This document shows positions 1 through 64,000 of a stretch of DNA of 64,000 nucleotides, piece by piece. The notes under the pieces were generated by a model that saw only the letters and a list, made by a program, of their open reading frames with translations, was not told the origin of the DNA and did no database searches. Position 1 is the stretch's first letter; every line of letters begins with the position of its first letter. This stretch comes from Eledone cirrhosa (taxonomy: Eukaryota). The DNA lies in assembly GCA_964016885.1 (NCBI GenBank), contig OZ024743.1, positions 290,966,001-291,030,000 of the forward strand, in the 5' to 3' direction. Position numbers and translations under genes: made by a program.

Positions 1-199
1 TTTAGTATTATAGACCTAATTAATATACATTTTGGAAATATATTTATTATTTGGTTTTAGTTTTAATCAACCTAAAACTTTAATTTTAATTTGCTTAAAA
101 TTAGTATCCTTGTACAGACGAATTGCAGAATGTCATGTAATCATAGAATGGGATGTGTTTTGGATATATACCTAGTTAATATATTCTGTGCAATTTTTT

Positions 200-1451
200 G
201 AAAAAGATATGTATATCTATATGTATATGTATATGTGTATATTGTATGTGTATCTGTATGTATATTTATGTGACTATATATGTATGTATGTGTATATATA
301 TGTATATATATATATATGTGTGTGTATATGTATATATATGTGTATGTGTATGTATATGTATATGTATGCGTATTAATTTTGATTTTTATTTGCATATAAT
401 TATATTATGCTATTGATGAAATACAATATCTGCTTTATGTATTGTATACCTAATTAACATATACTAATTAACGTATACTATTGAAATAAATATATAATTT
501 TTAATTTAGTTAACATATAATTTATATGCTACTACCGATGTAATACTTTATTTTATTTTTATTTGGGTTTCTTTTCCCTATTACTAAATTCATCTCCTAA
601 TATTGATACCATAACGTTATTAACTTTAATTTAGTTATAATGTAATTAATAATCTACTACTGTTTGACTTCATAATTCTGCTTCAAATATTATAAACCTA
701 ACTAATTTACACCTTGGAAATCAATATGTTGACTATCTTTGGTTTAGTTAACATATGATTAATGGTATACTTTTTTATTTTGGGATGCATAGATTTCGTA
801 TTTCCTAGCACTGAAAATATGTAAGAACATACATTGAATTAAGATACGGAAAATATTATATGTTTCTTGAAACATATATTTACTTTGATCCCCTTCCCCA
901 AACCCCCCCTTTCCCCCATACTATTATCATCTGTTTTTATAAGAGTATATGTATGAATATATGTGTAGGTGGGTGTCTATATAGGTTTTGGTATTTATTT
1001 CTAAATATAAAAATACATATATGAGCATGTAAATATGAATGTAAGATTGAGTGTGTATATATGATTGTACATACATATGTATGTATATATATGTATATAT
1101 ATGTATTATATATGTATGTGTATGTGAATGTGTGGTATGTATATGTGTATGTATATGTATATATGTGTATGTATGTGTATGCTTGTATATAGGAATATAT
1201 ATATGTGTATATATGTATGTATATGTATATGCGTGGTTGTATGTATGTGTATATGGGTTCTGTATATATTTGTATGTCTCTCTATTTATATGTTTATCTT
1301 CGTATCTATGTGATATATGTGTGTGTGTGTGCATGTATGCATATGTATGTGTTTGTGTGTGTTTGTATGTGTGTGTGTATATATATATATGTATTTGCGC
1401 ACGCTCACATACACATATATATATATGTATATGTGAGTGTGTATGTGTGTC

Positions 1452-1516
<65 letters not shown>

Positions 1517-1531
1517 GTATATATATAGATA

Positions 1532-1562
<31 letters not shown>

Positions 1563-1659
1563 GTATATAGGTGTCTATGTGTGAATATATGTCTTTATTC
1601 GTATGTGTGTATTTATGTATGTATATGTTTAGGTGTATGTATGTATGTGTATGTATGTG

Positions 1660-1734
<75 letters not shown>

Positions 1735-1945
1735 CTTTATTATTATTGTAATATAACTTATGTGTATATGTGTATAAGTGAGGTTGTGTATGTATATATA
1801 CTATGTGTATATATAAGAGTAATGAAATATGTATATATATATATATATATATATGTGCATGTCTGTTTTTTATGTGTGTGTATATGTATATGTGTATGTG
1901 TATATATGTGTATATATATATATATATGTGTACGTGTGTATATGT

Positions 1946-1979
<34 letters not shown>

Positions 1980-2094
1980 GTGGGTGTTTGTATGTATATT
2001 TATGGTGATATGAGTGTGGGGATATATATGTTTGTATATATATATGTATATGTATATGTATATATATATATATGAGTCTATGTGTGTGTGTATA

Positions 2095-2133
<39 letters not shown>

Positions 2134-2320
2134 ATGTGTGTATGTGTTGCGCGTGAGTGTGTGTGTATTTATATCTTTTTATATGTGTATGTGTATGTTC
2201 GTGTAAATATATGTGTGTGTATGACAGTATAGGTATGTGTGTATGTATGTATGTGTAGATATCTCTATGTGCGCGTACATGTATGTACGTGTATGTATAT
2301 CTGTATGTGTATGTACATTT
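200..2320. repeat. Compound (TA)n/(TG)n/(TATG)n microsatellite field
   Basis: Near-continuous alternating TA/TG dinucleotide runs at 200-370 and 940-2320. These generate the spurious YI/CV/HT-repeat ORFs in the ORF track. Confidence 0.95.
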
Positions 2321-2898
2321 ATTATATTTTATTGTTTTTATTTTTTTATTTTTCTTAATTTATAGATACATTTATATTAGGCTGTCTGGTCTGACAATCT
2401 AATACTGACCCCTCCCCCCCCCCCTCCCACCTAATTTCTGTATCTTGATCTTGAAATGTGTGTACCAGTGTTTTTATGTGAGTGACTTAATTTCTATTTG
2501 CTTATGATTTTATATCCACATATATAAATGTGAGTGGGGGAGTGTGTGTGTTTGTATGTTCGTGGTTATGTGTATATTTATGCATATACGCACATGTATG
2601 TGTGATTATACTGATATGTGTGAGTATGAAAAAAATATATTTATATGCTTGACTCCATAAGTATCTTTGCGTATCTTATCAGCGCATTAAGCTTACAGAG
2701 ATATTAACCTTGAAATTTTGTGTTTGCATCCATCTTTTTAGTATACACATACAAATTATACACACATTATTGTAAAATATGTGTAAGGTTTTTGCATGTG
2801 TATACACACACCAAACTGCTTTTAACCCTTTGTGTTTTCATTGGTCAATTTTGAACTGATATTTTGAATTGTTGTTATTATCAATAAATATACTTCAT

Positions 2899-3043
2899 TA
2901 TTTCTGAAGACGGCGTATATATGAGTTAGGTATGTATATTTAATCTTGATAATTTGTATAATTTTGTATAATTTTGTACATAGATCTGTTAAATATGCAT
3001 ACCAATTATAACACATATATGCCCTAGAAACGATCGTTAAATA
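2899..3043 (+). ncRNA. Type I hammerhead ribozyme-like motif with ~110 nt extended helix II
   Basis: TATTT-CTGAAGA-CGGCGTATAT...ATATATGCC-CTA-GAAA-CGATCG-TT-AAATA. Helix I is TATTT/AAATA, the core is canonical, helix III is the palindrome ACGATCGT, and the predicted site is GUU. Confidence 0.6.
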
Positions 3044-4798
3044 GTGAACTTTTTTTGTTTAATATAAGGAATTGTTTGTTCATTATTTGTTTAATATTTT
3101 ATCTTGACTCTGTATACCGTTTATCTTTCACCGAAAGTGGATTTTCATTACATCTCTTCTTTCCATGATATCCGGAATACATTGAGTTCTTCATACGGAT
3201 TGGACACTACCGTAAACTCTTGGTAGATTTATCTACATATATATATATAACCATATTTTCATATATATATGCATACATGCGTAATTAATTGTGGATTCCT
3301 GAAGTGATTCAGGAAAATATTGCACTTATGAAGGGTACTCCTTACGTTGGAAGAGTATAGGCATATTTATTTAATAAGGAAGTGACCACTACAGACTTAT
3401 AACTTTTTCATTCATACGCAATCATTAGAAATATCCTTGGTAACTAGTTATTAATGAACTATTGATATGCAATACATTCCTAAAGGCACCACTTGCGTAG
3501 ATGTGATTCTATGTTTACCTTAAGCTATATATGCGTGAGTAATAGTAGTTTCCGTTCTTAACATTGGTTGTTTATATAGGGATTCAGTATTTGGCTATAA
3601 ATGAACAGTTATATTCGAATTTTTGTCGCTTGCATTCGCAGAACTGCAAGGGTCCTGTAATTTGCAGTGTCCGTGTACAGAAACGTGTTAGACACCTGCT
3701 GATTGTTTCAGTCCCTCATTAAATGTTAATCAATTGTGATTTATGTGTTGTCTCGCGTAACATTCTTTGCAATAATTATCCTTGAATGTAATGATGTTTC
3801 TTTTCCCAAAGGGTGAACTATAATTAATCAATATTTTCCTATTTCTTTATCTTTCTTAATTAAACGATTTAGCTGCGACGTAACTAAATTGAATGAAATC
3901 TGCTGACTTTCAAAGGGTAAGTGATATGTGGCCTTTGTAAGAATCCTGAAATACGATCAACATTCTCAAATAGTTTTCTCGATACACTGTGAATAAAGAA
4001 TGTATTGGACTAGAACACATATAACTGTGGGGCTACTCAATTAAGACAGATATTTGTTTAAAGAACATCACATAATAAAAGTGAGATCTGGCATATTGCG
4101 TGGTGTGCAAAACTGGTTAACAGTATATTATGAGAGTTTAAATGCTTGAGACAATACCTAGTTGAGAGCATACTAAGATAGCAAATGTTAGATACACGAA
4201 ACCCTGAAAAGATATACAAAAACAGAGAAAAATGGATGTAGGTTATATTAGAGGACCGTGAAATCATGCAAAATGTTCCAATTCATAAGGAGTATGTGAC
4301 CATACGTTATAAAATTTAGGTAGATTGCTATATAATGTGAATTATATAAAATATCGCCATATTGTAAATCTGCACAGGAAAGAGGTAATTGTGAAACAGT
4401 AAAACATTGAACAGACAATGATTAACGCAATTTTATTAACCGATTACATGTTCAAGGAATTGCATATATATCATAATTCAAACGTATTCTTTTTTAATAT
4501 AGACAATTTTGGACGCGGTAAAATAAAAAAGAACGAAACATAAAGTCAAACTCGAGATAACAATCAATCATATTCACTATAAACAATTAAATATATGAAC
4601 AGAAAACAATCGATCAATCATAAAAAAAGAGCAGCAATGAAAAGCATGCTCGTATATTTCACATATACACGCATGCAAACCGAACATATACATGATTTTC
4701 ATGATTTTCACAGATACAGTTTTACTGTATGAACAAGTGTGGTTGTTTGTATGTGTCCATGTCTGTATGTGTATATATTATCGTTGGGAATCTTTGAA

Positions 4799-4864
<66 letters not shown>

Positions 4865-4899
4865 GGGGGGGGGGGTTGTATGTATGTATGTATGTATAT

Positions 4900-5950
4900 T
4901 TGTTTTGCGATGTTTTTGATATGAAATCGTGTGTTGAAACAAATATTGTTATATTTGGGGAGCGTTATATATATTAATAATATTTGTTTCTACTTTATGC
5001 ACAAGGCCAGCAATTATCCAGTGCATTACTGGTACTTTTTTTATTTTATCGACCCCGTAAGGATGAAAGGCAAAGTCAACCTCGGCGGGATTTGAACTCA
5101 GATCGTAAAGGGACATAACTATGCTGGAAAGCATGGCGTCCGACCCTCCACCGATACTGCCAATCCACCGCCCTGCTTTATATATTAATAATATTGCCAG
5201 AGATAATAATAAAACACACTCACTGTTTGGTTTGGATTCGTTTTCGCTTCTGTATCTTATATATCTCCATAGTTAATATATCTGGCAATCAATGTTTCCC
5301 ATTGATTAACTAAAGGTTATAAATACGGATATAAGATATAAATAGATATATATATATATAGTCTATCAAAGTTCTTTCATCACTCACCTGTGACATCATC
5401 AGTGTTACTATTAGCTTTCCTCCAGTGTATTGTAATGTCTATTCCATTTTTTTATTTATTAATTTATTTTCTTTTGTCTCTGTTTGCACATGCGTTTGTG
5501 TGTGTATTTTCTATTTGGTGGGGTCTTCGTATCTGAGTCAATATGTGTTTGTATTCTAACTTTGTTCACTAGTGTGTGTTTATCTGTGGTTTTGTTATGG
5601 AACCTGTTTTTATTTATTTATTTATATTTATGTTAGGTCTGTATTGCGTCTTTCTCTGTGACAGTTGTTGCTGTTATTACATTCATTTTTTCTGTTCAAC
5701 TTCGCTTTTCAGTTGATTCTCTGATTTTCTCTACCTGTTGAGTCATTTCTATGTTTAGATATGATGTTAATTTCTATGTTGTCATATAGTACCGAACCGT
5801 CTTATTGTCATTTTAGTTACCCCCGTGTTGGTCTATATCTCTCCTATGCTTTGAGTTGTCTCACGTATGTATGTCGTTGTCAGGTTACTGCAATTACATC
5901 TGATGCTATAGACTACATTTCTAGTTTTACAATTTAATTGTGGTCTAGAA
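4900..5950 (-). mobile_element. Degenerate 3' fragment of PLE family A (GIY-YIG remnant plus terminal repeat with HHR at ~5365-5406), interrupted by a SINE
   Basis: The reverse complement of 5640-5940 resembles the endonuclease end at 62520-62800. The terminal repeat matches 9725-9980 and 63090-63330. The minus strand reads CTGATGA-TGTCAC..GTGAT-GAAA-GAAC-TT-TGAT. Confidence 0.75.
4983..5173 (-). mobile_element. tRNA-derived SINE (octopod-type, family 1) with ~17 bp target-site duplication
   Basis: The reverse complement reads GGGCGGTGGATTGGCAGTATCGG...GAGTTCAAATCCC (A and B boxes)...GCCTTTCATCCTTACGGGGTCGATAAAAT. TATATATTAATAATATT flanks both sides. Confidence 0.9.
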
Positions 5951-6505
5951 CCATGTGCGGAATCTTAAACCTAACGTCACACCATTTCCCATTAAATGGA
6001 TTAGTTTAGAATAGTTGAACTGCTATCTGAATAGGACGAAATTTTTGCGAAAATATATCTCCGTGAAGTTAAATATACCCTCGCAACTGGCTTTAGAGTA
6101 ACATTGATTTTTAAAAAAACACCTTCACTGCTATAGTCGCTGTCTACACTAAGTGAAATTCATTCTGAGAAAATGGTATGTACTGATTTTACTTTTAAGT
6201 AATTTAATTCCTTTGAATTACTAACTTTGTGATTTTTGGGGGTAGTTATTTCCATTTACATTATGTAAAGATTTGTTTATTTTATTTATAGCTAAATTCG
6301 AATTTACGTACCCTTCAAGAACTCTCGTGGTTTTTTTACAAACTTCACAAAGGCCTGTGGATGTTGCCCTTTTAAATATATGTAACAGGCTGAATGAGCT
6401 GGATTGTGGAACACAAAGAAACTTAAGTACCTGTATAACTATACTTAACTAGTCTTATGGACTTAGTGCTCCTATCCTTGGATATTTCTAGCATACCTAT
6501 ACTAC

Positions 6506-6548
<43 letters not shown>

Positions 6549-6551
<3 letters not shown>

Positions 6552-8361
6552 CAAGATGTATGGTAGGTCGTATGTGAATCGCGATGATCACGTCTGACCT
6601 ACCAAATATGTGACGGTAGCTAGTTAAGCTCTATGCGTGTAAGCAGAGCATAATTATTAGTGAAAAAGAACAAAGGAACTATTATGACATTATAACAAGT
6701 GTATTGCCGACAACTGTTTCGTCCGACCACATGGTGGGACTTTTCAAGGCATATAACATGTGATTGCAAGATCATTATTTACATCAACGTATCACTCAAG
6801 ACTAGCAGTTTGAAATGGTGGTATACATCAGCAGCTCCGCTTGTATAGTTGGGGTCTATATTCTAAGGGGGCTCTTTTATATTAGTTGTCGGGGTCAGGG
6901 ATTGAAGGTTAAAAATTAGATAATATATAATTTACGCATTAAAAGTAAAGATTAAATTAGAGACTTGGGATCCCGTAGAAGCACCTCAAAAAATCCCTCA
7001 ATAAGTGCATAAAGCTTACAGGCTCCAATAAACCTAATAAACTAGGAGAAATTAAGAGGCTAATAAAATAAAAAAAATAAAAATATAGAGTTTCCCTAAA
7101 AATTTGCTAAGAAATTCCTTCGAGAGAAAACATTTTTTTCGAAAGAAAAAAACTTTCTTCCCCCGAGATCACGTTAACAAATTTCAGGAAACTTACGAGG
7201 TTTTGATATTCCCTACTAAGTTGAAAGAATCTAATCAATTAAAGGTTAAATTCAAAGAGCCTTCAATAAATCTCAGAAAAAGGCCCCTTTAATATTTTTA
7301 ATAGGAGCTTCCTCCGAGAGACCCTTCGAAGAATTAAAATTTTAGAGAGCCTTTAAGGATATATATAAACGAATTGAGGAAAATTATAAATTAAAAGTTA
7401 AAAATTACGGTATTTGGGATATCCGAGGAATTTTCAAAGGGTTGCTTCAACAGATACAACTTAGGCATAATAGATACAATAATTTAAGTAATTTAAGTAA
7501 TTTAATTAGGGAGCAATTCAAAGAGTTTATCAAGTTGGGCAAGATTAAAGAAAGTGGTAAATAAGAAAATACATAAGCAAAAAGACAATAATTATAAAAT
7601 GTATTTTTAAGAAGGTATAAGGTAGCTTCAGTAATCTAATAATGTACTATCAAAAAATTAAGGATTAACAAAGACATAATAATATATTCCTGCCTAATTA
7701 ACATGTAATCAATACACTATTAACAGTCAGGCAAAATTTGCTCAGGGATATCCCGCGCTCGGATACTTTACACACATACAGCAACACATAGGATTAGCAC
7801 AGACTTAATGTTATACTCCTGCCTAATTAACAAACAATCAATTAACAATTGATGGTCAAGAAAATGTACTCAGGGATATCCCGCGCACGGATATTTACAT
7901 ACATACAGCAGGATGAACAGTACTGGTGACCTTGTGGGTGCGATATCCATTATGCGTATGTAGTCATCTGCATAGCTCCAGGCACAGTTGGTCTTGTTTA
8001 AAAGTTCATAGTCCACGGATCAACTGGGATTCACTATCAGCTGTGTGGACTCTCTGGGAAATGTACCTGTGGATCAAATAGCTAGTGGTTGCTGGGTGTG
8101 GTCCGTTCGATCTTTTAGTTTCGAGGGTTGCACGCGTTTGCGATAGATCAGCCTGCCGGTTCTAAATCCAAGGTCTCGCTACATAGGATGTATTGGTCTA
8201 CATGCTATATTGGTAAAAAAACCAGTGTGGATTTGACTGGGGTGGTGTACTACGAACTCCAAGCCCACACGCGACTGGTCAAATGCGAAGGGCTGTCCCC
8301 TCTTTGTTTGCTGTATGGGTCGGTTCCAGCTTAGATGGTGGTCGTGTTATCCATATTCCGT

Positions 8362-8365
<4 letters not shown>
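6549..8365 (-). mobile_element. Probable 5'-truncated PLE (family C) between (TA)n tracts, with an eroded GIY-YIG remnant (~7960-8300) and an HHR near its 3' end
   Basis: Bounded by (TA)n on both sides. The minus strand gives frameshifted SYV(G)ETLDL, ESQLIR and LLNK motifs. There is an HHR at 6705-6751 and an internal ~100-130 bp direct repeat (7686-7790 / 7815-7910). Confidence 0.5.
6705..6751 (-). ncRNA. Type I hammerhead, U3-A8 core variant
   Basis: Minus strand: TGCC-TTGAAAA-GTCC..GGAC-GAAA-CAGTTG-TC-GGCA. All three helices pair and the site is GUC. Confidence 0.75.
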
Positions 8366-8414
<49 letters not shown>

Positions 8415-8416
<2 letters not shown>

Positions 8417-8890
8417 CGTTTCTGAATTTGTTTAGCAAGATTCTTTATCTGAAAACGTGTGTTGAAGCCGATATTGTTATACTTTGGGAGGGTCATGTTG
8501 CCAATAAGAAACACACGCAACAGTTGCTTTCACTTCAATTTATTATAATAAATTTATAAATTTAGGAATTTATAAATTTCCGGTTTGTTGGTTTCACAAC
8601 CAGATGGTTGTTTATATATTGTCAAAGATCTTTCGTCACACATTCTGTGACGTCTTCAGTGACTGGGGATTATTTTCTTTGTTTTTGTGCCTCTCCTTTG
8701 TTCGGTCTTATGCCAACTTGTTTCTGTGTGTGGGTTGTGTGCTCAGTCTGCGCATGCGCCACATCCGGGTGTCTGTGTGTGTTTATATTCGTTTATTTAT
8801 TTGTTTATTTACATGTTACGGGTTGGTTGTCTGTTCTATGTGCGTGTGTCTTTTCATTTTGTCCTTAATTGTAAGTTGTGATGTTGACCA
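8415..8890 (-). mobile_element. Solo terminal repeat (pLTR) of PLE family A
   Basis: Reverse complement of 17072-17545. It abuts (TA)n. Confidence 0.85.
8621..8663 (-). ncRNA. Minimal type I hammerhead in family A pLTR
   Basis: Minus strand: GTCA-CTGAAGA-C-GTCACA..TGTGAC-GAAA-GATC-TT-TGAC, with palindromic loop III (GATC). Confidence 0.8.
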
Positions 8891-8895
8891 ACACG

Positions 8896-8922
8896 CGGAC
8901 TCACTTTATCAACAGGTTTCCG

Positions 8923-8976
<54 letters not shown>

Positions 8977-9004
8977 CGGAAACCTGTTGATAAAGTGAGT
9001 CCGC
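8896..9004. repeat. Perfect inverted repeat (~32 bp arms) centred on a (TA)n tract
   Basis: GCGGACTCACTTTATCAACAGGTTTCCGTTCTG-(TA)n-CAGAACGGAAACCTGTTGATAAAGTGAGTCCGC. Confidence 0.9.
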
Positions 9005-9721
9005 ATTTTGGTCTACAAATACCACAAACATGCATATTGCGAAAGATGGAATGCTGATTTTGGATTCACAGAAAGCAATCGAGGATACTGTATAATATCC
9101 TTCGATACGGTCCAGCTTTGTTTTTTAACCTCGTTGTGTTTTGGTTGCTGTGGTGGCTTCTATGGCTTTTGTTTCCTTAACCACAGTTTTCAATTTGTCA
9201 CACGATTTATCCTATTTTTATTGCTCTAAAACATAACTTATCGATTTATACATACTTATTGCGTGCTTCGTGCAAATTCCGAATTTTCTTTTCATGGGTG
9301 CTGGCCGACCGCCGCAACTGCGATTTTACTAATTGCCACTCTTATATACATATATGCGAAAATGATTTTTTTAAATGAAAAGTAAATTACACTTATGAAT
9401 AAACAACAATTTGAGCCACATTTTTAAAGAAAATTCAATAATAACTTTGTAACGCGAACTGGCGCGAAATTTATTATACCTATTCACGAAGAAAGTCATC
9501 AACCAACTAAATTATTTTTGAAAAACCCAGCAATTCCAGACATTCTTTCCTCATAAAACTCAAATAACTTTCGAACACCAACCAAATGCGAGAAAAACCA
9601 CAAACACCCCACCACAATTCTATATTTGAAAAGTATAAGAACTGTGAAACCGGTAAAGGAAACAATTAAATAGTTTTAAAATGACGCCAATATCATTGTC
9701 TATTCATTTTCCTTATATATA

Positions 9722-9985
9722 TGAATTTGTTTTGCAAAGTTTTTGATATGAAATCGTGTGTCACAAACAAATATTGTTATACTTTGGGAGGGTCATATTT
9801 TGTAATATTGCCAGGAATAATAACAGAACACACTCACTGCTTGGCTGGTTTTCGTTTCTGTATATTTTATATCTCCATATTCAATTTATTTGGGAATGAA
9901 TGTTTATCACTCATTGACCAGCGGTTAAAAATACAGATATAAATATGTATATATAGTCTATCAAAGTTCTTTCGTTGCACAACGA
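9722..9985 (-). mobile_element. PLE family A-type terminal repeat fragment
   Basis: Matches the reverse complement of 11460-11650 and 63100-63330. Confidence 0.8.
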
Positions 9986-10058
9986 CATTTTAATGTCTAC
10001 GCCATTTTTATTTTATTTATTTGTTTATTTATTCTTGTCGTTATTCCTGTTATTTATT

Positions 10059-10238
10059 CCCCGACGGCAGAGCTGAAGCCGCTTCGACGGCTATTTCTAC
10101 TCCAGAAATAGCCATTGAAACGGCTTTAGCTCTGCCGTTGGGGTTAAATATTTTCCTATTACCCACTCTACTACCTTAACTATTGAGTACTCAGGTGCGT
10201 TATGGTCCATCTGGTTCCTTACCACACCTCCTTCGGTA
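10059..10238 (+). mobile_element. Solo 3' terminus of PLE family B with short inverted 5' duplication
   Basis: 10102-10238 matches 20963-21097, and 10059-10099 is its inverted copy. It ends at (TA)n. Confidence 0.85.
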
Positions 10239-11323
10239 TATATATATATATATATATAATTATACATATTTAAATGTGTCCCGAATATACATAGCACTTC
10301 AATGAAAAGAGATCGTTAAACGGATCTCATTCAGATAAGCAAATATATTTTGAGAGTATATTATACAAAATTACTGAAGGGTCGATTCCCGTACGGTATT
10401 CTAAAGAAAATTTGCACAAGCATCTTCCCCTGATCGGGTGAAGTAGAAGTAGCAGCAGTAACAGCAAGAGAAGAAGAAGAAGAAGAAGAAGAAGACGAAG
10501 AAGAAGAAGAAGAAGAAATACATTTTGTGTTATTGTATGTTAGCGTTCAACTTGTTTAACTTGAACGTTCGTGCATGTATTTGTGTGTCGATTTATGAAA
10601 ATATATACACGTTTTATTATTTGATTTTAAATATAATTTCATATTAAACTACAAAATAAACTTTATTTTCCTATTCAGACAATTGCGATATTGCAAAGCG
10701 TCTACATGCAAACAGACTCGCTGTTCTTGATTCCTAGACATATTGTGTTGCTTATCATTGTCTCACATTGTTCACTTAGTATTATACCGCTGTTGCGTGA
10801 TTGCCGATTTGATGAGGTTACTTTTCCTTGTCACATCTGTAATATTTTAAATCTTCTATTTCCATCCTAAATATATGTTTTCGTGTGAGTTACGTATAAA
10901 TCGTAGTATTCAATGATGTGGTATCTTATTGAAACATTTTGTTTATTAGCTATATTTTTTAAAACAAATTACTATTTTATCATGTATAAATGATTTGGAT
11001 ATTCTAGAGACAACGGCCTATTAGTTATGGCTGTTATGTTCTCATTTTTCACTGGGAAAGCACATATATCATCTGGCAACGTTGATAATATAAACTCTAC
11101 TCCGTGAACGAATCTATATATTCTACATATATTTTATGTGCACTGCAATTTGTTAGGAATTCACATAAAATTGAAATTTTCACCATATAATTTCAAATCT
11201 AGTTGCATTATAATACAATTCGATATATCGACAGTCGATCGACATTCGTTAAATTGGATGGAGGAAACAAGGATTCCATTGGTCTTTCCAATTGCTAATA
11301 CTATCTATGAGTAGTAACTCTAA

Positions 11324-11440
11324 GTAGAAGGAGCAACGTGAAATAAATGTCTTGGTCAATGATATAATGCATCCGGGAATCGAACTCAAATCTCACGATT
11401 GCGAATACAACTTTCTAACCACTCAGCCACGCGCCTTCAC
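11324..11440 (-). mobile_element. tRNA-derived CORE-type SINE fragment (family 2)
   Basis: The reverse complement reads GGCGCGTGGCTGAGTGGTTAG...GAGTTCGATTCCCGG...CAAGACATTTATTTCACGTTGCTCC and is similar to 36078-36200. Confidence 0.75.
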
Positions 11441-11454
11441 TAAAAAAAATATAT

Positions 11455-11650
11455 AATGGCAACATTGAGGACCAAATAAACTAGATTACCGATATCAAAG
11501 ACACAAAAGCGAAAAGCGAAAACCAACCAAACAGTGAGTGCGTTCTGTTATTAAATCTGGCAATATTACACAAATATGACCTTCCCCAAGTATAACACTA
11601 TTTGTTTCGACACACGATTTCATATCAAAAACCTCGCAAAACTAATATAT
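11455..11650 (+). mobile_element. PLE family A-type terminal repeat 3' part
   Basis: Near-identical to 63186-63330 and ends at a TA run. Confidence 0.8.
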
Positions 11651-11711
11651 ATATAGTGCCATTACGACTATATATAGTAGCCATGCCTGTATATTCTTTT
11701 CATTCTCACAA

Positions 11712-11817
11712 GCTCCGATGAATTGACTGGTTATAACTTTGTATTGGTGATCGAGTAACGTGAAAATAAGCGGGTAGCGATCTCTAGACCTACCAGTTCA
11801 GAGAAACAGTTGTCAGC
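11712..11817 (+). ncRNA. Degenerate type I hammerhead-like motif with long helix II
   Basis: GCT-CCGATGA-..GACTGGT...ACCAGTT..-GAAA-CAGTTG-TC-AGC. Helix III is the same as in the 6705 motif, and the core has U4 changed to C. Confidence 0.5.
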
Positions 11818-11870
11818 AATGAGATAAAAAACTTTTTTTGTATAGCAAACCGTGTCCCTCTTCTTTCCTG

Positions 11871-11901
<31 letters not shown>

Positions 11902-11906
<5 letters not shown>

Positions 11907-12078
11907 AATCTACAGAGACGACGCCCTTCTCCTAGTTAAGAACCTAAATAATCAGACCATAGAAAGACTGCGTAAGACTATTAGAAAGACTATCGGCAAA
12001 CTGAGCCTTAGCATAACGTATGAATATACCACTAAAATAGTTAACTTTCTAGACGCGACGCTTAACCTAAATACGGGA
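11902..12078 (+). pseudogene. Isolated PLE reverse transcriptase catalytic fragment
   Basis: The open frame, absent from the ORF track, reads YGIYRDDALLLVKNLNNQTIERLRKTIRKTIGKLSLSITYEYTTKIVNFLDATLNLNTG. YRDD and NFLD are family B-type RT motifs. It lies between (TA)n tracts. Confidence 0.85.
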
Positions 12079-12139
12079 CTTAACCACGACCTTAACCACG
12101 AACTTAACCAGGTCTTAACCACGACCTTAACCACGAACT
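12078..12139. repeat. 12 bp minisatellite (CTTAACCACGAC) x5
   Basis: Five consecutive near-identical 12-mers directly after the RT fragment. Confidence 0.9.
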
Positions 12140-12167
12140 AGATAAGCAATTTTCTGCTTCTCTAACT

Positions 12168-12565
<398 letters not shown>

Positions 12566-14211
12566 TTCAAATCATTAAAATTATTTTCACTGATCTGAAC
12601 AATTACCAGGATGTCCCCAAACTTCATTTCTATCTTGGTTTCTTGCTTTACTCATTTCAAATGTTCCTGATTATGTAGGCAGGTTTTCGTTTTGAAAATG
12701 TTGGTAGTGTGGTGTTAGGTTGTGATTTTACTATACATACACACCTACTGTTCTATATTTTTACTGATATTTTTTTCCGATTTCCTGATTGATAAAATGG
12801 AAAATATTATCAGGCACATATCACTTGAAGTCCTAATGCTTCACAAAACAACCAAGAACACATTTATGAAAGAGTGCGGTTTTATTCCGTTCTTAAATTC
12901 TCTAATTAATTACATATTTTGTTTTTGCTATTATCTTTCATAGCAAATCCCCGAATTACTGGGAGTCGAAAAGAAGTATTTGATTACGCAAGAGAAATGA
13001 AATGAAAATTGTTTTTCCCTATATATGTTGGTCATGAACCCAATTCACAATATTTTGTTGCAACATACTCCCTAAATGAACTCTTATTTACACCTATATG
13101 GACGCACACATGCATAAGACGTATATTCTACACAAGTATACACAAAGACATATGCAAGTATATATTTTAAAAATCCTCACAAATAGACATTTAAAATTAC
13201 ATAATCAGGGTACGTACTTTCCAGGTCAGTCGACAAAACAAGTGCACATATTCAACTTTCCCTCTCACAAGCATATTCCAACCATTCATACATATCTTTA
13301 TACAAAAGATAACGAAAGATATGTAAGACTCGGAAAAATATGCTCACATAGTACACAGAAAACAACAACATATTTATAGACAAAAACACACATATACAGT
13401 CAGTACAACGTACAACCTTTACAACACCATAGTAACATACTGATATACGTATCAAACAGTAAATCATACCGTAAGAAACAAATGCACACGAAAAACAAAT
13501 CTACTGGGACACTAAACCCAAGAACATATGTACATATTTTTCTCTAAATTAGATATAGACTTTTAGTTTTTAATTGGCTTTGTTTTAATGTGTTTATTAG
13601 CTACGAGATTGCCATTCGTTGTTCTCATCCACTGGGTGTTTTGCGTATTGCCGGCTTTGTTTTTGGAATGTATAATTTACGTTTAGGGACATTCAGTAAT
13701 TAATATCCCTTTATTCTATGTGTATCAACCTTAATGTTTATATATTTGAGAGTCGTTTTGCGTATGTACTTATATTTAAACACAGACATACAAAAAAAAA
13801 AAACGTACACCCGCCTCTCTAAACAAAGAAAGACACATACCGCACATACACAAGACACCTCAATCATGCATAATATAAAACAACGATAAAGGAACCATAC
13901 TATAACATAACACGCCCTCAGCTCGAAATTAACTATAAACATACCTGTGAAGAAATCTCTAATCCACAAACATGTACTCAGAAACTTAGCTCTAGCATAA
14001 TATTCTGCTCTGTATCTTCATAGCAATGAATTACGTATATCTTGTCAAATATGAGAATTTCAAAATGTGGATGGAGGAATTCATAAGCGCTATTACCTTT
14101 AATAACATATACATATATACACAGATATTTTTATCTTTGGAGTTGGTCCTTTTTGTCAAGTTACCAATACAACAATAAAACACATTAACTATTTGACATT
14201 CACTTTAGCAT

Positions 14212-14400
14212 TGGATTGGCAGTATCGGTAGAGGGTCGGAAGCCATGCTTTGCAACAAAGAGTTACGGCCCTTTGTGATCTGAGTTCAAATCCTGCCAAG
14301 GTTAACTTTGCCTTTCATCCTAACGGGGTTGATAAAATAAAGTACCAGTAATGTACTGAGTAATTGCTGGCCCTGTGCCAAAACTAGAAACAATTATTAT
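14212..14400 (+). mobile_element. SINE family 1 copy
   Basis: GGATTGGCAGTATCGG...GAGTTCAAATCC...GCCTTTCATCC...AGAAACAATT followed by an (ATT)n tail. Confidence 0.9.
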
Positions 14401-14409
14401 TATTAGTTA

Positions 14410-15600
14410 TTGATTATTGGTGATTTTCTCAAAGCAATTCCCGCACATAATCTATGATCTCCACAATGATTATTTGTTTTTATTCTCTGTTTTCTTCCTT
14501 CTGTTCTCAATTATTCATGACATTTCGTTTTTCTGTGGTTAATTTTCTTGTTTGCGCAAGTTACTCGTATGTGACTCCGTATGTGGGTTTGTATATTGCA
14601 ACATTTGTATCTGTGTCTTCCTTATTTTTTCTTGCGTTCTATTATGTCTTCAATCGTTAGGTTGTAGAGTGGGCGTGATTAATCCATTTGCATATTCTAT
14701 TGAGGCTCGTTTTATCATCTATAATATGTGTGGCCTCTTTAATTTGTCTAAGTTTTGTTTCGATTGTATGTCTAACTATGATCTTTACTTTAATGTAACA
14801 TACCGAGCCTCCACGTTCTTTTTTCACATGCTTTTGGATAATTTAAAAGCATTTCTCCTCCTGGAATTTATGCTAGACATATTTTATGCTCTTGCCTATG
14901 CTACGATGTGTTGTAAATCCTTCGTAGTGATCGGCGATGTTATGGGATTTCCATGCTTTTCTACTATTTTATTTCTTACATTCAAGCTTATTTAGGGATT
15001 TTCTAAAACAATGCGCTATTTCGCCACGAAGGGTAGCGTTGAGAAAGACGACAATCTCGGAATTTTGGCTGTCATTCTATGAGTTAGCCTTCCCTATTTT
15101 CTTCTTATTTCTTTCCATACCATTCCAAAATTGTTCCTCTATAGTTGGCAAACCCATTCGCGTCATATTCTATGATAGTCTAGAATTTTGTCAGGTTTCC
15201 CCCATCCACCATGATTCGGTCTCTTTGGTTGTATCCAGAGAACAGCATATGGTGCATAAGGGCCTGTGCGAGTCTCGCTAATTATGTTGGGTCATATATG
15301 TGTGACATGTTTTCATCATTCTTGTCTGAAATTTATGAGTTCCAGTAGATCAAGTATTCGAATGACATGTTTGCTATAGTGTTAATGAAGCTTTTCTGGT
15401 TTTTCATCCTTAGCTTCCAGCCAGATCTGTTTCTAGCAAATATAGTCTACGGTTATTGTACTTAGTAGCGTAGACTATTGTTACCTCAATATTCCAGCGG
15501 ATGGAGTTGGCTATTTGCTGAATGCTCTTCATTGTACTAATCTCTAGATCAGGTAGATGGGCACTCTCTCGTGGGGATTATTTTAGCATTATATTAATAC
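14410..15600 (-). mobile_element. Old, heavily mutated PLE (family A-related) RT thumb/GIY-YIG remnant
   Basis: The minus strand at ~15480-15535 reads TMKSIQQIANSIRWNIEV, matching TMESIQQIANSIHQCIRV in ORF 15875-16165. Similarity continues downstream. Confidence 0.65.
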
Positions 15601-15659
15601 AACTCGGATAATATTGCGTAACAAAAACAGAAATGTGTGTGTGTATATATATATATATA

Positions 15660-17545
15660 TTGTTATACTTTGGGAGGGTCGTGTTGCCAATAGGAAACAC
15701 ACGCACCAGTTGCTTTCACTTCAATTTATTATAAATTAAATTTATAAATTTAGTGGGGGCCAGTATAAAATTAACCCTTAAGGAACATATGTTCAAATTT
15801 AATGGAAAACATATGCCCAATAGGAGGGAGCAGCCATTCGTGTTAGCATTGCAGGTGACATACCTAACCTATTCATGGTATGGTGGGACAATAGACTTAA
15901 ACTTAAACATAAAGAACAATTAGAAGTCAGCAACCTCTTAAACCTGATAATGTACTCCCGCTACGTTGATGATATAAACATCGTAGTAAAAACACCCCCA
16001 CTGGAGAACAGTCCGGAATTAGAGAAAAACACCATGGAAAGCATCCAGCAAATAGCAAACTCCATCCACCAGTGTATTAGAGTTACTATAGACTACCCAA
16101 GCAAACGCCCCCAACCATCGATTACATGTACTAGACACAGAGCTCCGGTTAGATACTATCAATAACAAAAAAACATATCCTCCATTCCCATTATGCCAAA
16201 CCCATGACTTTCAAATATCTGATCCTCCGAAACTCAGCTGTTTCGGACCACACCAAAATCAACATACTGATTGCGGATATGGTACGGGTGATGAGAAACG
16301 GGTCCCGCATGTGAAACCCCAAAGAACTAGAGAGACACATACAACACTTCATCCACCGTATGCAGTTCTCTGCCTATAATCAGAGAGATAAGATCAGAGT
16401 ATATCGATGAGCCAGAATCACATGGGAAAAAATGGTAAATAATGATACAAATGGGACCTGCCCTTTGTATAGGAGCACATTTTGGAATAGAATAGAAAGA
16501 ACTAGGAATAAGGTTAATAGAATAAACTCATGGTAAGATAGCAATAAATACCAGAGTGTAATGTTCAGTACAACCCCTAGAGGTGAAATTAGCTTACAAA
16601 TTCAGAAGGGCCCTAGATAAACATAAACTCAATATGAAGATAGTAGAAATACTAGGTACCTCCATAAAACACTTACTAGCAATAAATACCCTTTTCAAAG
16701 ACCTTCCTGTATAGATAGAAAATGTATAATCTGTAAACTAAGCCCCCATATTAACTGTAAAACTAGAAATGTAGTATATAGCATAAGATATACTGAAGGA
16801 CAATGTAGAGATAAGAATATAGTGTACATAGGTGAGACAGCTCGTAGTATAGGAGAACGGATAAATGAACACTGGCGAGAGCTTCAAGATAGTAAATAAT
16901 CATCTGTACTCTACCAACATGCTAAAATAGAACATAAGGGTAAATTAAAAAACATAGAAATAAAATAGAATCTACACACAGAAAAGACGCAATGTTTAGA
17001 CAAATCAGAGGCAATAAATATAAATGAAATCCAACCAAAATTAAATAGAAAGCATGAATGGAATAGCAACATCACAACTTACAATTAACGAGAAAAAGAA
17101 AACACACACACACACATAGAACAAACAACCAACCAGTAACATGTAAATAAACAATTAAATAAACCAATATAAACACACAGAGACACCCGCATGTAACACA
17201 TGCGCAAACTAAGCACACAACACACACAAAAACAAGATGTCGTAGGACAGAACAAAGGAGAGGCACAAAAACAAAGAAAATAATCCCCAGTCACTGAAGA
17301 GGTCACATAATGTGTGAGGAAAGAATTTGACAATATATGAACAATCGTCTGGTTGTGGAACCAACCAACCAACTGCAAATTCATAAATTCCTAAATTTAT
17401 AAATTTAATTTATAATAAATTGAAGTGAAAGCAACTGGTGTGTGTGTTTCTTATTGGCAACATGACCCACCCAAAGTATAACAATATCAGTTTCAACACA
17501 CGTTTTCAGATAAATAATCTTGCTAAACAAATGTAGAAACGGTAT
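15660..17545 (+). mobile_element. 5'-truncated Penelope-like element, family A: inverted 5' terminal piece, RT and GIY-YIG pseudogene, 3' pLTR
   Basis: RT motifs AGDIxNLFMVWWD and YSRYVDDI. Endonuclease motifs NVVYSI...YIGETARSIGERINEH (~16770-16875). 15660-15752 is an inverted copy of 17395-17485. (TA)n on both sides, with many stops and frameshifts. Confidence 0.9.
17290..17331 (+). ncRNA. Minimal type I hammerhead in family A pLTR
   Basis: GTCA-CTGAAGA-G-GTCACA..TGTGAG-GAAA-GAAT-TT-TGAC. Confidence 0.7.
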
Positions 17546-17848
17546 ATATATATATATAACAAATAGAAAATGATTAACATATAAATAAATATATGAAACA
17601 ATCACAGGGGCTATTTTTTACAAGTGTGTAAGCACACATAGCTAGGTAGGTAGCTAAATAAAGTTAATTAGAACTTCAAAAATAGATACCTTATAATATG
17701 ATTAATCTTCCCTGTATATATTCCATTAAAGAAATATATTTCACCAATTAATCGAATGGTAAATGACGGAGGCCGATACTTGGATTTTCAACATGACACC
17801 CATAATTTTGATTTAGATTAAATTCACTTTGATTTATCTTAATTTTGT

Positions 17849-17899
<51 letters not shown>

Positions 17900-17901
<2 letters not shown>

Positions 17902-20900
17902 TAGGAAAAAGTATGACCCCGACGGCAGAGCTCAAGCCGTTTCGACGGCTATTTCTGGACTAAATTAGAATGTTTAGCCTGGTATGTAAATAGCCCAACT
18001 TATCAAGGTGTATTTCTTTATATGGGAAGATTGTAGTTGTCAAGAGGATTGCTCAAGATTTGTTGTAAACACAGGATTTCGACACCAAGGAGAGATTCGG
18101 ATTCTATACCTACAAATCTCCCCCTCCGAACCCTATACTCTCACCCTTCGAGAACGACCTTTTCCACCTGGTCAAGAGCATTATATTCAAACTCAGACAC
18201 AACAGATTCCTACAACAACTGCGGAGCAAAATAATAGAGTATGAAAACACCAACAACGGCGTGGTGCAGTCGGACAAAACTGGAAACCTCTACTTCGTCA
18301 ACCCTGACAGATAGTACTCACTGATCAGGAGCAGCCTAAACTCCACCTATAAAAAGGCTAACCATTCAATTATCGAGGACATAAATCGAGATGGACAACA
18401 AATTACCTCCAGCCTCAGGGTCGCCGACCACACTGAACCCCTAAACCCGCGGACACCCTACTTCACACTGAAGGACCACAAATTCGACTTCAACCGCAAA
18501 CCATCCATCAGGCTTGTTAGGCAAAACGTGAGACTTAGCCTATGGGTCAGCACCCAGGAATTAATTTCATGGTTCAGGAATATGGAGGACCAACGAGACC
18601 CAAAATTCATCTAGTTTGACATAGAGAGTTACTATGCATCTATTAACTCACCGCTCCTTACGGCCGCCCTGGATTTGCCGAAACACTCACACACATCACC
18701 GACCAGGAAAGAATTATCATTCTCCACGCCAGGAAGATAATCCTACTTTTCGACAACTCTAAGTGGATAAAGAGAGTTCCCGACTCCCCCATTCGACGTG
18801 AGTATGGGCGCCACGGATTCGGCCGAGGTCACAGATCTTATAGGTTTATTCCTACTATTTAAACTCACCAAAATGTTTCCTGCATTCGGTGGTGGATTGT
18901 ACTGAGATGCTGGGCTCCTCACCCTCAAAGGGTACAAGCCCAGTAGTACAGACCGGGTCCGTAAACAACTCATCAACTTCTTCCGGGACTGGGGATTTAA
19001 AATCTACCAAAAAAATGTTCCTAACCCAAGTAACTTCCTGGACGTTACCCTTAACCTCGAAAATGATATGGACTGCCCATACAGGAAACCAAACGAAAAC
19101 CTGCACTACATCCACTGCCGCTCTAACCACCCTCGAAACATCACCAAAAACCTGGTTAAAAATATCTCCCTCCGCATATTTCGTTTGTCTGCTAATGAGC
19201 AGATATTCGACGAACATGCGCCTCATTACAACCAGGCCCTCAAGCGGAGTGGCTTCCGGATGAAATATCCTTTCATCCATATCCCTTAGCGGAACCAGCA
19301 GGCAACACCGCCGCTCACGCAACGTAACGTGGTACAATCCTCCTCACAATGCCGATGTGGCAACACCTATCGGGAAAATCTTCTTTACGCTCCTCGAAAA
19401 ACACTTCCCACTACAACACCGCTACCACAACATAATTAACAAAAACACCATCAAACTCTACTACAACACCGCACCTAACTTCGCTCAAATCATCGTCTCC
19501 TCAAACAGCAAAAAACTTAACACCTATGGAAGAAACAACCTAGACATCAGTGGATAGCCAACCAGGAGGTGTAACTGCCCTGATAGATCTACGTGCCTCC
19601 TCAACAACAGATGCCGAGAACGTAACGTAATCTACCAGGGCAACGTGAGGACGGACACCTCCAACAAAGCTTACATAGGATTAACCGCTTGTGACTTTAA
19701 GACCCGGCTCTACCAACATCGACATACGTTCCGAAACCCGGTCCGGCAACATGCCACTACTCTTTCAGGCCACATCTGGGACTTCCAAGATAATAATATA
19801 ACCTACAATCTCACTTGGAGCTTACTGTCCAGAGCTAACTCTTACACGGGAGGACGCCGCAGGAAACATTACAAATGCTGTTTTCGAAGGATCAACTCCT
19901 AAACAAGAAAGACGAAGTGGTAACCGCATGCAAACGCAGATTGCGTAGGACTTACCTCGCCCTCAAACCCCATAACGACCCGGGTGGGTAGACAAGAGCT
20001 GATACCCCCACTTGCCGAATAAGTTAGGAGAAACCTCAGCTTATATAGGTAGATGTACCTCTTTTCATTTCCTCTATGTTGTCTTCTTCCCCTTGTCTCA
20101 TCCTATCACTTTCTTCCACCCCCGATCTTCTTCCTCGTCTTTTACTCCACTTCCGCCTACCCCGGTGCAGCCCATCGGGCCTCTGTTGCCTCAGTACCCC
20201 CACCCCTGTAATTTTAAGATAGAATTGGCCGAATACGCTTTACTAATTATTTATAGCAGATGTGTTAGACCCATGTAATTTTATATCATTTTTGTTACTA
20301 CGCCAATTCTACAATTTCTAAATTTCTTATTTAGCATTTTCTTTTCTCAAATTATTAACCTGTAATTGTAAGTTAGCATTGGCGGAATACGCTTTACTAA
20401 CTATTTATAGCAGCTGTGTTAGACCCCTGAAAAGTTTGTATTATATTTTTTCACTACCACTTCTACAAGTTTATTATTTTCCATTCTCGACTTATTAACC
20501 TTTTCTATAGTTTTGGCCATACTAGCAACACCTACTATTTATAGCAGCTCTTTCTAGATTCTACTGTTTTTGTTTCTTTTATTCATTTCTCACTATCTAT
20601 TTTATATATGTTTTTATATTTCTTTCTATTATGTTTTAATGTCTTCTACTCCCTTCTGATTTACCTATTCTATACCCTCCCTCCTCCATTTTCTCCAGAA
20701 CAATTCTTCGACTTTTCATACACTATCCTTAGAATCTGCTGTATAGATACCACTATTAACGCTTGACCGGCTCCCCTCACTCCCTCATTGTTCTACAGGC
20801 AAGTTCAGCCACCCCTACCACCCACCAAATGCCATGATAGACTTATTTGTGTTTACAACAAATTTTAACCAATCCTCTTGACAACTACAATCTTCCCATA

Positions 20901-21097
20901 TAAGGAAGTACCCCTTCATAAGTTGGGGTATTTATTTACCAGGCTAAACATTCTAATTTAGTCCAGAAATAGCCGTCGAAACGGCTTGAGCTCTGCCGTC
21001 GGGGTCATACTTTTTCCTATTACCCACTCTACTAACCTAAGTACTGAGTACTCTGGTGCGTTATGGTCCATCTGGTTCCTTACCATATCTCCTTCGT
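17900..21097 (+). mobile_element. Penelope-like element, family B: inverted 5' pLTR piece, RT and GIY-YIG pseudogene (~18090-19990), 3' pLTR
   Basis: Motifs FDIESYY, MGATDSAEVTDLIG, GLY*D (YRDD), NFLDVTL, PYRKPN, WYNPP and NVIYQ..AYIGLTACDFKTRLYQH. 17900-18070 is an inverted copy of 20845-21020. Flanked by (TA)n. Confidence 0.92.
17916..18011 (-). ncRNA. Type I hammerhead (family B pLTR), U3-A8 core, full helix III
   Basis: Minus strand: ACACC-TTGATAA-..GGCTATTT...AAATAGCCGTC-GAAA-CGGC-TTGAGCTCT-GCCG-TC-GGGGT. Homologs occur at 20910-21005 (+), 58724-58819 (-) and 61091-61186 (+). Confidence 0.7.
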
Positions 21098-21192
<95 letters not shown>

Positions 21193-21289
21193 AAGTATGT
21201 ATCCCTACATGCAAAATACATATAGGGACACATGTATATTCCAACCGTATGCCAATGTGGTTCTATGGCAGGTTAATAAATTAACGAGC

Positions 21290-21612
21290 CACAACATATG
21301 TAATCAAGATTTAGCAAATAAGAAAACATTTTAAAATAAATTTTAAAAAGTTCACTGTACCTGCTGTAATTACCTTTACCGTACGGTTTCAAGTCTCGAA
21401 ATAAATGGATAATCCATGCGGATATCCATTTATATTCTCCGAGCGGAAAGAATCCTCTGACGATAGTCTTTCTTTTCAATGGATATCCGCATGGATTATC
21501 CATTTATTTTGAGACTGAAACCGTACGGTAAGGGTAATTACAGCAGGTACAGTGAACCTTTTAAAATTTATCTTCAAACTTTTTCTTATTTGCGAAACCT
21601 TGATTATATATA
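21290..21612. repeat. Imperfect inverted repeat (~140 bp arms) derived from an HHR-bearing terminal repeat
   Basis: 21290-21430 is the reverse complement of 21478-21612, and the block sits between (TA)n tracts. Confidence 0.85.
21453..21534 (+). ncRNA. Type I hammerhead
   Basis: TCCT-CTGACGA-T-AGTCT...AGACT-GAAA-CCGTACGG-TA-AGGG. Helix III is the 10 bp palindrome ACCGTACGGT, the site is GUA, and there is an extra hairpin in helix II. Confidence 0.8.
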
Positions 21613-21613
21613 C

Positions 21614-21644
<31 letters not shown>

Positions 21645-22724
21645 ATAGGAGGCGTAAGGTTAGGCCAACGAAAATAAAGACGAAAAAACGGATAGTTTCT
21701 TTTCACAAGTAAGCTTATAAAAATCACTATTATTTCAGACCACCTACTTAAAATTAAAAGTGTTAGAAATAGTGGGAGGCTGCTTAACCAAATGAGAAAT
21801 ATAGAAGAGAGTGAAATAGAAAAAAATACGGACTAAATTTCACGTAGACTGAAATAAAAAACGTCACATATGTATAGAAAAGGTAGAAAGGGGGAATAAC
21901 GGAAGACAGGCTGGTCAGTGTAACGTCTATTATTTGATAGGAACAAAAATGTCGATGTTTATAAAGCATACGGATATGAGTCTAGAACTAGAAGGCGCAC
22001 AGATCAAAGACAATGGAAAATAAAAGGGAAAGTATACCTTGAAAATCACTATAGTTTCATTGCACCAAGGTTGATTCTATTCGATTTCGAATTTCCTGCG
22101 CAGTGGCTTCATAACAAAACATGTGAGATCATCAGATACGTGAATATATTAACATACATTACAGTAAGCCATCCCTGTTAAACACATGAATAATCACATG
22201 AAATTTTCCCTGATATTTCCGAGAGAGACATATATGAGACAATAATAATTATAACGATGCGTCAAATAAACTGATCGATAAAAATATTTCATGACAGGCT
22301 ACTGTGAATGAACCTTCTAAAATAACCGTATTCTAAATTGACGACGGCAATAACGTTGTTATTAAATTAACTTATTCCTATGCGATCAGCAATCTACGTA
22401 TTAAATGCTTTAAACAGAGGGTAGTCTGATGTATACGGAGTAATACAAAATATGGCCGTAATTGAGGGTTGCAAATATGAAAACTGTCTATGAAAAATGA
22501 CATCTATCTTATAAAACTAGTGCACCAGTACAGAAGCAATGTAGTTAAAGCTTAATTACATTGCACAGGTGAAAATCTCTTCAGCGTGTCATGGCCTCCC
22601 ATCGACAAAATTCCGAAGTATTGATTTTTTTTCGTCTAATATTATACATTTATATATGATGAGTGTGTGAGTTAGAAATTATTATTGCTTACATTTGTGT
22701 TACTGTCTATATTGTAGGGTATAC

Positions 22725-22781
<57 letters not shown>

Positions 22782-22823
22782 ATATATGTACATATATATA
22801 AATGTACATATATATGTACATAT

Positions 22824-23082
22824 GCTGTCATCAGCACCGTATACCTTCCTGTCAGTCGATTGAGCGTTTGGAAGCATGTACTTTCCTTAGGCATATTAAC
22901 GGCTGAGCAGCTTAATTTGCATATAGAGTGAGTTAGTCGGCCGGGTGTACCGAAAACGATAAAAGGAAAAAATTAAATTTAATTTCCTACTCTTAGTACG
23001 GCTGATACTTAAATATAAGTATGTATACGTAATACATATATGTATACAGACATACACTAGTATGTATATACATACATACATG

Positions 23083-23117
<35 letters not shown>

Positions 23118-23582
23118 GTATGGGTTTAGCGAACATTTATTAAAATTCTCGGTTTGTTTGTAAACAAACTGCCCGATGTTCGGCCACCATTATTGCCCTT
23201 TTGTTCAACACTGACTAAGGAACGATGAACTAGTTTCTAGCTTATTAGCTGTCATCAGCATCATATACCTTCCTGTCAGTCGATTGAACGTTTGAAAGTA
23301 TATACTTTCCTTATGCATATTAACGGCTGATCAGTCTAATGTGCATATCGAGTGACAGGAAGGTATACGATGCTGATGACAGCTAATAAGCTAGAAACTA
23401 GTTCCTGTTCCTTAGTCAGTGTTGAACAAAAGGGCAACGATAGTTGCCGAACACTGTACGGCTACTAATTCGGGCTGTTCGGTAAAATCATACGTACATA
23501 TATATATATATATATATGTGTGTGCATGTATGTATGTATATACATACTAGTGTACGTCTGAATACATACATGTATGTACGTA

Positions 23583-23590
<8 letters not shown>
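22824..23590. repeat. Duplicated and inverted HHR-bearing repeat
   Basis: 22824-22930 is directly repeated at 23248-23354. 23175-23281 is inverted at 23352-23452, and the flanking low-complexity 23020-23110 is inverted at 23495-23590. Confidence 0.8.
23223..23263 (-). ncRNA. Minimal type I hammerhead (mirror copy on + strand at 23368-23407)
   Basis: GATG-CTGATGA-C-AGCT-AATA-AGCT-A-GAAA-CTAG-TT-CATC, with palindromic loop III. Confidence 0.75.
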
Positions 23591-23664
<74 letters not shown>

Positions 23665-23939
23665 TAAAGCATGACTATAGAATCACCAGATAAAATATAT
23701 ACCATTTCCTCTCCCAATTAGCATAATTAACCATATAAAAAATCGATTAGACCAAGCTATAAGAATAAAGGCTTCTATGAAGAAATCTCCGACAGATAAC
23801 CGAAATCAGCCATCCGCGCCGGCTGCGACGGTATACTTATCGAGTATTTCGACAGCATGTATGAATCGCCAAGATATACAGTCAATTAAACAGAATTAGG
23901 TGTAAAATAAACTAGGAGAAAAGTGAACATATTTAGATA

Positions 23940-24015
23940 CCTCGACCATGGTTTCGTCCGCATTTTAAGATATCCGATAGCTTCGGACACCTAAAGCACC
24001 GGACTCTTCAGGAAG
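23940..24015 (-). ncRNA. Type I hammerhead, canonical core
   Basis: Minus strand: CTTC-CTGAAGA-GTCC...GGAC-GAAA-CCATGG-TC-GAGG. It has the G10.1-C11.1 pair, a GUC site and a palindromic helix III. Confidence 0.85.
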
Positions 24016-24054
24016 TTAGCTCAAATTTAGACAATAAATTTTCCAAAGTTATCG

Positions 24055-24091
24055 TATTTGATAATGCATAAAAATGCTGAAACCGGTAATA
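24055..24091 (+). ncRNA. Minimal type I hammerhead, U3-A8 variant
   Basis: TAT-TTGATAA-T-GCAT-AAAA-ATGC-T-GAAA-CCGG-TA-ATA. Confidence 0.6.
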
Positions 24092-24345
24092 GACAATTAT
24101 TAAATATATAAGTAGATAAATAAATGCTATTGTTAAATAATAAATAAACCAACTGTTACCTTAACTCTTCACACAAAGTACAACATTTCGTTTTAATCAT
24201 TTTCTAACCCTGAAAAAAGAGAGAAAGAAATAAAAAGGAAAAAAATATATTTTACTTCCTAATAACCGTCTCTTTCTGCCTGCTTTCATATATATCGATA
24301 TATCCTCACTCGTGTGCTTCCTCTCCACATTTTATTATTATTATA

Positions 24346-24397
<52 letters not shown>

Positions 24398-25324
24398 TAC
24401 ACACACACACACACAGAGACATATATATATATATATATATATAAAGCTGCCTGTGCTTTTGTGTTTGTATATGTAGTTCCCGGTTAAAATGAGTACAAAT
24501 CCAAACAATGATTTCATAAAGAATTATTACTTCATAAAAAAATTAGAGTCCGGAGAGTGATGAGGTGGAAAAAGAAACCGAATTTGCATTAGGATACGTA
24601 ATGAGCAAATATGTAAGGGTTTCAGTAGCTAAGCATTTGCTCAGAGAGTGTATGCGTGAACATCTTTCCGGTCGTATATGTGTGTCCACGTCTGAATGTG
24701 TTTTTGCTTCATATCAGTATGCTGATATTTTCTGAATATTGCTAATGAGTGTGTTTCTATGTGTGTTAAACCAAAGACGAAACATGTTGCCAGTAGAAAG
24801 GATGATAGAAGAAAAAAAAAAGTTAATGAAGAAGAAATATATGTTATTGATTTATTTCACTTGCTATATTCCTAGAATATCATCTGTGGTTTCCATTCGA
24901 AGTAAATTTTATGACGAGTTCCTTGTGTATTAGTGAGTGTGTCAACACGGGACGGAGATAAATGGTCTCGATACAATAGTGCATGTGTTCTGCAAGGAGT
25001 GATGAAGTTGAGTGTCAGAATGCAAATGACTTATCGTTTGTGAGGTCAGGTGGAAGTGAATAATGTTTGTGAATGTATGAAAAATAATGGACTCATATTC
25101 CTTGAGATGAAATAACAATACACAAAATAGAAGATATGAAGAAAGATTTGGTGGGGGAATTGCAAGCAGCATATAAAAGTATGTTTCACCAAGACCAAAC
25201 AAAGAGACACTAGGGTCACGTGATAGTGTAAGGGGAACTTCGCCGCAAACAGAAGCCAGAAACATAATGCCAAGAGGCGAAAAACTAATAATATTTTAAG
25301 GAAATTTTATTTTCAGTATATATA

Positions 25325-25605
25325 TAAAAATGTTGAACACACAACACACAGAAACAAGATGGTGTAGGGCAGAAGAAAGGAGGGACACAAAATAAAGACC
25401 TAGCCACTGACGACGTCGCAGAATGTTGGCGAAAGACCTTTGAACAACTATCGAACCAACCAACCAGAAATTTATGAATTGAAGTTAAAACCAACAGGTG
25501 CGTGTGTTCGCATTGGCAGCATGAACTCGCAAATTATAACAGTATCTGTTTCAAGACATGTTTTCAGATAAGAAATCTTGCAAAGCAATTTCAAAACCGA
25601 AGTAT
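25325..25605 (+). mobile_element. Diverged solo pLTR of family A with HHR remnant (25403-25444)
   Basis: Colinear with 17210-17545, and contains CTGACGA..GAAA-GACC-TT-TGA. Confidence 0.75.
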
Positions 25606-25644
25606 ATAAATACATGTGTGTGTGTGGGGTGTGTGTGTGCGTGT

Positions 25645-25699
<55 letters not shown>

Positions 25700-26806
25700 T
25701 GTGTGATTGTTAGTGATTCCATCGATAAGAAGCTAGTTCTGGCATTTCAACGCATATTCTGGTCATTTTCTTAGGTTTTAGAGTAAACACAACAGAAACC
25801 GTATGTAAGCTTGTATGAGATACCTATGTGGGTGTAATTATTTGTCAAAGTGTGTATACGTAATGTTTGCTTTTACAATATTACTCTTATAACATTACTA
25901 CTCATCGCCATTAAGATGATTTCAAATATTTACTTAAAGTCGCATTGTATTAATGTTGATTAATTTATTTGTTTCATGTAAACTGACAGTACGAAATGAC
26001 GAAATAACACCCTCAAGTGTATGCATGTATACACATTTATAACTCATAAATACATTAACAATTGTGTAATTTCTCTGAAACGTATTTTGTAGTGATTAGA
26101 ACCGTATAATTTACAATCATGCTTATGAATAAAGATAAGAAATGGTATACGAAATTTAGTGAGATATTTAAAGGAATGTACACAAATGTGCGTCGTGTAC
26201 AGATGAATGTCAGCACACAGAAAAGTAGGCGTTTGTAAATATATAATAAATCACACACGTACAGACACAATCACACATGCGTATGTGATAAACTGTGCCT
26301 TGTGAAGAATGCTATATAGAAATATACACCCACTTGCAAACATTAACGAGCGCACCTCTCGGACAACGATGCACCCACACATTTATTTTTACACTGGAAG
26401 CACATAATATGAATTAAGTGGATGGAAATCAAAGCAAAAAGCGCAATAAAGTAACTTTGATATTAAAGAATGCGTTACGAAACAGATTTCATTTATAAAT
26501 AACCTCCTATTTACAAATTAATGAGAAATGACATGAGTACTTGAAAGTTAAGAGAAGCAGAATTCATAGCTATGAAGATTTGATTTTAGCAGTATACCAT
26601 GCATATCATACATATGTATCATAATATACGATACAACATACAGTCTCTCTCTCTCTCTATCTATCTGTATATATATACTATATATACATACACACATAGA
26701 CATTCACACACACACACGTATATATATATATATATATAATACCTATGATCCCTAGCATACAACTGATGATGGATATTACTCTCTTTCACCCGTAACTTTT
26801 ATTTTC

Positions 26807-26869
<63 letters not shown>

Positions 26870-26871
<2 letters not shown>

Positions 26872-28320
26872 GAAAGTTTAGACATAGATTATTATTTAAT
26901 GGTCTTACGGACGTTTCGCTAGTCAGTCAAGAAAGAACGTTCATCCACATAAGAATAGCTCATCAGGGCCAATTAACTACAAATGATTTACCTCACATGT
27001 TTTAATATACTAGTGGGAGAAATAATTGAAGCTGTAATAACGTTTAAATATGATAGTGAAAACATTTAATTTATGGAGTCCTAAAATGTAATTAAATTTA
27101 AAATTGATAAGATATTTACGGTCAGTAACTATAGAAAAGTCACTAACTATAATATATCGATACAAAAAGAATAACATACACTAAAATAAAACTAGATTTA
27201 TACTAATATGAATTACAATGTCTATTATCACTTCGCAAATCAAGTTACGAAAAAATACTTTCAGAATATATTAAAAGTAACGTTACATTTGTGGAAGCAT
27301 AAGAGGGTAATCAAATATATTTATAATAAAAATAAATATTTAGTGATTTAGAAATCTTTACAGACTAAATTATATCAGTAAAAAGGACATAATTTAAATT
27401 AAAAGTAACGTTGGAAATATACCTTAGGTGGGGCTATAACCATATTATAAAAAGCTGAATAAAATAAACATTTGTGTGTGTGTGTGTGTATGTGTGTGCG
27501 TGTGAATTAAAATTAGGAGTCTAACAAGTTTGGTAGCAAATATGAAAATTACAATTTTCAACTTATGGTAGGTATTAAAGATTATATAAAACAAATTTGT
27601 TCATAAAAATAATTAATTAAGTTTGACGTCGGTATAATTTATTATAAGTCTGAGTTTTCGTAAAACAAGTGAAAATATTCTATCTGCCCAGGAAGAGATT
27701 ATTTCATTTTTTTTTTTATTGAAAAGGATAATTGTTAGGTTGTAATAATTTTACTTCAGTGATAGAAAGATTGCATTTAGTTTTACTCATCCATCAGGTT
27801 TTGTAGAATTAATGAAGTTCTACTTAAGAGAATATCTTATGTTAACGTTTGTAAACTCCAGATTAATTTACCTAAGGAAGTGGATTAAAAATAAAAAAAA
27901 TATTCCAGCGTTAAAAGAATGTAAATACGAATAAAATTGAGTCTTAATGTTGTTTACACTTACTCCGATGTAATTCTGAGTGTTATTAAGTGTTGAGATT
28001 TCCCGCAATATCAGTAGATTGTCCGACGCTATGGTTTGCAGCATAGAATTACGGCCCTTTACGCTCTGAGTTCAAATCCTGCCGAGGTTAACTTTGCCTT
28101 TCATCCTTACGGAGTCGATAAAATAAAGCACCAGTAATGCACTGGAATAATTGCTGGCCTTGTGCCAAACATAGAAACGATTATGCCTAAGAGAATTGCT
28201 CCTAAATGGACAAGTGTCAGGGGCCCTACATTCTCAATTCGATATTCGGGTGTTAATATTTTGAAGTCTGTTTAATACAACATCATAGTTAGATGTAGCA
28301 TTATTTATACTAAAAAAACC
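26870..28320 (-). mobile_element. Eroded PLE (family B-related) 3' portion with HHR-like motif at ~26900-26971, interrupted by a SINE
   Basis: Minus-strand peptides PDTCPF, YIGVSVNNIKTQFYSYLHSF and KCNLSITE parallel the family B GIY-YIG. CTGATGA-GCTA...TAGC-GAAAC lies near the (TA)n-bounded end. Confidence 0.6.
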
Positions 28321-28795
28321 TAAGAGTATTATTAGCATCATTAATCTGTTCTATTATCAATATCATTATCAGGGAGGTGGATTATCAGTATCGGCAGAGC
28401 ACGAGACAACATGCTTTGCAATATAGAGTTATGGCAATTTGCGTTCTGTGTTCAATTCCTGCCGAGGTTAGCTTCACTTTTCAACCTCGCGAGGTCGATA
28501 AAATATAGCACAAGTAATGCACTGAGGTCAAATTAACGACTTTCCACTCCTTCAAATTCCTGGCTTTATGTCTAAATCAGAATCAATCAGTAGTATCATT
28601 CTCTGGGCAGTGGATCGGCAGTAAACGGTAGCGCGTCGGACACCATGCTTTGCAGTATATAGTTACGGTCCTTTACGGTGTGAGTTGAAAACCCGACGAT
28701 GCCTTCCATCCTTACGGGATCGATACAAAACAAAAATACAGTAATCCACTGGGTTAATTCCTGGCATTGTGCCAAAAGGAGAAATAATAATAATT
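28020..28795 (+). mobile_element. Cluster of three same-orientation SINE family 1 copies (~28020-28183, 28371-28587, 28605-28795)
   Basis: Each has a B box (GAGTTCAAATCC-like) and the CCTTTCATCC..GTCGATAAAAT block. Confidence 0.85.
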
Positions 28796-29979
28796 ATTAT
28801 TATATCGACTAATCTTAACTGGTATATTGTTATTCTCCTCTTAATGTGTTTAATACGTTTCTTGATATTAGTATTATTAAGTAAGTCTTTAGTGGGGTTG
28901 AAGTATATTTTCCTAATCTAGCATGTGCTTTATCGTAGTATTGAACACTCCGGTCGAACATTCTTTGTTATCAAAATATATCGTTAAAAATAGATTTGAT
29001 GAGACTTTTGGGATGCTTCGAAATATCATGTACATCATAGAGAAATTCATCAAATTGCAGGTGGGGCTGAGTATTTAGAAATTCAAACCTAGTGTGACAT
29101 CGAAGAAATTAACTAATTTTGTATTAGTATCAAAAGTTCCACTTAAGTTATTGCATTTAAAGACATTTCTAAAGTGCCTTCTAACTCTGTCAAGCTACGA
29201 ATTATGAAAATATCTAAAGGTAAACAGCATCGTGCATATGAATGCCACCTTCCGTGCCAGGGAGTTCATTACTTTATTTATTTCGGAGAAATAACCCAAC
29301 AAGAGCAGTAATATGACCGTGTCGCATGATCACTGAATAATTGTTTCTACTTTTTTACTTTTTTTTTTTTATACTTGGATGGGTTTTTTTTCTCCCTATT
29401 CTAAATGCCACCATCAAATTGTATTATAATGCATCTGTATGCCACGTCAATATCAATTTCCGGTCTTTCAATATTAGTGAGCTTCAAGGCTATAACTAGT
29501 GATTTGGTTAGAAGGATAGAGAAGATGTTATGTAATTTAACGATGCCGCACAGGTAAAACTAACTATAGGCCATATTGAATTGGAAATGTTACATAACAA
29601 CAGTATTACTTAAGATGGTGCCTGAGGAAATCGCATTGGTAGTTGCGTAATGATACCATTGCGTAATCATACTCATAACAGAAGAATGTATTGTGGTAGA
29701 TTCTAAATAAAATGAATTATTTTACTACCTATATCATATGTGTGTATGTGTACCTATATCATAAGTACCTATATCATATGTATGTATATATATACAGATA
29801 TATAATTTGTGACATGCGTATTTGTATTGCTGAGACAATTACGATTTTCAGAATGTTTCACATTACATCATTTTACATCTGTTACGGCTATCTAACAACA
29901 TGGTAAAATATTGCAAGCAGTTATTTGCCAATTCCGTACATAATCTTCAATATTTTTCTTGCAAAAATGTGTTCTTCCT

Positions 29980-30085
29980 CGACTACCAGTCTAAAAACAC
30001 CACCGTCGCTAATGCGCACATCCGCAAATAAGAAATTACCTCTTGGGTTCAGAAGGATTGCCCGTACTTCGAAATCTAGACCTGT
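29980..30085 (-). pseudogene. Possible L1/Tx1-type AP-endonuclease fragment
   Basis: Minus-strand frame GLDFEVRAILLNPRGNFLFADVRISDGGVFRLV resembles the DxxGR...FRLVxxYAP segment of LINE endonucleases. The match is short and judged from memory of the family pattern. Confidence 0.4.
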
Positions 30086-30529
30086 AAGATAAACAGTTTC
30101 AAATCGACCCGAGTTATAGGAAAATATTTAACGGCAATTCCTATGGTATTTCACGAAAACATAGTGCTAATGTCAATCAATTATAAGGGTCCGACGTTTT
30201 CAAGTTGCTATATGCAAATGGGTTTATCCACTAAAATTTATATAGACTGTAGTTCACTTTCTCATCAGTATCTTTTGAGTGAGTGTTACTGATAGGTTAA
30301 TGCATCGAAATCAGCTGTCTGGCATCCTCATCTGCTTTGAGAAATCTGTTACATTTTCACAGAATAAAATATATTTTCTTGGCTAGTGAGGATCTTTTAT
30401 GTTTATTATAAATACTGTAACATATATATATGATTCTATATATACGCCTATTATTTTTAATTATTATTATAAAAAAAAATAGTTATACAGGTACTACCAC
30501 CGATATATAAATATATATATATATAGAAA

Positions 30530-30814
<285 letters not shown>

Positions 30815-32116
30815 GATTAGAGCAACAGTGAAATGTACAATTACTTACGTTTCGTTTTGCTTTTTACCCCAACTTAGTCAGTCTCTCAGAAAATTGAAAA
30901 TGGCTTCCCATCATGGAGATTTTAGAAAGTAAAGGAGAGTTCTAAGTGTAGGTAATCCGGACATATATAATTAGACAAATTCCTTCAATATTGCAAGTGA
31001 AAACGGAGGTAAATATAACAAAACTTCAATCTAGGTAACTTGTGTTTAAGGGGAATCTCAGTAGTTAAGTTAAAATATCGAAGAAAACAAATTCATTTAT
31101 TACGGTCTAGACCATTATATTTCGAACATATGTGCGTCATGAGGACAGCGACTGAAGCAGTCAAGGCGCTTATTTAAGCAGTGTTTCACTAAAGTCTGCT
31201 GTGAGAGTATATTCCAATTCTCTTTGTTACACCATAAGAAAAACACTTTGTCCTATTGAAGTGTGGGTGTGGGTGGGGGTGGGGTTTTTCCAATATGATC
31301 CATTTAACGGCACATTGCACGAATATATTAGATTAAATCTTGATAGAGTAAGAAAACTCTATTTACATTTCCCTGAAGATAGAATGAGGAATAAAGGATG
31401 AAACAGAAAGATAGAAAATGGGAAGCCAGAGACGGAGAAACAGGTCTTGAGAAAAGGCATGCAATGACGGTATTTTAGTATGAAACGCGACTGGAAAAGG
31501 AATGTCAATTCATCTATCGGTCATTATAACAAGTCAAAAGTGCTTTTCAGTTAAAAATTAACTGAAATTTGATTTAAGAACTCTATTGGATATGAGAAAA
31601 TGTCTAAATTAATTTCTGAATATGAAGTGTTAGATTGTGATAATTATAAAGACGGTGATGATGCGTAAAATGATGGAGAGATCGTGATGAATGTAATGAG
31701 GAGTACAATTATGATGACAATGATGACGCTCATAATAAAGATCTAGATCGTTATAACGATGATTATGGTGGTGAAGTTCATGGAAATGATTATGTTGATA
31801 TGACTGGTAATCCTAATGATGTGGTTCGTGAAAATATTGATAAAAAATCCTTCTGATGTTCAACATGATTGACGAAAATTTCATAGCCACCTCTAAGTAA
31901 TCATCATTACCATTGCTACAAACAAGATCAGTATCATGAAACGAGTATTCATCGTTTACTTGAAGATTCCCATCATCACCATCATCATAACATCAAGCAC
32001 TATTATCCATATCATCATCGTTTTTCATCTTCACCGTCAACATCTTTCTAATTTCTATAAGATTATCGTTAATGTTTATTATCGTCATCACCATCGCTAT
32101 ATATACTACCAATAGT

Positions 32117-32325
32117 CGGTGGATTGGCAGTATCGGTGGATTGGCAGTATCGGTTGAGGGGCGGACGCCATGCTTTGACGCATAGAGTTAGGGCCCTAGC
32201 CATTCTGAGTTCAAATCCCGCCGAAGTTAACTTTGCCTTTCAACCTTACGGGGTCGATAAAATAAAGGACCAGTAATGCACTAGGTAATTGCTGGCATTG
32301 TGACAAAAGTAGAAACAATTATTAT
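32117..32325 (+). mobile_element. SINE family 1 copy with tandemly duplicated 17 bp head
   Basis: CGGTGGATTGGCAGTAT occurs twice, followed by a full body. Confidence 0.9.
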
Positions 32326-32412
32326 GATGTCGTTCAGGGTGTGTTCATGATGATAAGGATGATGATGTTTGTACAAGAAAAAATAGTGATGATGACATGA
32401 ATAATAGGAATA

Positions 32413-32622
32413 ACAATTGTTTCTACTTTTGGTACAGGGCCAGCAAATTATCCAATACATTACTGGTACTTTATTTTATCGACCTCGTAAGGATGAAAGG
32501 CAAAGCTAAAATCCCGTGGATGTTAACTTTGCCATTCATCCTTACGGGTTCGATAAAATAAAGTACCAGTAATGTACTGGGTATATGCTCGCTTTGTGCC
32601 AAAAGTAGAAACAATTATTATT
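32413..32622. mobile_element. Head-to-head fusion of two SINE family 1 3' halves (palindrome)
   Basis: 32413-32508 (-) and 32522-32622 (+) both break just upstream of the CTTTGCCTTTCATCC block. Confidence 0.85.
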
Positions 32623-34559
32623 CCTATCATTCATGTGATCATCACCATTTTTGCTTCTACAACTATCATTCTCCTTATCATCATCACCACCATCATCAAC
32701 AGCGGCATCATTAGCGACATCATCCTCATCATCATCAGCAGCAGCAACATCATTGCCATCTTCATCAACAGTATTGTTGTTTCACGATGCCTTTCCGATC
32801 GTATTATCAATAAAAATAACGACTCCAACGTCCGTAGGACAACAAAAAGAATAAAAGTGGATGGACAAATATATACATCAAAGCCCTGCTTATTAAACCA
32901 AGAGTCTATACATATATTACTATCATGCAAAATTAGTGTACAAAAAGATGGTGATGAGGATTTTGCTGATGATGATGGTGAGGTTAAATGTGATGCTGAG
33001 GTCTTAATTCTATTGTCGTTCCGATGTTGTTTGTGATAATAATGATATCGACGGTGTAGTTTATGACGATGATGATGGTGATGGCGATGGTGGAGGCTGG
33101 AGATGTGTATGAAAGCGTTGTTAATGATGACGATGATGTTGATGTTCTTGGTAATGACGTTGATGATGATGATGACGCTGGAGCTGGTGTTTCTTTTTTT
33201 GGGGGGGGGGAGGGGGAGTTGCCGTTGACGATATATTGGAAGGCGTTATTAGAGAGGAAGATGATAATGTTGTTAATGATAATGGTAATGGCAATATTAT
33301 CAGTAAATTTTGCTTGAGGAAGAAGAAGAAGAAGAAGAAGAAGAAGAAGAAGAAGAAGAAGAAGAAGAAGAAGAAGAAGAAGAAGAAGAAGAAGAAGAAG
33401 AAGAAGATTCAAATCAACAACAATATCACGAGTATGAAAATCAAAGTCGTATCAACAACTATTAGAATAAAATTACCGAAGTAGACATTTGATGAAAGTT
33501 ATCTTAGTGCTTACTAAATTATTATTAGAAATATACACCAACATAGATATTATACGGCGTACACAGCCGTATTCATATTCTTGCAATGTTATACTAGTAC
33601 ACTAATAAACACCTTACAAACAATAACTATATAGAACGATGCCAACGATAAGAACAATATATAACATCATGATAAAAGCTAACTGCTTCAAAGCAGACGT
33701 TGCTTTAATCTAGTTAATGAAAAACACACGCATGTACGCACACACACAGTCATAGTAGCATCAAAACTATATTAGTATTTATATGAATACACTTACGTCT
33801 GTCTCTTCTCTTTTTCTTTCTCTCTCATTATATATATATTTATGTGCGTGTGTGTGTAAATACACAGACACACATGGACGCATATACACACTCACACACA
33901 CATAAACCACACACACACACACATATCTGTGTGCGTTGGTGTGTGTGTGTGTGTGTGCGTGTGTGTATGTGTGTGCGCGTGTTGACATTATTCTGGTTTT
34001 CGATGCTATTATCTACTGCAGAGTATATCTAGATATTTAAACCAACATTGTATGAAACCGATAAATGCCTGCAGCCTGTCGTCGTATATATTATTGAACT
34101 GAAGATCAGGGTACAACTGTTCTAGGTTCATACTTGAGACGAGTTTTTATCAGATTCTGAATTGGTTCTTAACTACACGGTAGTACTATTTCTTGATTTA
34201 AAAGAAAAATCATGATAAATGGGGCACACTATTTACGAAATTAGAAATAAAATGTTGACGCTGATTATGTATATCACAAATAGTTTTAAGCGAACATATC
34301 ACTGGCATTGACCTGTTTCCTCAAATCTCGGTATTTTTACCATACCTGCAACTGAGAGAATAAAATAATTAAATATATACATTTAATTGAAGTGTGTTAA
34401 GCATGTGTGTTGAACCTCCATTAGCTCCGACGATGCGTGCTATAGTTTATCGAACCATGGAATAGATTCCTCATGAAATTACTATGTAAGTGCCTGAGAA
34501 TTTCAAATCCACATGTACGCCTCGGTTCACAAGGTGTTCCAGCGAGAAACAATGTGGGT

Positions 34560-34805
34560 AAAAGTATACCTTAATAAAAGAATGCGCCGCTTGGTATTGA
34601 ACACAGTGAGTTTCAACGGTATATGTGGTTACAGCAATGGACGCTCTTGTGCTGTTTCTATCAAATATATGGAGTATATTTCGAATCAGTGGAACTATCT
34701 CCGTTTTATTTCTATACAAGAAAGACAACAATTTTTTAAGATTGTTTGATTCGATACTACTTTTTTTGTGTTGACTGCATGCTCATATATGGACTGTACC
34801 CCTTC
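34560..34805 (+). pseudogene. Possible Tc1/mariner transposase relic
   Basis: ATGTGGTTACAGCAATGGACGCT resembles the MWFQQDGA motif, and a WPxxSPDLxP-like remnant lies near 34770-34803. Very eroded. Confidence 0.3.
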
Positions 34806-36074
34806 ACAAGTTCAGCTAGGTCCCTGTCGTCTTAATACTGCTGAGTTAGTTCAGAGGTAGGTGTGGAAACGGCCGGAGCTCAGCCATCGGGTCCTGACTC
34901 TTTTCTCATATATATATATATATATAAATATATATATATATATGTATATTTCTATATATACACATACACACATGTATGTATTCACACGCATGTATATGTA
35001 CATTTATATAGATATAGATGAATAGATATGTATATGTAAAGGACTGGTGTATTTACCCGATAAATGTAATGTAACTGTAGGACAATGTGAACATTCCAAC
35101 AATGTGTTATAAATAATATTGATTTCAGAAATAACATCAACATATATAAAGCTAATGTATATTCCGTACTTACTTGAAATATCGGCAAAACTATTCAACT
35201 AGATTGATTTCGCACATGACAATTGTCGGACATCTAAGTACACCTTTCTCACCGACAAAATCTCCTCGGCACACAATATGTATGTTTACACTCAAACACA
35301 CCACATTATTATGAACCTTCCATAAAGCAACACTTGTTTAATCTCTTACATTGACAATCAGTGTGGTCAGTAACATACTTGTTACACCTGCAACATAATT
35401 GTTAAATGGCTAACATCATAATTTTAAGAACTATACACACATTTCCCGTAAATGCTGTTCACACATTGGAAAATATGTTGACGTTAATGATAATAATTTC
35501 CCAGTTCACATAAGCAACTGGTCTAATTTCATAGGAACCGCCTGAATTTCAGCTGTAATTATATTACCAATTCGGAAATCATCATCGCATATGAATCACA
35601 AAATCAGTTGTAAAACTGCCCGTGTAGAAACATAAAGATCCATTTCTGACAATAGACAGATAATGTTATCCCTATGGTATACATTAGTGCAGTCTAACTT
35701 CCAGAAACAATTTAGATATAGCCTAAAGATACAGAAGAATGCTGAATGAGAGATTTAAATAGCACTGCTTAAACCTTAACACCTTATTCAGAATATATAA
35801 TTATATGCAAAATGACTGATGGTACATGAAAAAATAAAATAATAGATTTCAAAAGTTGAAAATTCTTCGTCGCTTGAAGCCGAGCCTCTATAAACAGTTG
35901 AGAAGGAATACTGGGGAAAAGAAATACCAGCGCTGAACAGCACCTAGAGGGGCAACGAATATTTGATCCATTTGTGATTAACCGCAGGCGTCAATGTTTA
36001 GGCCTTTTTCTTCCTCAGGTTTTAAGTACACGAATTATTAAAAAATTTATGATAATTTTCAGCTATTGGTTAAG

Positions 36075-36410
36075 GTGACGGCGCGTCGCTTAGTGTTTAG
36101 AGCATTGGACTTGCAATTCAGAAGTTGTGATCTCGATTCTCGGATCGGGTGATGCATTGTTTCCTTCAGCAAGACACTTTGTTTCACGTTGCTCCAGTTT
36201 ACTCAGCTGTAGAAATGAGTTGCGACGGCACTAGTGCCAAGCTGTATCAGCCATTGCCTTTCCCTTGGACAACATCGGTTGTGTTGAGAGGGGAGACTTG
36301 TATGCATGGGCGACTTCCACAAAACAAACTATTTCCAGGCTTGAGCCTTGAAGGGAAACTTCCAAGGTGCAAAACCATAGTCATTCGTGAACGTGTGGAG
36401 CCGTTATATA
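36075..36410 (+). mobile_element. CORE-type tRNA-derived SINE (family 2), near full length
   Basis: A-box-like GGCGCGTCGCTTAGTG, B-box-like TCGATTC and CORE-like TCCTTCAGCAAGACACTTT..CACGTTGCTCCAG. A degenerate opposite-strand copy lies at ~36990-37200. Confidence 0.75.
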
Positions 36411-36479
36411 TTGGTTAAGATATATTATGGAATGTAACATTTGACAGGACATCATGTTCGAAAACGAAATTGGTTTTTG

Positions 36480-36970
36480 TTTTTGAATTTGCTTTGCAAG
36501 ATTTCTTATCTGGAAATGTTGAAACAGATATTGTTATATTTTGGGAGGGTCATGCTGCCGATAAAAATACACGCACCTCTGGTAAGCACTTCAATTCATT
36601 ATACATTTGCGGTTGTTTGATTGGTTCGATAACCGGATGGATGTTTATGTATTGTCGAAGCTCGTTCGTGTAACATTCTGTGACTTCCTCAGTGACTGGG
36701 TTTTTCTTTTGTGTCCTACAACATCTTATTTTTGTGTGTTGTCAACAGACAAAAACAAGTAGGATAGAACAAAGGAGGAACACTAAATAAAAAACCCACA
36801 GGGGAGGTCACAGAACGTGTGACGAAAGAGCTTTGACAATATATAAACAACCATCCGGTTATCGAAACAACCAACCAACCAACCAACTGAAATCTATAAT
36901 AAACTGAAGTGAAGACTAACAGGTGTGTTGTTTTTATTTGCAGCATGTCCCTCCCAAAGTATAACAACAT
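36480..36970. mobile_element. Inverted pair of family A pLTR fragments, each with an HHR remnant
   Basis: 36480-36740 (-) and 36745-36970 (+) both match 17230-17530. HHR remnants lie at 36654-36696 (-) and ~36795-36838 (+). Confidence 0.8.
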
Positions 36971-37210
36971 ATATATATTAAAGTAAAAAATAACCATAGG
37001 ATTTGCACCTAGAACATTCCCCTCCGAGTCAAAAGACCGAGCAAGGTTGTTTATAGTAGACCATTCATGACAGCCTACCCTCGCCACGCCACCAAGGGAT
37101 ATGCAATGGCAGATACACCTCAGTACCAGTGACGTCGCAACTCATTTATAAAGCTAAGTAAACCTTAAATAAAATGTCCCTCTCAAGGACACAGCGCATG
37201 ACACACACCG

Positions 37211-37248
<38 letters not shown>

Positions 37249-37250
37249 TT

Positions 37251-37368
37251 AAAATAACAGATTAAAGTGTAAGCAAAGAATCGCTGCTTTGATCCTTAAC
37301 TGGATCTTCTGAAGATCCCGTTAAGGGTGAAAGCAGCGATTCTTTGCTAAATTTTAATCTGTTATTTG
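37251..37368. repeat. ~58 bp-arm palindrome pivoting on a CTGAAGA hammerhead-core-like sequence
   Basis: AAATAACAGATTAAA...GGATCTTCTGAAGATCCCGTTAAGGGTGAAAGC...TTTAATCTGTTATTT. Confidence 0.75.
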
Positions 37369-37459
37369 AATAAATATTTGGTCTATGGTTTGTATATATT
37401 TGATATATATTTATCCTTATCGAGCCATCTTAGGACTTAGTCTTCACATTTATTATTAT

Positions 37460-37572
<113 letters not shown>

Positions 37573-37602
37573 AAAGAATAGAGGTGTAACACACAAGTTA
37601 TT

Positions 37603-37993
37603 ATATATTGGTAAACGGAATAGAAAATGCTGACAAATTGTTCACAGTTGAAAAATGGTTTAATTAGGAATAAAAAGTATTAGTGATTGTATGGGTTTGT
37701 ATTCAGTTGTGGTTTTAAGTTTTTAAGTTTTTACCGGTTGCGCATTTCTAAATGCTTTTCAAAAATAATTTTGAGATAGAGTGTCCGTGCTGTTTGCTCA
37801 GATCAGAGCAAACAGCACGGACACTCTATCTCAAAATGATTTTTGAAAAGCATTTAGAAATGCGCAACCGGTAAAAACTTAAAAACTTAAAACCACAACT
37901 GAATACAAACCCATACGATCACTAATACTTTTTATTCCTAATTAAACCATTTTTCAACTGTGAACAATTTGTCAGCATTTTCTATTCCGGTTA

Positions 37994-38002
<9 letters not shown>
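37603..38002. repeat. Near-perfect ~400 bp palindrome containing a variant HHR on each arm
   Basis: Arms of ~200 bp with only a few mismatches, centre at ~37803. The + arm (37839-37877) reads TTT-TTGAAAA-GCAT..ATGC-GCAA-CCGG-TA-AAA. Confidence 0.9.
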
Positions 38003-38072
<70 letters not shown>

Positions 38073-38277
38073 AGTTTGGAGAACAGTCAGATGAAGTTTA
38101 CCTAATTTTTCTTCTTGGTCCGTAGAAATTAACTAGACAAGTAATCATATGTATATATGTATGTATGAAAAAGGTAAACAGAACTAACAATACAATCGGT
38201 ATAGTATATGGAAGGAATATATTAGTTTAACGCTTGAAATAGCAGGAAGAGGAACCTAACCTTTCGGATGCTAGTCC

Positions 38278-38318
<41 letters not shown>

Positions 38319-38328
<10 letters not shown>

Positions 38329-39040
38329 CGTAAAATAAGAAAATATTTTTTTAAAAAAATTTTAAAAAAATTTTTTACTTACTTACTTAAATTTTCACTC
38401 CAACTAATTAGTTTCTGCAATGGGATAAAGACAGTTACGTAATCCAACTGTCGAGAATTCATTGCGTCATCAGGGAGTCTATTCTCAGTTAAGTCTCCAG
38501 GCAATGCGCGGACACTGGCGGCTCATATAAAAATAATAATAATTCGGTAGATCGAACAGATGGCGAGGACTGGATTCCATGTACCGAAATTCTCACTGCT
38601 TCAAGTCAAATGGCCGATTCTAAAGAATCAATCACGTGACACAGAGGCTAGTTAGAAGGAATGGGATGGTAAGATGACTGACGCCTACCAACACCCCAAA
38701 AAAAAAAATTTTTTTAGAAGTGGTTTTGGCAAGTTTGCTCGACAAATCAGTGATTTGGAGATAAATATAGATAATTTAATAAATCAACTAACATAAGCGC
38801 ACAGATGCACGCCCATGCTAGCAAATACACAGGTTATGTCATAGTACCTAGGTGGTTCAATGCAGGAGAATGCAGAACAATAATATAAAAGACGTAAGAT
38901 AAGAAAATATTTTTAAAAAAATATTTTTTAAAAATTTTTTACTTACTTAAATTTTCACTCCAACTAATTAGTTTCTGCAATGGGATAAAGACAGTTACGT
39001 ATTCCAACTGTCGAGAATTCATTGCGTCATCAGGGAGTCT
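38319..39040 (-). repeat. Inverted ~1.3 monomers of the 560 bp HHR repeat (HHRs at 38397-38478 and 38957-39038)
   Basis: Reverse complement of the array monomer. It starts directly after (TA)n. Confidence 0.95.
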
Positions 39041-39048
39041 GCGTCATC

Positions 39049-42000
39049 ATAGGCGTCAGTCATCTTACCATCCCATTCCTTCTAACTAGCCTCTGTGTCA
39101 CGTGATTGATTCTTTAGAATCGGCCATTTGACTTGAAGCAGTGAGAATTTCGGTACATAGAATCCAGTCCTCGCCAGCCGTTCGATCTACCGAATTATTA
39201 TTATTTTTATATGAGCCGCCAGTGTCCGCGCATTGCCTGGAGACTTAACTGAGAATAGACTCCCTGATGACGCAATGAATTCTCGACAGTTGGATTACGT
39301 AACTGTCTTTATCCCATTGCAGAAACTAATTAGTTGGAGTGAAAATTTAAGTAAGTAAAACATTTTTTTAAATTTAAAAAAAAAAATATTTTCTTATTTT
39401 ACGTCTTTTATATTATTGTTCTGCATTCTCCTGCATTGAACCACCTAGGTACTATGACATAACCTGTGTATTTGCTAGCATGGGCGTGCATCTGTGCGCT
39501 TATGTTAGTTGATATATTAAATTATCTATATTTATCTCCAAATCACTGATTTGTCGAGCAAACTTGACAAAACCACTTCTAAAAAATTTTTTTTTGGGGG
39601 TGTTAGTGGGCGTCAGTCATCTTACCATCCCATTCCTTCTAACTAGCCTCTGTGTCACGTGATTGATTCTTTAGAATCGGCCATTTGACTTGAAGCAGTG
39701 AGAATTTCGGTACATAGAATCCAGTCCTCGCCAGCTGTTCGATCTACCGAATTATTATTATTTTTATATGAGCCGCCAGTGTCCGCGCATTGCCTGGAGA
39801 CTTAACTGAGAATAGACTCCCTGATGACGCAATGAATTCTCGACAGTTGGATTACGTAACTGTCTTTATCCCATTGCAGAAACTAATTAGTTGGAGTGAA
39901 AATTTAAGTAAGTAAAACATTTTTTTAAATTTTAAAAAAAAAATATTTTCTTATTTTACGTCTTTTATATTATTGTTCTGCATTCTCCTGCATTGAACCA
40001 CCTAGGTACTATGACATAACCTGTGTATTTGCTAGCATGGGCGTGCATCTGTGCGCTTATGTTAGTTGATATATTAAATTATCTATATTTATCTCCAAAT
40101 CACTGATTTGTCGAGCAAACTTGACAAAACCACTTCTAAAAAAATTTTTTTTGGGGGTGTTAGTGGGCGTCAGTCATCTTACCATCCCATTCCTTCTAAC
40201 TAGCCTCTGTGTCACGTGATTGATTCTTTAGAATCGGCCATTTGACTTGAAGCAGTGAGAATTTCGGTACATAGAATCCAGTCCTCGCCAGCTGTTCGAT
40301 CTACCGAATTATTATTATTTTTATATGAGCCGCCAGTGTCCGCGCATTGCCTGGAGACTTAACTGAGAATAGATTCCCTGATGACGCAATGAATTCTCGA
40401 CAGTTGGATTACGTAACTGTCTTTATCCCATTGCAGAAACTAATTAGTTGGAGTGAAAATTTAAGTAAGTAAGTAAAAAATTTTTAAAAAATTTTTTTAA
40501 AAAAATATTTTCTTTTTTTACGTCTTTTATATTATTGTTCTGAATTCTCCTGCATTGATCCACCTAGGTACTATGACATAACCTGTGTATTTGCTAGCAT
40601 GGGCGTGCATCTGTGCGCTTATGTTAGTTGATATATTAAATTATCTATATTTATCTCCAAATCACTGATTTGTCGAGCAAACTTGCCAAAACCACTTCTA
40701 AAAAAATTTTTTTTTTGGTGTGTTAATAGGCGTCAGTCATCTTACCATCCCATTCCTTCTAACTAGCCTCTGTGTCACGTGATTGATTCTTTAGAATCGG
40801 CCATTTGACTTGAAGCAGTGAGAATTTCGGTACATAGAATCCAGTCCTCGCCAGCTGTTCGATCTACCGAATTATTATTATTTTTATATGAGCCGCCAGT
40901 GTCCGCGCATTGCCTGGAGACTTAACTGAGAATAGACTCCCTGATGACGCAATGAATTCTCGACAGTTGGATTACGTAACTGTCTTTATCCCATTGCAGA
41001 AACTAATTAGTTGGAGTGAAAATTTAAGTAAGTAAGTAAAAAAATTTTTTTTAAAACTTTTTAAAAAAAATATTTTCTTATTTTACGTCTTTTATATTAT
41101 TGTTCTGTATTCTCCTGCATTGAACCACCTAGGTACTATGACATAACCTGTGTATTTGCTAGCATGGGCGTGCATCTGTGCGCTTATGTTAGTTGATATA
41201 TTAAATTATCTATATTTATCTCCAAATCACTGATTTGTCGAGCAAACTTGACAAAACCACTTCTAAAAAAATTTTTTTTGGGGGTGTTAGTGGGCGTCAG
41301 TCATCTTACCATCCCATTCCTTCTAACTAGCCTCTGTGTCACGTGATTGATTCTTTAGAATCGGCCATTTGACTTGAAGCAGTGAGAATTTCGGTACATA
41401 GAATCCAGTCCTCGCCAGCTGTTCGATCTACCGAATTATTATTATTTTTATATGAGCCGCCAGTGTCCGCGCATTGCCTGGAGACTTAACTGAGAATAGA
41501 TTCCCTGATGACGCAATGAATTCTCGACAGTTGGATTACGTAACTGTCTTTATCCCATTGCAGAAACTAATTAGTTGGAGTGAAAATTTAAGTAAGTAAG
41601 TAAAAAATTTAAAAAAAATTTTTTTAAAAAAATATTTTCTTTTTTTACGTCTTTTATATTATTGTTCTGAATTCTCCTGCATTGAACCACCTAGGTACTA
41701 TGACATAACCTGTGTATTTGCTAGCATGGGCGTGCATCTGTGCGCTTATGTTAGTTGATATATTAAATTATCTATATTTATCTCCAAATCACTGATTTGT
41801 CGAGCAAACTTGCCAAAACCACTTCTAAAAAAATTTTTTTTTTGGGGTGTTAATAGGCGTCAGTCATCTTACCATCCCATTCCTTCTAACTAGCCTCTGT
41901 GTCACGTGATTGATTCTTTAGAATCGGCCATTTGACTTGAAGCAGTGAGAATTTCGGTACATAGAATCCAGTCCTCGCCAGCTGTTCGATCTACCGAATT

Positions 42001-45000
42001 ATTATTATTTTTATATGAGCCGCCAGTGTCCGCGCATTGCCTGGAGACTTAACTGAGAATAGACTCCCTGATGACGCAATGAATTCACGACAGTTGGATT
42101 ACGTAACTGTCTTTATCCCATTGCAGAAACTAATTAGTTGGAGTGAAAATTTAAGTAAGTAAGTAAAAAAATTTTTTTTAAAACTTTTTAAAAAAAATAT
42201 TTTCTTATTTTACGTCTTTTATATTATTGTTCTGAATTCTCCTGCATTGAACCACCTAGGTACTATGACATAACCTGTGTATTTTCTAGCATGGGCGTGC
42301 ATCTGTGCGCTTATGTTAGTTGATATATTAAATTATCTATATTTATCTCCAAATCACTGATTTGTCGAGCAAACTTGCCAAAACCACTTCTAAAAAAATT
42401 TTTTTTTTGGTGTGTTAATAGGCGTCAGTCATCTTACCATCCCATTCCTTCTAACTAGCCTCTGTGTCACGTGATTGATTCTTTAGAATCGGCCATTTGA
42501 CTTGAAGCAGTGAGAATTTCGGTACATAGAATCCAGTCCTCGCCAGCTGTTCGATCTACCGAATTATTATTATTTTTATATGAGCCGCCAGTGTCCGCGC
42601 ATTGCCTGGAGACTTAACTGAGAATAGACTCCCTGATGACGCAATGAATTCTCGACAGTTGGATTACGTAACTGTCTTTATCCCATTGCAGAAACTAATT
42701 AGTTGGAGTGAAAATTTAAGTAAGTAGGTAAAAAAATTTTTTTTAAAACTTTTTAAAAAAAATATTTTCTTATTTTACGTCTTTTATATTATTGTTCTGT
42801 ATTCTCCTGCATTGAACCACCTAGGTACTATGACATAACCTGTGTATTTGCTAGCATGGGCGTGCATCTGTGCGCTTATGTTAGTTGATATATTAAATTG
42901 TCTATATTTATCTCCAAATCACTGATTTGTCGAGCAAACTTGCCAAAACCACTTCTAAAAAAATTTTTTTTGGGGGTGTTAGTAGGCGTCAGTCATCTTA
43001 CCATCCCATTCCTTCTAACTAGCCTCTGTGTCACGTGATTGATTCTTTAGAATCGGCCATTTGACTTGAAGCAGTGAGAATTTCGGTACATAGAATCCAG
43101 TCCTCGCCAGCCGTTCGATCTACCGAATTATTATTATTTTTATATGAGCCGCCAGTGTCCGCGCATTGCCTGGAGACTTAACTGAGAATAGACTCCCTGA
43201 TGACGCAATGAATTCTCGACAGTTGGAATACGTAACTGTCTTTATCCCATTGCAGAAACTAATTAGTTGGAGTGAAAATTTAAGTAAGTAAAACATTTTT
43301 TTAAATTTAAAAAAAAAAATATTTTCTTATTTTACGTCTTTTATATTATTGTTCTGCATTCTCCTGCATTGAACCACCTAGGTACTATGACATAACCTGT
43401 GTATTTGCTAGCATGGGCGTGCATCTGTGCGCTTATGTTAGTTGATATATTAAATTATCTATATTTATCTCCAAATCACTGATTTGTCGAGCAAACTTGA
43501 CAAAACCACTTCTAAAAAAATTTTTTTTGGGGGTGTTAGTGGGCGTCAGTCATCTTACCATCCCATTCCTTCTAACTAGCCTCTGTGTCACGTGATTGAT
43601 TCTTTAGAATCGGCCATTTGACTTGAAGCAGTGAGAATTTCGGTACATAGAATCCAGTCCTCGCCAGCTGTTCGATCTACCGAATTATTATTATTTTTAT
43701 ATGAGCCGCCAGTGTCCGCGCATTGCCTGGAGACTTAACTGAGAATAGACTCCCTGATGACGCAATGAATTCTCGACAGTTGGATTACGTAACTGTCTTT
43801 ATCCCATTGCAGAAACTAATTAGTTGGAGTGAAAATTTAAGTAAGTAAAACATTTTTTTAAATTTAAAAAAAAAAATATTTTCTTATTTTACGTCTTTTA
43901 TATTATTGTTCTGCATTCTCCTGCATTGAACCACCTAGGTACTATGACATAACCTGTGTATTTGCTAGCATGGGCGTGCATCTGTGCGCTTATGTTAGTT
44001 GATATATTAAATTATCTATATTTATCTCCAAATCACTGATTTGTCGAGCAAACTTGACAAAACCACTTCTAAAAAAATTTTTTTTGGGGGTGTTAGTGGG
44101 CGTCAGTCATCTTACCATCCCATTCCTTCTAACTAGCCTCTGTGTCACGTGATTGATTCTTTAGAATCGGCCATTTGACTTGAAGCAGTGAGAATTTCGG
44201 TACATAGAATTCAGTCCTCGCCAGCTGTTCGATCTACCGAATTATTATTATTTTTATATGAGCCGCCAGTGTCCGCGCATTGCCTGGAGACTTAACTGAG
44301 AATAGATTCCCTGATGACGCAATGAATTCTCGACAGTTGGATTACGTAACTGTCTTTATCCCATTGCAGAAACTAATTAGTTGGAGTGAAAATTTAAGTA
44401 AGTAAGTAAAAAATTTTTAAAAAATTTTTTTAAAAAAATATTTTCTTTTTTTACGTCTTTTATATTATTGTTCTGAATTCTCCTGCATTGAACCACCTAG
44501 GTACTATGACATAACCTGTGTATTTGCTAGCATGGGCGTGCATCTGTGCGCTTATGTTAGTTGATATATTAAATTATCTATATTTATCTCCAAATCACTG
44601 ATTTGTCGAGCAAACTTGCCAAAACCACTTCTAAAAAAATTTTTTTTTTGGGGTGTTAATAGGCGTCAGTCATCTTACCATCCCATTCCTTCTAACTAGC
44701 CTCTGTGTCACGTGATTGATTCTTTAGAATCGGCCATTTGACTTGAAGCAGTGAGAATTTCGGTACATAGAATCCAGTCCTCGCCAGCTGTTCGATCTAC
44801 CGAATTATTATTATTTTTATATGAGCCGCCAGTGTCCGCGCATTGCCTGGAGACTTAACTGAGAATAGACTCCCTGATGACGCAATGAATTCACGACAGT
44901 TGGATTACGTAACTGTCTTTATCCCATTGCAGAAACTAATTAGTTGGAGTGAAAATTTAAGTAAGTAAGTAAAAAAATTTTTTTTAAAACTTTTTAAAAA

Positions 45001-48000
45001 AAATATTTTCTTATTTTACGTCTTTTATATTATTGTTCTGAATTCTCCTGCATTGAACCACCTAGGTACTATGACATAACCTGTGTATTTTCTAGCATGG
45101 GCGTGCATCTGTGCGCTTATGTTAGTTGATATATTAAATTATCTATATTTATCTCCAAATCACTGATTTGTCGAGCAAACTTGCCAAAACCACTTCTAAA
45201 AAAATTTTTTTTTTGGTGTGTTAATAGGCGTCAGTCATCTTACCATCCCATTCCTTCTAACTAGCCTCTGTGTCACGTGATTGATTCTTTAGAATCGGCC
45301 ATTTGACTTGAAGCAGTGAGAATTTCGGTACATAGAATCCAGTCCTCGCCAGCTGTTCGATCTACCGAATTATTATTATTTTTATATGAGCCGCCAGTGT
45401 CCGCGCATTGCCTGGAGACTTAACTGAGAATAGACTCCCTGATGACGCAATGAATTCTCGACAGTTGGATTACGTAACTGTCTTTATCCCATTGCAGAAA
45501 CTAATTAGTTGGAGTGAAAATTTAAGTAAGTAAAACATTTTTTTAAATTTAAAAAAAAAAATATTTTCTTATTTTACGTCTTTTATATTATTGTTCTGCA
45601 TTCTCCTGCATTGAACCACCTAGGTACTATGACATAACCTGTGTATTTGCTAGCATGGGCGTGCATCTGTGCGCTTATGTTAGTTGATATATTAAATTAT
45701 CTATATTTATCTCCAAATCACTGATTTGTCGAGCAAACTTGACAAAACCACTTCTAAAAAAATTTTTTTTGGGGGTGTTAGTGGGCGTCAGTCATCTTAC
45801 CATCCCATTCCTTCTAACTAGCCTCTGTGTCACGTGATTGATTCTTTAGAATCGGCCATTTGACTTGAAGCAGTGAGAATTTCGGTACATAGAATCCAGT
45901 CCTCGCCAGCTGTTCGATCTACCGAATTATTATTATTTTTATATGAGCCGCCAGTGTCCGCGCATTGCCTGGAGACTTAACTGAGAATAGATTCCCTGAT
46001 GACGCAATGAATTCTCGACAGTTGGATTACGTAACTGTCTTTATCCCATTGCAGAAACTAATTAGTTGGAGTGAAAATTTAAGTAAGTAAGTAAAAAAAT
46101 TTTTAAACATTTTTTTAAAAAAATATTTTCTTTTTTTACGTCTTTTATATTATTGTTCTGAATTCTCCTGCATTGAACCACCTAGGTACTATGACATAAC
46201 CTGTGTATTTGCTAGCATGGGCGTGCATCTGTGCGCTTATGTTAGTTGATATATTAAATTATCTATATTTATCTCCAAATCACTGATTTGTCGAGCAAAC
46301 TTGCCAAAACCACTTCTAAAAAAATTTTTTTTTTGGGGTGTTAATAGGCGTCAGTCATCTTACCATCCCATTCCTTCTAACTAGCCTCTGTGTCACGTGA
46401 TTGATTCTTTAGAATCGGCCATTTGACTTGAAGCAGTGAGAATTTCGGTACATAGAATCCAGTCCTCGCCAGCTGTTCGATCTACCGAATTATTATTATT
46501 TTTATATGAGCCGCCAGTGTCCGCGCATTGCCTGGAGACTTAACTGAGAATAGACTCCCTGATGACGCAATGAATTCACGACAGTTGGATTACGTAACTG
46601 TCTTTATCCCATTGCAGAAACTAATTAGTTGGAGTGAAAATTTAAGTAAGTAAGTAAAAAAATTTTTTTTAAAACTTTTTAAAAAAAATATTTTCTTATT
46701 TTACGTCTTTTATATTATTGTTCTGAATTCTCCTGCATTGAACCACCTAGGTACTATGACATAACCTGTGTATTTTCTAGTATGGGCGTGCATCTGTGCG
46801 CTTATGTTAGTTGATATATTAAATTATCTATATTTATCTCCAAATCACTGATTTGTCGAGCAAACTTGCCAAAACCACTTCTAAAAAAATTTTTTTTTTG
46901 GTGTGTTAATAGGCGTCAGTCATCTTACCATCCCATTCCTTCTAACTAGCCTCTGTGTCACGTGATTGATTCTTTAGAATCGGCCATTTGACTTGAAGCA
47001 GTGAGAATTTCGGTACATAGAATCCAGTCCTCGCCAGCTGTTCGATCTACCGAATTATTATTATTTTTATATGAGCCGCCAGTGTCCGCGCATTGCCTGG
47101 AGACTTAACTGAGAATAGACTCCCTGATGACGCAATGAATTCTCGACAGTTGGATTACGTAACTGTCTTTATCCCATTGCAGAAACTAATTAGTTGGAGG
47201 GAAAATTTAAGTAAGTAAAAAAATTTTTTTTTAAACTTTTTAAAAAAAATATTTTCTTATTTTACGTCTTTTATATTATTGTTCTGTATTCTCCTGCATT
47301 GAACCACCTAGGTACTATGACATAACCTGTGTATTTGCTAGCATGGGCGTGCATCTGTGCGCTTATGTTAGTTGATATATTAAATTGTCTATATTTATCT
47401 CCAAATCACTGATTTGTCGAGCAAACTTGCCAAAACCACTTCTAAAAAAATTTTTTTTGGGGGTGTTAGTAGGCGTCAGTCATCTTACCATCCCATTCCT
47501 TCTAACTAGCCTCTGTGTCACGTGATTGATTCTTTAGAATCGGCCATTTGACTTGAAGCAGTGAGAATTTCGGTACATAGAATCCAGTCCTCGCCAGCCG
47601 TTCGATCTACCGAATTATTATTATTTTTATATGAGCCGCCAGTGTCCGCGCATTGCCTGGAGACTTAACTGAGAATAGACTCCCTGATGACGCAATGAAT
47701 TCTCGACAGTTGGATTACGTAACTGTCTTTATCCCATTGCAGAAACTAATTAGTTGGAGTTAAAATTTAAGTAAGTAAGTAAAAAAATTTTTTTTAAAAC
47801 TTTTTAAAAAAAATATTTTCTTATTTTACGTCTTTTATATTATTGTTCTGAATTCTCCTGCATTGAACCACCTAGGTACTATGACATAACCTGTGTATTT
47901 TCTAGCATGGGCGTGCATCTGTGCGCTTATGTTAGTTGATATATTAAATTATCTATATTTATCTCCAAATCACTGATTTGTCGAGCAAACTTGCCAAAAC

Positions 48001-50201
48001 CACTTCTAAAAAAAATTTTTTTTTGGTGTGTTAATAGGCGTCAGTCATCTTACCATCCCATTCCTTCTAACTAGCCTCTGTGTCACGTGATTGATTCTTT
48101 AGAATCGGCCATTTGACTTGAAGCAGTGAGAATTTCGGTACATAGAATCCAGTCCTCGCCAGCTGTTCGATCTACCGAATTATTATTATTTTTATATGTG
48201 CCGCCAGTGTCCGCGCATTGCCTGGAGACTTAACTGAGAATAGACTCCCTGATGACGCAATGAATTCTCGACAGTTGGATTACGTAACTGTCTTTATCCC
48301 ATTGCAGAAACTAATTAGTTGGAGTGAAAATTTAAGTAAGTAAAACATTTTTTTAAATTTAAAAAAAAAAATATTTTCTTATTTTACGTCTTTTATATTA
48401 TTGTTCTGCATTCTCCTGCATTGAACCACCTAGGTACTATGACATAACCTGTGTATTTGCTAGCATGGGCGTGCATCTGTGCGCTTATGTTAGTTGATAT
48501 ATTAAATTATCTATATTTATCTCCAAATCACTGATTTGTCGAGCAAACTTGACAAAACCACTTCTAAAAAAATTTTTTTTGGGGGTGTTAGTGGGCGTCA
48601 GTCATCTTACCATCCCATTCCTTCTAACTAGCCTCTGTGTCACGTGATTGATTCTTTAGAATCGGCCATTTGACTTGAAGCAGTGAGAATTTCGGTACAT
48701 AGAATCCAGTCCTCGCCAGCTGTTCGATCTACCGAATTATTATTATTTTTATATGAGCCGCCAGTGTCCGCGCCTTGCCTGGAGACTTAACTGAGAATAG
48801 ACTCCCTGATGACGCAATGAATTCTCGACAGTTGGATTACGTAACTGTCTTTATCCCATTGCAGAAACTAATTAGTTGGAGTGAAAATTTAAGTAAGTAA
48901 GTAAAAAATTTTTTAAACATTTTTTTTAAAAAATATTTTCTTTTTTTACGTCTTTTATATTATTGTTCTGAATTCTCCTGCATTGAACCACCTAGGTACT
49001 ATGACATAACCTGTGTATTTGCTAGCATGGGCGTGCATCTGTGCGCTTATGTTAGTTGATATATTAAATTATCTATATTTATCTCCAAATCACTGATTTG
49101 TCGAGCAAACTTGCCAAAACCACTTCTAAAAAAATTTTTTTTTTGGGGTGTTAATAGGCGTCAGTCATCTTACCATCCCATTCCTTCTAACTAGCCTCTG
49201 TGTCACGTGATTGATTCTTTAGAATCGGCCATTTGACTTGAAGCAGTGAGAATTTCGGTACATAGAATCCAGTCCTCGCCAGCTGTTCGATCTACCGAAT
49301 TATTATTATTTTTATATGAGCCGCCAGTGTCCGCGCATTGCCTGGAGACTTAACTGAGAATAGACTCCCTGATGACGCAATGAATTCACGACAGTTGGAT
49401 TACGTAACTGTCTTTATCCCATTGCAGAAACTAATTAGTTGGAGTGAAAATTTAAGTAAGTAAGTAAAAAAATTTTTTTTAAAACTTTTTAAAAAAAATA
49501 TTTTCTTATTTTACGTCTTTTATATTATTGTTCTGTATTCTCCTGCATTGAACCACCTAGGTACTATGACATAACCTGTGTATTTGCTAGCATGGGCGTG
49601 CATCTGTGCGCTTATGTTAGTTGATATATTAAATTGTCTATATTTATCTCCAAATCACTGATTTGTCGAGCAAACTTGCCAAAACCACTTCTAAAAAAAT
49701 TTTTTTGGGGGGTGTTAGTAGGCGTCAGTCATCTTACCATCCCATTCCTTCTAACTAGCCTCTGTGTCACGTGATTGATTCTTTAGAATCGGCCATTTGA
49801 CTTGAAGCAGTGAGAATTTCGGTACATAGAATCCAGTCCTCGCCAGCTGTTCGATCTACCGAATTATTATTATTTTTATATGAGCCGCCAGTGTCCGCGC
49901 ATTGCCTGGAGACTTAACTGAGAATAGATTCCCTGATGACGCAATGAATTCTCGACAGTTGGATTACGTAACTGTCTTTATCCCATTGCAGAAACTAATT
50001 AGTTGGAGTGAAAATTTAAGTAAGTAAGTAAAAAATGTTTAAAAAATTTTTTTTTTTAAATATTTTCTTTTTTTACGTCTTTTATATTATTGTTCTGTAT
50101 TCTCCTGCATTGAACCACCTATGCACTATGACATAACCTGTGTATTTGCTAGCATGGGCGTGCATCTGTGCGCTTATGTTAGTTGATATATTAAATTATC
50201 T
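39049..50201 (+). repeat. Tandem array of ~20 x ~560 bp non-coding monomers, each containing a type I hammerhead (retrozyme-like)
   Basis: CTGATGACGCAATG recurs at ~39264, 39821, 40378, 40941, 41505, 42068, 42633, 43197, 43754, 44311, 44874, 45439, 45996, 46559, 47124, 47684, 48249, 48806, 49369 and 49933. No ORF of 60 aa or more. The array ends in a TA run. Confidence 0.97.
39259..39340 (+). ncRNA. Type I hammerhead ribozyme motif of the array monomer (first + strand copy)
   Basis: ACTCC-CTGATGA-C-GCAATG..GACAGTT/AACTGTC..CATTGC-A-GAAA-CTAATTAG-TT-GGAGT. Predicted cleavage is after GUU at 39335/39336. Confidence 0.8.
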
Positions 50202-51747
50202 CTATATATATATATTTATATATTTACGCAGTTACGCAACACCTTACTGGCAGTGCACTTTTTCGTGCACTACTTCTGTACTCCTCTTGTGTTGTCGGGT
50301 TATGCAATAGATCACAGCCCGCTCTGCTGGTCTGATGCATGTAAAACTGTAATAAAACAAAGAATAGACAAAGAAATGTACTTATGTCTTTCTACGAAAG
50401 GAGATAAATACTTGAACAATTACAACTAGAATTAAATTGAGAAAAGGTTGAGTGTGTGTGAGTGTGTGGAAGGGTGTTAAAGTGTGTTTCTTTTTCTGTT
50501 TGTGTATGTGTGTGTGTTTCTATGTGATTTTATATGTATCTGCCTATGACTATCTAGGTACACCTGATAAGTCGAAGTGTTAAACATAACTTGAAATAGT
50601 ACACACAATGATCAATATAATTTCAATGGCTTTAGTGCTGTAACTGCGACAGTGAACATTACAGTAAATTAGTTTCCAGGATATTTCTCATAATTGAAAA
50701 TCACAAGATGAAATAGAAATTGTGGATCATATTGAAAATCGATAAATGAAGGTAACAATATTACCTATAAGGTTTCAGATGCTTTGTGTCATTTCTTATG
50801 TAATATAAGATATATATGACTAGGTTGTGTTTAATTTCGACCTACCTTACCTGCTACTGCTGTTTCGTAACGTAGGGATTGTAGAAGCCATTCCTGATGT
50901 CAAGCCCTTTGCCAGTCATATACATATCTCTAATCGAACATATTTTAAGGAAAATCACTTCGTAATTTAAACACTATAGAATGATAAGAATTAAGTTCAA
51001 ACCTTATGGTATTATCACTTAAGTTAATAAGTTATATACTCCTTCTTTTCTTTCTTTTTCTGTTCTTTGTCATATTGAAGTTATTAATATTTACTGAACA
51101 CTAGGTTCGGTTTAACGTATTCTACTATCGAAAAAAAACCAACAATTAATTGATGTTGAAGGTGTTTACGATATATGGATATATGGTTTAATGTGAAATA
51201 AATATTATCCGATAAAAAAACACAATAGAATTGCATTTCATTGTATTTATTTATTAAAGGACTGGTTAGATTTGTGAGTTTAATGCTCATCATATTTTAC
51301 AGCTGAATATATTAGTTCGCGTCGCAGTTTACTGCCTCTACTTACAACACGCAGGGAAACGTTATATTAATGTGTAGCATGTTACACACAAAACATTATC
51401 AATTAAAATAACAATTAAAATAGATTTTTTATGGCCATTCTCTTTGATAGAGTTAAATAGACAATAATTTAGGGTAACATATTACAGTTATGTATAAATT
51501 TCGCATAGATGACTGTTTTTATAGGACACAGTCATGGCTGGGTGAAGAAGACGTTTCGTTCTCAAATCATAAAGCCTGCAATTATACCGATAATTAATAG
51601 CTCCCTCGTTGTCATATATGTTTACGCGCTGATTGTGTTAATTCACGTGGTAGATATTCTCATGAGCTCGAAACATTGAATTCTCAAAACTGAAACCGAT
51701 GGAGGAATTGTTATCATAGTTATGAGGTAAATTCTGATGAATATAAT

Positions 51748-51932
51748 TGTTTCTACTTTAGGCACAAGGCCAGCAATTACCCAGTACATTACTGATACTT
51801 TATTTTATCGAACCTGTAAGGATGAAAGGCAAAGTTAACCTCGGCGGGATTTGAACTCAGACTGTAAATGGACGTAACTATGCTAGAAAGCATGGCGTCC
51901 AACCCTCAACTGATGCTGGCAATTCACCGCCC
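51748..51932 (-). mobile_element. Full-length SINE family 1 with 16 bp target-site duplication
   Basis: TTCTGATGAATATAAT occurs at 51732-51747 and 51933-51948. Confidence 0.95.
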
Positions 51933-52268
51933 TTCTGATGAATATAATATGAGATATATATAAGCAAATATTGAACCTGTTCTAGAGTTTCAAACAGTGC
52001 CTTACAAAACTACTGAAATATACGGTCAGTATATTCTATTTAACAAACAAGACGAAAAGTAAAGACAAGCTGTTCGCAACTATTGACAAAACATTTAAAT
52101 TACCATAATCCTATGTCTATATTTTATGGTGGCTATTCATCATTTATTTACATCTATATATCTGCTGACAGTTGCCCTATTTTCTTTCACGCTCTACATA
52201 TAATTGTTTAGTTGTGTTTAGTTTCGAACTATATATATATATAGATATAGAAACACACAAACACATAT

Positions 52269-52332
<64 letters not shown>

Positions 52333-52849
52333 TTCTGTATTTGTGTGAATGTGCATTTATATATATAAAATTGTATATATATATATATTCGTTAACGTGT
52401 TTATAGAAAAGTAATGGTCAGGAGAAAAATAATTTCCATTGGATGATACTTAAGTATGTACGTATGTGCGTCATAAAGAAAGAAGATATTTTTATAATGT
52501 TTTTCTCTTCTGCTTAGATTACGAGATCACTGTGTTGTGAATGTTATTAACAATTTTTCAGAATAATATTATTTTTTTAAATAATTCTCAAGATTTCGAT
52601 GATTACTAACAAGTGCGTCGGTTAATGCTTATTAGTTTGACTATTTTTATTATTATTGTTTTCATCAGATATGGTGCCACTACGGCCCCAGACCAATGAC
52701 TGAAATTAACATAATATATATCTTCACAAGGCTCCTTGAAGTTGAGTTTTATTCAACCTCTATAGTGTTTTATAAGTTGTTTGATATTAGCAAACATATA
52801 TAGCATCATATCCAAAGTTATTCATATATATATATATATAGAGAGAGAG

Positions 52850-52889
<40 letters not shown>

Positions 52890-52984
52890 TGATAGATAGA
52901 TATTTCCAGCCAAATATAGCTGTACACCGCAAAATTAGACTTTCCTTTTTTTTTTTATATATATATATATATATATACATACCG

Positions 52985-53240
52985 ACAGTTAAAAAAATAA
53001 TTGAAATCTGAAACGCAAGGAGCATCTATTACAGCAGGCGACGGTTTGGAATGAAGTGAGAGTAGAAAGTTCGTTCAGTTCGCGTGGAGTGGGTAATGAT
53101 AAATTCAAGGTAGGCGTGAGAGTCTTTAAGTTTGTGGCAGGTGGAGGTGCTGAGAACCTGACTTGCATATATGCTAAAATTAGAGGTGAAGTTGTAACTC
53201 CAATGAAATCGTCTGTATAACGGGGGTATATTTCAGGAGA
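52985..53240 (-). pseudogene. PLE RT remnant of a further clade
   Basis: Minus-strand RYTDDFIG and KLKDSHAYLEF resemble the RYIDD and KPTDSHxYL motifs of PLE RTs. It adjoins (TA)n. Confidence 0.55.
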
Positions 53241-56200
53241 GATTGCATACCGTACCTAGTTCATCTAAATCACTATTATCCAAACACAATCAAGCATAGC
53301 TGCATCATTAATGTAAAACTTGTATTACATACTAAAGTAGTTCAGGATTTATAAATTTCCACTTGTTTCATTTTTTTAAATGTTGTCTCATATAACATGA
53401 AATAAAGTTTTCTCAAATACATTCCTGCCCGTTCCTTTAAAGATTGTGTTTGTTTATTCTGTGAGACTTCATGCTTGTCAAAGATATGATGTATTCACAG
53501 CAATCGCTGCTGTACTTATGTATTCATACGAATAGTGTCATTTTGGAAAAATATAATTAATTCTAGAATTTAGCGAATACTCAGAACGAGGGTACGAACA
53601 ATTGTATCCTGTTTCTTGCACATTTATTTCAGAGCAGATTCACCTGAAGTTTTCAGTCGAAATATCTTACTCAATTAAATCGTTGTTATATAATATTTGT
53701 AAGACTTTTTTATTTTTTATTTTGCAGATTTGCATTACATTTTCTATAAAAAGAAATTATGATTGCACATGGATATGAAATTTCATCAATGGTGATGTAT
53801 TTGTAAAATTCATTAATTTCAATGATCTCCCTTAGCCATAGAAAGTATGAGCTTTTTCCCAAAAGATGTTTGTCTACATTCTCTACTGTGACTATTCAAC
53901 TTTAATAAAACACAAAAAAGAAATTGCAATGTTGATGAATCAAAGCAATGTTTTATTCTATACTATGTATTCGGGTGTATAGTTTGTATAACGATAAGTA
54001 CCTCTATTTGTAAATAAATATCATGAAAATACATCAGACTAGACAATATAACAACATCTAATAATGTAAGGATATTCATGAAATGAAAAGTAGTGTACAT
54101 ATCTAGCATCAAATTTCTTACAGCAATGACTAGTATTTCTGTTCAAATATATAACGTGCATGTTAACTGATAGAAATATGTATAGAGCCATAAAGAAACG
54201 TTGAATCACAATTGTGTGTTGAGCAGATATAGGAACAATGGCCTCGTGTGGAATCTTAAATTGTTTTTAAAATATTGGATCAATATTTATGACGGAAGCA
54301 TGCAGCATTTATTTTTGTTAACGCTAAACCAAATGCGTGACAATCACATCTTAGTTTTTAACATAAACCAGGCATTAAACTATCTGGATCTGGCGTGGCA
54401 ATTTTCGATTTGACTTGAGTGAAATATGTTGATATTTATGTCATGACGCCCCAACTTAACATTTTTTATTAAATATGTTTTATTTGTGTGAAGATTTTTG
54501 CGGTAATATCAGAAACTCTACTACGCCTCATGAAATATTATTCGAATATTTTAATTCTTATTTCAAATGCTAGTGAGAATATTTCTATTTTAACGACACC
54601 GTGTGCATGACATTTAATATCAATAACATCTACATCACTTACAATGGCAGATTTAGTACATTTTTCCTGAATTAAATGGAAGCATCTGCTGGGAAATTAA
54701 CCAAATGACATATTTTTTTACAACATATGTCATTTGAAATTAACAATGGGAAAATATACCAGCTTGTTAGACAGTATTTGAAATGGTGTTATCAGGGCAG
54801 CCGACTTCATATAGCAAACATTACTTATTCTAAATTTGAATAACTTCGCAGGGAAAGGGTTCTGCCTACCCCATATTCCTCTAACATTGATCCTTCTCAA
54901 TAGTATTAGAATCTTCGATTCTAATATTTCCTTAATGGAAATGAGTACAATATTTTAGAGGCACTTGAATTTAGATGGAGATTATGAGATTGATTAAATT
55001 AGTGCGACCACATATGGTGACCTTCAAGTAAAAGATAGAGATGTTGTAGCTTCAGGGCATATTTGTGAATCACCAGTTAGGACTTGTACGTGTCCCTTCT
55101 ACATATTATGAAATACCAATCACTCCAATACAGTCAGAATCTAACAAGAAGAAGGCACGACTGTCAAGCTGTAGTGGAAAATGGATGCGATGCACGCGTT
55201 CATCAACTCAATCCGTCATTATGGGGATTGCTTCTTCTCGGCCCATTTCTGGGTGAGAGTGGCCACCCTGCTCATTAAATATGATTCATTTTTGTTGGTC
55301 CTCTAACTTCTTCGTGCTCCAAGCGTTTGTTGTTCGACTCCATTATAATGACGTCGCATTTCTCACAGGCATCTTCGGGCGGGATGCCACTGAATGTCTC
55401 TAAATTGTGTAGTAGCGGCTCGAGCGTCAATACAATAGGGACGAGGGGTTACATCCCATGATGTTGAATAGTTCTGTGCTGTGACTGTTCCCTCTGACCA
55501 CTGAGCAGATATTACTGTGCTTTCCAGCGACTGAAAACGGGTCCGAATGTGTCTGCCTTCTTGGCTGTCTCCAGTTAGCAATGGTCGACTCTTTCGAAAA
55601 GTTTTGATTGATCTAAGTTTATCAGGTCACCACTCGTGCCAATCTCTTTAACCAGCCTCACTATGATATATTGCATGAGTCGGAGGTTGTCGTGAATGGA
55701 TATCTCCGGGAGAGCTCATATTCGCGCGATTTCTCCCAGAACACCGACGCAAGTAGCTGCCCTTATCATTAATAACATGACAAAATTTAAAAACGAAAAC
55801 AACAATCTGGTACCCGACAAAAAGAGGATATTTTAAATGAAGGGCATGACGTATGCCACAAATAAAATCGAAAGACGAAATTGTCTATAAAGCTAATAAT
55901 GTTCTATTCTCGAAGCATATTTAACAGTAACACTGTACCCAAAATATGATCACAAAACTCTATTCTCCTCAGTCTTAAAACATATAAAGTAACTCCAATT
56001 AACACCTTTTGCTCTTTATTTAGGTAGGCAAGTGTAGTGTCCATGAGACATCCGGTGATCCCAACTCTGACATTAGGAAAGAAGGATTGTATCCACAAAA
56101 TGGAAAATAGACTCAATTCTTAAAAGGAATTTGGTTAAAGCGGGAATTTGAAATTAGAATAGAATGATCTGGCGAAAATACCTCGTGTATGACACCCGAC

Positions 56201-57429
56201 GCTCTGTTATATTTACCTCTCCACCGGTGGTATTTGGACAGATTGGCCAGAGAATCAGAACAAACACTGCAGGAACTTTGCTTGAAGTTCTGATCACTCG
56301 GCTGGATTGCCATCTCTTTAAATGAAGCCGAATGTTTTTATGAGACAGAATACGTTTACGACCCTTCCATACTCTAATATCCCCATCATTGCGTAAACTT
56401 TATAACACCATCTGCAAATCATATATTCAAACTTATTACAGTATACAATTGAAATATATCATTTCAGCCAATTGTGTGGTGAGCGTATACAATATGTTCA
56501 TTAGAGTAACTACGCATGTGACAAGGATTCTCAACCGATTATCGAATAAACGATACGCTTGAATTAATGTTATCATCGAACGAAATGTGAAAGTAATATA
56601 CATTACATGAGAAGTTAATATCAACAAATATTTATAACGACATGCGAAATAGTTAGATGATAAAATGCTCGTGAAAACTGCTGCCAGAACTATTCAGCAA
56701 TTTATAAATCATTTTAACTTTCGTATGAATTAATCTATAAATATCTATGTGTGAAGGTATATCAGTAACTTGAATCATATAAGTTATCGATATAATTACG
56801 AATTCATTTCTCTCCCAGTCTCCTGTTTCGCTCTGTATTTCTGCCTTACTCTGCTTCTCTCTATATGTGTGTGTTGGTGTGTATAAGTATATAAGTTTAT
56901 GTACATAAAACTATGCAACGGAATGTATGTGTGTGTGAGTCAGTGTGTAATTTTCGAAAGTTGTATTTACACGGCTGCCATTGAATATAGGCTTATACGG
57001 TTATATAGCGCAGTTGTTAGATATCAAAATCCTGAAATATATAGAATTGTATAAACAACTGTATTATTTTTTTTATTTGCTTTCTCCATTCTATATAAAT
57101 CAATGAATAGTTCAATCCATCTCATTTTATATATCAAATGTACATTTAATGCGTTATACAGTGGAATAACATTCACATAAGTGAAATACAAGACTTGATT
57201 CCTGGCACAATAATTTAAATACAAACCATTGCAACTGTGTTTAATTGATACATTTTAACACACATACACACACATATATATATATATATTCACTCATGTA
57301 ATACAATCCAAGTATCACTGGGTATTATTAATCTAAACAATTTTCTCCTCATCCCACATTATATATTCTTTATTTTATTTGTCAATATGAACATTATTAT
57401 ATTCCGGATTAAGATAAACTTCTTTCTTT

Positions 57430-57710
57430 CTTCTCTTGAATCCATTATTCCTGGAAGGGTTGTGGAGGCAGAGTGGTCAAGTACTTCTTCTAGTGGTTCC
57501 TGTCATATGTAACCGTCTCCAAAGAATCTGGCTAAATGCCCAAATGTTATCCAACCGACGTTCTCAAGATGTATCCATGAATCACCTGCTGGTTTCTTGC
57601 CTCCAATATTTGTCCAGCGATTCTTTCCTGAGATATTCTAACCCCAGCGAGGCGAGTAAAGGCCGGGTCTAAAGATAGCCTAGACTTCGAACGTCTGGGA
57701 AAAGTATCAA
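57430..57710 (-). mobile_element. Possible 3' end of an RTE-type LINE (eroded)
   Basis: GC-richer island. The minus strand includes an FGHLARF-like motif similar to the RTE C-terminal region. Confidence 0.3.
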
Positions 57711-58618
57711 ATGAGTTATTGGCTAGAATGACAGCATCAAAATACTGCAATATTGCTAGACAAAACAAAGAAACTTATATCGTATGATTCTGCGCGTGGG
57801 ATAATATGGAAGATATTCAGACCTGAATTAGACGGAGCTAATTGAAATATATATGCCTCCACCGAAAATAGAGAGGGCTAATTGAAATATATCTCCCTCC
57901 ACCGAAATTTGAAAATACTCATGATCTTGCTCCGACTTGTCCTGGGATGCATGAGATGGAAGCATAAACAGATGCATCACGAAACCCAGAGAGGGTCCGG
58001 ATGGGAGCACAATTTACGATAATAATATTGCTTATATTAAATGCGTACTATTTCCAGAAATTATTATGAAATACAATTGAAAATATTGAATATTTGGACT
58101 CCTGGATAGGTAATTAGGTTTACAGGATATATAAAAAAATTGTATATGCTGAGGAAGTTAGATGTTCTGCCATAAATCATTTGTGTAAGAGAAAACCTAT
58201 AGATTATTTAGATTAATGACGGGTGTGTGTAATTAAATGAAAGAATGATGTTGTTTTAATAATTCATTTCATAGGTATAATTGCACATATCACATAAAAG
58301 TTGAAAAATATATTGGAATACATGTCCAGAATTTGAGAGAAATATCTAATTACAATGAAAAGCGTCTAACGTAGTATAAAAGTAATTGAAATTCGAAAAC
58401 TTATTTCCTATGTTTCATTGTGACACAGATATGGAATCAATTGTGTGAATGTCTGTTCGTGATATGTTCTTAAAGTGTTAGTCATAAAACAAAAACAAGG
58501 ACACACTGATACACGCACACACATATATTTATACACACACACACGTACACACACACATATATATATATATACATACATATATGTATATATGTATGTATAT
58601 ACATATATATGTATATAC

Positions 58619-58709
<91 letters not shown>

Positions 58710-58713
<4 letters not shown>

Positions 58714-61277
58714 AACGAGTAGGACCCCGACGGCTGAGTTCAAGCCGTTTCGACGGTTAATTCTGGACTAAATGTAAATATTTATCCTGGTATATGAATA
58801 GCCGAGCTTCTCAGGGGGTAATTCCATATATGGTAAAAGTGATTGTCACAAGGATTGGTCAAAAGTTTGTTGTTGAGACACATAATTCTATCATGCCAAT
58901 TTGTGGAAGGAAGGGGTATCTGAACCTGCCAGTAGAAGAAAGAGGGAGAGGGGGTGGAGGAAACCCAGTCGTGCGTTGATAGTGCCAACTACAGCAGGGC
59001 ATGAGGTCAAGGAAGTATACTGGGGAGGGGGAGGAAGTCGAAACAATAAGTAAAACAATATGGGGTAAATATATAGAAAAATACCGAGAATGTTAAAAAA
59101 ACAATTAAATATAAAAGAAACAATTTCTGATTGCTATAACCTAAGGACAGCTATCAAGTCTCTTACTGGTACTGCTAGACTAAAGAAAGGTTTACTAGGT
59201 GGGACGGAATTATAATGAGATCCTTTTAAGAGGTAGTAGTAATCAACCGAGTATATCTTACGGTGACGGGTCAACAAGTGGGGGGCCAAAATACTAATGA
59301 AACTACCACGAAATAATAATTCAGAGTCCCGAGACTAATACGAAATAATGGTTTCTACCCTAGGTACAAGGCCAGCAACCACCCAGTGCAAAAAATAAAC
59401 TAATACTAAATAATAATTCAGAATCCCGAAAAAGAATACTAATACTATCTCTAAGGGTGCCGCTACGATACAAAAATTATAGTGCAAAGTACATAAATGC
59501 TTGTACGAAGTATATGAAGAATTTGATACGGAAAATAAATTCAGAACCCCCCCCCCCCCAAAAAAAAAAAATAAATACTGATATACGAGAAATTAAAGCA
59601 AAGATACCACTAAGAAATGTAGAAAGCACGGAAAACGGGCAGCCATCGGTTAAGAAGGCAAATATCCGGGGTCTATCACATCTGCTATGAAAAGCGGAGT
59701 CAGCCAATTCTACCATAGAATAGGGGAAGGGGGTGTGGGTACTGAGGCTACAAAGGACCGAGGGGCTGCCTCGGGTGGGCGAGAGAGTGAAAAGGACGAC
59801 GACAAAGAAAGAGGACTCGGGTGGAAGGACAGGGAGGGTTGGGGGGAAGAAGGAAATATAGAGAAAGCGATAAAAAGATATAAAAGGTGATCTTACGTCT
59901 AGCTTTGCAAGCAGAGGTTACCCATTACAAAGTCGGCAAGTGGGGTGTTACAGCCCTTGTCTATCCCCTCCCCCCGGGGGTCATTATGGGGTTTGAGGGC
60001 GAGGTAAGTCCTACGCAATCTGTGTTTGCATGCAGTTACCAGTTCATATTTCTTGTTTAGGAGTTGGTCCGTCGAAAACAGCATTTGTAAAGTTTCCTCC
60101 GAGCATAAATTCCACGGACGGCGTCCTCCGGTGTAAGAGTTGGCTCTGGACAGTAAGCTCCAAGTGAGGTCATAGGTAATATTGTTATCCTTGAGGTCCC
60201 AGAAGTGGCCCGAAAGTGTAGTGGCGTGACGCCGGGCCAGGTTTCGGAAGGTATGTATGTGTTGGTATAGCCGGGTCTTGAAGTCACATGCGGTTAATCC
60301 TATATAAGCTTTGTTGGACGTGTCAGTCCTCACGTTGCACTGGTAGATCACACTACGATCTCTGCATCTGTTGTCGTGGGGGCAAATGGATCCATCAGGA
60401 CAGTTGCACCTCCTGGTCGGCTCTCCACTGCAATTTAGGTTATTTCTTCCATAGGGGTTGAGTTTTTTGTTGTTAGAGGAGACCATGTTTTGTGCAAAGT
60501 TTGGAGTGGTGCTGTAGGAGAGTTTGATGGTATTTTTGTAAATTATGTTGTGGTAGCGGTGTTGTAATGGGAAGTGATTTTCAATGAACATAAAGAAGAT
60601 TTTCCCGATGTTGTCACATCGGCGTTGTGGGGAGGATTGAACCATGTTACATTGCGTGAGCAGCGGTGTCGCCTGCTGGTTCCGCTAATGGAAACTGGAC
60701 AGTAGAATATTTCCTCCCGGAAACCACTCCGCTTAAGGGCCTGATTGTAATAAGGCGCATGTTCCTCGAATATCTGCTCATTAGCGGACAAACGAGATAT
60801 GCGGAGGGAGATGTTTTTAACCAGGTTATTGGTGATGTTCCTAGGATGGTTTGACCGGCGGAGGATGTAGTACAGGTTGTCGTTGGGTTTCCTGTATGGG
60901 TAGTACAGATCATTATCGAGATCAAGGGTAACGTCCATGAAGTTTACTCCGGTCAGGGACGTTTGTAGGGTTATTTTAAATCCCCAGTCGCGGAAGAAGC
61001 TGATTAATTGTTTACGGACCCGGTCTGTACTACTGGGGTTGTTCCCTTTGACCAATCCTTGTGACAATCACTTTTAACATATATGGAATTACCCCCTGAG
61101 AAACTAGGCTATTCATATACCAGGATAAACATTTTCATTTAGTCCAGAATTAGCCGTCGAAACGGCTTGAGCTCAGCCGTCGGGGTCCTACTCGTTCCTA
61201 TTACCCACTCTACTACCCTAAGTATTGAGTACTTTGGTGCGTTATGGTCCAGCTGGTTCCTTACCACATTTCCTTCG

Positions 61278-61278
<1 letters not shown>
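58710..61278 (-). mobile_element. Penelope-like element, family B, second copy (5'-truncated, inverted 5' pLTR piece 61050-61278)
   Basis: ORFs 60543-61067 (NFMDVTL, PYRKPN, WFNPP) and 59899-60645 (SVIYQC..AYIGLT..RLYQH) are joined by a frameshift. 58710-58860 is inverted at 61050-61200. (TA)n on both sides. Confidence 0.92.
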
Positions 61279-61322
<44 letters not shown>

Positions 61323-61751
61323 CGTGTATGTGTGTGTGTGTGTATATGTGTGTTTTTGTGAGTGTGTGAGTGGGTGTGTGTGTGTGTGTATTTGTGAGCG
61401 AAAGTTTGTCTTGAATGACTGACGATCCAATACAAAGAAAACAGGCCATGCAAAAATAAGTATTACATCGGGACAATATAACAGGTGTGATGTAAGACAA
61501 TGCACTGAAGTCGAATATATAATACATATCTTCTTTCTTAACATTGATACTCACTTGCTTGCTTATGTCTAATATCTTATGCACATGAAATGGAGTGCTT
61601 CTGCTTGATGTGCCCATAATTACTTGATTGAGTGGATCAACCATAACGGATTATTGAAAATTAAATATGTATATATATATTATGCGCATGATTACATACA
61701 CACACATATATTTATTTATGTCTAGATACGTATACATGTTCATATACATAT

Positions 61752-61882
<131 letters not shown>

Positions 61883-61902
61883 AATGTTTATGAATATGAA
61901 TT

Positions 61903-63323
61903 CTCCACTCACACTATGCTAAACCAATGACCTCCAAATACCTGATACTCAAAAGCTCAGCAATGTCCAGTAGTGCTAAGTTTAATATTCTGATCGCAGA
62001 TTTGGTACGAGTGATGAAGAATGTGTCCCGCATGTGCGAGCCAACAGAAATGGAAATACACATCCAACACTTCATCAACCGCATGCAGTTCTCAGGCTAC
62101 AACCAAAGAGACAGAGTCAGAGTATACGAAGGAGCCATGGAGAAGTATAATACCCTCATAGAACTGGACATGAAAGGAATTTGCCCATTATACAGGAGCA
62201 AATCATGGAATAGCTTAGATAGGGCTAGACATAAGATAGGGAAAGCCACCTCATAGTACGACAACCAGAGAGACCAGAGTGTCATGTTAGTGGACGCTAC
62301 CCCTGGAGAGAAATTAGCGAATCAGTGTAGAAAGGCCCTAAGAAAGACCCACTGAAAGATTAAGGTGGTAGAAAAGCCAGAAACCACCATAAAATCCCTG
62401 ATCAGCAAAACCTACCCTTTTAAGAAAACCCACTGTACTAATAGGAAATGTATCATATGTAAGGTAAACCCCCAGGATAAACTGTAAAACTAGAAACATA
62501 GTCTATAGCATAAGATGTACAGAGGGTACTTGCAGAAACATGACAACAACATACATAGGCGAGACAGCTCCTAGCATAGGTGAAAGGATAGACCAACACT
62601 GGGGGGAACTAAAAGGACGAAAAAACGGGTCAGTACTATACGAACATGCCAGACAACAACACGACAGTAACATAGACAACATAGAAATTAGAATAATATC
62701 TAAACATAGAAATGGCCCAGCACATAGGCAAATCAGAGAGGCCAGTGAAATAGAACTTAGAAGGCCAAGACTAAACAGAAAGAATGAATGTAATAACAAC
62801 AACACCCAAACAAACAACACTGTATAAATAAATAAATAAATAAATAAATAGATAAATAAATAAATAAATACATACACAAGCACAATAACAACAAACACAT
62901 ATAAACAAACACTAGTCACCCAATCACGAGCACACATCACACATAACACTATACACCCACGCAAACGCATGCGCAAAGAAGACAAAATAAAATAAACAAA
63001 CAAACAAATAAATAAATATATATATAGACAGACTAAATAAAAATGGCGTAGACATACAATGTAACGGGAGGAAACAATAGCACCACTGACGATGTTGCAG
63101 ATGTGCAACGAAATAACTTTGATAAACTATATATATGTGTTTGTGTCGATATTGTATCTGTATTATTTTTGACCGTCGGTCAGTCAATGGCAACATTGAG
63201 GACCGAATAAATTAGATTACCGATATAAAAGACACAGAAGCGAAAAGCGAAAACCGACCAAACAGTGAGTGTGTTTGTTATTAATTCTGGCAATATTACA
63301 CAAATATGACCCTCCCCAAGTAT

Positions 63324-63330
<7 letters not shown>
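61903..63330 (+). mobile_element. 5'-truncated PLE family A-related copy (RT thumb, GIY-YIG, terminal repeat with HHR at 63082-63123)
   Basis: ORF 61927-62256 (RMQFSGY, PLYR) and ORF 62540-62827 (YIGETAPSIGERIDQH) are homologous to 16200-17060. The terminal repeat has CTGACGA-T-GTTGCA..TGCAAC-GAAA. Confidence 0.9.
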
Positions 63331-63363
<33 letters not shown>

Positions 63364-63432
63364 AATAATAATAATAATAAATAATAATAAATATATTGCC
63401 AAATATACTATACATACACTCACATATCTATA

Positions 63433-63496
<64 letters not shown>

Positions 63497-63719
63497 TAGA
63501 TATATGAATGTATGTATAGTATATTTGGCAATATACTGCTCTGTTTAATCAGCATCTGATTATTACTGGAATTCTATAAGAATCCAGCTTCTATATTTCT
63601 CGGCAGGTTCAGCGGACAGTGTTGGTCTTAATAAACGCTCACAAGTGAGAAACAGACTGTCGGCCGCTCTCTATTGTTTTTGCCGAAAATAAGTAAGTGA
63701 CATAGTCACTACCTCAAAA

Positions 63720-63758
<39 letters not shown>

Positions 63759-63896
63759 TCATATATATATATATATATATAGATATATGTGTGTGTGCGT
63801 GTGTGTGTGTCTTTGTATCTGTGTTTGTGCGTACATGCATATATATGATAATTCTAACATTTAAATAATACTATTACACTCAAACTCTCTCTCTCT

Positions 63897-63943
<47 letters not shown>

Positions 63944-64000
63944 ATTTATATATTGTACACGTATCATAGTTTATTTACCACAAGCACATGAATAATTTAT

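What the first reader, a model, noticed from the sequence alone, without database searches (positions are those of the whole stretch)
38319..50201. An 11.9 kb array of ~560 bp monomers, each with a hammerhead ribozyme: candidate cephalopod retrozyme / circRNA locus
Seen: what looks like plain satellite DNA has, once per monomer, a complete type I hammerhead fold (helix I ACTCC/GGAGT, core CTGATGA and GAAA, helix II GCAATG/CATTGC extended by GACAGTT/AACTGTC, helix III ACTAATTAGT). There are 20 copies on + and 2 on -, with no coding capacity. Established: tandem type I HHR repeats in amphibians, schistosomes, cnidarians and bivalves (non-LTR retrozymes) are transcribed, self-cleave to monomers and circularise, and are thought to be mobilised by PLE RT. 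Inference: this is such a system in a probable octopod, with a monomer longer than the few-hundred-nt monomers I recall for animal retrozymes, and it sits among candidate autonomous PLE partners. It predicts a ~560 nt linear or circular RNA starting GGAGUGAAAAUUU. I cannot check whether this family has already been described.
Basis: partly seen in the sequence, partly recalled or inferred. Interest (0 to 1): 0.92.

Follow-up and report, generated by a model that had tools for sequence, protein, structure and literature searches.

The report
Self-cutting RNA repeat riding Penelope transposons
This array is one of thousands of scattered insertions of a 520-590-base non-coding repeat whose hammerhead-ribozyme fold is conserved, and the way the copies start and stop suggests that its RNA likely cuts itself, probably closes into a circle, and is likely pasted into TA repeats by a Penelope-type reverse transcriptase.

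Summary
Observation confirmed: 20 plus- and 2 minus-strand hammerhead (HHR) copies, monomers 557-565 bp. The repeat is dispersed: 10,578 HHR matches genome-wide, 0 in the reversed control, at least six subfamilies, with strong helix II covariation and a conserved C·A juxtaposition at its base.

Insertions carry Penelope-like-element (PLE) hallmarks. 3' ends sit at monomer position 78 or 200 against (TA)n, arms are head-to-head, and all 62 fully classified two-ended loci have one end of each kind. The two arms of a locus share a template variant. 5' truncations pile up at the predicted scissile bond: 29 and 52 matches versus 7 and 2 three and six bases upstream, likely a record of cleavage in vivo.

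Corrections: the length is not unusual (51-972 bp reported), the 20-mer is largely a local secondary expansion, and no autonomous partner was identified by sequence. Expression, circles and cleavage are untested; no RNA run was listed. The host taxon was not tested. The scan noted a ribozyme-free element with similar ends in another genome.

The parts
38319..50209 (.). Whole insertion: two head-to-head arms, both 3' ends facing outward into (TA)n
38281..38323 (.). Left (TA)n tract; overlaps the element's short end by a TATAT-type microhomology
38319..39040 (-). Left arm, 722 bp: monomer positions 479-557, one full monomer, then 1-78; ends at the short (S) site; 2 HHR copies
39041..39051 (.). 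11-bp junction insert, largely a copy of the adjacent TGCGTCATCA
39052..50209 (+). Right arm: monomer positions 274-557, 19 full monomers of types A-D in irregular higher-order order, then 1-200; ends at the tailed (T) site; 20 HHR copies
39259..39340 (+). First plus-strand type I hammerhead: helix I 39259-63/39336-40, core 39264-70, C39271·A39321, helix II 39272-77/39315-20, distal helix 39285-91/39301-07, GAA 39322-24, palindromic helix III 39325-34, U17 39335; predicted cut 39335/39336
39336..39892 (+). One unit-length monomer (557 nt), the predicted cleavage product
39404..39413 (+). Short 3'-end site (monomer position 78), inferred reverse-transcription start 1
   Evidence: 47 of 95 3' ends
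39414..39535 (+). 'Tail' between the two fixed 3' ends (122 nt here, 114-117 nt in other subfamilies), containing a covarying hairpin at about 39465-39517
39526..39535 (+). Tailed 3'-end site (monomer position 200), inferred reverse-transcription start 2
   Evidence: 46 of 95 3' ends
39631..39636 (+). Predicted decoy (CAUUCC) that pairs with the 3' strand of helix I in the folded circle
   Evidence: folding prediction only
50203..50216 (.). Right, short (TA)n tract at the tailed end

Best explanation
This is one insertion of a dispersed, non-coding, hammerhead-bearing repeat (a non-LTR retrozyme) whose RNA likely cuts itself to unit length, likely closes into a circle, and is likely copied into (TA)n microsatellites by a Penelope-like reverse transcriptase/endonuclease. 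Inferred steps: tandem copies are transcribed; HHRs cut after GUU, probably as dimers through the palindromic helix III; most monomers are ligated and a decoy helix disfavours re-cutting; the PLE protein nicks both strands of a (TA)n tract; one DNA end primes at position 78 and the other at position 200 of the same RNA variant; each cDNA runs a variable distance, sometimes several laps, and the two are joined head-to-head by end joining. A few percent of templates are linear, so the cDNA runs off at the cut site. The window's plus arm began as about four laps and was later multiplied about fivefold by local DNA exchange. Shown: the fold's covariation, dispersal, fixed ends, one-of-each rule, shared arm variants, truncation peak, higher-order structure. 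Not shown: transcription, cleavage chemistry, circle, partner identity.
For: Selection on structure: helix II pair 2 takes four Watson-Crick types and is paired in 99 of 99, pair 5 in 97 of 99; 20 of 109 predicted whole-monomer pairs have double-sided changes; circle folding z -3.1 to -7.8 in 4 of 4 monomers against 20 shuffles each. PLE anatomy: 93 of 95 3' ends at 78 or 200; 94 of 95 beside >=10 nt (TA)n against 113 of 638 flank windows; 38 of 58 loci inverted, none tail-to-tail; both ends classified in 35, 16 and 11 loci, all one short plus one tailed (p about 4e-19). These match PLE features in PMC8557442 and the two-start-site origin of tails in PMC11167929. An ORF-intact 719-aa PLE here follows the same rule in 10 of 11 classified two-ended insertions (my reading). 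Same template: arms differ 1.4% within a locus, 6.5% between loci (26 loci; own arm closer than the median in 23); arms hold non-overlapping sequence in L027, L044, L067, so one is not a DNA fold-back of the other. Cleavage record: 29 matches (27 loci, none a mutated intact copy) begin at +1 and 52 at -1 (30 of 30 inspected are junctions) against 7 at -3 and 2 at -6; in 8 loci both arms stop within 2 nt of the site. Read-through junctions are precise in 208 of 215. Decoy pairing beats helix I in 15 of 17 folded circles and lengthens with helix I.
Against: No expression, circle or cleavage data. The C·A junction is non-canonical, Rfam finds nothing, helix III is barely formed in a monomer (P<0.1), and 8 of 9 predicted Xenopus retrozymes failed to cleave in vitro. 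In the one reconstituted PLE, cleavage was dispensable and unprocessed RNA was the main substrate. Uncut multimers explain read-through as well as circles do. The +5 control was not clean: 77 matches, 27 of 30 inspected belong to another repeat family, and about 15 may be true truncations, so polymerase pausing at helix I or end resection contributes; a T before +1 may be templated or untemplated. The decoy also wins in many linear folds, so it is no clean linear/circle switch. No autonomous partner matches in sequence. Target-site duplications cannot be read inside (TA)n. Loci were chosen for containing an HHR, from the first 88 Mb of one contig or as best hits.
Confidence: 0.68

Rival explanations
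1. Non-autonomous PLE copied from uncut linear multimeric transcripts. The hammerhead cuts slowly or only with protein help and no circle is needed; tandem copies come from tandem templates.
For: PLE end anatomy is the same; thousands of copies read through the site against 81 matches that stop there; PMC11167929 found unprocessed RNA the dominant substrate; weak monomeric fold.
Against: Monomers of young arrays share locus-specific substitutions (within 0-1.3 differences against 4.4-7.2 between loci in 8 of 11 arrays; the window, L008 and L061 are more varied) while homopolymer lengths differ lap to lap, as expected from one monomeric template; most loci have one or two HHRs yet new multi-lap arms keep arising; compact covarying whole-monomer fold. 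None of this is decisive.
Confidence: 0.24
2. The insertion mechanism is PLE-type but the ribozyme is catalytically dead; the fold is kept as a binding or pausing element and the truncation peak is a polymerase pause at the three-way junction.
For: C·A in place of a direct G-C closing pair; truncations also at +5; fold-back junctions occur elsewhere too (5 of 38).
Against: Catalytic core bases are kept while N7 varies (T 122, C 16, G 1 of 139; the core was part of the search pattern); the peak is at +1/-1 and falls about sevenfold or more by -3; extra bases at helix II's base are known in PLE HHRs and a U·U mismatch there in an active axolotl HHR.
Confidence: 0.06
3. Satellite DNA spread at the DNA level (extrachromosomal circles, unequal exchange); the hammerhead is a relic.
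For: The window array and L079 show higher-order, identical-copy patterns of DNA-level expansion.
Against: Fixed 3' ends, variable 5' ends, one-of-each rule, (CT)n stutter of 4 or more units at 13 of 57 tailed ends, compensatory changes between subfamilies, and the peak at the cut site all point to an RNA template.
Confidence: 0.02

Closest known systems
Animal non-LTR retrozymes (Cervera and de la Peña 2020, PMC7229834; Li et al. preprint 10.64898/2026.07.22.740005)
   Same: Non-coding tandem repeats, one type I HHR per unit, GC below 50%, self-paired monomer, thousands of copies as monomers to multimers, co-existing with PLEs; length inside the 51-972 bp range.
   Different: Conserved C·A junction and long interrupted helix II; predicted decoy helix (the 2020 paper says most animal circles leave the HHR unblocked); explicit PLE insertion anatomy and a truncation peak at the cut site, which I did not see described in the parts I read; expression and cleavage not shown here.
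EN+ Penelope-like elements and their pLTR/tail architecture (Craig et al. 2021, PMC8557442; Frangieh et al. 2024, PMC11167929; Arkhipova et al. 2013, PMC3846280)
   Same: 5' truncation, partial tandems, head-to-head inverted copy, tail on one end, (TA)n preference, two fixed internal 3' ends, HHR with palindromic helix III and an extra base after A9.
   Different: No ORF; tail 114-122 nt rather than 30-40; both ends have TA microhomology to the target (the anole element starts at non-homologous sites); the one-tailed-end pattern is 62 of 62 rather than 'often'; many full laps.
Non-autonomous Chlamys PLEs such as MRC1 (PMC8557442)
   Same: [quoted passage not shown]
   Different: Those resemble their autonomous partners at the 3' end and generally lack HHRs; here no partner similarity was found and each unit has an HHR.

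Membership tests
Non-LTR retrozyme | Tandem units each with a type I hammerhead | tested here: met
   22 copies in the window; covariation
Non-LTR retrozyme | No protein coding | tested here: met
   longest stop-to-stop frame 68 codons; no ORF >=100 aa in 38319-50209
Non-LTR retrozyme | Dispersed copies, no LTR pair with internal region | tested here: met
   4,248 and 10,578 matches; anatomy of 58 loci; PBS/PPT were not searched for separately; no tRNA in 38000-41000
Non-LTR retrozyme | Self-cleavage of the RNA | tested here: inconclusive
   indirect only: truncation peak at the predicted site
Non-LTR retrozyme | Expressed as unit-length linear and circular RNA | not testable with these tools
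   no RNA holder listed; only contigs could be laid
Non-LTR retrozyme | Long target-site duplications when present | tested here: inconclusive
   ends lie in (TA)n, where a duplication cannot be read
Canonical hammerhead core | CUGANGA, GAAA, UH triplet, three helices | tested here: met
   helix III only 4 bp with a 2-nt loop, duplex of two copies -9.0 kcal/mol
Canonical hammerhead core | R10.1-Y11.1 pair directly after A9 and before G12 | tested here: not met
   C·A juxtaposition precedes the conserved G-C; no Rfam hit
PLE-mobilised (non-autonomous) element | 5' truncation, head-to-head inversion, tail on one end, microsatellite target | tested here: met
PLE-mobilised (non-autonomous) element | Sequence similarity to the pLTR of an autonomous PLE | tested here: inconclusive
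   none to the two families sampled (50 loci) or by four DNA motifs and one protein motif in the Craig et al. supplement; other PLE families in the genome were not surveyed
Autonomous PLE | RT plus GIY-YIG ORF | tested here: not met
   no ORF in the unit

The most novel reading that the evidence does not exclude
This genome holds a fossil record of the whole retrozyme cycle: a variant C·A-core hammerhead cuts in vivo, the monomer circle is locked by a covarying decoy helix, and a dimeric Penelope-type RT obligatorily primes both ends of a nicked (TA)n target at two fixed sites of one RNA, giving exactly one tailed and one untailed end. That would show sense-strand, two-ended, rolling-circle reverse transcription and explain PLE tails and inversions in general.
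Probability: 0.42. Interest if true: 0.82.

Novelty: new variant of a known kind. Interest (0 to 1): 0.62.

Why it matters
That PLEs mobilise animal retrozymes, that the template is a circle, and that PLE-type hammerheads cut in vivo are proposals; the papers read call the mechanism unresolved and one failed to find RNA ends at a PLE hammerhead site. A family of about 10,000 young, short copies with two fixed start sites, a strict one-of-each end rule and a truncation peak at the scissile bond makes each step testable, supplies a defined 520-560 nt substrate and (TA)n target for in vitro PLE assays, and argues for a sense-strand template against the antisense self-priming idea in PMC3846280. 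The C·A core, which Rfam misses, suggests that hammerhead counts in such genomes are underestimates.

Tried and rejected
Rfam: no hammerhead at gathering (whole window) or E<=10 (39200-39950). Sequencing runs: no RNA holder listed; laying four contig sets showed presence and variants only, no ends or strand. Partner search: blastn of nine natural monomers against 50 loci (34 from searches, 16 fetched around long ORFs) gave only an independent retrozyme copy in L191 and low-complexity hits; motif look-ups in the Craig et al. supplement gave 0. Pfam gave no informative hit for 7 window fragments or 3 long ORFs; the 719-aa ORF was placed as a PLE by atlas clusters with HTH_animal/GIY-YIG and as Hydra-like by eye against the published alignment, not by a tree. 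A homolog search did not reveal the host taxon (best hits 39-53%). The +5 truncation control was contaminated by another family. No bias of long arm to either end type (tailed arm longer in 17 of 38). Rejected: assembly fold-back artefact (fixed biological ends, arms 1.4% diverged, non-overlapping arm content); DNA fold-back origin of the second arm; 'unusually long monomer'; a 20-lap single event for the window array. A B-box-like stretch was seen in the window monomer but is not kept in other subfamilies, so no promoter is proposed. Literature searches found no description of this family or of a cephalopod retrozyme; subscription papers and Repbase were not searchable, and the supplements of PMC7229834, one file of PMC4209133 and the 2026 preprint could not be seen and may list such elements.
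Full report
1. Observation. The array is real. A hammerhead (HHR) core with all three helices occurs 20 times on + and twice on -. Full monomers are 557-565 bp, and homology spans 38319-50209. There is no coding frame over 68 codons. Below, monomer position 1 is the G after the predicted cut (39336). The motif departs from the canonical core: CUGAUGA is followed by C and GAAA is preceded by A, so the conserved G-C pair sits one step out (C in 137, A in 139 of 139 copies). Rfam misses it.

2. It is a large, dispersed, structured family. An exact 27-nt pattern across the cut site has 4,248 matches, and a pattern leaving helices I and II free has 10,578; reversed controls gave 0. The first 100 matches fall in 58 loci over 88 Mb of one contig. 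I fetched all 58 and the first 40 loci of other subfamilies listed. Six helix II types each occur in more than one copy. Counting one copy per locus and type (99), pair 2 is C-G 56, G-C 17, U-A 16, A-U 10 (all paired) and pair 5 is U-A 77, G-C 20, broken 2; helix I pairs 1-4 are kept in 96-99. On 30 aligned copies 98.6% of cells pair, no shuffle of 500 reaches the covariation score, and slid controls pair 28-52%; the two pair-count measures do not beat shuffles, and relatedness inflates such counts. Full monomers are 521-594 nt and 69-97% identical to the window's, apart from one 471-nt artefact spanning two insertions. Structure is kept beyond the HHR: 20 of 109 predicted pairs change on both sides, including a hairpin at about 130-182 and a long-range stem. 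Four monomers folded as circles have z of -3.1 to -7.8.

3. Insertions have Penelope-like (PLE) anatomy. In the 58 loci, 93 of 95 3' ends lie at position 78 (47) or 200 (46); outer 5' ends are scattered; median length is 741 bp. 94 of 95 3' ends abut (TA)n, against 113 of 638 flank windows. 38 loci have an inverted arm, always head-to-head. Both outer ends could be classified in 35 loci, and all 35 have one short and one tailed end; 21 had one outer 5' end (one of these a chain merged with a neighbour) and 2 an unclassified end. In other subfamilies the count is 16 of 16 among 40 positional loci (16 one-ended, 8 with an unclassified end) and 11 of 11 among 23 best-hit loci (6 one-ended, 6 unclassified; two overlapping loci dropped), with tails of 114-117 nt. 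The window follows the rule: 78 at 38319, 200 at 50209. Craig et al. (PMC8557442 and its preprint; passages; supplement rows) list 5' truncation, partial tandems, an inverted 5' copy, a 30-40 bp tail often on one end and (TA)n preference as PLE features. Frangieh et al. (PMC11167929; parts 1-2 of 4) show that a PLE protein cuts and extends both strands and that the tail is the stretch between two internal RT starts. (CT)n stutter of four or more units at 13 of 57 tailed ends fits slippage at initiation (inference).

4. Both arms come from the same RNA variant. Over shared positions, arms of one locus differ 1.4% on average, against 6.5% to other loci (26 of 38 inverted loci had enough overlap; own arm closer than the median in 23, tied in 3). 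In L027, L044 and L067 the arms hold non-overlapping parts of the monomer, so neither is a DNA copy of the other. Inner junctions show overlap in 18, extra bases in 13 and blunt joins in 7 of 38; 5 are symmetric. The window junction has an 11-bp insert largely copied from adjacent sequence.

5. A likely record of cleavage. If the RNA is sometimes cut, cDNA should run off at position 1. Patterns demanding two non-matching bases upstream gave 29 matches at +1, 52 at -1, 7 at -3 and 2 at -6. All 29 at +1 (27 loci) are junctions, four of them with 3 or more bases of microhomology; all 30 inspected of the 52 are junctions, a few being second strands or duplicates of other loci; of the 7, two are mutated intact copies and two are duplicates; the 2 were not inspected. 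In 8 loci both arms stop within 2 nt of the site. Against this: a +5 control gave 77 matches, 27 of 30 inspected from an unrelated repeat and perhaps 15 in all from this family, so pausing or resection also contributes, and a T at -1 may be templated. Read-through is far commoner (thousands of copies) and precise (208 of 215 junctions unchanged), so most templates are continuous across the site: circles or uncut multimers.

6. Circle or multimer is not settled. Eight of 11 arrays have 0-1.3 substitutions between their monomers against 4.4-7.2 to other loci, with homopolymer lengths changing lap to lap, as one monomeric template would give; local DNA duplication gives part of the same picture. 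Folded as circles, 15 of 17 monomers pair the 3' strand of helix I with an internal site (39631-36 here) that lengthens when helix I lengthens. This predicts a lock against re-cutting, but the same pairing wins in many linear folds. Helix III is negligible in a monomer, whereas two palindromes pair at -9.0 kcal/mol, so cleavage would be dimeric, as described for such HHRs (PMC4209133, parts 1-2 of 4).

7. The window's length is secondary. Its plus monomers fall into types A-D that differ by 4-7 substitutions, close to the 8-9 between arms, while copies within a type differ by 1-3, in the order A A B (D/A) B C D A A B C A B C D C A B D. The inference is about four original laps, aged, then multiplied by unequal exchange.

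8. Partner. Two abundant PLE families with long open frames exist. A 719-aa RT/GIY-YIG family, Hydra-like by eye against the published alignment, has a copy at 58711-61280 and shows the same (TA)n, short-plus-tailed ends in 10 of 11 classified two-ended insertions, with 4 more unclassified (my reading). It shares no sequence with the monomer, so it is a candidate only.

9. Comparison and novelty. Non-LTR retrozymes are known (PMC7229834; passages and parts 2-4 of 6), PLE mobilisation is proposed there, and a 2026 preprint (parts 1-3 of 5) links them to pLTRs, reports 51-972 bp units and found 8 of 9 inactive in vitro. The main text of PMC7229834 has no 'octopus' or 'cephalopod', and the preprint's sampled groups include no mollusc; a squid genome paper counts 235 Rfam hammerhead loci (passage). 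Eight literature searches found no description of this family; unseen supplements and Repbase may hold one. I did not test the host taxon. An earlier scan note (e1-7881736), seen after my reading was formed and not checked, describes a ribozyme-free tandem unit with PLE-type ends in another genome. It works like a non-LTR retrozyme moved by a PLE; membership is met on genomic features and untested on RNA features. New here are the C·A core, the long tail, the predicted decoy and the quantitative insertion evidence.

10. Verdict. Real; a new variant of a known kind; interest 0.62. PLE-type RNA-mediated spread is very likely (about 0.9), cleavage in vivo likely (about 0.8), and a circular template more likely than not (about 0.7).

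Noticed in passing
window 58711-61280: Broken Hydra-like PLE (RT and GIY-YIG fragments on -, 59899-61067) with a short end and a ~80-nt tailed end, both in (TA)n; frames of about 790 codons exist elsewhere in the genome. No CUGANGA core was found in its terminal repeat.
   Followed up: partly
window 22720-23660; L146-L155: Second TA-flanked hammerhead family with a minimal helix II, the same C·A junction and GUU triplet; 847 exact matches, tandem period 434 bp in L151.
   Followed up: partly
L248:1150-2150 and most of L225-L254: Third tandem family (period about 318 bp) with a hammerhead-like fold whose core reads as the U3-A8 variant (my reading of the sequence); it shares a 17-nt stretch just 3' of helix I with the main family.
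   Followed up: no
window 61882-63330 and 15824-16165: Fragments of a PLE-like family with C-terminal GIY-YIG; for the 61882 family, frames up to 1,273 codons elsewhere and a 3' hammerhead half-core at 63086. Whether the 15824 fragment belongs to it was not tested.
   Followed up: partly
window 18844-19902: Second Hydra-like PLE fragment on +.
   Followed up: no
window 37570-37997: Near-perfect 390-bp fold-back (98%) between (TA)n tracts, with a longer left end; related sequence in 15 of 261 loci held.
   Followed up: partly
window 21200-21605, 24011(-), 26966(-): Further hammerhead-like cores: a fold-back element with a core at 21457, and two minus-strand motifs with short helix II.
   Followed up: no
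G000:C4:291982952-292007403: Five near-identical short retrozyme insertions within 25 kb, probably a larger tandem segmental repeat.
   Followed up: no
L079 (G000:C4:68365300-68375200): 8.5 kb array of 14 full monomers in five identical-copy groups: recent local expansion like the window's.
   Followed up: partly
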